DNA of 64,000 nucleotides from Candidatus Eiseniibacteriota bacterium (GTDB lineage Bacteria; Eisenbacteria; RBG-16-71-46), in the NCBI GenBank assembly GCA_963717935.1, contig CAVQXP010000003.1, forward strand, positions 1 to 64,000. Direction: 5' to 3'. The translations under genes were made by a program, and so were the position numbers. Shown here piece after piece: positions 1 to 64,000 of this stretch. Under the pieces are notes generated by a model. It was given only the letters and a program-made list of their open reading frames with translations, made no database searches and was not told the origin of the DNA. Numbering within the stretch: position 1 is the first letter of the stretch; the number at the start of each line of letters is the position of its first letter.

Positions 1-12
1 GGGGGTGAAATT

Positions 13-2929
13 ATGATACAAGCGAGATTACGAGGTTACTTTAATTCAGCGCTTTTTAATACGATCGGTGGAGAATACTTCAAGAACTTTCTCGATGAAT
101 TCGTTAAGCGATATGTTTTAGTCAGCGCTAAGGGTTCAAGCGGGCAACTGTTTCAAGCAGGCAGTAGCCGATTTGACAAAGTTATAAATCAATACGATAT
201 GCCTTACCATATTCATATTATCAATGGGTTGTTGCCTGCTCTAAAACTTCTTGAGGAGAGATTTAAAAAGGAAGGGTGGCTTGAACAAAAAGAAAGCCCT
301 TTATTTCTACGTTGTTTTATAGTTGGATTCACATTGCATGATGTTAATAAGCTGACTGGCATTGATGAATTGAGTGAGAGCGTCGAGCAGTCTCTTATTT
401 CACTATGCGAAATCTTGAAACTCGAACGATTTTTCCCTGAATGGAGAGATTGGATTGAAGAAATCAAATTTCTTGCTCTTGGCACAGAATACCGAACAAA
501 AATCTATGCCCACCAAAAAGCTATAAAGGAATATGACTTTTTCAATACAGTTTTGGCAGAACATTGCCACCTTGCGGATTCTATAGCTTCTATGGATGGA
601 TTTCCCAATGTTGCTGAGTTTTATGAGCAATTATGTAACAAGCAGATGGATGGCAGGCGGCTTGTTGATTTGTGGCAGCTTTCCTTTGTTGAAGTTCAAG
701 AGAACATCTTCACCCTATTGTCACAAAAAGTCTTGTTTGCTGCAAAAACACTTATTCAGGATAAACGGCAACAGACTATTTTGTTTAGCTTAAGGAATGG
801 CTTTGTATATATCGGACAACCATTAAGTACAGATGAAATCGATAAGATAAAGATGGATTTCAAAAACGACTTATCCGATGTGGTTAAGTCTTCTCTCATT
901 GATTTTCAGGCATGCAAATTCGGCTTTTTGGAAAGCATCAGTGAAGAAAGTAACTCGGAAAACAAATATCATGGACAGATAAAAAATGCCATTGAAAAAA
1001 TATTAAGAGCAGGTTTTGCTAATAGCGGTGCTGGAAGTGAAAAGATAAAGCCTTTCGCAATAACAAATTATGCTCCTCTATTGAAAGAAACAAATGATAA
1101 ACCTGGAGAAGTAGAAAACCTTGAAAAACTGATTGATGAGAATGAGTTGCCCTTAACAGTCTTTTCTCCAAAGGCAAAGGATGGAACAATTCAGAATTAC
1201 TTTCTGCGGCTTCATAAGAAATGGGATGAAATCAGTGATTCAGAGAAAGCATTCTTAACCCTTTATGCGTTAGAAAAAATGAAAATACTATCATCAAAGG
1301 TTTTCACTAATTGGAAACCCAAAGATTCTTATCCTGAATATTCAACTGCCACAGAGCGATCTGTTATTGCGTTGATGAATGCTATCAATCTATGTCAAAA
1401 AGTGGAAAGCGATGGCAAAACCATTGCAGATGCTTTATCAACTGTTTGGAATGAGGTTATTAAAACACTATCTACCTCATCACTTGTAAAAACTGTGGAT
1501 ACACAGGAGCTTGATGACTTTACTGATTTTTATCTATCAGGTAATTTTGAGCGCGACATCAACAAAGTGACTAGCTTTGTTGGAGAGATTCCAGAGAAAA
1601 CAGATATGTGCTTCTTTACGGGACGTAAAGCAATGACAAAATATGGGGCAGAAAGGGCTTTTGGAATTTCAGCTCTCAATTTTAGCAATCGGTCTTTAAA
1701 TACATTAAAAAGTAAAGACAATCAAATATCTTCACTGTTTTTTCAAGAAAATGAATTGCGGTTAAAAGAATTGCCTCTGGGGATTCTATACAAAAAAACT
1801 GAAACAGGAAGATAAAAACAATCTTGACAGGCAAATGTTTAAAGATGCCTCTGATGCAAACGCTGTTATCTATTATGACTTCGGGGAATATTTTATTGAT
1901 ATTTCGAGTCGTCAATTGCTCGATGTTCTGAGTAAAGCCTTTTCTTATGACTGCAGGGATGTAAATGGACTGACTCTCATTTTTGACAGCCTTGCATACG
2001 ATTTTAACCTTTACGGAATGAATTTCAATCGTATCGGTGAGGACGTGGAGTCCAATTTTTACTTCATTCACCAGATGCTTAAGCTGATACCGAAAACAGG
2101 CTTCAGGATTTTTGTATCAGATATATTGACGCCATATCACTCTCATAAAGAGATGTTTGTCTTTGAAAATTGTATGCCCTTTGTAAAAAGACTTGGCTGG
2201 AACAGGATTCGGATTGACCAGGTTGAAACCAGGTTGCAGGAGATGAATCTGCTTTTATCGCTCAACGCAAAGAGATTGGTCAGTAATGTCTTAAATTATG
2301 CAGAAGACAGGCAATCTATTTTTACGGCTTTTGCGTTGCTGGATGATGATAATAAGGCAAAGGCACGAAACGCTATGCTTAAATTTATAAATTTAAACAA
2401 GGAGGTGTTAAAAATGAGTGTAATGAATGAACTGGCGCAGATTGCCATTGAGATGGTAAGGCCAAAATCAGGCAGTACTTCTCAGGAAAGCTGGATAATC
2501 AGGGATGCCCTTAAGGTCCTGAAAGACTGCCATAAGGAGGAGAGGGATAAAGAAACGGCTGTAGAACAGATTGCCGGGGATTTAAGAAAAATTCTGAAAA
2601 ACAGGGATTATGCAGACCTGTCAAAATGTGAGCCTTTTGCAAAAGCCCTTTATGAAAAGTTGTTTGAGCAGGAATGGAAGAAACATTTCCCCCAACCTGG
2701 TAGACTCCGTAACTGGGTAAACCAATTTGCCTTTCTTTATTCTGATAAAGGATATATGGAAAGCAGGAAGTCAAAAATTAAAGGCATTATAAAGAAGCTG
2801 AAGGAGGAGGGGAAAGATATTTCGGAAGACACCGTGATTCAGTTTCTTGTTGCTGAAAATAAGAAGATTGAGAAATATTCGGACGATTACCGTGAGGTAT
2901 TTCAGGAAGTAATTTCGGGAATTAAATAA
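13..2929 (+). CDS. cas10d: Type I-D CRISPR large subunit Cas10d/Csc3, split by a single frameshift near 1779-1798 (ORFs 13-1815 and 1835-2929)
   Basis: N-terminal HD-nuclease motifs ([27 protein letters not shown]). Removing one base in the GGGG or A7 run joins the two ORFs into ~970 aa. Lies directly upstream of a csc2-like gene. Confidence 0.75.
2414..2929 (+). CDS. cas11d: Probable Cas11d small subunit translated from an internal start within cas10d (171 aa)
   Basis: AAGGAGG at 2399-2405 followed by an in-frame ATG at 2414 ([11 protein letters not shown]...). Internal Cas11d translation is known in type I-D systems. Confidence 0.65.
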
Positions 2930-2952
2930 ATTCAAAAGAGGAGGATAGAAAT

Positions 2953-3366
2953 ATGGCAGCAATTGAACAGCTTTATGATTTCATTGACAGGAAATGGTTT
3001 GTGGGTGATTTAAAAGAAAATAGCATTGGACATATTAAGATTGCCTTGGTAAGAGAGATTGTAAATCCCCTCATTATCAGAAGCACCGACATGGAGGCGA
3101 CAATTACATTGGTAACCGCTGACGGACGGGAGCTTGTAGAAATCCCTCCAAGAAAATTAAAGAGCAAGGAGAAGTTACTCGGTTTAATGTTATGCCGTGA
3201 ATTTAAGGTTGTAGATGAAAAAGTTCGCTACAATGTGTTTGAAGGCGCAGAGATGTTGAATAATCCAAACTCTGCCCTTTTTGGAGATACATCCACAAAA
3301 TCTGGCGATACAGCCGGGCTTACAAGCAGGGCAATATACGACTGGGCATATTCGCTAAGAGACGCT
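2953..3366 (+). CDS. csc2: Type I-D Cas7d/Csc2, 5' fragment truncated at the composition junction
   Basis: RBS GAGGAGG; motifs [20 protein letters not shown] and [13 protein letters not shown] typical of Csc2; position after cas10d. Confidence 0.75.
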
Positions 3367-6798
<3,432 letters not shown>

Positions 6799-6834
6799 TG
6801 ACAGCATCCGGTCCCGGTCCACGGCGCGGAGTGA

Positions 6835-11088
<4,254 letters not shown>

Positions 11089-11092
11089 CGCC

Positions 11093-11121
11093 TTGACAAG
11101 CAAAGGCCAAGCTCTTAGATT
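11093..11121 (+). promoter_or_regulatory. Sigma70-type promoter of the str operon
   Basis: TTGACA (11093-98), 17-bp spacer, TAGATT (11116-21), ~100 bp upstream of rpsL. Confidence 0.7.
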
Positions 11122-11220
11122 CCCCGGTCTGCGCGGCAACGGTGCGTGTCTTTCCCTCGCGGGTGCCGTGGCCAGACTGACCGCGCAATCCCATTATCGA
11201 CAAGTGGTTGGAGGACATCC

Positions 11221-11589
11221 GTGCCCACGCTGAACCAGTTGATCCGCCATGGTCGGCGGCCGATCAAGACGAAGACCGGTGCGCCCGCGCTGAAGGGCAG
11301 CCCGCAGAAGCGCGGCGTGTGCACGCGCGTGTACACGACGACGCCGAAGAAGCCGAACTCGGCGCTGCGGAAGGTGGCGCGCGTGCGGCTGGTCAACGGC
11401 ATGGAAGTCACCTGCTACATCCCGGGCGAAGGCCACAACCTGCAGGAGCACTCGATCGTGCTCATCCGCGGGGGCCGCGTGAAGGACCTGCCGGGTGTGC
11501 GTTACCACATCATCCGCGGCACGCTGGACGCGAGCGGGGTGGGTGGGCGCAAGCAGAGCCGATCGAAGTACGGCACCAAGTCGAAGTAG
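11221..11589 (+). CDS. rpsL: 30S ribosomal protein S12
   Basis: GTG start after [32 protein letters not shown]. Confidence 0.98.
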
Positions 11590-11694
11590 CGGCGCGAATG
11601 GCGCGGGCCCACGGGCCCCGCAGGCGCGTCACCGGATCGCCCCCGGAGCGTTTTCTCCAGAGGGCGCTCGCTCGAATGAGGAGAGGAAAGGCGC

Positions 11695-12165
11695 ATGCCT
11701 CGCAAGGGTTTCGTGAGACGCCGGGAGCCTGCGGCGGACCCGAAATACGACAGTGTCCTGGTGACGCGGTTCATCAACGGCCTGATGGAGACCGGTAAGC
11801 GCTCCATCGCCGAGCGTCATTTCTACGGCGCCATGACGATGGTCGAGCAGAAGACCGGACAGGACGCGATGACGGTCCTCAAGATGGCGATGACCAACGT
11901 CAAGCCCATGCTCGAGGTCAAGTCGCGGCGCGTCGGCGGTGCCAATTACCAGGTGCCGGTCGAGGTCCGTCCGGACCGGCGGAACGCTCTGGCGACGCGC
12001 TGGATCATCGGTTACGCGCTCGAGCGCCCGGACCACACGTTCGCTGAGAAGTTCGCTGCCGAGATCATGGCGGCCGCCAAGAACGAGGGCGGTGCCGTGA
12101 AGAAGCGCGAGGACACGCACAAGATGGCGGAGGCCAACAAGGCCTTCGCGCACTATCGCTGGTAG
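11695..12165 (+). CDS. rpsG: 30S ribosomal protein S7
   Basis: EVKSRRVGGANYQVPVEV, MAEANKAFAHYRW. Confidence 0.98.
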   Translation: MPRKGFVRRREPAADPKYDSVLVTRFINGLMETGKRSIAERHFYGAMTMVEQKTGQDAMTVLKMAMTNVKPMLEVKSRRVGGANYQVPVEVRPDRRNALATRWIIGYALERPDHTFAEKFAAEIMAAAKNEGGAVKKREDTHKMAEANKAFAHYRW

Positions 12166-12383
12166 GACGCGAGGCCCGGAGGAACCGGGCCGCGCTGGAA
12201 TCGCTCAAGACACCATCGACGGGTGAAGGTCGGCGTGAGGCCGGCCTGGGCCCGGATCCCGGAAGAGGTGCCGGGCCGGGTCTGAACACTGCGGATGGTC
12301 ACGCATCCCATCACCGCGCTTTCTTCGACGGAAAGGCAGGTGGTGCTTCGAGGTAACCTTCGTCGGATAGGAAGTCGCAGTAC

Positions 12384-14462
12384 ATGTCTCGGCAGACCAC
12401 GCTCCAGCAATACCGGAACATCGGGATCATGGCCCATATCGACGCCGGCAAGACCACCTTGACCGAGCGCGTGCTCTTCTATACGGGCCGGATCCACCAG
12501 CTGGGCGAGGTGCACGACGGCGTCGCCACGATGGACTGGATGGAGCAGGAACGGGAGCGCGGCATCACCATCACCTCCGCCGCCACCACCTGCTTCTGGC
12601 GCGGGCACCGCATCAACATCATCGACACCCCGGGTCACGTCGACTTCACCGTGGAGGTGGAGCGCGCGCTGCGCATCCTCGACGGCGCGGTCGCCGTGTT
12701 CTGTGCCGTGGGCGGCGTCGAGCCCCAGTCCGAGACCGTGTGGCGCCAGGCGGACAAGTACAACGTTCCGCGCATCGCCTTCGTCAACAAGATGGACCGC
12801 GTGGGCGCCGATTTCGACAACGTCGTCCGGATGATGCGCGAGCGCCTCGGCGCGAAGCCCGTTCCCGTCCACGTCCCGGTGTTCCTGGGGGAGCAGTTCC
12901 AGGGGCTGATCGACCTGGTGGAGATGAAGGCCATCGCCTACGACGAGGTCAGCCAGGGCACGACCTTCGAAGTCCAGGACATCCCGCGCGACCTGCGGGC
13001 CCGTGTCGACGAGGCGCGCTTCCACCTGCTCGAGTCCATCGCCGAGTTCGACGAGCAATTGCTCGACCGCTACCTGCATGAGCAGCCCTGCACGGTGGAG
13101 GACGTCCGGCGCGCGCTGCGCAAGGGGACGCTCCTGGGCGCCATCCAGCCCGTGCTGTGCGGCTCGGCCTACCGCAACAAGGGCGTGCAGCGGCTGATGG
13201 ACGCCGTGGTGGACTATCTGCCCTCGCCGCTCGACATGCCGCCGGTGCAGGGCCACACCACCGACACCTGGCAGCGCGTGACGCGCGAACCCAGCGACGA
13301 CCAGCCGTTCGCGGCCCTGGCCTTCAAGATCGCGACGGACCCGTACGTCGGCAAGTTGACGTTCTTCCGGGTCTACTCCGGCTCGGTTCGTACGGGTGAC
13401 CAGGTGCTGAACGTGGCTACCGGGCGCAACGAGCGCGTCGGCCGCCTGGTGCAGATGCACGCGAACAAGCGTGAAGAGATCAACGAGGTGTTCGTGGGGG
13501 ACATCGCGGCGGGCATCGGCTTCAAGAGGGTGAGCACGGGCCACACGCTGTGCGATCCGGACCACCCGCTCGCGCTCGAGGCCATGATCTTCCCGGAGCC
13601 GGTCGTGGACGTGGCCATCGAGCCCCGGTCCAAGGCCGACGAGGAGAAGCTCGCGAACGCCCTGCAGCGGCTCTCCGAAGAGGACCCCACCTTTCGCGTG
13701 CGTACCGACGATGATTCGGGCCAGACCGTCATCTCGGGCATGGGCGAGCTGCACCTCGAGATCCTGGTGGACCGCATGAAGCGCGAGTTCAGCGTGGACG
13801 CGAACGTGGGCAAGCCCCAGGTGTCCTACAAGGAGACGATCTCCGTGGCGGCCGAGGCGCGCCACCGCTTCGTGCGCCAGACCGGCGGTCACGGCATGTT
13901 CGCCGACGTCACCCTGCGGGTGGAACCCCAGGTGGCGGGCAAGGGCTTCGAGTTCGAGAGCCGGATCGTGGGTGGCGCCATCCCGCGCGAGTACATTCCC
14001 GCGGTGGAGCGGGGCGTCGAGGAGGCCATGCGGGGTGGCGTGCTGGCGGGCTACCCGATGGTGGACGTGAAGGTCTCCCTGCTGGACGGCTCCTTCCACG
14101 AGGTGGACTCCTCGGAGATGGCGTTCAAGATCGCGGCTTCGATGGGGTTCAAGGAGGCCTGCGCGAAGGCGCAGCCCAAGCTGCTCGAGCCCATCTTCGA
14201 TGTCGAGGTCGTGGTGCCCGAGGAGTACATGGGCGACATCATCGGCGATCTGTCGGCGCGCCGGGGCCGCATCGGCGGCATGTTCACCCGCGCGGAGGCC
14301 CGCGTCATCGCTGCGTCGGTGCCCCTGGCGGAGATGTTCGGATATGCGACGCGGATGCGCTCGATCTCCCAGGGGCGCGCCGTGTACTCCATGCAGTTCT
14401 CCCGCTACGACACGCTGCCCCAGTCGGTGGCGGAGGAGATCGTCGCGAAGGCGAGAGGTTAG
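12384..14462 (+). CDS. fusA: Elongation factor G
   Basis: [51 protein letters not shown]. Confidence 0.98.
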
Positions 14463-14464
14463 GC

Positions 14465-14485
14465 CCGGGTCGCACCCGGTCTTTT
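14465..14485 (+). terminator. Short hairpin with T-tail between fusA and tuf
   Basis: CCGGGT-cgc-ACCCGG followed by TCTTTT. Confidence 0.35.
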
Positions 14486-14515
14486 GCGTCGTCCCGGACG
14501 ACGGAGGAAAGGTTC

Positions 14516-15715
<1,200 letters not shown>

Positions 15716-15719
15716 GGGG

Positions 15720-16031
<312 letters not shown>

Positions 16032-16051
16032 GCAGGCAAGTGGGACCAACC

Positions 16052-16675
16052 ATGATCGGTTTGATTGGCAGAAAAGTGGGCATGACTCAGTTCTTCGACG
16101 AGAGGGGCGAGGCCATCCCCGTCACCATCATCGAGGCGGGCCCGTGCACGGTCACCGAGCTGCGCAGCGCGCAGCGCGACGGCTACACGGCGGTGCAACT
16201 CGGCTTCGGGACCAACAAGGAGTCCCGTTTCACCCGGCCCGCACTCGGACAGTTCAAGAAGCGCAACCTTCCTCCGCTGCGCCACCTGCGCGAGTTCCGC
16301 GTGGAGAGCATCGAGGGACTGGCGATCGGCCAGAGTCTGGACGTCTCGATCTTCGAGAAGGGCCGGCACGTCGACATCCAGGGGGTGACCAAGGGCCGCG
16401 GGTTCGCGGGCGTGGTCAAGCGCTACGGCTTCAGCGCCGGTCATGCTTCGCACGGCCCGACGGCCGGCAAGCAGCCCGGTTCGATCGGTGCCTCCGCGTA
16501 TCCCTCGCGTGTCGTCAAGGGCAAGCGTCTGCCCGGTCACATGGGCAACGTCAATCTGACCATCAAGAACCTGGAGGTCGTCGCGATCGACCCGGAGCAG
16601 AACGTGCTCATGGTGCGCGGCGCCGTGCCGGGGCCGACCAACGGCCTGGTGGTCGTGAAGAAGCGGGAAGGCTGA
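16052..16675 (+). CDS. rplC: 50S ribosomal protein L3
   Basis: [26 protein letters not shown]. Confidence 0.98.
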
Positions 16676-16676
16676 C

Positions 16677-17312
16677 ATGAGCGAGATCAACGCCAGGGTC
16701 TGTGGCCTCGACGGGGCCGAGAAGGGCACCACGAGCCTGCCGGAAGCGCTGTTCGGGCAGCAGGTGCACGAACACCTGCTGTACCTCTCGGTCAAGCGCC
16801 ACCTGGGCAACCAGCGGCAGGGAACGGCCAAGGTCAAGAGCCGCGCCGATGTCTCGGGAGGCACGCGCAAGCCGTTCCGCCAGAAGGGCACCGGCCGAGC
16901 GCGCCAGGGTGCGAACAACACGCCGCTCATGCCCGGCGGTGGCCGCGCCTTCGGTCCGAAGCCGCGTGACTACCGCACGGATCTGCCCAAGCAGCAGCGC
17001 CGCGCGGCGCTGGCTTCCGCGCTTTCGCAGATGGCTTCGGCCCACGCGGTGACGGTGCTCGAGTCGCTGTCGTTCCCGGAGCCGAAGACACGCCAGATGG
17101 TCGTGGTGCTCGAGCGGCTGGGCCTCGCGGACAAGCGCACGCTGCTGGTCGTGGACCGGGCGGACGCGAACCTGCTCAAGTCCTGCCGCAACCTGCGGAA
17201 CCTGAGCATGACGCTGGCGCACCAGGTGAACGCGTACGAACTGCTGAACAGCGATGCCCTGCTCGTGACGGCCGGCGGGCTCGAGCGCATGAAGGAGGTC
17301 TTCGTCAAATGA
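16677..17312 (+). CDS. rplD: 50S ribosomal protein L4
   Basis: [26 protein letters not shown]. Confidence 0.98.
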
Positions 17313-17599
17313 ACGATCCCCGCTCCATCGTGCGCCGGGCGCTCATCACCGAGAAGGGTACGATGCTCCGCGAGACGCGGAACCAGTACCACTTCGAGGT
17401 GGCGCGAGACGCCAACAAGATCGAGATCAAGCGCGCGATCGAGACCATCTTCTCGGTGAAGGTGGGTTCGGTTCGCACCCAGCAGCTGCGCGGCAAGGTC
17501 AAGCGGCAGGGCCGCTCCTCCGGCCGGCGCAGTGACTGGAAGAAAGCCATCGTCACGCTCAAGCCCGATCAGAAGATCGAGCTGTTCGAGCAGATCTAG
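17309..17599 (+). CDS. rplW: 50S ribosomal protein L23
   Basis: [23 protein letters not shown]; synteny. Confidence 0.97.
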
Positions 17600-17609
17600 A
17601 GGAACGGCC

Positions 17610-18434
17610 ATGGGTCTCAAGAAATTCCGTCCGACCACCCCGACGCTCCGGCATACGGTCCTGCCGGACTTCTCGGAGTTGACGCGGAGCCGTCCCGTGA
17701 AGTCGCTCACCGAGCGGCTCTACAAGACCGGCGGCCGCGACAACCAGGGCCACATCTCGCAGCGCTGGATCAGCGGCGGGCACAAGCGGCGCTACCGGAT
17801 CATCGACTTCGGCCGGACCAAGGACGGCATCCCGGCCCGCGTCGCGAGCATCGAGTACGATCCGAACCGCTCGGCGCGCATCGCGCTGCTCAACTACGCC
17901 GACGGCGAGCGCCGCTACATCGTGGCGCCGGACGGCCTGAAGGTCGGGATGAAGGTGCAGTCGGGCGGGGACGCGGAGATCAGTCCGGGGAACTGCCTGC
18001 CGCTGAAGAGCATCCCGCTCGGCACCAATATCCACAACGTGGAGTTGTTCCCGGGCCGTCGCTCCCGGGTGGCGCGCTCGGCGGGCACCTATTGCCAGCT
18101 CATGGCGAGGGACGGCGACTACGCGCATCTGCGGCTCCCGTCAGGCGAGGTGCGCAAGTTCCACATCAACTGCCGGGCGGTGGTCGGACAGGTAGGCAAC
18201 CTGGATCACGAGAACGTGTCCCTCGGGAAGGCCGGGCGGAACCGCTGGCGGGGCCGTGCGCCCAGCGTCAGGGGTGTCGTCATGAACCCGGTGGATCACC
18301 CGATGGGCGGCGGCGAAGGCAAGTCCTCCGGTGGGCGCCATCCGTGCTCGCCGTGGGGCAAGAAGTCCAAGGGTCTCAAGACGCGGAAGCGCAAGCTGAG
18401 CGACGCGCTCATCGTGCGCCGCCGGACGAAGTAG
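17610..18434 (+). CDS. rplB: 50S ribosomal protein L2
   Basis: [30 protein letters not shown]. Confidence 0.98.
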
Positions 18435-18449
18435 CGGGGAGAGGACTCC

Positions 18450-18740
18450 ATGGCGCGTTCAATCAAGAAGGGACCGTACGTCGTCGAGTCCCTCGTACGG
18501 AAGATCGAGACGCTGAACCGCAGCGGCGCGAAGCGCGTGCTCAAGACCTGGGCACGGCGCTCGACGGTGCTGCCCGAGTTCGTGGGCCACACGCTCGCGG
18601 TTCATAACGGCAACAAGTTCATCCCGATCTACATCACCGAGAACATGGTCGGTCACAAGCTCGGCGAGTTCGTGCCTACCCGGGTCTTCCGCGGTCACGG
18701 TCAGCACGTGGCCGAGAAGACCCCGGTGCCCGGAAAGTAG
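18450..18740 (+). CDS. rpsS: 30S ribosomal protein S19
   Basis: [16 protein letters not shown]. Confidence 0.98.
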
Positions 18741-18744
18741 AGCC

Positions 18745-19080
18745 ATGCAAGCGAAAGCCATCCAGCGGTACGTGCGGATCACCCCGCGCAAGTGCAACCA
18801 GGTGCTCGACCTCATCCGCGGCGAGGCCGTGGAGAGCGCCCAGACCACGCTGCAGTTCACGCCCAAGGCGGGAGCGCGCATCGTGCAGAAGGTGCTCAAG
18901 TCCGCAGTCGCGAACGCGCTCCACGAGGGCAAGGTGCGGCTCGAGGACTTGTACGTGAAGGAAGCGATCGTCGGGGCCGGACCCACGCTCAAGCGCTGGC
19001 TGCCCCGCGCTCAGGGGCGCGCCACCCCCATGCTGAAGCGCACGAGCCACGTGTCAGTGACCGTGGCCACGAGGGAGTAG
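18745..19080 (+). CDS. rplV: 50S ribosomal protein L22
   Basis: PRAQGRA, KRTSHV; synteny. Confidence 0.98.
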
Positions 19081-19082
19081 CC

Positions 19083-19742
19083 ATGGGCCAGAAGACACAT
19101 CCCATCGGCCTGCGCCTGGGCATCGTGAAGACCTGGGACTCGCGCTGGTTCGCCAAGCGCGGTTATGCCGAGTTGCTGAAGGAGGACCTGCTCATCAAGC
19201 GGTACCTCAAGAAGCGGCTCTACCAGGCCGGCATCTCGAAGATCACGATCGAGCGCAAGGGCGACAAGATCACCGTCGGCATCAAGACCGCGCGTCCGGG
19301 CCTGGTCATCGGCCGCAAGGGCGAGCAGGTGGACAAGCTCTCCGAGGAGATGAAGGCGCTCACGAAGAAGCATGTCCAGCTGAACATCGAGGAGATCAAG
19401 CGGGCCGACCTCGACGCCCAGCTCGTGGCCGAGCACATCGCCAAGCAGCTGGAGCAGCGCGTCTCGTTCCGTCGTGCCATGAAGAAGGCGATCGCCTCCT
19501 CGATGCGCGCCGGTGCGCAGGGCATCCGCGTGGCGGCCTCGGGCCGTCTGGGTGGATCCGAGATGGCGCGCTACGAGACCTACCGCGAGGGGCGGGTGCC
19601 GCTGCACACGCTGCGCGCGGACATCGATTTCGCCCGCGCCACCGCCAACACCGCCTACGGGACCTGCGGCGTGAAGGTGTGGATGTTCCACGGCGAGGTC
19701 CTGGACAAGCCCGCGGCCGTCACACCGGCCGGTGGACGGTAG
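19083..19742 (+). CDS. rpsC: 30S ribosomal protein S3
   Basis: [26 protein letters not shown]. Confidence 0.98.
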
Positions 19743-19754
19743 GGGGACCCCGCC

Positions 19755-20177
19755 ATGCTGATGCCGAAGCGCGTCAAGTATCGTAAGCAGCAGCGCGGTC
19801 GCATGAACGGCAAGGCCTACCGTGGCTCGTCGGTCGTGTTCGGCGAGTACGGCCTGATGTCCCTCGATCCGGCGTGGGTCACGAATCGCCAGATCGAGGC
19901 CGCCCGCGTGGCCATCACCCGTTCGATCAAGCGCGGCGGGAAGATGTGGATCCGCGTGTTCCCCGACAAGCCCGTGACCAAGAAGCCGGCCGAGACCCGC
20001 ATGGGCAAGGGCAAGGGGGCGCCGGAGTTCTGGGTCGCAGTCGTCAAGCCGGGCCGCATCATGTTCGAGCTCGAAGGCATCACGCGGGCGGCGGCGCAGG
20101 AAGCGATGAAACTGGGCGCCTCGAAGCTGTCCGTCCGCACGCGCTTCGTCGAGCGCCACGAGCTCGGGAGGGATTGA
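19755..20177 (+). CDS. rplP: 50S ribosomal protein L16
   Basis: [18 protein letters not shown]. Confidence 0.98.
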
Positions 20178-20180
20178 GCC

Positions 20181-20387
20181 GTGCCACACGTCAAGGCCAA
20201 GGCCATGCGGGATATGTCCCCGGACGAGATCCGGACGCGGCTCCAGGAATTGCGCGAGGAGCTGTTCAACCTGCGCTTCCGCAACGCCATGAAGCAGCTC
20301 GACAACCCGCTCAAGATCCGGGAGGGCCGGCGCGAGATGGCGCGCCTGCTGACCGTGCTGCGCGAGAAGGAGCAGGTCGCCAAATGA
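20181..20387 (+). CDS. rpmC: 50S ribosomal protein L29
   Basis: ELFNLRF, ARLLTV; synteny. Confidence 0.96.
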   Translation: MPHVKAKAMRDMSPDEIRTRLQELREELFNLRFRNAMKQLDNPLKIREGRREMARLLTVLREKEQVAK

Positions 20388-20650
20388 GCAACGACACCGA
20401 ACGCAATCGCAGGAAGGCGCGGATCGGCAAAGTGGTGAGCGACCGGATGGACAAGACGGTCGTGGTCTCCATCGAGCGCCTGGTCAAGCACCCCACCGTC
20501 GGCCGTTACGTGCGCCGGCGCGCGACCTTCAAGGTTCATGACGAGAAGAACGAGTGCCACATCGGTGACGTGATCCGCTTCATGGAGACGCGGCCGCTCT
20601 CGAAGGAGAAGCGCTGGCGTTTCGTGGAGTTCGTCGAGCGCGCGAAGTAG
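20384..20650 (+). CDS. rpsQ: 30S ribosomal protein S17
   Basis: GKVVSDRMDKTVVV, ETRPLSKEKRW. Confidence 0.97.
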   Translation: MSNDTERNRRKARIGKVVSDRMDKTVVVSIERLVKHPTVGRYVRRRATFKVHDEKNECHIGDVIRFMETRPLSKEKRWRFVEFVERAK

Positions 20651-20668
20651 CGCTCCGGGAGTCGAGCC

Positions 20669-21037
20669 ATGATCCAGTTGAGAACGATGGTGACCGTCGC
20701 CGACAACTCGGGCGCGAAGCGCGCCCAGTGCATCAAGGTGCTGGGTGGCCACCACAGGCGCTATGGCCGGCTCGGCGACATCGTCGTCGTGTCGGTGAGG
20801 GACGCCATCCCCGGCGCGGCGGTCAAGAAGGGCGACGTCGCGAAGGCGGTCGTGGTGCGCGTCGTGAAGGAGGGCCGCCGCAAGGACGGTTCCTACATCC
20901 GCTTCGATGAGAACGCGGTGGTGTTGATCAACGACGACAAGGAGCCGCGCGGCACCCGCATCTTCGGACCCGTGGCGCGAGAGCTTCGCGAGAAGCAGTT
21001 CATGAAGATCATCTCGCTGGCTCCGGAGGTGATCTGA
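20669..21037 (+). CDS. rplN: 50S ribosomal protein L14
   Basis: [25 protein letters not shown]. Confidence 0.98.
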
Positions 21038-21363
21038 TGGCCATGAAGATCCGCAAGGGCGACGTCGTGATGGTGATCGCCGGCGACGACAAGGGAAAGA
21101 CCGGGCGCGTGCTCGCGGTGGACGCCGAGAAGCAGCGCGTCGTGGTCGAGAAGGTGAATTTCGTCAAGCGCCACACGAAGGCACGGAAGCAGGGAGTGCG
21201 GAGCGGGATCATCGAGAAGGAGGCCCCGCTCCACCTGTCGAACGTGCTGATCTACGACGCCAAGTCCGGCCGCGGCACGCGCGTCGGCGTCCGGGTTCTG
21301 CCGAACGGCCGACGGGAGCGCGTTTCGCGCGCCAGCGGCGAGACGCTGTCGAAGTCGGACTAG
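21037..21363 (+). CDS. rplX: 50S ribosomal protein L24
   Basis: KOW motif GDVVMVIAGDDKGKTG; EAPLHLSNV. Confidence 0.98.
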   Translation: MAMKIRKGDVVMVIAGDDKGKTGRVLAVDAEKQRVVVEKVNFVKRHTKARKQGVRSGIIEKEAPLHLSNVLIYDAKSGRGTRVGVRVLPNGRRERVSRASGETLSKSD

Positions 21364-21458
21364 GCGACAAGGACGGGGGAGCGGAACGCTCCCGGGCACG
21401 GCCCTGGTTTACCAGGGTCAGGTGGGCCGTGCGAACTGGACCCTGGAGAGAATGAAGC

Positions 21459-22148
21459 ATGGCGGACGAGAAGAAGCCCAAGGCGGCGAAGCAGGAGAAG
21501 GCGCCGAAGCAGGAAAAGGCGCCGAAGGTCGGCAAGGGCGACACGGGTGGCAAGGGCGCCAAGGGCGGCGCGGTCGAGATGGGCCGTCCGAAGGGCCCGG
21601 CGGAGAAGCCGCGGCTCGAGAAGTTCTACGTGCAGACGGTGCGCCCGGCGCTGATGGAGAAATTCCAGTACAGCAGCGTCATGCAGGCGCCGCGACTGGT
21701 GAAGATCGTGCTCAACATGGGCGTGGGTGACGCGCTGGTGGACGCGAAGCTGTTGGACGCTGCCGCGAACGAGCTGTGCGCCATCGCGGGCCAGCGCCCG
21801 ACGGTGCGTCGGGCGAAGAAGTCGATCTCGAACTTCAAGCTGCGCGCGGGCGTCCCGGTGGGCTGTGCGGTGACCCTGCGCGGCGCGCGCATGTTCGAAT
21901 TCTACGACCGCCTGGTCAGCGTGGCGGTGCCCCGCATCCGCGACTTCCGCGGCCTCAACCCGCGGTCGTTCGACGGCCGGGGGAACTACACGATGGGCCT
22001 GACGGAGCAGATTATCTTTCCCGAGATCAATTACGACAAGGTGGGCAAGGTGCGCGGCCTGGACGTGACAATCGTCACGACGGCACGCACCGATGAGGAA
22101 GGACGCGAGCTGCTGCGGCTCATGAACCTGCCCTTCCGTCAGCGTTAG
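21459..22148 (+). CDS. rplE: 50S ribosomal protein L5 with a Lys/Ala/Gly-rich N-terminal extension
   Basis: [29 protein letters not shown]. Confidence 0.97.
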
Positions 22149-22162
22149 GACCAGGAGCGAGC

Positions 22163-22348
22163 ATGGCGAAGAAGTCCATCATCGAGAAGTGGAAGCGGAC
22201 CCCGAAGTTCAAGGTGCGCGCCTACACCCGCTGTCATCGTTGCGGACGGCCCCGTGCCTTCCTGCGTGACTTCGGGCTGTGTCGCATCTGCTTCCGGGAG
22301 CTGGCGCTTTCGGGCCAGATCCCGGGCGTCGTGAAGTCGAGCTGGTGA
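22163..22348 (+). CDS. rpsN: 30S ribosomal protein S14, short zinc-binding type
   Basis: 61 aa; CHRC...CRIC. Confidence 0.97.
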
Positions 22349-22432
22349 ACCAGCCCCGCGAGGGGCATGGCGGGACCAGGCAGCAGGGCGCAGGTGGTCT
22401 GTGCTCTGAACGGTGGTTCTGGGAGGACATGA

Positions 22433-22831
22433 ATGTCAGTCAGTGACCCGGTGGCGGACTTTCTGACCTGCGTGCGCAACGCGATCCGCGCCAAGCATCG
22501 CAAGGTGGACGTGCCCGCTTCGAAGCTCAAGACGGAGCTGGCTCGCGTGCTGCTGCGCGAGCGCTACATCAACAACTTCAAGGTGATCGAGAACGACAAG
22601 CAGGGAACCCTGCGCGTCTACCTCAAGTACGCGACCGACGACGTGCCTGTCATCACCGGCCTGCGCCGCGTGAGCACGCCCGGCCGTCGCGTGTACCTCG
22701 GGAAGACACGGCTGCCGAAGGTGATGGGCGGTCTGGGAGCCTCGATCCTGTCCACGTCACGCGGGCTGATGACCGACCGTGAGGCCCGCGAAGCGGGTCT
22801 CGGCGGCGAGCTCGTCTGCCAGGTCTGGTAG
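22433..22831 (+). CDS. rpsH: 30S ribosomal protein S8
   Basis: [23 protein letters not shown]. Confidence 0.98.
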
Positions 22832-22840
22832 GGGGTCGGA

Positions 22841-23380
22841 ATGTCGAGAGTCGGAAAGCTCCCGGTCCCCATCCCGAGCGGCGTCACGGTCGTCGTGGAA
22901 GACGAGCGCGTGGTCCGCGTGAAGGGGCCGAATGGAGAGCTCACGCACCCGGTGCTGGTCGGCACCCACGTGGTGGTCGAGGGCGCGGAGGCGCGCGTGT
23001 CGTCCGAGCGCGTGGTCCGTAACCCGGCCTTCGGGACGATGCGCGCGAAGCTCAACAACATGGTGCTGGGCGTGACGACCGGTTTCAGCCGGAACCTCGA
23101 GATCCAGGGCACGGGATACCGCGCCGCGATGGACGGGAACACGCTGGTGCTGCAGCTCGGCTACTCGCATCCCATCCATTTCGAGGTGCCGCAGGGCATC
23201 AGCGTCAAGGTCGAGACTCCTACGCGGATCAAGGTGAGCGGTGCAGACAAGGCGCAGGTCGGCCAGATCGCCGCGAACATCCGCGGATTCCGCCCGCCCG
23301 AGCCCTACAAGGGCAAGGGCGTGCGCTACGAGGGCGAATACGTCCGTCGCAAGGCCGGTAAGGCCGCGGGGTCGGCATAA
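22841..23380 (+). CDS. rplF: 50S ribosomal protein L6
   Basis: [17 protein letters not shown]. Confidence 0.98.
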
Positions 23381-23381
23381 T

Positions 23382-23741
23382 ATGAGCGGTCAGCACAACA
23401 AGTACGAGCGGCGCCGGATCCGGCGCTATCGCATCCGCAAACGGGTCTCGGGCTCGGTGGAGCGTCCGCGGCTCTCGGTTTTCCGCAGCTCCAGGCACAT
23501 CTACGCCCAGATCATCGATGACGTGCGTGGCGTCACGCTGGCGGCCGCTTCGAGCCGCGAGGACGTGGCGCGCGAGGGCAAGGGCAAGCTCGGCATCTGC
23601 GCCGAGGTCGGCAAGCGCCTGGCTGCGCGCGCGAAGGAGAAGGGCGTGGCGCGCGTGAGCTTCGATCGAGGCGGTTACCTGTATCACGGGCGCGTGAAGG
23701 CGCTCGCCGACGGCGCGCGGGCCGGCGGCCTGGAATTCTAG
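23382..23741 (+). CDS. rplR: 50S ribosomal protein L18
   Basis: [26 protein letters not shown]. Confidence 0.98.
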
Positions 23742-23750
23742 GAGGACGAC

Positions 23751-24302
23751 GTGCGAGGCCAGGATAACCGGGGCCGGGGTGGGCAGTCAGACGCCCCCAA
23801 GTCCGAATTCGTCGAGCGGGTCATCAACGTCAACCGCTGCGCCAAGGTCGTGAAGGGCGGGCGCCGCTTCTCGTTCAACGCCATCGTGGCGGTGGGCGAC
23901 CAGAAGGGGCGGGTGGGCGTGGGGCTGGGCAAGGCCAACGAAGTCGCGGACGCGATCCGCAAGGCCGGGGAGGTCGCGAAGAAGAGCATGTTCCGCGTCC
24001 CGATTACCCGGGGCAGCTCGATTCCGCACGTCATCATCGGGAAATTCGGTGCTGGCGAAGTGCTGCTGAAGCCCGCGTCACCGGGCACCGGCGTGATCGC
24101 GGGATCCGGCGTGCGCGCCGTGCTCGAGGTGGCGGGGGTGCAGAACGTGCTGACCAAGTGCCTGGGCAGCCGCAATCCTCACAACCTCGTCAAGGCCACC
24201 GTGAACGGGCTGCAGCGTCTGCGCCGCCCTTCCGAAATCGCCGCCATGCGCGGCATCAACCTGGACGAACTGTTCGGCATCCGGAGTGAGCCGCATGCCT
24301 AA
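23751..24302 (+). CDS. rpsE: 30S ribosomal protein S5
   Basis: [22 protein letters not shown]. Confidence 0.98.
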
Positions 24303-24477
24303 GACGATCCGAATCCGCCAGATCAAGGGCGCCAGTGGGCACCCGAAGGACCAGCAGCAGACCATCTCGGCCCTCGGGATCCACCGGCTGCACCAGGTGA
24401 TCGAGCACAACGATACGCCCCAGATCCGGGGCATGATCTTCAAGGTCCGCCACCTCGTCGAAGTGGTGGAGGATTGA
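24295..24477 (+). CDS. rpmD: 50S ribosomal protein L30
   Basis: [16 protein letters not shown]; synteny. Confidence 0.96.
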
Positions 24478-24482
24478 GGGGG

Positions 24483-24947
24483 ATGGCGATGATCCGCATT
24501 GGGACGCTTCGTCCGGCCTCCGGAGCCACGCAGACCCGCAAGCGCCGCGGTAAGGGCGCCGCAAGCGGTCTCGGCGGCACGGCGGGACGCGGGCACAAGG
24601 GCCACAAGGCCAGGGCTGGCGGGAAGATCCCCACCTGGTTCGAGGGCGGCCAGATGCCGATCCAGCGCCGGCTGCCCAAGCGCGGGTTCAAGAACCCGGG
24701 CCGGGTCGAATACCAGGTCGTGCCGGTGGGCCGGCTGGCCGCGGTTCCGGCGAACACGCTCGTGGACCGCGCCTGGCTTGCGAAGCGAAAGCTCGTGCGC
24801 GGCAAACTGCCGGTGAAGCTCCTGGCCGGCGGACAGCTCGAGGTGGCGCTCACGGTGCGTGTGGACGCCGCGAGTGAAGCCGCTCGCCGTGCGGTCGAGG
24901 CCGCCGGTGGCACCGTGGAGACGCCCAAGCCGAAGGCCGGGGCCTAG
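24483..24947 (+). CDS. rplO: 50S ribosomal protein L15
   Basis: GRGHKG, FEGGQMPIQRRLPKRGF. Confidence 0.97.
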   Translation: MAMIRIGTLRPASGATQTRKRRGKGAASGLGGTAGRGHKGHKARAGGKIPTWFEGGQMPIQRRLPKRGFKNPGRVEYQVVPVGRLAAVPANTLVDRAWLAKRKLVRGKLPVKLLAGGQLEVALTVRVDAASEAARRAVEAAGGTVETPKPKAGA

Positions 24948-24962
24948 GCGCGCCGAGGAACC

Positions 24963-26288
24963 ATGATCGAGAAGATCCGGAACATCTTCCAGGTACCCGA
25001 GCTGAAGCGCCGCATCCTGTTCACGATGGCGCTCATCGTGATCTACCGGCTCGGCGAGCACGTGCCCACGCCGGGAGTCAACGCCCGCGCGCTGGCCGGG
25101 GCTTTCGCCGCGTCGGGTGCCGCGGGCGGGCTCTTCGGGCTCTATGACCTGTTCGTGGGCGGGGCCTTCTCCCGCGCCACCATCTTCGCCCTGGGCATCA
25201 TGCCGTACATCTCCGCCTCGATCATCCTGCAGTTGCTCGGTGCGGTGGTCCCGTACTACGAGAAGCTGCGCAAGGAAGGCGAGGAGGGGCAGAAGAAGAT
25301 CACCCAGCACACGCGCTTCGGCACGGTCCTGATCTCGTTCATCCAGTCCTACGCCTACAGCGTGTTCCTGACGAACCTGGGCCAGACCCAGGGGCTCCCG
25401 ATCGTGCCCGAGCCGGGCTTCCTGTTCACCTTCTCGACCATCGTGACGCAGACGACCGGCACCATCCTCGTGATGTGGCTGGGCGAGAAGATCACCGAAC
25501 ACGGCATCGGCAACGGCATCTCGCTCATCATCTTCATCAATATCGTCGGGCGGGTGCCGAACACGATCCTGTCGGCGTTCGACAGTCTGCGCGGCGGCTC
25601 GTTGAGCTGGCCGGTGCTGCTCGCCATCGGGGCGATGATGGTCGCCGTGATCGCGGCCGTCATCCTCATGACCCAGGCGGTGCGCAAGATCCCGGTGCAG
25701 TACGCCAAGCGCATCGTCGGCCGGCGCATGTACGGCGGGGCGAACACGCACATCCCGCTGCGCGTCAACACGGCCGGCGTGATCCCGATCATCTTTGCTT
25801 CGAGCGTGATGATCCTGCCGGCCACCGTCGCCGGGTTCGTCAAGGCGGACAGCGCCCTGGCGGGGCTGGGGCAGCTCTTCAACCCCACGGGCTGGATCTA
25901 CAACATCCTCTACGGACTCATCATCGTCTTCTTCACGTATTTCTATACCGCGGTCGTGCTGAACCCGAACGACCTGGCGGAGAACATGCGCAAGCACGGC
26001 GGCTTCGTGCCGGGCATCCGCCCGGGGCGGAAGACCGCCGACTACATCGACAAGGTGCTGTCGCGCATCACGTTGCCGGGCGCCATCTTCCTGGCGCTGG
26101 TCGCCGTGGTGCCGGATCTCATCATCGGCTCGACCAACATGCCGTTCCTGGGCTTCGGTGGCACGAGCGTGCTGATCGTGGTGGGCGTGGCGCTCGACAC
26201 GCTGCAGCAGATCGAATCGCACCTGCTGATGCGGCACTACGAAGGTTTCGTGAAGGGTGGTCGCATCCGCGGCCGCCAGAGGATGTAG
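24963..26288 (+). CDS. secY: Preprotein translocase subunit SecY
   Basis: IFALGIMPYISASII, GIGNGISL, PGIRPG, GGTSVLIVVGV. Confidence 0.98.
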   Translation: MIEKIRNIFQVPELKRRILFTMALIVIYRLGEHVPTPGVNARALAGAFAASGAAGGLFGLYDLFVGGAFSRATIFALGIMPYISASIILQLLGAVVPYYEKLRKEGEEGQKKITQHTRFGTVLISFIQSYAYSVFLTNLGQTQGLPIVPEPGFLFTFSTIVTQTTGTILVMWLGEKITEHGIGNGISLIIFINIVGRVPNTILSAFDSLRGGSLSWPVLLAIGAMMVAVIAAVILMTQAVRKIPVQYAKRIVGRRMYGGANTHIPLRVNTAGVIPIIFASSVMILPATVAGFVKADSALAGLGQLFNPTGWIYNILYGLIIVFFTYFYTAVVLNPNDLAENMRKHGGFVPGIRPGRKTADYIDKVLSRITLPGAIFLALVAVVPDLIIGSTNMPFLGFGGTSVLIVVGVALDTLQQIESHLLMRHYEGFVKGGRIRGRQRM

Positions 26289-26289
26289 C

Positions 26290-26961
26290 GTGCGCTTCGT
26301 CATGCTCGGCGCTCCGGGCGTGGGCAAGGGCACGCAGGGGCGACGGCTGGCGGTCGTGTACGGCTGTGCGCTGATCTCGACGGGGGAGATCCTCCGCGAG
26401 GCGGTGGCGCGCGGCACACCGCTCGGGCTCGAGGCCCGGCGGCAGATGGACCTGGGAAGGCTGGTGGACGACGACGTGATGATAGGGCTCGTGCGCGAAC
26501 GCACGAGCAAGCCGGACACCCGGGACGGATTCGTGCTGGACGGGTTCCCGCGCACCGTGCCGCAGGCCGAGGCGCTGGACGCGATGCTGGCGGAGCGGGG
26601 GCAGCGGATCGAAGCGGTGCTCTACCTCGCGGTGAGCGAGGACGAGTTGGTCCGACGGTTGCAGGGACGGCGCGAGTGTCCGATATGCAAGCGCGCCTAC
26701 AATCCGGAAGGAGCGCCGGCGCGGGACGGACTTCACTGCGACGATCATCCGGCCGCGGAACTCCGGCCGCGGGCGGATGACAGTGAAGGGGCGGTGCGGC
26801 AGAGATTCGCGGAATTCCGGGCGAAGACCGCGCCCTTGGTGGACTACTACGCGGTCACCGGGCGGCTGCGCCAGGTGGCCGGCAAGGGCACGGTGGACGA
26901 GGTGTTCGAGGCGTTACGGCGGGAAGCGGGTTGCGGCTCGCGGACGCCCCAGGCGAATTGA
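26290..26961 (+). CDS. adk: Adenylate kinase
   Basis: GAPGVGKGTQ, LDGFPRT, LID region CPIC...CDDH, RADD. Confidence 0.96.
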   Translation: MRFVMLGAPGVGKGTQGRRLAVVYGCALISTGEILREAVARGTPLGLEARRQMDLGRLVDDDVMIGLVRERTSKPDTRDGFVLDGFPRTVPQAEALDAMLAERGQRIEAVLYLAVSEDELVRRLQGRRECPICKRAYNPEGAPARDGLHCDDHPAAELRPRADDSEGAVRQRFAEFRAKTAPLVDYYAVTGRLRQVAGKGTVDEVFEALRREAGCGSRTPQAN

Positions 26962-26962
26962 G

Positions 26963-27718
26963 ATGGTGTACCTGAGGGACCGGCGGGAGATCGAAGCCAT
27001 CCGCGTGGCGGCCCAGCTCGTGGCGCGGACGCTCGACATGCTGGGCCGGGAGATCCGGCCGGGCATGACCACCGCCGCGCTGGACCAGTTGGCGGAGACT
27101 TTCATCCGGGACCACGGCGGACGGCCGGCCTTCAAGGGCTACCGCGGGTTCCCGGCGACCATCTGTCCGTCGGTGAACGAAGAAGTGGTCCACGCGATTC
27201 CGGGCCCGCGGCACCTGGAAGATGGCGACATGATCGGGGTGGACGTCGGTGTGGAGATGAACGGCTACTACGGCGACTCGGCCCGCACCTTCGCGGTGGG
27301 GGAGGTGAGCGCGGAGGTGAAGCGCCTGATGCAGATCACGCGCGAGGCATTGCTGGAAGGAGTCGCGCGGGCTTGGGGCGGGAACCGGGTGGGGGACATC
27401 TCCCACGCGATCCAGACGCACGTCGAGCACCACGGCTTCTCGATCGTGCGCTCGCTCGTGGGACACGGTATCGGACGCGAGATGCACGAGGAACCGCAGG
27501 TGCCGAATTTCGGACTGCCCGACCGGGGGCCCCGGCTGATGATTGGGCAGGTGCTGGCCATCGAACCGATGGTCAACGCGGGCGGACCGGAGGTGGTCAC
27601 CCAGCCGGACGGCTGGACGGTGGTGACGAAGGACGGCAGCCTCAGCGCCCACTTCGAGCATACCGTGGCTTTGGGTCCGAATGGCCCCGAGATCCTCTCG
27701 GTGGCCGAAGGAGAGTAG
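26963..27718 (+). CDS. map: Methionine aminopeptidase type I
   Basis: SVNEEVVHAIP, GHGIG..MHEEP, AIEPM, SAHFEHT. Confidence 0.97.
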   Translation: MVYLRDRREIEAIRVAAQLVARTLDMLGREIRPGMTTAALDQLAETFIRDHGGRPAFKGYRGFPATICPSVNEEVVHAIPGPRHLEDGDMIGVDVGVEMNGYYGDSARTFAVGEVSAEVKRLMQITREALLEGVARAWGGNRVGDISHAIQTHVEHHGFSIVRSLVGHGIGREMHEEPQVPNFGLPDRGPRLMIGQVLAIEPMVNAGGPEVVTQPDGWTVVTKDGSLSAHFEHTVALGPNGPEILSVAEGE

Positions 27719-27730
27719 CGAGGGAAGCTC

Positions 27731-27949
27731 TTGGCAAAAGAGGAAGGCATCCAGGTCGAAGGCACCGTGATCGAGCCGCTGCCGAACGCCATGTTCCGTG
27801 TGGAACTGGAGAACGGCCACAAGGTGCTGGCCCACATCTCGGGCAAGATGCGGATGCATTTCATCAAGATCCTGCCGGGCGACAAGGTCACGATCGAACT
27901 GTCGCCGTATGATCTGACGCGCGGCAGGATCGTGTACCGCTACAAGTAG
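27731..27949 (+). CDS. infA: Translation initiation factor IF-1
   Basis: TTG start; [18 protein letters not shown]. Confidence 0.98.
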
Positions 27950-28008
27950 GCGGCGCGGCACCGGTTGCAGGTCGCCCGCTTCAGGGGTGGCCTGCCGGAG
28001 GCATGGCG

Positions 28009-28125
28009 ATGAAGGTTCGTACTTCGGTGAAGAAAATCTGCGAGCACTGCAAAGTGGTGCGTCGCAACGGCGTGATCCGCGTGATTTGCAAGCGCAATCC
28101 GCGGCACAAGCAGCGTCAGAAGTAG
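28009..28125 (+). CDS. rpmJ: 50S ribosomal protein L36 (missing from the ORF track; too short)
   Basis: Manual translation [38 protein letters not shown]. Confidence 0.96.
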
Positions 28126-28140
28126 CGAAGGAGGCGTTTC

Positions 28141-28536
28141 GTGGCACGCATTGCCGGCGTTGATCTGCCGAACGACAAGCGGATCGAGATCGCGCTGACC
28201 TACGTCTACGGCATCGGTCGCGCGACCGCGCGCAAGATCCTGGACACGGCCGGCGTCTCGGGCTCCATCCGGGTCAAGAACCTGACCGATGAGGACACCG
28301 GGAAGCTGCGCGGCATCATCGAGCGCGAGTACAAGGTCGAGGGCTCGCTGCGCAGCGAGATGGCGATGAACATCAAGCGTCTGATGGACATCGGGGCCTA
28401 TCGTGGCCTGCGGCATCGCCGGGGGCTGCCGGTGCGCGGTCAGCGCACCAAGACCAACGCGCGCACCCGCAAGGGCCCGAAGAAGACCGCCGGCGTGATG
28501 AAGCGCACTGTCGCCAAGCCCGCGCCCAGGAAGTAA
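28141..28536 (+). CDS. rpsM: 30S ribosomal protein S13
   Basis: [27 protein letters not shown]. Confidence 0.98.
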
Positions 28537-28554
28537 CCGTCGAGGAGGTACCGA

Positions 28555-28941
28555 GTGGCTGAGGTCAAGAAGACGAAGAAGCGCGACCGCAAGGTGGGCA
28601 CCAACGGGGTGGCCCACGTGCAGGCGAGCTTCAACAACACGATCATCACCATCACGGACATGGATGGTGCCGTGGTCACCTGGGCCAGCGCGGGCAAGGC
28701 CGGCTTCAAGGGTTCGCGCAAGAGCACCCCGTTTGCGGCGCAGGTGGCCGCGGAAGCCAGCGCGCGCGAGGCCCTCAATCTCGGCATGAAGCGCGTCGAG
28801 GTCTGGGTGAAGGGCCCCGGCGCCGGGCGCGAGGCGGCCGTCCGTTCGCTGCAGGCGGCGGGGCTCGAGATCTCGGCCATCAAGGACGTCACCCCCATCC
28901 CGCATAACGGTTGCCGCCCGCCCAAGCGGCGCCGGGTCTAG
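28555..28941 (+). CDS. rpsK: 30S ribosomal protein S11
   Basis: [26 protein letters not shown]. Confidence 0.98.
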
Positions 28942-28950
28942 GAGAGCGAC

Positions 28951-29580
28951 ATGGCGGTTTACCAGGATGCGCGCTGCCGCATGTGCCGGCGTGCGGGCAT
29001 GAAGCTCTTCATCAAGGGCGCCCGCTGTTACACCGACAAGTGCGCGATCGAGCGCCGCGCCTACGCGCCCGGTGAGCACGGCAAGACCCGCAGGATCAAG
29101 GAAACGAACTACGGCGTGCAGCTGCGCGAGAAGCAGAAGGTGCGGCGCATGTACGGGGTGCTCGAGCGGCAGTTCCGCAATTACTTCGAGAAGGCGGCCG
29201 AGTCGAAGGGTGTCACCGGCGAGGTGCTGCTCCAGATGCTCGAGCGCCGTCTCGACAACGTCGTCTACCGGATCGGTTTCGCGGTGAACCGCAGCCAGGC
29301 GCGGCAGCTCGTGCGTCACGGCCACCTGCTGGTGAACGGCCGCAAGGTGGACATCCCGTCGTTCCTGGTGAAGCCGGGCGACGAGGTGGTCGTGCGCGAG
29401 AAGAGCCGCAAGCTGTCGGTCATCGTCAACTCGCTCGAGGCGCGCAAGGGCCAGACGGCCCCCGAGTGGCTCGAGCTGAGTCCCGAGCGCCTGGCGGGCC
29501 GGGTTCTCAACGTTCCTTCGCGCGCGGCCATCGCTGCGCCGGTCAACGAGCAGCTCATCGTCGAGCTCTACTCGAAGTAG
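28951..29580 (+). CDS. rpsD: 30S ribosomal protein S4 (zinc-binding type)
   Basis: [31 protein letters not shown]. Confidence 0.98.
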
Positions 29581-29610
29581 TCCACGCCTTCTCCTCTGGG
29601 AGGCTCTCTG

Positions 29611-30606
29611 ATGAAATGGAAGAATCTGACCATGCCGAAACAGGTGGTCGCGGACCCCGGCAATACTACCGGGTACGGCAAGTTCGTCATCGAGCCGCTG
29701 GAGCGGGGGTTCGGGATCACGCTGGGCAATTCGCTGCGGCGCGTGCTGCTCTCGTCCCTGCAGGGCGCGGCGATCTCCGCCGTGCGCATCGAGGGCGTGC
29801 TTCACGAGTTCTCGACCCTGCCAGGCGTGATCGAGGACGTTACGGAGATCATCCTCAACCTGAAGCAGGTGCGCCTGAAGCTCCACGGGGACGGCCCGAA
29901 GAAGGGCATCTTCGAGGTGAGTGGCAAGCGCGAGGTGAAGGCCTCCGACATGAAGGCGGACGCGGACGTCGAGATCCTCAACCCCGACCTCCACATCGCC
30001 ACCCTGAACCGGGACGGCGACCTGCGCATGGAGGTGGACCTGAGCGGTGGCCGCGGCTACGCCTCCGCCGACTCGCACTCGCAGACGGACCGGCCCATCG
30101 GGGTGATCCCGATCGACTCGCTGTTCTCGCCGGTCACGAAGGTGAACTACCACGTCGAGGCCACGCGCCTCGGGCAGCGCATCGACTACGACAAGCTGAC
30201 CATCGAGGTGTGGACCGACGAGGGCATCCTCCCGGCGGACGCGGTCGCCTGGGCGGCGAAGCTGCTGCGGGACCACTTCGACATGTTCATCCACTTCGAG
30301 GTGCCGATCGAGATCGAGGGCGAGGAGCCGGACGATCCCCAGATCGCCCGCATGCTCGGACAGTTGAACAAGAGTGTCGAGGAACTGGAGTTGTCGGTGC
30401 GCTCGAGCAACTGCCTGCGCGCGGCCGAGATCAAGTCGATCGGGGACCTGGTCCAGAAGAGCGAGTCGGAGATGCTCAAGTACCGCAACTTCGGCCGCAA
30501 GTCCCTCAAGGAGATCCAGGATCTGCTGGGCGAGAGCGGACTGTCCTTCGGCATGGACGTGACCCCGTATTACCAGCACAAGAAGCCGACGGCGGTTGAG
30601 GGCTGA
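29611..30606 (+). CDS. rpoA: RNA polymerase alpha subunit
   Basis: [38 protein letters not shown]. Confidence 0.98.
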
Positions 30607-30662
30607 CCGGGTCTGCGGGATGACGCAGCCGGCGCGGCCGGTCGAAAGGGAATCGGACTGAC

Positions 30663-31238
30663 ATGCGACACCGAAAAGACCATCGCAAGCTGAGCCGCAC
30701 GGCGTCTCACCGGCGCGCGGTGCTGCGCAACCTCGTCACGGCGTTGTTCCAGTACGAGCGCATCGAGACGACGGTCGAGAAGGCGAAGGAATCGCGACGG
30801 CTCGCCGAGCGCCTGATCACCTTCGCCAAACGCGGCGATCTGGCGGCTCGCCGCCACGTGGCGCGCTTCGTGATGCGGCCCGCGGTCACCGCGAAGCTGT
30901 TCGCCACGATCGCGCCCTGGTACGAGGAGCGTCACGGCGGCTACACTCGCATCGTGCGGATCGGACGGCGGCTCGGCGACGCCGGCGAGACCGCCTACCT
31001 CGAGCTGGTGAAGACCACCGAGCAGAAGGAGAAGGAACGCAAGGATCGCATCGCCACGGCGGAGGCCCGGGAGAAGGCTCTCAAGGGCAGTGAGAAGAAG
31101 AAGACGAAGAAGGGTGAGGACAAGGGCGAGGAAGCGGGTGCCGAGGAGAAGCCGACGAGGGGTGGACGGCGTCGCGAGGAAGGCGGCCCCATGGCCCCGG
31201 CGAAGAAGCGCACGCGCACCGGGGTCAAGACCGGCTAG
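30663..31238 (+). CDS. rplQ: 50S ribosomal protein L17 with a charged C-terminal extension
   Basis: MRHR..RKLSR, GGYTRI, RLGDA. Confidence 0.97.
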   Translation: MRHRKDHRKLSRTASHRRAVLRNLVTALFQYERIETTVEKAKESRRLAERLITFAKRGDLAARRHVARFVMRPAVTAKLFATIAPWYEERHGGYTRIVRIGRRLGDAGETAYLELVKTTEQKEKERKDRIATAEAREKALKGSEKKKTKKGEDKGEEAGAEEKPTRGGRRREEGGPMAPAKKRTRTGVKTG

Positions 31239-31338
31239 CGCCGCCCGCATCCCGAGGCTGGAGCGCGCGGGCGGAGGGGTTCCCATCCGCCCGCGTTCGC
31301 ACGCCGGCCCCACCGGCGCTCCTCGATCCACGCGACCC

Positions 31339-32562
31339 ATGATCCCGTTCCTGACTCTGGCCCTCGTCCTGAGCCTCGCTGGCCCGCCCGTGGGCGCGAT
31401 GGCCGGGCTGTCCAGCGTCGACACCGCCGCCATCGACACGACCAGCGCCGGTACCTCCGCCGCACGACCCGCTCCGCTCGTCGACTACCTCTGGGTCACG
31501 CGCTCCACGCTGCTCGACCGCGCAGCCATCGAGCGCATGGTGATGCGCGCCAGCGCGGCCGGCGTGCGCGGGCTTCTGGTGCAGGTCGTGGGCCGCGGTG
31601 ACGCCTTCTATCGCTCGGACGTGCTGCCGCGCTCCGAGGCCCTGGGCCAGTCCGACTTCGACCCGCTCGCGTTCGTGTTGGAGCGCTCGCACGCCGCCGG
31701 GCTGGAGGTCCATGCCTGGATGAACTGCGTGCTGGTGTGGTCGGCGCCACACGGCCCGCGCGACCCGCGCCATGTGCTGAACCGTCACCCCGAGTGGGTG
31801 GCGCACTTGCCTGACGGCCGCTCGATGACACGGTTGAGCGCAGGGGAACGCCGCCGACTGGGGGTCGAGGGCGTCTACCTGAGTCCGACGCGGCCCGCTG
31901 TGCGTGCCTGGATCGCCTCGATCGCGCAGGAGATCGCGACGCGCTACGCCGTGGATGGCATCCACCTCGATTACATCCGGGAGCCCGGTACATTCGCCGG
32001 GCTCGACGCGAACGCGCGCGCTCGTTTCGCGCTCGAGCACGGTGCCGACCCCGCGCGGTTCGAGCTCGAGACTCCGGCCCGGCGCGCGGTGCTGGACTCG
32101 TCCTGGATGGCCTTCCAGCGCGCGCAGGTCACGGCCATCGTGCGCGGCGTGCGGGACTCGCTCGCGCGCAGCCGTCCGGGTCTGGCGCTCAGCGCCGCCG
32201 TGGTGGCGGACACGATCTCGGCCGAGCGGCGGCATGCGCAGGAGTGGCGCGCCTGGGTGCGCGAGGGCCTGGTCGATCGCGTTTTCGTGATGTGCTACGC
32301 GCCCGGGGTGCAGACCGTGCTCAGCCAGATGCTGGCCTATTCATCCGAGTCGGGCACGGGGCGCGTGGTGCCCGGGATCGCGGTCTTCAACTCGACCGCC
32401 GCGGCGACCGCCGCCAAGATCAAGGGAGCGAACGAGCTCGGCTACCGCACGCTCGCGCTCTATTCCTACGATTCCCTCGACGAGCGCCCCGGCTACTGGG
32501 ACGCGCTCGCCGCCTTCCTCGGGGCGCCGCCTGCGGCGGCCCCGCCCATGGGGTCACGATGA
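31339..32562 (+). CDS. Exported glycoside hydrolase-like protein, GHL10/DUF187 (YddW/DigH-like)
   Basis: Signal peptide; [39 protein letters not shown]. Confidence 0.8.
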
Positions 32563-34430
32563 CCAATCCAGCGAAGCCGCGCGACGAGCGCGGCAAGACC
32601 CCGGACGCCGGCCCGGCCGTGCGCGAGGATCTCCGCAACATCGCCATCATCGCTCACGTGGACCACGGCAAGACCACGCTCGTGGATGCCATGCTCTGGC
32701 AGAGCGGCGTGTTCCGCGAGAACCAGGAAGTGGTGGAGCGGGTGATGGACTCGAACGACCTGGAGCGCGAGAAGGGCATCACCATCCTCGCCAAGAACAC
32801 CGCCGTGCGTTTCGGATCCACGAAGATCAACATCGTGGACACGCCGGGGCACGCCGACTTCGGCGGCGAGGTGGAACGCACCCTCAAGATGGTGGACGGC
32901 GTGCTGCTGCTGGTGGACGCCAGCGAGGGCCCGCTGCCGCAGACGCGCTTCGTGTTGCGCAAGGCCCTGGAACTGGGCCTGCCACCGATCGTGGTCATCA
33001 ACAAGATCGACCGGAAGGACGCGCGCCCGCAGGAGGTGCTGAGCGAGGTGTACGACCTGTTCATCGACCTCGATGCCTCCGACGAGCAACTCGATTTCCC
33101 GGTGCTCTACACCATCGCCCGTGAGGGCATCTGCAGGCTCACGCCGGATGGCGAGGATCTCCCGCTCAAGCCCCTGTTCGACGAGATCCTGCGCACCATC
33201 CCGGCGCCCTGCTACGACCCCGAGATGCCGCTGCAGATGCTGGTCCTGAACCTCGACTACTCCGACTACGTGGGGCGCCTGGCGATCGGGCGCATCGTGA
33301 ACGGACACGTGTCGGCGCGCCAGGACGTGGCGCTCGTGAGGGTCGACGGGCGGGCCGAGCGGGCGCGGGTGACGAACCTCTACGCGTTCGAGGGCCTCGA
33401 GCGGGCCGAGGTCGAGACGGCGGGGCCGGGCGACATCGTGGCGCTGGCAGGTTTCTCCGAGGTCAACATCGGCGAGACCATCACCGACGCCGAGGATCCG
33501 CGGCCCCTGCCGCACGTCGTCATCGACGAGCCCACGGTGAGCATGATGTTCCAGGTCAACACCTCGCCCTTCGCGGGCCAGGAAGGCCGCTACGTCACCT
33601 CGCGCAACCTCAAGGAGCGGCTCGAGCGCGAACTGCTGATCAACGTGAGTCTGCGGATCGAGCCGGGCGATGCACCGGACGTCTTCAAGGTCTCGGGACG
33701 CGGCGAGTTCCAGATGGCCATCCTCATCGAGATGATGCGGCGCGAGGGCTACGAACTGGCGGCCAGCAAGCCCGAGGTCATCACGCGCGAGATCGACGGT
33801 GCGCGGCACGAGCCGGTCGAGAAGCTCGTCATCGACTGTCCGGAGGAATACGTCGGCGTGGTGACGCAGAAGATGGGCACCCGCCGCGGCCGCATGACCA
33901 ACATGGTCAACCACGGCACCGGGCGCGTGCGTCTCGAGTTCCGGATCCCTTCGCGGGGCCTCATCGGCTTCCGCAACCAGTTCCTGACGGACACGCGCGG
34001 CACGGGTCTCCTGAACCACCTGTTCGACGGCTACGAGCCGTGGGCCGGGGAGATCCCGCACCGCGTGACCGGGGCGCTGGTCGCTGACCGCCCCGGCAAG
34101 GTCACGGCCTATGCGCTGGAGCACGTCCAGGACCGCGGTGAGATGTTCGTCGAGCCGGGCGAGCGCGTCTACGAGGGCATGATCGTGGGCGAGAACACGC
34201 GCGAGGAGGACATCGACGTCAACATCGTGAAGGAGAAGAAGCTCACCAACATGCGGTCCTCCACCGCCGATGAGGGCGTGCACCTCTTCCCGGTGCACCG
34301 GAAATCGCTCGAGCAGGCGCTCGAATGGGTCCGCGAGGACGAGTTGCTCGAGGTCACGCCCGACAGCCTCAGGATGCGCAAGCGCGTCCTGCAGGCGGTC
34401 CAGCGCCCCAAGTACTGGCAAAAGGGGTAG
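32559..34430 (+). CDS. typA: Translational GTPase TypA/BipA
   Basis: [48 protein letters not shown]. Confidence 0.97.
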
Positions 34431-34451
34431 GTCTGTAGAGTGCAGGATGCT

Positions 34452-34498
34452 GGCGACGAGGACCGTGGCTGACGAAGCCGCGGTCCTCGTCGCCTTTC
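34452..34498 (+). terminator. Long inverted repeat, probable terminator after typA
   Basis: GGCGACGAGGACCGTGGCT / AGCCGCGGTCCTCGTCGCC followed by TTT. Confidence 0.65.
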
Positions 34499-34555
34499 AG
34501 AACGCCAGCTCGAGCTTGCGGCGCCGGGGGTTGGCGATCCCCCGTGTGTCGATCA

Positions 34556-34710
34556 TCCCGCGGTAGCACTCCCGCCACGACTCCGGTGGCGTGGCTCGCG
34601 CGGGGAAGGGCCGGCCAGCAGCCCGCGCGAGATCTCCTCTCGCTCGGGAGGCGACAGGCGGAGCGCCGACCGTGGCTCCGCCCTGGGCCTCACCCCGCCG
34701 GTCTCCGCCG
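34556..34710 (-). mobile_element. Degenerate IS30-family transposase fragment (N-terminal HTH region)
   Basis: Minus strand reads TGGVRP...RSALRLSPPEREEISRGLLAG, then RECYR in a shifted frame. This resembles the IS30 pattern L(S/T)xxEREEISRG...GGRxxYRA. Confidence 0.6.
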
Positions 34711-35026
34711 GCCGCCGCCGCACGGACCTGGACGGACATCCCCCAGTCGTGGCCGCGGCTTCGCAGGTCTCGCCCACACGCAGGGATGTCGGCCGCTGTG
34801 ACGATTGCTCCGGCTGGAGCGTCCGGGGCGTCGCACCCAATCCGTGCAATCGACTGCCCCGCAGCGGACTCAGGCGATGGCCCTCGCGTGGTGCGGAGCT
34901 TGCGTTTGTCTGGACAGTGAGCGGTTCATCAATGCCCAAAGGGAGGATTCTACGGAAAGGTTCAGCCACTTTGCGGTAGAGGAAGGTCCACCGAAGCCAC
35001 AGACGACACCCAAAGGGAGGTTCCTC

Positions 35027-36001
35027 GTGAAGCGTTCGGCCGCTTTGAAGTGCCTGGCAGTTCTGGCTGCAAGCATGATGCTCTGGGGGTGTTCCAGCAA
35101 GCCAACCAGTATTGTCGGCAGCACGATTGGCAAGTCGGCTGCCTCCGTCACAAAGGGCGCTCCTTCCGCCTACGGCAACTGCCTGTCCATGCCCGTGGTC
35201 TGGGCCGAGGGCCATGGCCTGACCGGCGAGGACTGCGCCCACCTCACCGGACTCCGGGGCACCTATGGCGTCGAATCCTTTATCGCTCCCTACGACGCCA
35301 CGCTCATCGACGGTCTTCCGGTATACCGCAATCCCTCGGTCAACGAGTGGCAGGCCGAATCGGTGGACGGCACCACCCTGGGCGAGATCGGCGTCAAGAT
35401 CGACTGGGCCGACAACCTGACCCGCCAGACCTGGACCGAGAGGTCCAAGATCCGGGTCGAAGTCGTGCTGTTCGAGGATCTGGCCACGCCGCTCAAGGGC
35501 TATAACATGTATTCGCTGGGCGGCACCCAGCTGAACGAGGTCTTCGTCACCAATACCGCCACCTATGCCGCTACCACGGCCACCGTCTATTCGAATGTCG
35601 CCCGGCTGAAGATCGAGAAGCTGGATGACAAGGACGGGAGCCCGGTGCTGCTGGTATATGACAGCCCGGTTTACGAAAGGTACTTCGTGGATGGTCCGGT
35701 TGACGCCTATTCGGCCGAAGTCAACATGGGCGGCAAGTGCATCTACGGCTTCAACTGGGACGTCCGCACCGTGGCCGCCATCGAGAAGTCGGGCTGGTAT
35801 CGCCTGACCTTCAGTCTGGATGCCCTGGCCAGCTACGTGGACGCCGACGGCGTGGCGCAGACCTATAGCCGCAACACGAGGCTGAACAACCTGGATCCCC
35901 TGGACCTGTTCGGCGCCAACGTGCCCGAGGTCGTGCTGTATCAGCCGGCCCTGGCCGCGGACGGCTATGCCAGCACGCTCGATATCTACGTGAAGAAATA
36001 G
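35027..36001 (+). CDS. Hypothetical lipoprotein (~324 aa)
   Basis: GGGAGG RBS and GTG start; MKRSAALKCLAVLAASMMLWG-C lipobox; lower GC and different codon style from the flanks. Confidence 0.75.
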   Translation: MKRSAALKCLAVLAASMMLWGCSSKPTSIVGSTIGKSAASVTKGAPSAYGNCLSMPVVWAEGHGLTGEDCAHLTGLRGTYGVESFIAPYDATLIDGLPVYRNPSVNEWQAESVDGTTLGEIGVKIDWADNLTRQTWTERSKIRVEVVLFEDLATPLKGYNMYSLGGTQLNEVFVTNTATYAATTATVYSNVARLKIEKLDDKDGSPVLLVYDSPVYERYFVDGPVDAYSAEVNMGGKCIYGFNWDVRTVAAIEKSGWYRLTFSLDALASYVDADGVAQTYSRNTRLNNLDPLDLFGANVPEVVLYQPALAADGYASTLDIYVKK

Positions 36002-36037
36002 CCTTCGCAGGAAGAGCGCATCAGGACAGGAAGTCAT

Positions 36038-36076
36038 GGAGAGGGACGGCGTCGGCTGTCCCTCTCCTTGTTGTTT
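36038..36076 (+). terminator. Rho-independent terminator
   Basis: GGAGAGGGACGGC-gtcg-GCTGTCCCTCTCC followed by TTGTTGTTT. Confidence 0.75.
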
Positions 36077-36400
36077 GGCACGCCCGCCACGGGCGCCGAC
36101 CTGGAGGGGGAAGTCCTCCGAGGACTCGGTCACGGGGACTCGAGGGAACCGCAAGGGCGCGACCGCGAGGGAGCGTCCGCAGGAGGCGGGAAGCGAACCG
36201 ACGGGCCGGCGAACGGAGATCGGGTGCGCGGCGACACCGACGCGGCGAGCGGGCCGACGGCCGCGAAGTTCCTGTGATCAAAGGGCGTCGGCGCGAGTCC
36301 GGAGGAGTCAGCCAGGGCCCTGGCAGCAGGTGACGGCGAAGGGCCGACCGGAGGGGGTGCGAGCCCGTGGGGAACACCGGCCCACGTCCCCAATTCCGCC

Positions 36401-36428
36401 TCAAGCGCGGCGGCCCGGCAGCCGATGA
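36401..36428 (+). promoter_or_regulatory. Possible sigma28 (FliA/WhiG)-type promoter
   Basis: TCAAG-N15-GCCGATGA ending 37 bp before the kinase ATG. Confidence 0.35.
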
Positions 36429-36465
36429 TGGTAAGGCGGTTACCAACCCCTTACCCCGGTGAGAC

Positions 36466-39400
36466 ATGGACTCTGAGAATCAGCCCACACGGATGCGGTC
36501 TGACGGACGGGAGGCTTCGGCGTTCCCGGACGCCACGCCTCCCGAGACGGACGCTGCCAGCTTCCTGCTTGGCCGGGGGGCCCGCTTCCACCGTGACTCC
36601 CGGCGCATCGCCGCGGGTCTCGCGGTGCTGGCCGTGCTCGCCGTCGTCTTGATCAACGTTGGCATCTACCAGAACGCCCAGAGTCACCTCGTCCGCCAGC
36701 GCTGGGACCAGCTCGTCAGCAACACCGACGTCCGCCGTGACCAGGTCCGCGACCTGCTCGGGCGATTCACGAGCGAGGCGCGCTCCGTCGTGGAGCAGCC
36801 CCAGACCCGGGCGGCGCTGCTCGCGCTCTCCGGCGGAATCCCGGCACCCGAGCGCGACCAGTTGCGCCGCGAGCTCGACCGCACGGGGACACTGTTCGGC
36901 TTCCACGCCGTCCGCGTGCTCGACGTCCAGGGCCGTCTGCTCCTGGAAGGTCGCTCGGCCGGGCAGCATGACGGTGAACGCTTCACGAACCTCGCGCGAG
37001 AGGCGACGGCCGCGACCGAGAACGAGCCCCTGGTCGTGGACGCCTGGCGGGAGAGGACCGGCCAGGAGGCCATGACCCTCGCCCTCCCCGTGCGGACTCC
37101 GGAGGGGCGCACGGCCGCGGTCGTCGAGTTCGAGATCCACGCGGAAGACATGCTCCTGCCGTTGCTCACCCGCTGGCCGGGTTTCGGACCCTCCGCTGGC
37201 GCCTATCTGGTGCGCAAGCAGGGCACGGAGATCCAGTACCTGACGTCGCCCCCCGCGGGGTCCGGACTGAAGGTGGGCGATCGCGTGCCGGAATCGTCGC
37301 TGGACGCCCGCACCGCGGCCATGGCGGTCGAGGGCGTCGAGTCGCACATCGTGCTGCCGGACCGGGCTGGGAAGCTCCAGGCGGTGGTGACGCGCTACAT
37401 GCCCAGCGTGGGCTGGGGACTCGTCGGGCAGGCCGACTACGCCGAGCTTGCGCAGGGCATGGGTGTCGCGATCTACGGGCTGCTGGCGTTCGACCTTGTC
37501 CTGCTCATGCTGAGCGCGTCGGCCTTCTGGTTCTGGCGCCGTCAGTACAAGTCCGGGCTGGCGCAGCGCGAGATGGAGGTCACCCGGCGCCACGCCGACC
37601 GCGTGCGGGCCGTATTCGACACCGCGTTCGACGCCATCGTCACCTTCGATCGCGATGGTCATGTCCGCTCCGTGAACCGCGCGGCCCAGAGCCTGTTCGG
37701 CCGCCCGTCGACCGAGCTGGACGGGCGGCCCATCCACCGCTTCCTGCGGTGGGGCGTGGACGATCAGCCGACGAAGGAATTGCCCGCCATCGGCACCGTG
37801 ATCCGGGCCGAGGCGCTGCGCGCCGGCGGCAGCACCTGCCCGGTCGAGTTCGCGCTGGGCAGCTCCGGCGAGGACGAGGACCTGCTCTATTCGGCCATCG
37901 TGCACGACATCAGCCGACGGGTCGAGAGCGAGCGGCGCATCGAGGAGTTCGCCGAGGGGCTCGAGGTCAGCAATCGCCGGCTCGAGGAGCTGAATGCCCA
38001 GCTCGAAGAGGCGTCGCGGCTCAAGAGCGAGTTCCTCGCGAACACGTCGCACGAGCTGCGCACGCCGCTCAACGGGATGATCGGGTTCCTTCAGCTCGTC
38101 CTGGACGGCATGTGCGATTCGCCGGAGGAGGAGCGCGACTTCCAGCGCCAGGCGCTGGAGTGCTCGCGGCACCTGCTGGGACTCATCAACGACGTGCTGG
38201 ACATCGCCAAGATCGAGGCCGGCAAGCTCAGCCTCGAGATCACGCCGGTGGACCCGAGCGCGTTGTTCGACGAGGTCTACACCCTGACCCACGTCCAGGC
38301 CGCCCAGAAGGGCATCCGGCTCGCGTTCGAGCCGCCGGAGACGGGCGATCTGCGGCTGCGCGGCGACTTCGGAAAGATCAAGCAGGTCCTCATCAACCTG
38401 GTAGGGAACAGCCTCAAGTTCACCCCCAAGGGCTCGATCACGGTGCGTGCCGTGCCGCACGTGGACCTCGGTCACTGCATGATCGAGGTCGCGGACACCG
38501 GCATCGGCATCCCCGCGGACCGCCAGAAGGTCATCTTCGAGAAGTTCACACAGGCCGATGGCAGCACGACCCGCAAGTACGGCGGCACCGGCCTGGGCCT
38601 GGCGATCACGCGCAGCCTGGTCGAGCTCATGGGTGGCATCATCGGCGTGAAGAGCGAGGGCACCGGCAAGGGCTCGCGCATGTACTTCTCGCTGCCGCTG
38701 TGGAACGAGGAGGAGGAGGAGCGGCCCGCCAGGGAGGAGCACACCGACCGCATCGAGGGCCCCGTGGGCGGCCAGCTCGTGCTGATCGTCGAGGATGACG
38801 CCGTGTTCCGTCGCTTCCTCACCGTCCTGCTCCACGGGCACGGCTACCGCACGGTGGAGGCCCGCAGCGCCGAGAGCGGCTGGGTGCTGGCGCGGCGCCT
38901 GCGGCCTTCCGTGATCATCCTGGACTACGCCCTGGCCTGTGCCGAGAACGCCAACCTGCGCACCGGCTGGGATCTGGCGGAGCGCCTGACCTCGGACTCG
39001 AAGACGCGGCACATCCCGCTGGTCTTCGTGACCGGCTTCGAAGGCGAGCTGCGGGAGAAGCTCAAGGCCACCGCCTTCGCGCGGCAGCCCGTGCACCTCA
39101 TGAAACCGGTCGAGGGCAGCGTGCTGGTCTCGCGGATCCAGGAGCTGGTCGGCTCGACCGAGGGGCGCATCGTGCGCCTGCTGATGGCCGACGACGACCC
39201 GGCCGTGGGCGCCTATATCCGCAAGATCCTGCCCGACGATCGCTTCCACATCGAGCTGGCCACGAACGGAGAGGAGTGCCTGCACGCGCTGCGCACCCAG
39301 CCGCGTGGCTTCGACCTGCTGCTGCTCGACCTGATGATGCCGGAGGTCAGCGGCTTCGACGTGCTGCGCGAGATGACGCTTGCCGGGCTCGCCCCCGACC

Positions 39401-39624
39401 TGCCCGTGCTCGTGCTCACCAACTTCCCCGAGGGGCACAACGAGGACGAGCGCCGCCTGCTGGAACAGGGGCTGGTGCTCGACGTGCTGCCGAAGACCGC
39501 GGTGCACGAGAACCCGCAATTGCTGCCGCACATCATCAACTGGCACCTGCAGGTGTCGGCCGAGGGGCGGGGGCCGGACGGAGAGCCCGGGACGGACGCC
39601 GAGCAGCCGCGGGAGGCCGCATGA
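36466..39624 (+). CDS. Membrane hybrid sensor kinase (2 TM, Cache-like periplasmic region, PAS, HisKA, HATPase, two receiver domains)
   Basis: FLANTSHELRTPLNG, QVLINLVGNSLKFT, DTGIGI, GGTGLGL; receiver motifs VEDD..ILD and ADDD..LLDLMMP. Confidence 0.93.
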   Translation: MDSENQPTRMRSDGREASAFPDATPPETDAASFLLGRGARFHRDSRRIAAGLAVLAVLAVVLINVGIYQNAQSHLVRQRWDQLVSNTDVRRDQVRDLLGRFTSEARSVVEQPQTRAALLALSGGIPAPERDQLRRELDRTGTLFGFHAVRVLDVQGRLLLEGRSAGQHDGERFTNLAREATAATENEPLVVDAWRERTGQEAMTLALPVRTPEGRTAAVVEFEIHAEDMLLPLLTRWPGFGPSAGAYLVRKQGTEIQYLTSPPAGSGLKVGDRVPESSLDARTAAMAVEGVESHIVLPDRAGKLQAVVTRYMPSVGWGLVGQADYAELAQGMGVAIYGLLAFDLVLLMLSASAFWFWRRQYKSGLAQREMEVTRRHADRVRAVFDTAFDAIVTFDRDGHVRSVNRAAQSLFGRPSTELDGRPIHRFLRWGVDDQPTKELPAIGTVIRAEALRAGGSTCPVEFALGSSGEDEDLLYSAIVHDISRRVESERRIEEFAEGLEVSNRRLEELNAQLEEASRLKSEFLANTSHELRTPLNGMIGFLQLVLDGMCDSPEEERDFQRQALECSRHLLGLINDVLDIAKIEAGKLSLEITPVDPSALFDEVYTLTHVQAAQKGIRLAFEPPETGDLRLRGDFGKIKQVLINLVGNSLKFTPKGSITVRAVPHVDLGHCMIEVADTGIGIPADRQKVIFEKFTQADGSTTRKYGGTGLGLAITRSLVELMGGIIGVKSEGTGKGSRMYFSLPLWNEEEEERPAREEHTDRIEGPVGGQLVLIVEDDAVFRRFLTVLLHGHGYRTVEARSAESGWVLARRLRPSVIILDYALACAENANLRTGWDLAERLTSDSKTRHIPLVFVTGFEGELREKLKATAFARQPVHLMKPVEGSVLVSRIQELVGSTEGRIVRLLMADDDPAVGAYIRKILPDDRFHIELATNGEECLHALRTQPRGFDLLLLDLMMPEVSGFDVLREMTLAGLAPDLPVLVLTNFPEGHNEDERRLLEQGLVLDVLPKTAVHENPQLLPHIINWHLQVSAEGRGPDGEPGTDAEQPREAA

Positions 39625-40022
39625 GGCGCGTCCTGGTGGTCGAGGATGATGCGCACAGCGCGGTGCTCTTCCGGAAGCTGCTCGAGAAGCGCTGTGACTG
39701 CGAGGTCACGGTGACGGAGTCGGTGGAGGAGATCCTGAGGCTCTGCCGCGAGGGCGTCGTCGAGCTGGTCGTCATGGATGTCTCGCTCAACAACTCGCGC
39801 TGGGAGAACCGCGCCGTCAGCGGCGTGGAGATCTGCCGGCTGCTCAAGCGGGACCCGGCGACGGCGCACATCCCGGTGGTGCTGGCGACGGCCCACGCCA
39901 TGCGCGGAGACGCCGAAACGCTGATGACCGAGAGCGGCGCCAACGACTACGTCGCCAAGCCGATCGTCGACCACGGAGAGTTCGTGAGGCGCATCGAGGC
40001 CTGTCTGCCGGAGGCCGCGTGA
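39621..40022 (+). CDS. Single-domain response regulator (DivK/CheY-like)
   Basis: VLVVEDD, VVMDV, IPVVLATAHAMRGD, DYVAKP. Confidence 0.9.
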   Translation: MRRVLVVEDDAHSAVLFRKLLEKRCDCEVTVTESVEEILRLCREGVVELVVMDVSLNNSRWENRAVSGVEICRLLKRDPATAHIPVVLATAHAMRGDAETLMTESGANDYVAKPIVDHGEFVRRIEACLPEAA

Positions 40023-40672
40023 AGCCCGTCGCGGAGATCAAGATCCTGGTGGTCGAGGACGACCCGTTCTTCCAGCGCGTCCTGACCAAACGCCTGCTGG
40101 CCGAGGGTTACCAGGTGTTCTCCGCCAGCGATGGCCGGGATGGCATGAAGGCCATCGTGTCGTTCGAGCCCGACCTGGTCATCTCCGACTGGATGATGCC
40201 CGAGGTGGACGGGCTCGAGCTGTGCCAGTCGGTCAAGACCGGCCTCAAGGAGGCCGCGCCCTACTTCATCCTGCTCACGGCCAAGGGCGAGATCAGCAAC
40301 AAGCTGCTGGCACTGGACACCGGTGCGGACGACTACCTGGTGAAGCCCTGCGACCAGGGCGAGCTCATGGCGCGCGTGCGCGCCGGCCTGCGCATCGTGC
40401 TCCTCGCCCAGGAGCTGCGCGCCACCGTCGAGGATCTGCACGTCGCGAACGCCGAGTTGCAGAGCGCGCGAGCCGAGGTCGACCGTCTCACCCACGAACT
40501 GCTGCCGATCTGCGCCTTCTGCCGGAAGGTGCGGGACGCCGAGGGGATGTGGCACTCCCTGGAGGAGTACGTCGCCCAGCGCACCCAGACGGACTTCACC
40601 CACGGGATCTGCCCCGCCTGCCGCGTCGAGCACTACCCCGCCGTCGCCCCGGAGACGCGCAAGAGCGCTTGA
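40019..40672 (+). CDS. Response regulator with coiled coil and C-terminal Cys/His motif
   Basis: Receiver (VEDD, SDWMMP, GADDYLVKP); tail LPICAFCRKVRD...FTHGICPAC. Confidence 0.9.
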   Translation: MKPVAEIKILVVEDDPFFQRVLTKRLLAEGYQVFSASDGRDGMKAIVSFEPDLVISDWMMPEVDGLELCQSVKTGLKEAAPYFILLTAKGEISNKLLALDTGADDYLVKPCDQGELMARVRAGLRIVLLAQELRATVEDLHVANAELQSARAEVDRLTHELLPICAFCRKVRDAEGMWHSLEEYVAQRTQTDFTHGICPACRVEHYPAVAPETRKSA

Positions 40673-40750
40673 GCCTGAGGGACTCGCCCCGTGCGGGCGA
40701 GGTGAGGGGGGGGCGGCCGGGCCCCCGGCCGCGGCCTCTCAGCGCCCGGC

Positions 40751-40780
40751 TTGACCAGACCCGCCGACGCTCAGTAGACT
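40751..40780 (+). promoter_or_regulatory. Probable sigma70 promoter of tRNA-Asn
   Basis: TTGACC-N18-TAGACT followed by a GC-rich discriminator. Confidence 0.55.
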
Positions 40781-40835
40781 GCTCCGCCTTGCTCGTCATC
40801 CAGAGGCCGTGTACGGGCCTCTTTTCGCACGTCGT

Positions 40836-40910
40836 TCCTCGGTAGCTCAACGGTAGAGCATCCGGCTGTTAACCGGAGGGTTGTAGGTTCGAATCCTACC
40901 CGAGGAGCCA
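40836..40910 (+). tRNA. tRNA-Asn(GTT)
   Basis: Acceptor stem TCCTCGG/CCGAGGA, D-arm AGCTCAACGGTAGAGC, anticodon arm TCCGG-CTGTTAA-CCGGA, GGTTCGAATCC, encoded CCA. Confidence 0.98.
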
Positions 40911-40915
40911 GATTC

Positions 40916-40959
40916 GAGAGCCCCCGCACCTTGATGAGGCGCGGGGGCTCTCGTCTTCT
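40916..40959. terminator. Hairpin terminator between tRNA-Asn and the convergent gene
   Basis: GAGAGCCCCCGC ... GCGGGGGCTCTC followed by GTCTTCT. Confidence 0.65.
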
Positions 40960-40993
40960 CCCGTCCCGGGTCGTTTCCCGGTCGAGTCGGATC

Positions 40994-41941
40994 CTAGCTC
41001 TCGTCGAGCAGGCGCTTCTGCCCCGTGAGAGAACGGATCCCCGTGACGTCCTGCACGGTCTCGAGGCAGCCCCGATAGCGTCCGCCCCGGTCGCGCACGG
41101 GCCAGTAGCGGATGTGGAGCTTGCGCGGCCCCATGTCGATCCAGAACTCCGCCACTTCGCGCTTCCCGGCCTTGAAGTCGGCCAGGATCTGGTTCACGAC
41201 GTGCACGCTCTTCTGCGGATGGCAGTTCTGGACCTTCGCGCCGATCACGCCGCGCGTCCGCGGGAAGATCTTCTCGGACCGCTCGTGGCTGAAGTAGCGC
41301 ACGGTGTCGTCCTGGTCCACGAAGGACAGCTCGATGGGCAGCGTGTCGAGGATGGCCGCGAGCACGTCACGGTCGAGGCCGTGGGAGAGGTCCTTCAGTT
41401 CGCCGGCCTGGATCAGCTCCTCCGCCAGACGGTAGTAGTCCGCCCGCGTACTCGCGCCGAGACTCGCCTCGACCTGCTCGATGCCCCGGACGACGGCCGC
41501 GCCGTCGGCCTCGCTCATCGCGCGCGCGGCCATGGGGAAGAGGACGTCGCCCTCCTTCCAGTAGTGGTCCTTGCAGAGCGCCACGTACTCGCCGAACGTG
41601 CTGCGCAGCGCGCCCAGCTTCGAGGCGTCGCCGGCCGCGTAGGCCTCGACCAGGGGCTCGAGCTTCGCCAGCAGGCCGCGTGCGGCCTCGTGCTCCAGGA
41701 GCATGAGGCTGAGCGGGCCGCTTCCCCGGGGTATGCCGCGCTGCTCGGCGAGCGGGAAGAGGTGCTGCTCCTCCTTCTGGTTGTGGCAGCGGTCCACGTA
41801 GTTGCGCGCGTAGTCGAAGAGCTTCACGACCAGGCCGGGGGCCGGCCCCGAGGGGGAGGTGAAGGGCTTCTCCATGGCGGCGAAGACCTTCTCGGTCGTC
41901 TCGTGGTCACGCATCAACAGGCTCTGCCAGGTCTCGCCCAT
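40994..41941 (-). CDS. Hemerythrin-domain plus PAS (PAS_10/DUF438-like) protein
   Basis: H..., HNQKEEQHLFP, EHE, HYWKEGDVLFP; C-terminal LPIELSFVD..D.VRYFS, IFPR, VQNCHP.KS, AEFWI. Confidence 0.85.
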   Translation of the reverse strand: MGETWQSLLMRDHETTEKVFAAMEKPFTSPSGPAPGLVVKLFDYARNYVDRCHNQKEEQHLFPLAEQRGIPRGSGPLSLMLLEHEAARGLLAKLEPLVEAYAAGDASKLGALRSTFGEYVALCKDHYWKEGDVLFPMAARAMSEADGAAVVRGIEQVEASLGASTRADYYRLAEELIQAGELKDLSHGLDRDVLAAILDTLPIELSFVDQDDTVRYFSHERSEKIFPRTRGVIGAKVQNCHPQKSVHVVNQILADFKAGKREVAEFWIDMGPRKLHIRYWPVRDRGGRYRGCLETVQDVTGIRSLTGQKRLLDES

Positions 41942-42034
41942 CAGGACTTCCCCTTTCGTCGGATCCGGCGCTGCGCGGCCACGGCAGGGAACCGAAGCGG
42001 GGCCGGGCACGCCGCCGGCCCTGCGCTGCGGTCG

Positions 42035-43192
42035 CTAGTACAGGAACATCGGCTTGCCGAGCAGGTGCGCCACCTTCGGGCGGTAGTGCTCGATGTCGTA
42101 GAGCTCGTCCACGTCCACGCGCTTGCGGCCCTCGGCGATGACGTTGGCCGAGACGGTCGTGTACTTGCCGTCGCGCAGCGCCACCATCCGCCCGCTCTGC
42201 TTCTTCAGGAGCAGGTCGGTGGCCAGGTAGCCGTAGGTGGTCGCGACCATGCGGTCGAGCGCGTCGGGCTGGCCGCTGCGCATCAGGTAGGCGACCTGCT
42301 GGTAGAGCGTGCTGACGCCCGAGCGCTTCTCGATCTCGCCCGAGAGGTAGAGCCCGACGCCGCCGAGCTTCTTGTGGCCGTATGCGTCAGCCACGCCGCT
42401 CAGGTGCATCTCCCCGCCGATCGGCTTGGCGCCCTCGGAGATGGTCACGATGGCGTAGGCGCTCGGGTTGTCATTCCGGTCTTCCACCAGGAAGTGCACC
42501 AGCTTGTCCACGTCGAAGTCCACCTCGGAGATCACGGCGCGATCCACGCCGGCGAGGTAGGCCGAGATGAGCGAGGTCTCGCCCGAGTAGCGCCCGAAGA
42601 GCTCGATGACCGCGATGCGCTCGTGCGAGCCCGCGGCGGTGCGCAGCGAGTGGATGAACTCGACGCTGCGCGTGACGGCGGTCGAGAAGCCGATGCAGTA
42701 GTCGGTGCCGTGGACGTCGTTGTCCATGGTCTTCGGCACGCAGATGATGGGCACGCCCTCCCGATGCAGCCGCACGGCGTAGGAGAGGGTGTCGTCCCCG
42801 CCGATGGCGATCAGGCCGTCGAGGCCGAGGTGCTCGATCACCTTCAGGACGTGGGGCGTGCAGTCGAAGAGGCCCTCGGGGCCGGGCTGCGTGTAGTCGC
42901 CCCCGAGGAAACCGGGCAGGTCCTTGGGGCTCACCCTGCCGGGGTTCGTGCGTGACGTGTGCAGGAACGTGCCGCCGCTGCGGTCGATCGTGCGCGTGTT
43001 CGAGCGGTTGAGCGGGACGACGAGCTGCTCCTGCGTCCGCGGGTCGGCGGGGTTCAGGTGGAGCAGGCCCGCCCAGCCACGCCGCAGACCGACGACCTCG
43101 TGCCCCTCGTCGGCGGCCCGGTGGACCGCTGCCTTGATCGTGGAGTTGAGCCCTGGTACGTCGCCGCCACCCGTGAAGATGCCGTATCTCAT
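42035..43192 (-). CDS. pfk: 6-phosphofructokinase, probably PPi-dependent
   Basis: [37 protein letters not shown]. Confidence 0.9.
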
Positions 43193-43437
43193 GGGCCTTC
43201 CTGTCGTGGAGCGCGCCTGCCCGCACCTGCGCGCGAGGCCATCGCTCCGTGGTTTCGGGATGCCGTGCCGGCGGGATCCGGCAGTCAAGAACGGCGGGAA
43301 CGTACCGTGTGCCTCCGCGGCTCACAAGCGGGCGGCAGAGCCCGGCCGGCGCGTGCCTTCGCGTGCCCCCCGGGCCTTGTGGTCTAATGTGCAGGGGCCG
43401 CCCACCCCGGACGGGGTGGGCCGCCCCGCGAGAGGGG

Positions 43438-45768
43438 GTGAAAACCACGCCAGAGCAGCATCCTGCTTCGCCACAGCGCCTGCGGCTCGAGATTCGCGGG
43501 GCGGTCCAGGGTGTGGGGTTCCGCCCCTTCGTCTTCCGCCTCGCCGGGGAACTGGCCCTGCCGGGCTGGGTCCTGAACGACGCCCGCGGGGTCTTCATCG
43601 AGGTCGAAGGCCCGCGCGAGACCCTGGAGCGTTTCCGCGAGCGGATCGTCTCGGAGCGCCCGCCGCGCGCCATCGTGCAGAGCGTCGAGGCCGCGTGGCT
43701 CCCGCCCTCGGGGTTCACGGCCTTCGAGATCCGTCACAGCAACGAGGCCGGCGTGAAGACCGCGCTGGTGTTGCCGGACCTGGCCACCTGCCCCGACTGC
43801 CTCGCCGAGACCCTCGATCCGGCCGAGCGGCGCCATGGCTATCCGTTCACGAACTGCACGAACTGCGGCCCGCGCTTCACCATCCTGTACGCGCTGCCCT
43901 ACGACCGGCCCAACACGACCATGCGCGGCTTCGTGCTCTGCGCGGAGTGCAGGCGGGAATACGAGGACCCGCGCGACCGCCGCTTCCACGCCCAGCCCAT
44001 CGGTTGCCCGGCCTGCGGCCCGGTCGTCGCCCTCTGGGACGCGTCGGGCGCGGGGCTGGTCCGCGGCGACGCGGCCCTCGCGGGCGCGGCGCGGGCGCTG
44101 GGCGAGGGCCGCATCCTGGCCCTCAAGGGTCTCGGCGGGTTCCACCTCGTGTGCGACGCGCGCAACGGGGACGCGGTCCGGCGTCTGCGTGAGAGGAAGC
44201 AGCGCCTCGGCAAGCCGCTCGCCCTGATGGTGCGCGACCTCGACCAGGCCCGCGAGTTGTGCGAGGTCTCGGACCTCGCGGCGCAGCAGCTCGCCTCGGT
44301 CGAAGCGCCGATCCTGCTCCTGCCGCGGCGTGCGGATGCGCCCGTGGCGCCGGAGGTGGCGCCGGGCAACCCGTATCTCGGCGTGATGCTCCCATCCACG
44401 CCGCTCCACCATCTCCTCCTGCACGCCTGCGCCTTCCCCGTCGTGGCGACCAGCGGCAACCTCACCGACGAGCCCATCTGCACGAACGAATACCGGGCCC
44501 TGCAGCGGCTCGGGGCCATCGCCGACGTCTTCCTGGTGCACGACCGCGCCATCGAGCGGCACGTGGACGACAGCGTGGCCTGGATCACGGCAGGCCGGGT
44601 GCGGCTGCTGCGCCGGGCGCGGGGCTGGGCGCCCCTGCCGGTGACGCTCGAGCGCGAGCTGCCGGTCATCCTCGCCGTGGGGGCGCACCTGAAGAACACC
44701 GTGGCCCTGAGCGTGGGCCGGCAGGTGTTCGTCAGCCAGCACATCGGCGACCTCGAGACCGAGGAGGCGATGTGCGCCTTCGAGCGCGTGATCGCCGACT
44801 TCCAGCGGCTCTACGACGTGCGGCCCGTGGCCATCGCCCACGACCTGCACCCCGACTACCTCTCGACCCGGTGGGCGCTGGCCGCCCCCGGCGGGGCGCG
44901 CCTGGTCGGGGTCCAGCACCACCACGCCCACCTCGTCTCCTGCCTGGCCGAGAACGGGGTGGAGGGCCGCGCCCTGGGCGTGTCCTGGGACGGTACGGGC
45001 TACGGGACCGACGGCACGGTCTGGGGCGGGGAGTTCCTGCTGGGGGACGCCTCCGGATTCGAGCGTGTGGCCCACCTCAGGCCCTTCCGGCTGCCAGGGG
45101 GCGAGGCTGCGGTCCGCGAGCCCCGCAGGGCCGCCCTGGGCCTGCTCTGGGAGGCCCGGGGCGAGGCGGCGCTGGCCGCGGAGGGTCCGGGGATCGGACG
45201 GCTGTTCGATGCTGCCGACCTCAAGGTCCTGGCCAGGATGCTGGACCGGGGCCTCAACAGCCCCGTCACCACCAGCATGGGCCGGCTGTTCGACGCGGTC
45301 GCGGCCCTGGTGGGCCTGCATCCGAGCACGACCTTCGAGGGCGAAGCGGCCATGGCCCTCGAATGGCTGGCCGACCCGGCGGAGCGGGGCGCCTATCCTG
45401 TAGACTCGCGGCCCGGCCCGGTCCCCGCGGGGGCGCGGCCGCCTCTCGTCCTGGACTGGGGGCCGCTGCTCGAGGCCGTGCTGGAAGATGTCCGCCGGGG
45501 TGTGCCGAGGGGCGTCATCGCGGCCCGCTTCCACAACGGGCTGGTGCGCGTGGCGGTGGACGTGGCCGCGGTGGTGGGCGAGGAGCGCGTGGCGCTCTCC
45601 GGCGGGTGCTTCCAGAACCGGCTCCTCACCGAGCGGCTGGCGGCGGCGCTGGAGCGGGCGGGCCACACCGTGCTGCTGCACGCGCAGGTGCCGCCGAACG
45701 ATGGCGGCGTGAGCCTGGGACAGATCGTCGTGGCCGCGGCGCAGTTGGGAATCGAAAGGGGAGACTGA
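43438..45768 (+). CDS. hypF: [NiFe]-hydrogenase maturation carbamoyltransferase HypF
   Basis: [12 protein letters not shown], two CxxC zinc fingers, [31 protein letters not shown]. Confidence 0.96.
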
Positions 45769-45770
45769 AC

Positions 45771-46073
45771 GTGTGTCTCGGCGTGCCGGGCAAGGTGCTC
45801 ACGGTCGAGGAGAACGCCCAGGGCCTGGCCATGGGCACCGTGAGCTTCGGTGGCGTGAACAAGGAGATCTACCTCGCCTGCGTGCCCGAGGCGAAGCCCG
45901 GCGACTACGTGATCGTGCACGCGGGCCTGGCCATCAGCATCATCAACGAGCAGGAGGCCGAGGAGACCTTCGAGATCCTGCGCCGGATGGACGAGCTGGC
46001 GGGGATCGAGGAACGTCCGCAGGACGCCTCCGGCTCCCCGCCGCCGCCGCCCGGGCCCGAACGCCAGGGGTGA
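45771..46073 (+). CDS. hypC: Hydrogenase chaperone HypC
   Basis: GTG start giving (M)[15 protein letters not shown]. Confidence 0.93.
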
Positions 46074-46075
46074 CC

Positions 46076-47160
<1,085 letters not shown>

Positions 47161-47164
<4 letters not shown>

Positions 47165-48234
47165 GTGACGCCGAGGCCGCGCCCGTCGAGTACCTGGGCC
47201 TGCAGTGCCCGATCCCGCTGAGCGAGTACCCGCAGGTGACGCTCGCCCACGGCGGCGGCGGACGGCTCACGCACGCGCTGATCGAGCGCATGTTCCTCGC
47301 GGCCTTCCGCAACCCCGCGCTCGAGCCGCTCCACGACGGCGCCGTGCTCGAGGTGCCGCAGGGCCGGATCGCGCTCAGCACCGACTCGTACGTGGTGAGC
47401 CCGCTCTTCTTCCCGGGCGGCGACATCGGTTCGCTCGCGGTGCACGGCACCGTGAACGACCTCGCCATGTGCGGCGCGTCGCCCCTGGCGCTCACCGCGG
47501 GCTTCGTGCTCGAGGAGGGCCTGCCCATGGACGACCTGTGGCGGATCGTGCGCTCCATGGCACGGGCGGCGAAGGACGCGGGCGTGAACATCGTGACCGG
47601 CGACACCAAGGTCGTGGACCGCGGCAAGGGCGATGGCGTGTTCATCAACACGACCGGCATCGGCCTGGTGCCCGAGGGCGTGAGCATCTCCCCGGCGCGC
47701 GCGCGGCCCGGGGACCGGCTGCTGCTGAGCGGGCGCATCGCCGACCACGGCATCGCCATCCTGTCGGTGCGCGAGGGCCTCTCGTTCGAGACCACGATCG
47801 AGAGCGACTCGGCCGCCCTGAACGGGCTCGTGGGCTCGCTGCTCGGGGCGCTCGGCGAGCGCGTCCACGTGCTGCGCGACCCCACGCGTGGCGGCGTGGC
47901 GAGCGCGACCAACGAGATCGCCGCGGCCGCGCAGGTGGGGCTGCGCCTCGAGGAGCGCGCGATCCCGCTGGCCGAGCAGGTGCGCGGCGCCTGCGAGATC
48001 CTCGGGCTCGACCCGCTCTACGTCGCGAACGAGGGCAAGTGCCTGGCCATCGTCGCTCCGGAAGCGGCGGAGCAGGCGCTCGCGCTCCTGCGCGCGCACC
48101 CGCTCGGGCGCGAGGCCGCCGTCATCGGCGAGGTGGTCGCGGACCACCCCGGCCGCGTGATGATGCACAGCCGCGTCGGCGGCATGCGCGTCGTGGACAT
48201 GCTCAGCGGGGAGCAGCTGCCGCGCATCTGCTGA
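47161..48234 (+). CDS. hypE: Hydrogenase maturation protein HypE
   Basis: [35 protein letters not shown]-terminal LPRIC. Confidence 0.96.
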
Positions 48235-48722
48235 TGCGGCCGGGACCGGGCATGACCGTGAAGCAGGCAACGAAGCGGCGCCCGGAGGGCACGCGGGAGC
48301 GGGCCGGGGAGTCCCCCGGGCGCTGGGAGCGCGTGTGGGCCGTGGTGCGCCGCATCCCGCCCGGGCGCGTGGCCACCTACGGCCAGGTCGCGGCCCTCGC
48401 GGGCCTCGGCCACCAGGCGCGCCAGGTCGGCTACGCGCTCCATGCCCTGCCCGCCGAGGGCTTCGCCCCGTGGCACCGGGTGGTCAACGCGCGCGGCGCG
48501 ATCAGCCTGCCGCCGGGCGGTGGAGCCGACGTGACCCAGCGCCTGCGGCTCGAGCGCGAAGGCGTGCGCTTCGACGCGCGCGGGCGGATCGACCTCGAGC
48601 GCTACGGCTGGCGGCCCGGCGGGCGGGTCACCGCCGCCGCGTCGCGTTCGCCGCTGCGGGCCTCGGCATCGCCCAGGTCTGCAACGCCACGGGCAGGTGC
48701 CCGCGGTCGCCCACCGCGGTGA
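48234..48722 (+). CDS. Alkyltransferase-like (ATL/YbaZ-type) DNA-binding protein
   Basis: IPPGRVATYGQVA, ARQVG, PWHRVVN (Trp at the catalytic Cys position of MGMT), Q..RLEREGV. The start could be 48252. Confidence 0.85.
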   Translation: MRPGPGMTVKQATKRRPEGTRERAGESPGRWERVWAVVRRIPPGRVATYGQVAALAGLGHQARQVGYALHALPAEGFAPWHRVVNARGAISLPPGGGADVTQRLRLEREGVRFDARGRIDLERYGWRPGGRVTAAASRSPLRASASPRSATPRAGARGRPPR

Positions 48723-49347
48723 TGCGGTAACCTCCGCCGGGCTTCACCTCGATCACGGTGAGGCTGCAGTTGGCGAGGCTCATCGTGAGCCAGAGTCTCG
48801 CGTCCGCGCCCAGCGCGCGGGTCACCAGCCAGCGGATCACGTTCCCGTGGCAGACCAGCACCTCCGTGCTGTCGCGCGCGGGCGAGGGGCGGAAGTAGCG
48901 GGCGAAGGTGCGCTCGAGTTGCACCGCGCACGAGTCGGCCTCGCCCGGCGCGAGACCCGCCATGACGTCCTTGCGGTAGGTGGGCGGCGTGCACTCGCGC
49001 AGGTCGCGGTCGGGCTCGGGGTTCCGGCCGGGCAGCGACCGCGCGATGATCTCCGCGGTCTCTCGCGCCCGCGTCAGGGTGCTCGCGTGCACGACGTCGA
49101 CTCGCGCGGGCCAGGCCGCGAGCCGCGCCCCGGTGAGCCGCGCCTGCTCCCGGCCCTCGGACAGCAGCGCCTTGCCGACCTCGGCATCGCGCGCGTCGTC
49201 CTCGTCGTAGACCCCGTGGCGGACGAGGATGAGCGTGCGCAGGCCCTTGCCCGGAGTCGCCTGGGCGTCGGCCCCGGGCGCGATTGCGCCGGCCAGCGTC
49301 AGCGTGCACAGGATGACCGCGCAGAACGGCCGCAGGCCCGGCCTCAT
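48628..49347 (-). CDS. Exported histidine-phosphatase family protein, PGAM5-like
   Basis: Signal peptide; LILVRHG, GREQARLTGARL, STLTRARETA, VCHGNVIR. Confidence 0.85.
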   Translation of the reverse strand: MRPGLRPFCAVILCTLTLAGAIAPGADAQATPGKGLRTLILVRHGVYDEDDARDAEVGKALLSEGREQARLTGARLAAWPARVDVVHASTLTRARETAEIIARSLPGRNPEPDRDLRECTPPTYRKDVMAGLAPGEADSCAVQLERTFARYFRPSPARDSTEVLVCHGNVIRWLVTRALGADARLWLTMSLANCSLTVIEVKPGGGYRITAVGDRGHLPVALQTWAMPRPAAANATRRR

Positions 49348-50012
49348 GACGCGGCCCCGCGCTTCTCCGACAGGCGCTCCTCGAGCAGGGCGCACCACTC
49401 GGCGATGCCCTGGCCGGTGGTGGCCGAGGTCACCAGCAGTGCGCCACCGGGCCGCAGCGCGGCGACCTGCGCGCGCGCCTCGTCGAGCTTGAAGGACACG
49501 TGGGGCAGCAGGTCGGCCTTCGTCACCAACGTCACCGCGGCCTTCGCGAAGATGGACGGGTACTTGAAGGGCTTGTCCTCGCCCTCGGTGACCGAGAGCA
49601 GCGCGACCTTGAAGTCCTCGCCCAGGTCGTAGGAGGTGGGGCAGACGAGGTTGCCCACGTTCTCGATGAAGAGCACGTCCAGCGGCCCCAGGTCGTGCGT
49701 CTCGAGCGCCCCGCGCACCTGCCGGGCGTCGAGGTGGCAGGATCCCCCGGTGAGGATCTGGTGGGCCGGGATGCCGAGCGAGCGCAGGCGGTCGGCGTCG
49801 CGCTCGGTGGCGATGTCGCCCTCGATGGCGCCGAGTCTCAGCTTCCCCCCGAAGGCGCGTACGGTCGCCTCGAGCAGCGTCGTCTTGCCGGAGCCGGGGG
49901 AGGAGATGAGGTTCACCACCAGCGTGCGCGCGGTCGCGAAGCGCTCGCGCAACGTCGCGGCCGCGGCCGCGTTGTCGGCCAGGATCCTCTGCCGTACGTC
50001 CACCTGGGTCAC
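49344..50012 (-). CDS. hypB: Hydrogenase nickel-insertion GTPase HypB
   Basis: SSPGSGKTTLLE, CHLDA, ENVGNLVCP, EGEDKPFKYP. Confidence 0.96.
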   Translation of the reverse strand: MTQVDVRQRILADNAAAAATLRERFATARTLVVNLISSPGSGKTTLLEATVRAFGGKLRLGAIEGDIATERDADRLRSLGIPAHQILTGGSCHLDARQVRGALETHDLGPLDVLFIENVGNLVCPTSYDLGEDFKVALLSVTEGEDKPFKYPSIFAKAAVTLVTKADLLPHVSFKLDEARAQVAALRPGGALLVTSATTGQGIAEWCALLEERLSEKRGAAS

Positions 50013-50377
50013 TTCGCCGTCTCCTCTTCATCGGGTGTGTACGAGAGGTCGATCACGTCCAGCTCGTCTCCGCCGGCGACCTGCACGGGCCCGCCGCAGT
50101 CCGGGCAGATCCTGAGCCAGTTGCCGGGCGCGCGCTCCTTCACCTCGCCGCAGGTCGCGCACGTCTGCCGCGCGGGGTGCCACTCGACCTCGAGCCTGGC
50201 CGCGGCGTCACGCCCGCCGGAGACCACGGCCTCCCAGGCGTAGACCAGCAGCTCGGGCTCGACCGCCGCCAGCTCGCCGATCGCGACCCGTGCCGAGTCG
50301 AGCCGCCCGGGCCCGCGGGCGTCGATGGTCGCCCGGCAGGTCCGGTAGATCTCGGTGGCGAGGCTCAGCTCGTGCAA
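50009..50377 (-). CDS. hypA: Hydrogenase nickel chaperone HypA
   Basis: GGAGGA RBS and TTG start giving MHELS; CATC and CPDC; G.EL. Confidence 0.93.
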   Translation of the reverse strand: MHELSLATEIYRTCRATIDARGPGRLDSARVAIGELAAVEPELLVYAWEAVVSGGRDAAARLEVEWHPARQTCATCGEVKERAPGNWLRICPDCGGPVQVAGGDELDVIDLSYTPDEEETAK

Positions 50378-50493
50378 GTGTCCTCCGTCGGGATGGTCCG
50401 GGCCGGGTGCGCCCCCGGTGTCCCGCGGCCGCATCTTACCGCGTCCGGCATGGCCACCCGAACCGCCCGCGCGTGCGCGGACCGTGCACCGGT

Positions 50494-52935
50494 TCAGGGT
50501 GGCGAATCGACGCCCGCTGCCGCCGCCGAGTCCGGCGCAGCGGCAAGCGAGTCGCCCTCCGCGCCGAGGCTGTCCGCGGGCGGATGGAACACGCCGCAGA
50601 CGCGGGTCGGCGCCGTACCGGGCAGGAAGGGCACGCGCAGGGCGGGGCAGTCGCCGCGCGCCAGCAGCCCGGTCCAGGGGTCGATCCAGGCCGGCGTGAG
50701 CCCGGCGTCGCCGGGGAAGGGCTCGTCCGGGAAGCCCTCCAGCATGGCTCCCATGATCCCGGCCCAGATCGGGAGCGCGACCTCCGCGGCCGGGCGCCGC
50801 AGGGTCCGCGGCGTGTCGTAGCCCACCCAGGTGCCGGCGACGAGATCCGGCACGAAGCCCACGAACCAGGCGTCGTGGTAGTCGTTGGTCGTGCCGGTCT
50901 TGCCGCCTGCGGGGCGCAGGAAGCCGTACACGGAGCGCAGCGGGTAGGAGACGCCGAAGATGACCACGTCCTCGAGCAGTCCGGTCATGAGGTCGGCGGT
51001 CGCGGCCGGCAGCACCTGCACCGCCGGAGCGGTGCGCGGGAGCAGGTCCCGCCCCGTGGCGTCCAGCACCGCGCGTACCGGCGTTGGGTCGTGCCGCACG
51101 CCGCGTCCCGGGAAGACGCTGTAGGCGCTGGTGAGGGCCAGCAGCGTGGCCTCGTTGGTGCCCAGCCCGATGCTCGCGACGGGTTTGAGTTTCCCGAGGC
51201 CGAAGCGCTCGGCGTAGCGCGCCACCTGCCTCGCACCGATCGCCTCGACCAGGTTCGCGGTCGCCACGTTGAGCGACTTGACGAGCGCCTTCGCGAGCGT
51301 GACCTCCGGGTGATACTCGTCCCTGTCGTTGCGCGGCTTCCACACGGTGTCGCCCGCGGCGAACTCGCGCCTCAGGTCGGGCACGGTGGAGCCGGGGCCG
51401 AATCGCGGCGGTCCGCGCCCGGGATCGAGCGCGGCCGCGTACACGATGGGCTTGATCGCCGAGCCGGTCTGGCGGCGTGCCCGGGTCGCGCGGTTGAAGT
51501 CACCGGTCCCGGCTGCGCGTCCGCCCACCACGGCGCGCACGAAGCCGGTCGCCGGATCGAGCGCGACGAATGCGCCCTGCAGCGGCCGGGGCCCGCGCCC
51601 GCTCCAGCGCTCGAGCGAGTCCACGCCGGCCGCGAGCCCCCGCTCGGCCTCGGCCTGCCAGACCAGGTCGAGCGGGGTGAACACCGAAAGGCCCCAGTGC
51701 TCGGCGGCGCCTTCGGGCAGGCGCTCGGAGAGATGCTGGCGCACGTAGCCCACGTAGCTCGGGAAGAACCCCGGAGGGGGCGGGCCGCGGCGCACGGCCA
51801 GCGGGCGGGCCCGGAGCCGCGCAGCCGTGCCGGCGTCGAGCGTGCCCGTGGCCACCAGGTCGCCGAGCACGGAGTTGCGCTGCACCAGCGCCCGGCGCGG
51901 GTCGTGGAACGGCGAGTAGGCGTTGGGTGCCGGGATGAGACCCGCGAGCAGCGCGGACCGCGCCACGTCGAGCGACTCGACCGGCGCGTCGAAGTACCAG
52001 CGCGCAGCCTCGGCCACGCCCGCCACGCCCCCTGACCCGTTCTGTCCCCAGTAGACCGAGTTCAGGTACATCTCGAGGATCTCGTCCTTCGAGAGCAGGG
52101 CCTCGAGCCCCACGGCGATCATCGCCTCGGAGAGCTTGCGGCTCCAGGTGCGCTCGCGCCCGAGGAAGAGCCCGCGCGCCAGTTGCTGCGTGATGGTGCT
52201 GCCGCCCTGGCGCACACCGCCCGCCTGCACGTTGGTGACGAGGGCGCGGAAGTTGCCGCGCAGGTCCAGCCCCCAGTGATGGCGGAAGCGGCGGTCCTCC
52301 GAGGCCACCACCGCCTCACGCAGGGCGCGCGGGATGCGCGCGAGCGGCACCCAGGTGCGCAGGACACGGTGCTCGTCGGCCAGCAGCGCCACGGCCAGGG
52401 GCTCGAGACGGGCCGGCCGCGAGGTATCGGGGGGCGCCGCCGGGGAGAGACCGCCCAGGCGCCGCACCGCGACGAGCCGGCCGCCCGCGAGCCGCAGGCG
52501 CACGCGCTCGGGTCCGCCCGCGCCGTCGGGGTCGTGCGTGGCCGCGAAGCCGCGCAGGAGGATCTCGAAACCGTCCGGCACGACGCGATACTCGCCCGGC
52601 ACGGCGGGGGCAGCGGCCTCGCGGTAGCCGCGTGCGTCGAGTTGCGCGCGCAGGTAGGTCCCGGGGCACGCGCGGCCCGGTGCGAGAGCCACGCCATCGG
52701 AGTAGACGCGCGAGGGGAATGACCACGACGGCCCGGTGGCGTGCCGCGCGCGCAGGGCCCGCACCTTGATGGCGAGGTGCACGAAGCCGGCGAGCGCGCC
52801 CAGCGCCAGGAGGACGAGCCCGGCGAACGCGGCCGAACGCCACGGCCGGGCGCGCACGAGCGCGCGCAGCGCGGCGAGCGGCGCCCCGCGGGCGCCGGGG
52901 CCGGAGCCACCCGGTGATTCGTGTCGAGTCGTCAT
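50494..52935 (-). CDS. mrcB: Class A penicillin-binding protein, PBP1b-like (TM, UB2H-like, GT51, transpeptidase)
   Basis: EDRRF..H.G, GGSTITQQL, RKLSE, YLN; S-x-x-K (GSAIKP), SLN, KTGT. Confidence 0.88.
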   Translation of the reverse strand: MTTRHESPGGSGPGARGAPLAALRALVRARPWRSAAFAGLVLLALGALAGFVHLAIKVRALRARHATGPSWSFPSRVYSDGVALAPGRACPGTYLRAQLDARGYREAAAPAVPGEYRVVPDGFEILLRGFAATHDPDGAGGPERVRLRLAGGRLVAVRRLGGLSPAAPPDTSRPARLEPLAVALLADEHRVLRTWVPLARIPRALREAVVASEDRRFRHHWGLDLRGNFRALVTNVQAGGVRQGGSTITQQLARGLFLGRERTWSRKLSEAMIAVGLEALLSKDEILEMYLNSVYWGQNGSGGVAGVAEAARWYFDAPVESLDVARSALLAGLIPAPNAYSPFHDPRRALVQRNSVLGDLVATGTLDAGTAARLRARPLAVRRGPPPPGFFPSYVGYVRQHLSERLPEGAAEHWGLSVFTPLDLVWQAEAERGLAAGVDSLERWSGRGPRPLQGAFVALDPATGFVRAVVGGRAAGTGDFNRATRARRQTGSAIKPIVYAAALDPGRGPPRFGPGSTVPDLRREFAAGDTVWKPRNDRDEYHPEVTLAKALVKSLNVATANLVEAIGARQVARYAERFGLGKLKPVASIGLGTNEATLLALTSAYSVFPGRGVRHDPTPVRAVLDATGRDLLPRTAPAVQVLPAATADLMTGLLEDVVIFGVSYPLRSVYGFLRPAGGKTGTTNDYHDAWFVGFVPDLVAGTWVGYDTPRTLRRPAAEVALPIWAGIMGAMLEGFPDEPFPGDAGLTPAWIDPWTGLLARGDCPALRVPFLPGTAPTRVCGVFHPPADSLGAEGDSLAAAPDSAAAAGVDSPP

Positions 52936-53260
52936 GAGGATCGTTCCGGAACGCGTCCAGGGTCAGGGAACTGTGAGGAGTTCCCGACAGACTAGCGGCA
53001 AGGGCGGGAAGGCGCACGCCGGCGGGCGGAGCGCGCCGGCGCGCGGGCCCGGGTGGCGCAAGTCGCGACGGCGCAGCCGACAGGGCGCTCCGGCGCCCGG
53101 GCTCGCGGCCGGGCCCGACGGTCCCGTCCGGGTGCCCGGGGAAGCTCGCGCAGGAGCCCGAACGGACCGGGCGCACCGCGCGTCCAGGAATCCCATCCTA
53201 GGAGGACTCATCCATAGTGGGGAGGGCCGCCACTTGACTTGAGCGACAACGGAGGATGCG

Positions 53261-53569
53261 ATGGCAGGGCGTGAGCGGGGTGGCTTCGCGGCGATGAACC
53301 GCGAAAAACAACAGGAGATCGCTCGGCGTGGGGGCCGCGCTGCGCACCAGAAGGGCACTGCGCACGAGTTCACGCCTGATGAAGCGCGCGCCGCGGGCCG
53401 CAAGGGCGGCATGTCCGTGAGCCAGGATCGAGATCACATGTCCCGTATCGGTCGGGCCGGGGGCCTGAGCTCCCGCTTGAACCTTCGCAGCGGTGACCCG
53501 GCACCGTCCACGGATGCGAGCCAGCAGCCTGCCGGTGACCTGGAGGCTGACGACCCACCGGTCGCCTAG
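53261..53569 (+). CDS. KGG-repeat stress-induced protein (GsiB/YciG-like)
   Basis: GFAAM..EKQQEIARRGG, AHEFTPDEARAAGRKGG, HMSRIGRAGG; GGAGG RBS. Confidence 0.9.
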   Translation: MAGRERGGFAAMNREKQQEIARRGGRAAHQKGTAHEFTPDEARAAGRKGGMSVSQDRDHMSRIGRAGGLSSRLNLRSGDPAPSTDASQQPAGDLEADDPPVA

Positions 53570-53852
53570 CAAGGGCGGCCGCCTGACGGGAAGGTCGTGG
53601 CCGCGGAGCCACGACCGACGGGCCGGCAGGGGCAGTCTGGGCTTGTCGGGGCTGCCGACGCCGGTCCACTCGTACGAGATTCAGCTTGGAGAACGCCGTT
53701 GCCGGTAGGAGACTTCCAGCCGGGCGGCCCGCATGGCTGCCGTGTGCGGATTCCCCTTCATCAGCCGCGAGGTCCCTCGGGATGATCGCTCGATCGTCAT
53801 TCGGGACCGGATGCGGTCCCGGCGCCGCCGCAGCGCGCGGGAGCGCTTCTCC

Positions 53853-55811
53853 ATGAGCGTCCCGGTGCGCATCCTGTTCGTCGAGGATTCCCGCGACGAC
53901 GTGGATCTGGTCCTCCACGAGCTGCGCCGCAGCGGCTTCACGCCCGATTACTGGGTCGTGGAGACCGAGGAGGCGATGCGCCGGGCGCTGGCCGACGAGC
54001 GCTGGGACCTGATCATCGCCGACCACGCCATGCCGCACTTCGACGCTCCCGGCGCGCTGGCCGTGCTCCAGCGGAGCGGGCTGGACCTGCCGCTCATCGT
54101 GGTCTCGGGCCACATCGGCGAGGAGCAGGCCGTGGCCTGCATGAGGGCGGGGGCCAGCGACTACCTCACCAAGGACAACCTGGCCCGGCTGGTGCCCGCG
54201 GTCGAGCGCGAGTTGCGCGAGGCCGCCCAGCGGCGCGAGGCGATGGCGGCGCTGAGCACCAGCGAGGAGCGCTACCGGCTGCTGGTGGAGAACTCCGCCG
54301 ACATGATCACGCTCCAGGACGGCCGGGGAGTCATCACCTTCGCGAGCCCCTCCGTCAGCCAGGTGCTCGGGTTCCCGCCCGCGAAGATCCTGGGCCGGAA
54401 GCTGCGTGATCTGGTCCACGAGGACGACGCGAAGATCCTGGAGGCGGCGCTGGACGAGGTGCTCGCCCACGGCTTCACCCCGCTGATCACGGGACTGCGG
54501 TTTCGTCACCGCGACGGTACCTGGCGCATCGTCGAGGGCAGCGCGGTGCGGATGGTCGAGCCCGGCGGCAAGGTTGGCATCGTCACCACGGGGCGGGACA
54601 TCACCGAGCGCATCCAGTTCGAGGCACAGCTGCACCAGGCCCAGAAGATGGAGGCAGTCGGCCGGCTGGCCGGGGGCGTGGCTCACGGCTTCAACAACCT
54701 GCTCACCGTGATCCAGGGGTACAGCAACCTGCTGCTCGACCAGCTCGACGAGAACCACGTCCTCCACCAGGAGGTGGCCGAGATCAAGCGCGCGGCGGAC
54801 CGGGCCGCGACCCTGACGCAGCAACTCCTGACGTTCGGCCGCAAGCCGGTCCTGAGCCTGCGCCCCGTGGACCTCAACCAGATCATCGGAGCGCTGGTCG
54901 CCAGGCTGCGCCAGCTCGCCGGCGAGGGGGTCGAGCTCACGACGAAGCTCGCGGCCGACCTCGCCCCGGTCCGGGTGGATCCCGGCCAGGTCGAGCAGGT
55001 GGTCGTGAACCTGACGACGAACGCGAGCGACGCCATGCCGCAAGGTGGCGTGCTCTCGATCGAGACCGCGAACGTGGAATTGGACGCCGCCAGCGCGCGG
55101 CGCTGCGCCGTGCAGCCCGGGTCCTTCGTCCTGCTCGCCGTGACGGATACGGGAGCGGGCATGGACGCGGCCACGCAGGCCCGTCTCTTCGAGCCCTTCT
55201 TCACGACCAAGGAGCCGGGCAAGGGCCTGGGGCTCGGGCTCTCCAGCGTGTACGCGATCGCGCGCCAGTGCGGGGGCGGCGTCCTTGTCTCCAGCGAGCC
55301 GGGACGCGGGAGCAGTTTCAGGATCTACCTGCCTCGCGTCGAGGGTCAAGCCGAGGCGCGGCCGCCGAAGCTGGCTCCCCACCAGGCCCGTGGCGACGAG
55401 ACCATCGTGTTGGTCGAGGATGATCTGCTCGTGAAGAACCTGGTGCACGACGTATTGCGCAAGAACGGTTACCAGGTGATGGAGTTCGTCAATGGCCGTG
55501 AGGCGCTGGCCCGGGTGAAGAGCCACAGTGGACTCATCCACCTGCTCGTCACCGACGTGGTGATGCCGGGCATGAGCGGCATCGAGCTGGCTCGCCAGCT
55601 CGCGCCGGGCCGCCCGGAGATGCGCGTCCTCTTCTTCTCCGGGTACACCGATGACCTGGTCGAGCGCCAGGGCGCGCTGCAGCCCGGGCGTGACTTCCTG
55701 CAGAAGCCGTTCACCCCGGACACGCTGCTGCGCAGAGTGCGCGCGCTGCTCGATGCGCCGGCTCTCGTCGCGGACGAGGGCGCCGCCCCGCCCGGCTCGC
55801 GCGACGACTGA
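53853..55811 (+). CDS. Cytoplasmic hybrid kinase REC-PAS-HisKA-HATPase-REC (CckA-like)
   Basis: QAQKMEAVGRLAGGVAHGFNNLL, FEPFFTTK, GLGL, LVTDVVMP, LQKPF. Confidence 0.92.
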   Translation: MSVPVRILFVEDSRDDVDLVLHELRRSGFTPDYWVVETEEAMRRALADERWDLIIADHAMPHFDAPGALAVLQRSGLDLPLIVVSGHIGEEQAVACMRAGASDYLTKDNLARLVPAVERELREAAQRREAMAALSTSEERYRLLVENSADMITLQDGRGVITFASPSVSQVLGFPPAKILGRKLRDLVHEDDAKILEAALDEVLAHGFTPLITGLRFRHRDGTWRIVEGSAVRMVEPGGKVGIVTTGRDITERIQFEAQLHQAQKMEAVGRLAGGVAHGFNNLLTVIQGYSNLLLDQLDENHVLHQEVAEIKRAADRAATLTQQLLTFGRKPVLSLRPVDLNQIIGALVARLRQLAGEGVELTTKLAADLAPVRVDPGQVEQVVVNLTTNASDAMPQGGVLSIETANVELDAASARRCAVQPGSFVLLAVTDTGAGMDAATQARLFEPFFTTKEPGKGLGLGLSSVYAIARQCGGGVLVSSEPGRGSSFRIYLPRVEGQAEARPPKLAPHQARGDETIVLVEDDLLVKNLVHDVLRKNGYQVMEFVNGREALARVKSHSGLIHLLVTDVVMPGMSGIELARQLAPGRPEMRVLFFSGYTDDLVERQGALQPGRDFLQKPFTPDTLLRRVRALLDAPALVADEGAAPPGSRDD

Positions 55812-55907
55812 GCCTCGCGCCCGTCGCCGCCGCCTTCTTCCGGCCGGGGCCCCCACGGCCGGGAGGGGGCGTTCTCTTCCCCCTCATGTTGTGGCAGAGT
55901 GCGCGGC

Positions 55908-57854
55908 ATGACGATGCCCGACCCCCAGCGCGCGCGGACTCTCTTCGTCACGGCCTTCGGGCGGGCTCCCGTGCCGCCCGGCCCGTGGCGCCACCTGGTC
56001 GTGGTGGACGTGCCGCGCCAGCGGCTCGTGCTGCTCGACCGGCAGGGTGAAGGACTCGCCGAGTACCGGGTGTCCACCGCGGCCGCGGGGATCGGCGGCG
56101 AGGCGGGCTCGCTCCGGACACCTCCCGGTCTCCACCGCATCCACGCCCGGATCGGCGCGGGCCAGCCCGCGGGCGCGGTCTTCGCGAGCCGCGAGCCGAC
56201 CGGCGAGATCTGGCGCGGCGAACTGCGCGGCGACGATCTCATCCTCTCGCGCGTGATCACGCTCGACGGCCTCGAGGCGGGTGTGAACCGCGGGCCGGGG
56301 CGCGATTCGCTCGAGCGCTTCATCTACCTGCACGGCACGAATCACGAGGCCGCGCTGGGCGAGCCCGCCTCGCATGGCTGCGTCCGGCTGGGCAACGAGG
56401 ACGTGATCGAGTTGTTCGACCGCGTGGCCGAGGGCGACCTGGTGGCGGTGCTGGGCGAGGTGCCCGTCCCCGACTGGCGGCGCGGGCGCTTCCACTACGC
56501 CGGGCTCGGCGGCAGCGGCATGAGCGCGCTCGCCCAGTTCCAGGTCATGCGCGGCGGTGTTGCGAGCGGCAGCGACCGGGCCTTCGACCGTGGCGAGCGC
56601 TCCGGCGCTCGCGCGCAGCTCGAGCGCCTGGGCATCCGCGTCACGTCCCAGGACGGCAGCGGGCTCGAAGGTGCGGGAGCCCTCGTGGTCTCGACCGCGG
56701 TCGAGCGCGAGGTGCCGGACTATGCGACGGCCCGCCGGCTGGGCGTGCCCGTCGTGCACCGCTCGGAGCTGCTTGCGCGCTTCGTCGCCGACCATCGCGC
56801 CATCGCGGTCACCGGCACCAGCGGCAAGTCCACCGTGGTGGCCATGATCTTCGAGATCCTGCGCGGCGTTGGGCGCGACCCCTCGGTCATCACCGGCGGC
56901 GACCTGGTGATGCTCCAGCGGCAGGGCCTGTGGGGGAACGCCTGGGCCGGGCGCTCGGACCTGCTCGTGGTGGAGGCCGACGAGAGCGACGGTTCGGTCG
57001 TGCGTTACGAACCCGCGGTGGGCGTGGTCCTGAACCTGCAGCGCGACCACCGGGAGATGGACGAGGTGGCCGCGATGTTCCGCGCGTTCCGCGGGCGCGC
57101 CCGCGAAGCGTTCGTGGTGGGGGAGGGCGCGAACCTCGCGGTGCTCGCGGTGGGCGCGGTCGTGTTCGGCGTGGGTCCGGCGGCCGGCGTGCGCGGTGTG
57201 GACGTGGCGCTCGATCCGGGCAGTTCCGCTTTCACCGTCGAGGACGTGCGCTTCACGCTCCCCGTGCCCGGGCGCCACAACGTCGAGAACGCGCTGGCCG
57301 CGATCGCCGCCTGCCGCGCGGTGGGCGTGCCGCTCGCGGGGATGGCGGCGCCGCTCGCGCGCTTCCAGGGCGTGGGCCGGCGCTTCCAGTCGCTGGGCAC
57401 GGCGCGCGGCGTCGAGGTCGTGGACGACTTCGCCCACAACCCGGCCAAGATCGCCGCGGCCCTCGCGACCGCCCAGGCACGGGCCGCATCTGGCGGCGGG
57501 CGCGTGCTCGCCGTCTACCAGCCGCACGGCTACGGCCCCACGCGCTTCCTGCGGCGCGATTTCGTCGAGACGTTCGCGGCCGCGCTGCGTCCCGCGGACC
57601 GGCTCTGGATGCTGGAGGTGTTCTACGCCGGCGGGAGCGCCACGCGCGACTTCTCCGCCGCCGACATCGTGGGCGAGATCGCCGCGCGCGGCGTGGCGGC
57701 GGAGTTCGCGGAGTCGCGCGCATGGCTGACCGAGCGCATCGCCGGGGAGGCGCGGGAGGGCGACCTCGTCATCGTGATGGGAGCGCGCGACCCGTCGCTC
57801 ACGCAGTTGGCGCGCGACACGCTGGCGAGGCTGGGGGGCGGGTCGGGCGCCTGA
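55908..57854 (+). CDS. Fusion of an N-terminal YkuD (L,D-transpeptidase-fold, ElsL-like) domain and a C-terminal MurC-like Mur ligase
   Basis: YRVSTA, TPPGLH, IYLHGTN...SHGCVRL; then GLGGSGMSALA, GTSGKST, EADESD, DDFAHNP, YQPHGY. One continuous frame with no signal peptide. Confidence 0.88.
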   Translation: MTMPDPQRARTLFVTAFGRAPVPPGPWRHLVVVDVPRQRLVLLDRQGEGLAEYRVSTAAAGIGGEAGSLRTPPGLHRIHARIGAGQPAGAVFASREPTGEIWRGELRGDDLILSRVITLDGLEAGVNRGPGRDSLERFIYLHGTNHEAALGEPASHGCVRLGNEDVIELFDRVAEGDLVAVLGEVPVPDWRRGRFHYAGLGGSGMSALAQFQVMRGGVASGSDRAFDRGERSGARAQLERLGIRVTSQDGSGLEGAGALVVSTAVEREVPDYATARRLGVPVVHRSELLARFVADHRAIAVTGTSGKSTVVAMIFEILRGVGRDPSVITGGDLVMLQRQGLWGNAWAGRSDLLVVEADESDGSVVRYEPAVGVVLNLQRDHREMDEVAAMFRAFRGRAREAFVVGEGANLAVLAVGAVVFGVGPAAGVRGVDVALDPGSSAFTVEDVRFTLPVPGRHNVENALAAIAACRAVGVPLAGMAAPLARFQGVGRRFQSLGTARGVEVVDDFAHNPAKIAAALATAQARAASGGGRVLAVYQPHGYGPTRFLRRDFVETFAAALRPADRLWMLEVFYAGGSATRDFSAADIVGEIAARGVAAEFAESRAWLTERIAGEAREGDLVIVMGARDPSLTQLARDTLARLGGGSGA

Positions 57855-57951
57855 CCGGGGCCCCGCGCCGAAGCCGGGACGTGGGTCCGGGCCGCGGCTT
57901 GTCGGGCAGATCAGGGCCTCTGGCCATGGACCCGCCGCTCGGAGCGGCGGG

Positions 57952-59700
57952 CTATTGCTGGTCGCGCACCAGAGACTCAAATGCGGCCAACCGCTCCGGA
58001 TCCGCCACATTGTTGAAGTAGAAGCATCTGAACATCGCGTAGTCGCGGCGCACGATGGAATCCGGCAGGGAGCCCGCGCGGGCGATGTACCGGTCAAGGG
58101 CGGTGGGAACGTCGGCGAATCGAGCGCCGCGACGGGCCAGCTCGGCCATCAGGGCGGGCTCCCAGCGGAGCACGCAGGCGACCTCGCCGTCGAGGTCGAC
58201 CTCCAGGGGAGAGATGCTGTCCGCCAGGGCGAGCGCCGGCACGACGATCGGATCCAGCCCGAAATTGACCTTCCTCTCGTCGAGCAGGTAGGCGGCCGTG
58301 GGCCTCTTCTCGTGTCCTATCCGCCCGCGCTCCGTCAGGGGTTGCCGGGCGATGGCCCGGTCGGTCAGGCCTGTCGAGCACTCGATCGCCACCGGCACCT
58401 TCGAGTAGTAGATCACCCGGGTGTCGGCCCCCATGAAGACGGCCCTCACCGGCAGCCCGCGCAGGTAGCGAGCCATGACTTCGCCTCTTCTGCGGAGCTC
58501 CCTGCACTTCTCCGGTGCGTAGTAGAGCCTCTCGTTCACGATCCCGTCGACCCAGCCTTCTCCGGAGAACGGATAGGGCGTGCACGCGACTCCCAGCAGC
58601 AAGCCTGCCGCGGCCGCGAACTTCGCGAACGTACCCTTCGGCACCAGACGCAGGACGGCAAGCTCGGTGAGGATGAGATAGAAGGGCGTCACGGGGATCA
58701 GCAGGCGGGCGAACATGAAGTCGCCGCCCACGCGAACGACGTAGAACGTGTAGGGGAGCGCCAGGGACAGGGCCAGCAGCGCCTCCGTCCTCCATCCCAT
58801 CGCAGGTCCCGTGGGCTTGCCCCTTCGTGTCCGAGCCGGCAGGGCCGCGAGGACTGCTGCTGCCACGGTGCCCACTGCCAGCACCCAGTACTTGGAGAAG
58901 AAGAGCCGAGTGTAGGTCCAGCCCTGCGAGTACCAGGCCAGCGCAGCGGACTTGGCGTAGTAGGGATTGGGGAAGAAGTCACCGTAATACCAGAGTCTCC
59001 ACGCGATGAGGGGGAGCGACACTGCAAGGAACCCGGCGCCGAAGGCCACGGCCGGCCAGGGCCTGGCGCGTCCGGTCACGAGCACGAACAGGCCCACGGC
59101 GACCGCCAGGAGCACGCCGTCCGGCCGAGTCAGCGCAGCCACGCCGAAGATGAACCCACCCCATCCGAGCCGTGACGGTCTCGCGGTTCCGCCGGCGACG
59201 ACGACGAAACCGAGTACGGCAAGGAACGTGAAGAGCGAGGTCTCCAGCCCGCTGGTGGCGTAGACGTTCCAGTCGGCGTGCACCGCGGCGAGCAGCGCCG
59301 CGAGCGGGACCACGATGGAGCTTCCCCCCGATGCCCGCGCACGCTGCAGGCTGCGCAGGCCCAGGAGCAGGATGCTGCCCGCGTAGAAGGCGATTCCCCA
59401 CGCGACGGACCAGGCCTCCGGGTCGAATCCCAGCCGGATGCCCAGCGCGGCCCAGAGCGTCCACAGGAGGTTGCTGTAGCCCTCGACCCGTTCGCCGGCA
59501 TTGAACACCAGGCCCAACCCGTGGACGAGGTTCTCGGCGTACCGGAACGAGATGAACGCGTCGTCGCAGATCCACGCCACGTGCCGGGCCGCGATGATTC
59601 CCCAAACGACGGCAAGGGTGGCACCTGCAGTGACGGAAACATCGCGGGCAGTGGATGGCCGCATCGCGGCGAGCTTGAGCCAGATGCTCGTCCTGGCCAC
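57952..59700 (-). CDS. Polytopic membrane GT-C-type glycosyltransferase (AftB-like)
   Basis: DDAFISFRYAENL..G.GLVFNAGERVEGYSNLLW, SGLETSL, LTRPDG, PNPYYAK, GGDFM..R; many TM segments. Confidence 0.75.
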   Translation of the reverse strand: MARTSIWLKLAAMRPSTARDVSVTAGATLAVVWGIIAARHVAWICDDAFISFRYAENLVHGLGLVFNAGERVEGYSNLLWTLWAALGIRLGFDPEAWSVAWGIAFYAGSILLLGLRSLQRARASGGSSIVVPLAALLAAVHADWNVYATSGLETSLFTFLAVLGFVVVAGGTARPSRLGWGGFIFGVAALTRPDGVLLAVAVGLFVLVTGRARPWPAVAFGAGFLAVSLPLIAWRLWYYGDFFPNPYYAKSAALAWYSQGWTYTRLFFSKYWVLAVGTVAAAVLAALPARTRRGKPTGPAMGWRTEALLALSLALPYTFYVVRVGGDFMFARLLIPVTPFYLILTELAVLRLVPKGTFAKFAAAAGLLLGVACTPYPFSGEGWVDGIVNERLYYAPEKCRELRRRGEVMARYLRGLPVRAVFMGADTRVIYYSKVPVAIECSTGLTDRAIARQPLTERGRIGHEKRPTAAYLLDERKVNFGLDPIVVPALALADSISPLEVDLDGEVACVLRWEPALMAELARRGARFADVPTALDRYIARAGSLPDSIVRRDYAMFRCFYFNNVADPERLAAFESLVRDQQ

Positions 59701-60020
59701 AGCGAAGCCCCCCCAGGGCTGAAGACGCGGGCAGGTGATGCCCCGGAGCCCGCCGGCTCCGGACTCTCGCTTGCGTCGAGCCCTCTGCTATCCTCAACAG
59801 ATGGGGGAAGGGCGCGCGCCCGAAGTTTACCTGCATCGCGCCTGAGTGTCACGAGCTAATCCCTCCGGGGTGCCCTGGAGGTCGGACGGATCCAACCAGA
59901 CCGTCCCGGCAAGGTCGACGTGGCCGGGGCCGACGCGGCCGTTCTACCGCCGGGGACGTGCGTCGGCCCGCCGCCAGCTCACCGGGCCTGGCCTTCGGAA
60001 TCCGTATGTGAAAGGCGTGC

Positions 60021-61751
60021 ATGAAGCGGGTCACGCAGGGGCGATCTTGGAGCGAAACGCTCTCGGGCATCACCGCCGACGCATCGTCCGGAACCCCCGC
60101 ACAGCGCGACCGCGACTGGCCGCTGCGGCTGGCACTCGCCGTCTCGCTGGCGATGGCCGCTCACCTCCTGCTCAGCGCGCTCGGATTCAGTCCCACCGAC
60201 GACGGCTTCATCCTCGCGCAGAGCCGTCGCATCCTGTCCGGGGAGGTCCCCCACCGCGACTTCATCTCGATCCGTCCGGTGGGCTCCGCCATCCTGCACG
60301 TTCCCGAGCTGCTGTGGGGCGGAAGCCACGCATTCCTGCTGTCCCGGTTCATCTACTGGCTCGAGGCCGCGCTCGGCTGCTGGTGCTGGCTCGAGATCGC
60401 GCGCATGCGCCTGCGGCTGAGCACGGGCGCGCTCGCCTCGCTGCCTCTTCTCGTGCTCGCGTTCATGCTCTCGACGCACGCCTTCCCACCCATGGCATGG
60501 CACACGGTGGACGGCGTGTTCCTGGCCTCGCTGGGCTTCCTGCTGGCACAGCGGCCGGGCGCTCGGGGTCGGGCGCTCGGCTATGCCCTGGTGGGCGCCT
60601 CGGCGCTCTGCAAGCAGAGCTTCCTGCCGCTGCTGCCCGCGGCGGTGATCCTGAACGGCGATGCGCGGCGCGCCGCCGCGTGGATCGCGGTCGCGCTTCC
60701 CGCGGCGGCATACGGACTCGTGCTGGTGGCGCTTGGCGCCGGGCACGACCTGCGACTCCAACTGCTGGCACTCACTGACGTCTGGGAGAGCGGCGTGAAG
60801 CCGTTCACGCACCAGCCGTGGGCCCTCGTGGGCATCATCCTCGGGGCGGCGAGCACGATGTGCCTTCGAGCGGGATCCGGGCGCTGGCCGATTCCCCCCG
60901 CACTCGTGCGCGCGCTTCCCTGGCTGGGCGCTCTCCTGATGTGGGGCGTGTTCGTCCATGCGGGGCGGCTCATGAACGCCGAGGGTTATGTGTTCATCGA
61001 TCGCGCCGCGTACATCCTGTTCGGGGCCGGCCTCGGGCTGACGGTGACCACGATGCCCTTCCGCGACGCGCGGCCGCTCGCCGCGATCGCCGCGTTTGCG
61101 CTCGCGGTGGCCTGGAGCAGCTCGGTCTCGCTCGGCTATCGCACGCCGGCGCTGGCGTCGGGGCCGTTGGCGCTCGTCGCGGCGCTCGGCCTGCCGTGGC
61201 TGCTCGGCGGTCCCGTCCGCGCCGGTGCGACGCGCGCTGCGGGGCTGTTGGCAACGGTGGCGGTGCTGGTGATCGCGGGTCACTGGTGGTCGGCGCGACA
61301 CGATCACATCTATCACGAGCAGACGGCACCGGCGCTCACGTTCCGGCTGGACGGCGTGCTGCCAGGCGGCGACGGGATCCGGACCAACCGCAACACGTAC
61401 GCGGCGCTCGCCGACCTGCGCGAGGCCACGCGGCGCACGCATGGCAAACCCTACGCGATCCTCGTGGACGTGCCGGGGTGGTGGGCCTGCGCCGAGCAGC
61501 GGAATCCGCTTCCCACAGACTGGCCGCAGTCCATCGAGCTGTGCACGCCGCCGCTGCAGCAGCGCTTCTCGGAGAGTCTGGTGCGCCAGCGGGGGCGCCT
61601 GGCCGTGCTCGTGCAGAAGGTCGAGCTTGCGAACGTGCAGGACGGCTTCGCGCCGGTTGCCCCGACGAACTTCTACTACTATGCGGGGACGCTCGCGCGG
61701 CAGTTGTACACGAGGACCAGCGAAACGCGCTACTGGACGATCTGCGAGTAG
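60021..61751 (+). CDS. Polytopic membrane protein, probable GT-C glycosyltransferase
   Basis: TDDGFILAQSRRILSGEVPHRDF in the first loop, LCKQ motif, about 10-12 hydrophobic segments and a soluble C-terminal domain. Confidence 0.6.
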   Translation: MKRVTQGRSWSETLSGITADASSGTPAQRDRDWPLRLALAVSLAMAAHLLLSALGFSPTDDGFILAQSRRILSGEVPHRDFISIRPVGSAILHVPELLWGGSHAFLLSRFIYWLEAALGCWCWLEIARMRLRLSTGALASLPLLVLAFMLSTHAFPPMAWHTVDGVFLASLGFLLAQRPGARGRALGYALVGASALCKQSFLPLLPAAVILNGDARRAAAWIAVALPAAAYGLVLVALGAGHDLRLQLLALTDVWESGVKPFTHQPWALVGIILGAASTMCLRAGSGRWPIPPALVRALPWLGALLMWGVFVHAGRLMNAEGYVFIDRAAYILFGAGLGLTVTTMPFRDARPLAAIAAFALAVAWSSSVSLGYRTPALASGPLALVAALGLPWLLGGPVRAGATRAAGLLATVAVLVIAGHWWSARHDHIYHEQTAPALTFRLDGVLPGGDGIRTNRNTYAALADLREATRRTHGKPYAILVDVPGWWACAEQRNPLPTDWPQSIELCTPPLQQRFSESLVRQRGRLAVLVQKVELANVQDGFAPVAPTNFYYYAGTLARQLYTRTSETRYWTICE

Positions 61752-61815
61752 CGTGGCCGGCTGGCTGCGATCGATTCGCGCAGACTGGCGTCCCCGGCCG
61801 CGGCCCCCGCCCGTC

Positions 61816-63072
61816 TCACCCGCCCGGGCGCGCCCCCGGGCCGAATCTCCGCTCGACGTACTCGTCGAGCATGCGCACGAAGTCCCCGGCGATCGCGTCG
61901 CCCTTGAGCGTGGCGGCGAGCTTGCCGTCCACGAAGACGGGCGCGCGCGGGTCCTCGCCCGTGCCGGGCAGCGAGATGCCGATGTCGGAGTGGCGGCTCT
62001 CGCCGGGGCCGTTCACCACGCAGCCCATCACCGCCACGCGCAGCGTCTCGACCCCGGGGTAGGCCGCGCGCCAGCGGGGGATGCGCTCCTGGATGTGCGC
62101 GGTGACGCGGGCGGCCAGCTCCTGGAAGAACGTGCTGGTGGTGCGCCCACAGCCCGGGCAGGAGGTGACCTGCGGGGCGAAGCGGCGGATCCCGAGCGAC
62201 TGGAGCACCTGCTGGCAGATCCGCACCTCGTCGGCGCGGTCACCGCCCGGCGTGGGCGTGAGGCTGGTGCGGATGGTGTCGCCGATGCCCTCGGCGAGCA
62301 GGATCGAGAGCGCGGCGGCACTCGCCACGGTGCCCTTCATGCCGGGACCCGCCTCGGTCAGCCCGAGGTGCAGCGGGTAGTCGCAGGCGGTGCCGAGCGC
62401 GCGATAGACCGCGACCAGGTCGCCCACCTCGCTCACCTTGGCCGAGAGCACGATGCGGTCGTGCGGCAGGCCGCAGCGCTCGGCCAGCTCGGCCGAGCGG
62501 AGCGCGCTCTCGCGGATGGCCTCGAGCATGACCTCGTGGTCGGGGCGGGGCTCGGGGCGCCGCGCGTTCGCGTCCATCAGGCCCGTCAACAGCGCGCGGT
62601 CGAGCGAGCCCCAGTTCACGCCGATCCGCAGCGGTTTGTCGTGCTCGACCGCCACCTCGATCATGCGGCGGAAGTTCTCGTCGTGCCTGCCGCCCACGCC
62701 CACGTTGCCGGGATTGATCCGGTACTTGTCGAGCGCGCGGGCGCACTCCGGGTGCTCGGTCAGGAGCAGGTGCCCGTTGTAGTGGAAGTCGCCGACCAGG
62801 GGCACGCGCACGCCCCGCTCGTCGAGATGGCGGCGGATCCCGGGCACGGCGGCCGCGGCCTCGCGCGTGTTGACGGTGATGCGCACCAGCTCGGAGCCGG
62901 CCGCGGCGAGGTGCGCGACCTGCCGGGCCGTGGCGTCAGCGTCAGCGGTGTCCGTGTTGGTCATGGACTGCACGACCACCGGGTGCGCCGAGCCCAGCGG
63001 CACGTCCCCCACGCGGCAGGTGACGGTCGGACGGCGGCCCGAGAGCGCGCCTTCGATGCGGACGAGAGGCAT
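61816..63072 (-). CDS. ispG: 4-hydroxy-3-methylbut-2-en-1-yl diphosphate synthase
   Basis: [53 protein letters not shown]. Confidence 0.96.
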
Positions 63073-63104
63073 GAAGCGAAGAGTAGGGAGGCGCCTGGAG
63101 GGCG

Positions 63105-64000
63105 TCAACCGCGCGCCAGCCTCCGGTACTTGATGCGGTGCGGCTGGTCGGCCTCGCGGCCGAGCCGCTCGTGGCGGACCTTCTCGTAGTCGGCGTAGTT
63201 GCCCTCGAAGAACACGACCTGGCTGTCGCCCTCGAAGGCCAGCATGTGGGTGGCGATGCGGTCCAGGAACCAGCGGTCGTGGGAGATGACCACGACGCAG
63301 CCGGCGAACTCGATCAGCGCCTCCTCGAGCGCACGCAGCGTGTCCACGTCGAGGTCGTTGGTGGGCTCGTCCAGGAGCAGCACGTTGGCCCCGCTCTTGA
63401 GGATGCGCGCCAGGTGGACGCGGTTGCGCTCGCCGCCCGAGAGGTCCTTCACGCGCTTCTGCTGGTCGGCGCCCTTGAAGTTGAACGAGGCCACGTAGGA
63501 GCGCGAGTTCATCGAGCGCTTGCCCAGCTCGATCATGTCCTTCCCGTCGGAGATGGCCTCCCAGACGTTCGCGTCGGGCGGCAGCGCGTCGCGGCTCTGG
63601 TCCACGTAGGCCAGGCTCACGGTCTCGCCGATGCGCAGCGTGCCGGCGTCGGGCTTCTCCTGCCCGGTGATCATGCGGAAGAGCGTGGTCTTGCCGGCGC
63701 CGTTCGGGCCGATCACGCCGATGATGCCGGCGGGGGGGAGCTTGAACGACAGGTCCTCGATGAGCAGGTTGTCGCCGTAGCCCTTGCGCAGGTGCTCGGT
63801 CTCGATGACCACGGTGCCCAGGCGCGGCCCGGGCGGGATGTAGATCTCGATGTTCTCGAGCTTCTCGCGGCCGTCCTCGGCCAGCAGCTTCTCGTAGGCG
63901 GCGAGCCGCGCCTTGCCCTTGGCCTGCCGCGCGCGCGCGGCCATGTGCACCCACTCGAGCTCGCGCTGGAGCGTGCGCTGCCGTGCGCTCTCCTGCTTCT
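63105..64000 (-). CDS. ettA: ABC-F translational throttle EttA, 3' part (runs off the window)
   Basis: ELEWV...[51 protein letters not shown]. Confidence 0.93.

Follow-up and report, generated by a model that had tools for sequence, protein, structure and literature searches.

Within the window, by which we mean the whole 64,000-nucleotide stretch analysed, one gene joins a YkuD domain to a complete Mur ligase. It is a single uninterrupted frame, as the initial annotation had proposed, with no internal stop whether it is read from its ATG or from the alternative GTG start at 55899, which would give a protein of 651 aa. Its GC3 of 0.94 is of coding type. The neighbouring genes in the window encode a hybrid histidine kinase and a membrane protein, with no dcw cluster there, and a scan of positions 55700-58100 for promoters and terminators found none.

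Table 1. Positions in the window of the fusion gene, its domains and its motifs.
Feature	Residues	Position	Strand	Basis or remark
Whole ORF	648 aa	55908..57854	+	from ATG 55908; stop 57852-57854
YkuD / ElsL-type domain	29-181	55992..56450	+	Pfam YkuD 78.6 bits, E 9e-22
Catalytic motif H142...S155-H156-G157-C158-V-R160	142-160	56331..56387	+	conservation in fused homologues; identity with ElsL
Short linker with VPVPD	182-194	56451..56489	+	collinear in distant fused clade P0124
Mur_ligase N-terminal (nucleotide-sugar binding) domain	195-296	56490..56795	+	Pfam PF01225
Mur_ligase_M (ATP) domain	301-469	56808..57314	+	Pfam PF08245
P-loop GTSGKST		56814-56834	+	inside Mur_ligase_M
Mur_ligase_C (incoming amino acid or peptide) domain	491-627	57378..57788	+	Pfam PF02875
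DDFAHNP	506-512	57423..57443	+	F508, H510 = H. influenzae MurC Y346, H348
QPHGYGP	538-544	57519..57539	+	H540, G541, P544 = H. influenzae MurC H376, R377, R380
GARD	625-628	57780..57791	+	family-specific Arg-Asp; MurC there has GAG(N/S/D)

Pfam recognised four domains in the 648-aa protein, all above their gathering cut-offs (Table 1), and added no further domain such as a peptidoglycan-binding one. The two halves of the YkuD motif, IYLHGT (residues 139-144, nt 56322-56339) and SHGCVRL (residues 155-161, nt 56370-56390), lie where they had originally been placed. In the ligase, the GxGGSGMS and GSD elements of the N-terminal domain are conserved, with a family-specific R224 following GSD, and K307, E356, D358-E359, N376, D380-H381 and N461 are each at least 90% conserved and the same in E. 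coli MurC. Both domains appear catalytically intact.

The presence of both domains in one gene is confirmed. The same four-domain architecture is common, being found in all 120 of the 120 best database relatives. We collected 373 genome stretches that encode a relative of the query, counting those with the ligase alone, and scored 80 genome loci as fused or split by ORF-level BLAST: 54 carried a single fused ORF and at least six carried the two halves as adjacent ORFs, so that homologues are mostly fused and not always separate genes. At the split loci the frame change is located in the region equivalent to the linker. A fused ORF with 65-66% identity to the window gene is present in cultured Methyloceanibacter, in isolate genomes of three species, and the fusion recurs in a second clade, at just 43% identity. 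We therefore regard it as scarcely credible that a frameshift or misassembly joined two neighbouring genes here. Errors abound in the first ~7 kb of the window, where rpoB is spread over several frames and a low-GC block covers 1-4000, and split forms of the gene pair also occur in the same phylum; both observations would fit such an artefact. Set against them are the 54 fused ORFs, the Methyloceanibacter isolates among them, with which the window protein aligns collinearly, the collinear linker of the 43% identical clade, and a confident full-length structure model (pLDDT 89.3, pTM 0.81).

The ligase also occurs apart from a fusion. About ten putative pairs, matched by the equal length of their longest contigs, combine a short YkuD protein (179-217 aa) with a ligase of 441-504 aa; a complex prediction for one putative split pair matched in this way, a ligase of 465 aa with a YkuD protein of 194 aa, returned a score of 0.00, which gives no answer either way. 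Fused or stand-alone ligases were found in records labelled Candidatus Eisenbacteria, Elusimicrobiota, Holophagaceae and Alphaproteobacteria, and look-alike clusters in the Atlas, which serve as leads only, add Thermodesulfobacteriota and Verrucomicrobiota; for stand-alone members the taxonomy comes from locus titles and Atlas summaries. A tblastn search of plasmids returned ElsL-type matches only (four Acinetobacter, one Caballeronia) and no such ligase on an annotated replicon. The relatives are currently annotated as 'L,D-transpeptidase family protein' or 'UDP-N-acetylmuramate--alanine ligase'.

The N-terminal domain is of the ElsL type. It shares 43% identity with A. baumannii ElsL over 155 aa (E 2e-45; ElsL residues 11-161 of 167), and H142, S155, H156, G157, C158 and R160 each occur in at least 98% of 122 fused homologues and are identical in ElsL. 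Its predicted structure (pLDDT 80.7) has the YkuD fold and matches YkuD structures. On the NCBIfam ElsL model NF040925 it scored 128.6-130.3 bits, compared with at most 28 bits on models of exported E. coli LDTs, which bears out its initial description as ElsL-like. The score is far under the model's cut-off of 270, which A. baumannii ElsL itself exceeds with 328.2 bits, and this distance counts against a role in recycling. The ElsL orthologue set described in PMC8649774 consists of single-domain proteins of 105-200 aa, with proteins of more than 200 aa left out, a limit that removed fused forms; the 648-aa protein lies outside this size range. A hydrophobicity analysis found no N-terminal hydrophobic segment, the sole Kyte-Doolittle peak (2.18, residues 410-428) lying within the ligase middle domain. 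Together with an ATP-dependent ligase as the fusion partner, which argues for a cytoplasmic location, this is consistent with a protein that stays inside the cell.

The ligase module belongs to a MurC-like sister family, for which we found no curated model and which we call "family X". Its signature is DD[FY]AHNP, QPHG[FY]xP and GAR[DN], and the window protein carries all three elements. Among 139 family representatives of at least 420 aa, HG[FY]xP was present in 132 and GAR[DN] in 136, and the canonical QPHx[YF][STA]R of MurC in none; clustering at 50% identity gave at least 139 clusters with HG[FY]xP or a one-residue variant of it. On the MurC model TIGR01082 (cut-off 335.1) the window protein scored 286.5 bits, E. 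coli Mpl 272.9 and E. coli MurC 609.7. On the Mpl model TIGR01081 (cut-off 388.7) it reached 112.7 bits, below the 182.5 of E. coli MurC, and it is not orthologous to Mpl. In a tree, E. coli MurC lies outside the entire family. The initial annotation of a complete Mur ligase held, all three Mur domains being present; its description as a divergent MurC falls short, as the module belongs to a distinct MurC-like family with a remodelled pocket. Judged by its sequence, the ligase is neither a canonical MurC nor an Mpl but a member of this large sister family.

The remodelling affects the site at which MurC binds its amino acid. For the incoming L-Ala, PMC3060825 names Y346, H348, H376, R377 and R380 of H. 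influenzae MurC, and the corresponding positions of the window protein read F508, H510, H540, G541 and P544. Both arginines that bind the L-Ala carboxylate are thus gone (R377G, R380P), and further charge changes relative to E. coli MurC are E358K, E414G and G466R in E. coli numbering. R382 of the MurC loop is retained as R or K in family X; this residue might stand in for a missing arginine, which counts against a recycling function. The available text of PMC7231273 on Frankia MurC1/MurC2 gives no residue-level data for comparison.

These features bear on the main rival explanation, in which family X would be a true MurC that adds L-Ala, serving as the housekeeping enzyme or as a second isozyme, and the fusion would tie a recycling enzyme's expression or stability to the first ligase of the de novo pathway. 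The ligase is nearer to MurC than to Mpl both in sequence (191 bits vs 68 in matches to PDB sequences) and in fold (Foldseek TMt 0.89 vs 0.70 for the predicted structure), and some family members, one with 359 bits among them, score above the NCBI MurC cut-off; both observations also count against recycling. In Holophagaceae the gene lies in a partial dcw cluster, downstream of ftsI-murE/F-mraY and directly after murD, which is canonical (367 bits); one might expect this slot to hold a MurC of the de novo pathway, which speaks against recycling. Neither the 80 loci (flanks of up to 10 kb, ~20 kb each) nor the 64-kb window showed a canonical MurC motif, a result that with such flanks says nothing on the rest of these genomes, and non-sequential Mur fusions such as MurC-Ddl and MurG-MurC are described in PMC10214165. 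On the other side, both carboxylate arginines are replaced in 132 of the 139 representatives, with compensating charge changes in the pocket, and the window protein does about as well on the MurC model as Mpl, another enzyme. The gene is also present in Methyloceanibacter, and Alphaproteobacteria such as this genus are expected to carry a normal dcw murC. No dcw cluster surrounds the gene in the window or in Elusimicrobiota, where a stand-alone family X ligase follows an exported C39-like/SH3/NlpC-P60 hydrolase and has an Amidase_3 gene downstream. On balance we consider it unlikely that family X is an ordinary MurC. Other neighbours in Eisenbacteria are a CitMHS permease, GcpE and an ABC-F protein; this looks like plain within-phylum synteny, to which we attach no functional weight.

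We propose instead that the fusion protein is a cytoplasmic two-activity enzyme for the salvage of peptidoglycan stem peptides, in which a recycled peptide is first trimmed and then ligated to UDP-MurNAc. The N-terminal domain would be an L,D-carboxypeptidase of the ElsL type, in which Cys158 would be the nucleophile and His142 and His156 its catalytic partners, cutting the terminal D-Ala off a recycled tetrapeptide that is either free or on a MurNAc or UDP-MurNAc carrier. The family X module would then join the trimmed peptide to UDP-MurNAc in an ATP-dependent, Mpl-like reaction, and its product, UDP-MurNAc-tripeptide, would pass to MurF. With the two activities in one chain, or encoded side by side in the split forms, only trimmed peptide would return to use, and the cell would be spared the UDP-MurNAc-tetrapeptide whose toxicity is known from ldcA and elsL mutants.

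We give this interpretation a probability of about one half, and several lines of evidence point to it. The N-terminal domain is kin to ElsL and keeps its catalytic residues; the L-Ala pocket is remodelled across the family, and E. coli Mpl likewise has neither arginine; and the ligase is distant from both the MurC and the Mpl models. The two halves are coupled, being fused in most of the loci, adjacent in others and fused again in a second clade. Null mpl alleles suppress elsL toxicity, which makes Mpl the genetic partner of ElsL (PMC8649774). The hydrolase and Amidase_3 context in Elusimicrobiota and the lack of a dcw cluster there and in the window are consistent with the same function, as is the reported lack of both Mpl and LdcA in two alphaproteobacteria, A. 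tumefaciens (Rhizobiales) and C. crescentus.

A different third substrate or acceptor for the ligase is also conceivable, such as L-Ala-D-Glu, another position-1 amino acid or an acceptor other than UDP-MurNAc, or the YkuD domain, instead of being a plain carboxypeptidase, may edit the final residue of a precursor in the cytoplasm by transpeptidation or exchange. Exchange reactions are within the repertoire of YkuD enzymes. The sugar-nucleotide domain has family-specific changes too (R224 after GSD, and E266), and the Elusimicrobiota partner hydrolase is an NlpC/P60 enzyme with an SH3_16 domain; such NlpC/P60-SH3b enzymes are reported to shorten the stem peptide as gamma-D-Glu-A2pm amidases (PMC4600125). 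We nevertheless think these variants quite improbable: the UDP-binding glycine loop, the GSD element and every ATP/Mg motif show the same conservation as in MurC, and the closest characterised relative of the N-terminal domain is a carboxypeptidase, not a transpeptidase (PMC8649774).

The salvage of wall peptides by trimming and ligation would have consequences beyond this gene. To our knowledge, cell-wall peptides are re-used directly only via LdcA, or its analogues LdcV and ElsL, together with Mpl, mostly in Gammaproteobacteria. Recent work reports that many bacteria have neither LdcA nor Mpl, and that these bacteria presumably degrade the peptides. The conserved fusion or adjacency of an ElsL-type trimmer with a MurC-like ligase whose L-Ala pocket is rebuilt is a Rosetta-stone clue, suggesting that a large unannotated ligase family may do the job of Mpl in other phyla. 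Tentatively, and with a probability slightly below one half, family X could be a second class of murein peptide ligase that evolved independently and, fused or paired with ElsL-type carboxypeptidases, supplies the 'missing' LdcA/Mpl step. This widespread and unstudied family may thus recycle wall peptides where the known recycling enzymes are missing, and its annotation would need correcting if that is true; if the ligase is an ordinary MurC, the finding shrinks to a new type of Mur chimera.

Literature searches found no characterised protein with a YkuD and Mur ligase architecture, in agreement with the initial annotation. The natural Mur chimeras MurE-MurF, MurC-Ddl, MurC-MurB, MurG-MurC and MurD-FtsW (PMC10214165) likewise hold a Mur ligase and a cell-wall enzyme in one chain. 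Here the partner is a YkuD-family recycling peptidase, which is not among the five major types named there; the words 'YkuD' and 'transpeptidase' each have 0 occurrences in the PMC10214165 text.

Among single enzymes, ElsL, the cytoplasmic cell-wall-recycling L,D-carboxypeptidase of A. baumannii (PMC8649774), has in common with our protein the YkuD fold and the HGT...SHGC(V/I)R motif, and, like ElsL, our protein has no recognised peptidoglycan-binding domain and, judged by its hydrophobicity profile, probably no export signal. The domain described here differs in being the N-terminal part of a larger protein, or a ~194-aa protein beside the ligase gene in split forms, in its lower score on the ElsL model, and in that its carboxypeptidase activity is predicted. 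MurC (TIGR01082; 1P3D, 2F00, 7BVA, 9IR5) is the closest family to the ligase module in sequence and fold, and its nucleotide loop, P-loop, Mg/ATP residues and H376 are kept in the window protein; the window gene differs in lying outside a murG-murC-murB/ddl type dcw cluster. With Mpl (TIGR01081; E. coli b4233; P. arcticus structure 3HN7) the window protein would have in common the reaction predicted for it, that of UDP-MurNAc, tripeptide and ATP. Both are three-domain Mur ligases without the two MurC arginines at the aligned positions, and both have a 4-6-residue insertion directly after the pocket loop; the EPRSNT loop and C-terminal SNG of Mpl are replaced by QPHGYGPT and GARD. The proposed logic is that of the LdcA and Mpl recycling step of E. 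coli, in which tetrapeptide is trimmed first and then ligated. There the step takes two enzymes, whereas here a YkuD enzyme would stand in place of the S66 peptidase LdcA and family X in place of Mpl, both parts coming from other lineages and being encoded by one gene.

The initial annotation had described an uninterrupted frame of about 648 aa that joins a YkuD domain to a complete Mur ligase and lacks a signal or transmembrane segment. ORF listing and translation agree with this: there is one open frame, of 651 or 648 aa depending on whether a GTG or an ATG is the start, in which four Pfam domains score above gathering, no hydrophobic N-terminal segment is present, and the IYLHGT and SHGCVRL motifs lie exactly where they had been placed. 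GC at third codon positions is 0.94, indicating that this is the coding frame.

The window is an otherwise high-GC chromosome piece that includes a ribosomal-protein/rpoBC region and hyp genes (a hydrogenase maturation set), and no dcw cluster was found within its 64 kb. Another cell-wall gene, for the class A PBP, sits nearby, two genes upstream on the opposite strand; the translation of the 582-aa downstream ORF appears hydrophobic by eye. At one other locus (L064) a PMT_2 (ArnT-like) glycosyltransferase gene adjoins the fusion on its upstream side. GC is 0.37-0.48 in the first ~4 kb of the window, against ~0.67 afterwards; together with two long Pfam-less ORFs, an adjoining rpoB broken over at least four frames and an rpoC ORF that begins inside Rpb1 domain 1, this suggests that the contig start (1-7500) is chimeric or error-rich.

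Coordinates of features in the window and at compared loci
Feature	Position	Strand	Remarks
Fusion ORF	55899 (GTG) or 55908 (ATG) to 57854	+	stop 57852-57854
YkuD	residues 29-181		78.6 bits
Mur_ligase	residues 195-296		
Mur_ligase_M	residues 301-469		
Mur_ligase_C	residues 491-627		
IYLHGT	56322-56339	+	
SHGCVRL	56370-56390	+	
Hybrid histidine kinase	53733-55811	+	directly upstream of fusion
Class A PBP	50494-52935	-	UB2H, transglycosylase, transpeptidase
ORF, 582 aa	57952-59700	-	downstream flank; no Pfam match even at E 0.01
ORF, 576 aa	60021-61751	+	downstream flank; no Pfam match even at E 0.01
Hydrogenase maturation set	43249-51343		
HypF	43249-45768		
HypD	45773-47164		
ORF with O6-methylguanine-DNA methyltransferase DNA-binding domain	47205-48722		between hydrogenase maturation genes
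CobW/HypB-like GTPase	49344-50012	-	
HypA	within 50009-51343	-	
Two long ORFs at window start	13-1815, 1835-2929		no Pfam match
rpoB	2953-6118		
rpoC ORF	7549-11088		
LdtD-like gene, L015	11904-14810	-	example of 26 loci
Elusimicrobiota operon, L040, L049, L060, L061, L066	~8000-11350 each		small ferredoxin, exported Peptidase_C39_2/SH3_16/NlpC-P60 protein, family-X ligase, two unannotated ORFs, Amidase_3 protein
Holophagaceae clusters	L076 303-12857; L030 219-5340		ftsI, seemingly fused murE-murF, mraY, CBS/acetyl-CoA hydrolase/EAL genes (other strand), murD, family-X ligase, MFS transporter
Stand-alone ElsL-like ORF, L084	3001-3474		Caballeronia insecticola p1

The N-terminal domain had been proposed to be ElsL-like, and comparison with a reference upholds this. 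As reference we took an A. baumannii gene matched by tblastn of plasmid-labelled records, whose score on the NCBIfam ElsL model, 328.2 bits against a cut-off of 270, identifies it as a genuine ElsL. The window domain is 43% identical to it over 155 aa (E 2e-45). Its ElsL-model score is 130 bits, whereas no model of the exported-type E. coli L,D-transpeptidases gives it more than 28 bits. Residues H142, S155-H156-G157-C158 and R160 are at least 98% conserved among 122 fused homologues, and the same residues occur in ElsL. An AlphaFold2 model of the domain has the YkuD fold (pLDDT 80.7); its best PDB matches are just 15-21% identical, with B. subtilis YkuD at the top (TM 0.51), and no structure described as ElsL is among the matches listed. 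Alignment, model scores, shared catalytic residues and fold together argue that the domain is a relative of ElsL with a predicted ElsL-like function. A stand-alone ElsL-like ORF, 47.5% identical to the window domain, was also seen on a 1.28-Mb replicon (L084), in a stretch without annotated features.

The architecture search shows that the YkuD-Mur ligase fusion is genuine and frequent: each of the 120 best matches in a collection of 5.8 billion proteins has the four Pfam domains, at 67-100% identity, and is named either 'L,D-transpeptidase family protein' or 'UDP-N-acetylmuramate--alanine ligase'. In GTDB species genomes 564 stretches were matched, 373 of which encode a relative; the 80 loci kept from these came mainly from Candidatus Eisenbacteria (identity up to 86%). 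Others, at 63-69% identity, came from Methyloceanibacter and related Alphaproteobacteria, among them three cultured species (L014, L020, L027). By ORF-level BLAST, 54 of the 80 hold one fused ORF, six hold two adjacent ORFs and ten the ligase only (seven of them Elusimicrobiota or Endomicrobium); seven are cut by contig ends and three were missed by gene calling. One locus counted as ligase-only (L011) appears to be split too, judging from inspection. In all six split loci inspected (L010, L011, L013, L028, L031, L062) the ligase is read in frame +1 with respect to YkuD, and the YkuD ORF ends 20-40 codons ahead of the conserved AIPDPxGxGRF that starts the ligase region. This shared frame and stop placement suggests that the split arose once and was inherited, and that it is not the product of random sequencing errors. 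Protein searches also returned dozens of short YkuD proteins (mostly 194 aa) and of 437-518-aa ligases, and for about ten YkuD/ligase pairs (179-217 aa plus 441-504 aa) the longest source contig has the same size in both tables. Fusion and split are hence two natural states of a single gene pair, and it is scarcely credible that the fusion is an artefact. A second fused clade, represented by the protein P0124, is only 43% identical and yet collinear, linker included, and two Atlas look-alike clusters combine YkuD and Mur ligase domains: one has 115 members, most often from Thermodesulfobacteriota, the other 74, most often from Pseudomonadota.

The ligase half had been labelled a divergent MurC. 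Part of this stands, as the Mur ligase is complete and its best fold match is MurC; the window protein, however, scores 286.5 on the MurC model TIGR01082 (cut-off 335.1) and belongs to a family with its own signature, which we call family X. On TIGR01082 and the Mpl model TIGR01081 (cut-off 388.7), E. coli MurC scores 609.7 and 182.5, E. coli Mpl 272.9 and 914.4, and the window protein 112.7 on the latter. By model score the window ligase thus lies as far from MurC as Mpl does, and it is not a Mpl. No family-X-specific model came up among its NCBIfam or Pfam matches. In a FastTree phylogeny of 149 sequences rooted on Mpl, with one MurC and one Mpl reference, E. coli MurC falls outside the whole of family X. 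YkuD fusions occur in two places of this tree; they may nevertheless have a single origin, because the linker is shared.

The Mpl structure paper (PMC3060825) names Y346, H348, H376, R377 and R380 of H. influenzae MurC as residues for the incoming L-Ala. These correspond to F508, H510, H540, G541 and P544 of the window protein in a HMMER alignment to 1GQQ/1P3D. MurC from H. influenzae, M. bovis, R. faecis, A. baumannii and E. coli keeps R380 in every case. A HMMER search of 1.84 billion cluster representatives returned 27,274 proteins at E <=0.001 (3,580 at E <=1e-30). Among the 139 proteins of at least 420 aa in the best 150 of these, HG[FY]xP occurs in 132, GAR[DN] in 136, and the canonical MurC motif QPHx[YF][STA]R in none; the seven HG[FY]xP exceptions are five one-residue variants, one protein ending before the motif and one garbled there. 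R224, Q248, E266, N511, K514, G576, R627 and D628 are at least 85% conserved in 145 family members and differ from the residues of E. coli MurC. The family-X pocket has thus lost two Arg and two Glu and gained one Lys and one Arg.

In Elusimicrobiota the gene for a stand-alone family-X ligase (55-58% identical) begins no more than a few bases from where the upstream gene ends. That upstream gene encodes a ~657-aa protein whose N-terminus resembles a signal peptide and which contains Peptidase_C39_2, SH3_16 and NlpC/P60 domains (Pfam; L040, L049, L061); an Amidase_3 gene lies downstream, and the cluster is common to seven loci. In L061 the intervening stop codon is absent, leaving one 1105-aa frame across hydrolase and ligase; given the export signal of the hydrolase, such a product would probably not function. 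At 26 loci of Methyloceanibacter and related Alphaproteobacteria (L014-L080), a convergent gene for a 968-aa LdtD-like L,D-transpeptidase (Scaffold plus YkuD) directly follows the fusion, and cobalamin-synthesis genes lie upstream. The genes beside it in Eisenbacteria (CitMHS permease, GcpE, ABC-F) seem to reflect simple synteny. In Holophagaceae the family-X gene, YkuD-fused in L030 and stand-alone in L076, where an MFS transporter follows, comes directly after a canonical murD (367.5 bits), with ftsI, murE/murF and mraY further upstream and unrelated genes in between, so that the dcw cluster appears rearranged. This position is the strongest point for a ligase that is plain MurC and adds L-Ala, a reading we hold to be doubtful; the rebuilt L-Ala pocket speaks for recycling.

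The most economical reading, to which we assign a probability of roughly 0.5, is that the fusion acts in peptidoglycan recycling. The ElsL-type domain would first take D-Ala4 off the recycled tetrapeptide, the ligase would join the trimmed peptide to UDP-MurNAc, and MurF would complete the precursor in a third step. We infer all of these substrate assignments, and consider other substrates or an editing role improbable. According to PMC8649774, mpl null alleles suppress elsL toxicity, making Mpl the known functional partner of ElsL. Re-use of untrimmed tetrapeptide is described as toxic (PMC8649774; PMC13046382 / PMC9790009), which gives a reason to couple trimming and ligation. The module also looks accessory, being 65-66% identical between Eisenbacteria and the alphaproteobacterial genus Methyloceanibacter, which likewise supports recycling; within the same class, A. 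tumefaciens (Rhizobiales) and C. crescentus are reported to have neither Mpl nor LdcA (PMC13046382 / PMC9790009). Full-text searches of the openly accessible literature turned up neither an account of a YkuD-Mur ligase fusion nor one of a non-Mpl murein peptide ligase.

Compared with ElsL, the window N-domain falls below the model cut-off (130 against 270 bits), and the protein exceeds the single-domain size of that family. The closest structural superposition of the full-length model (pLDDT 89.3, pTM 0.81) is with closed H. influenzae MurC (TMt 0.89); Mpl fits less well (TMt 0.70). E. coli Mpl resembles family X in lacking both MurC arginines and in carrying an insertion just past the loop.
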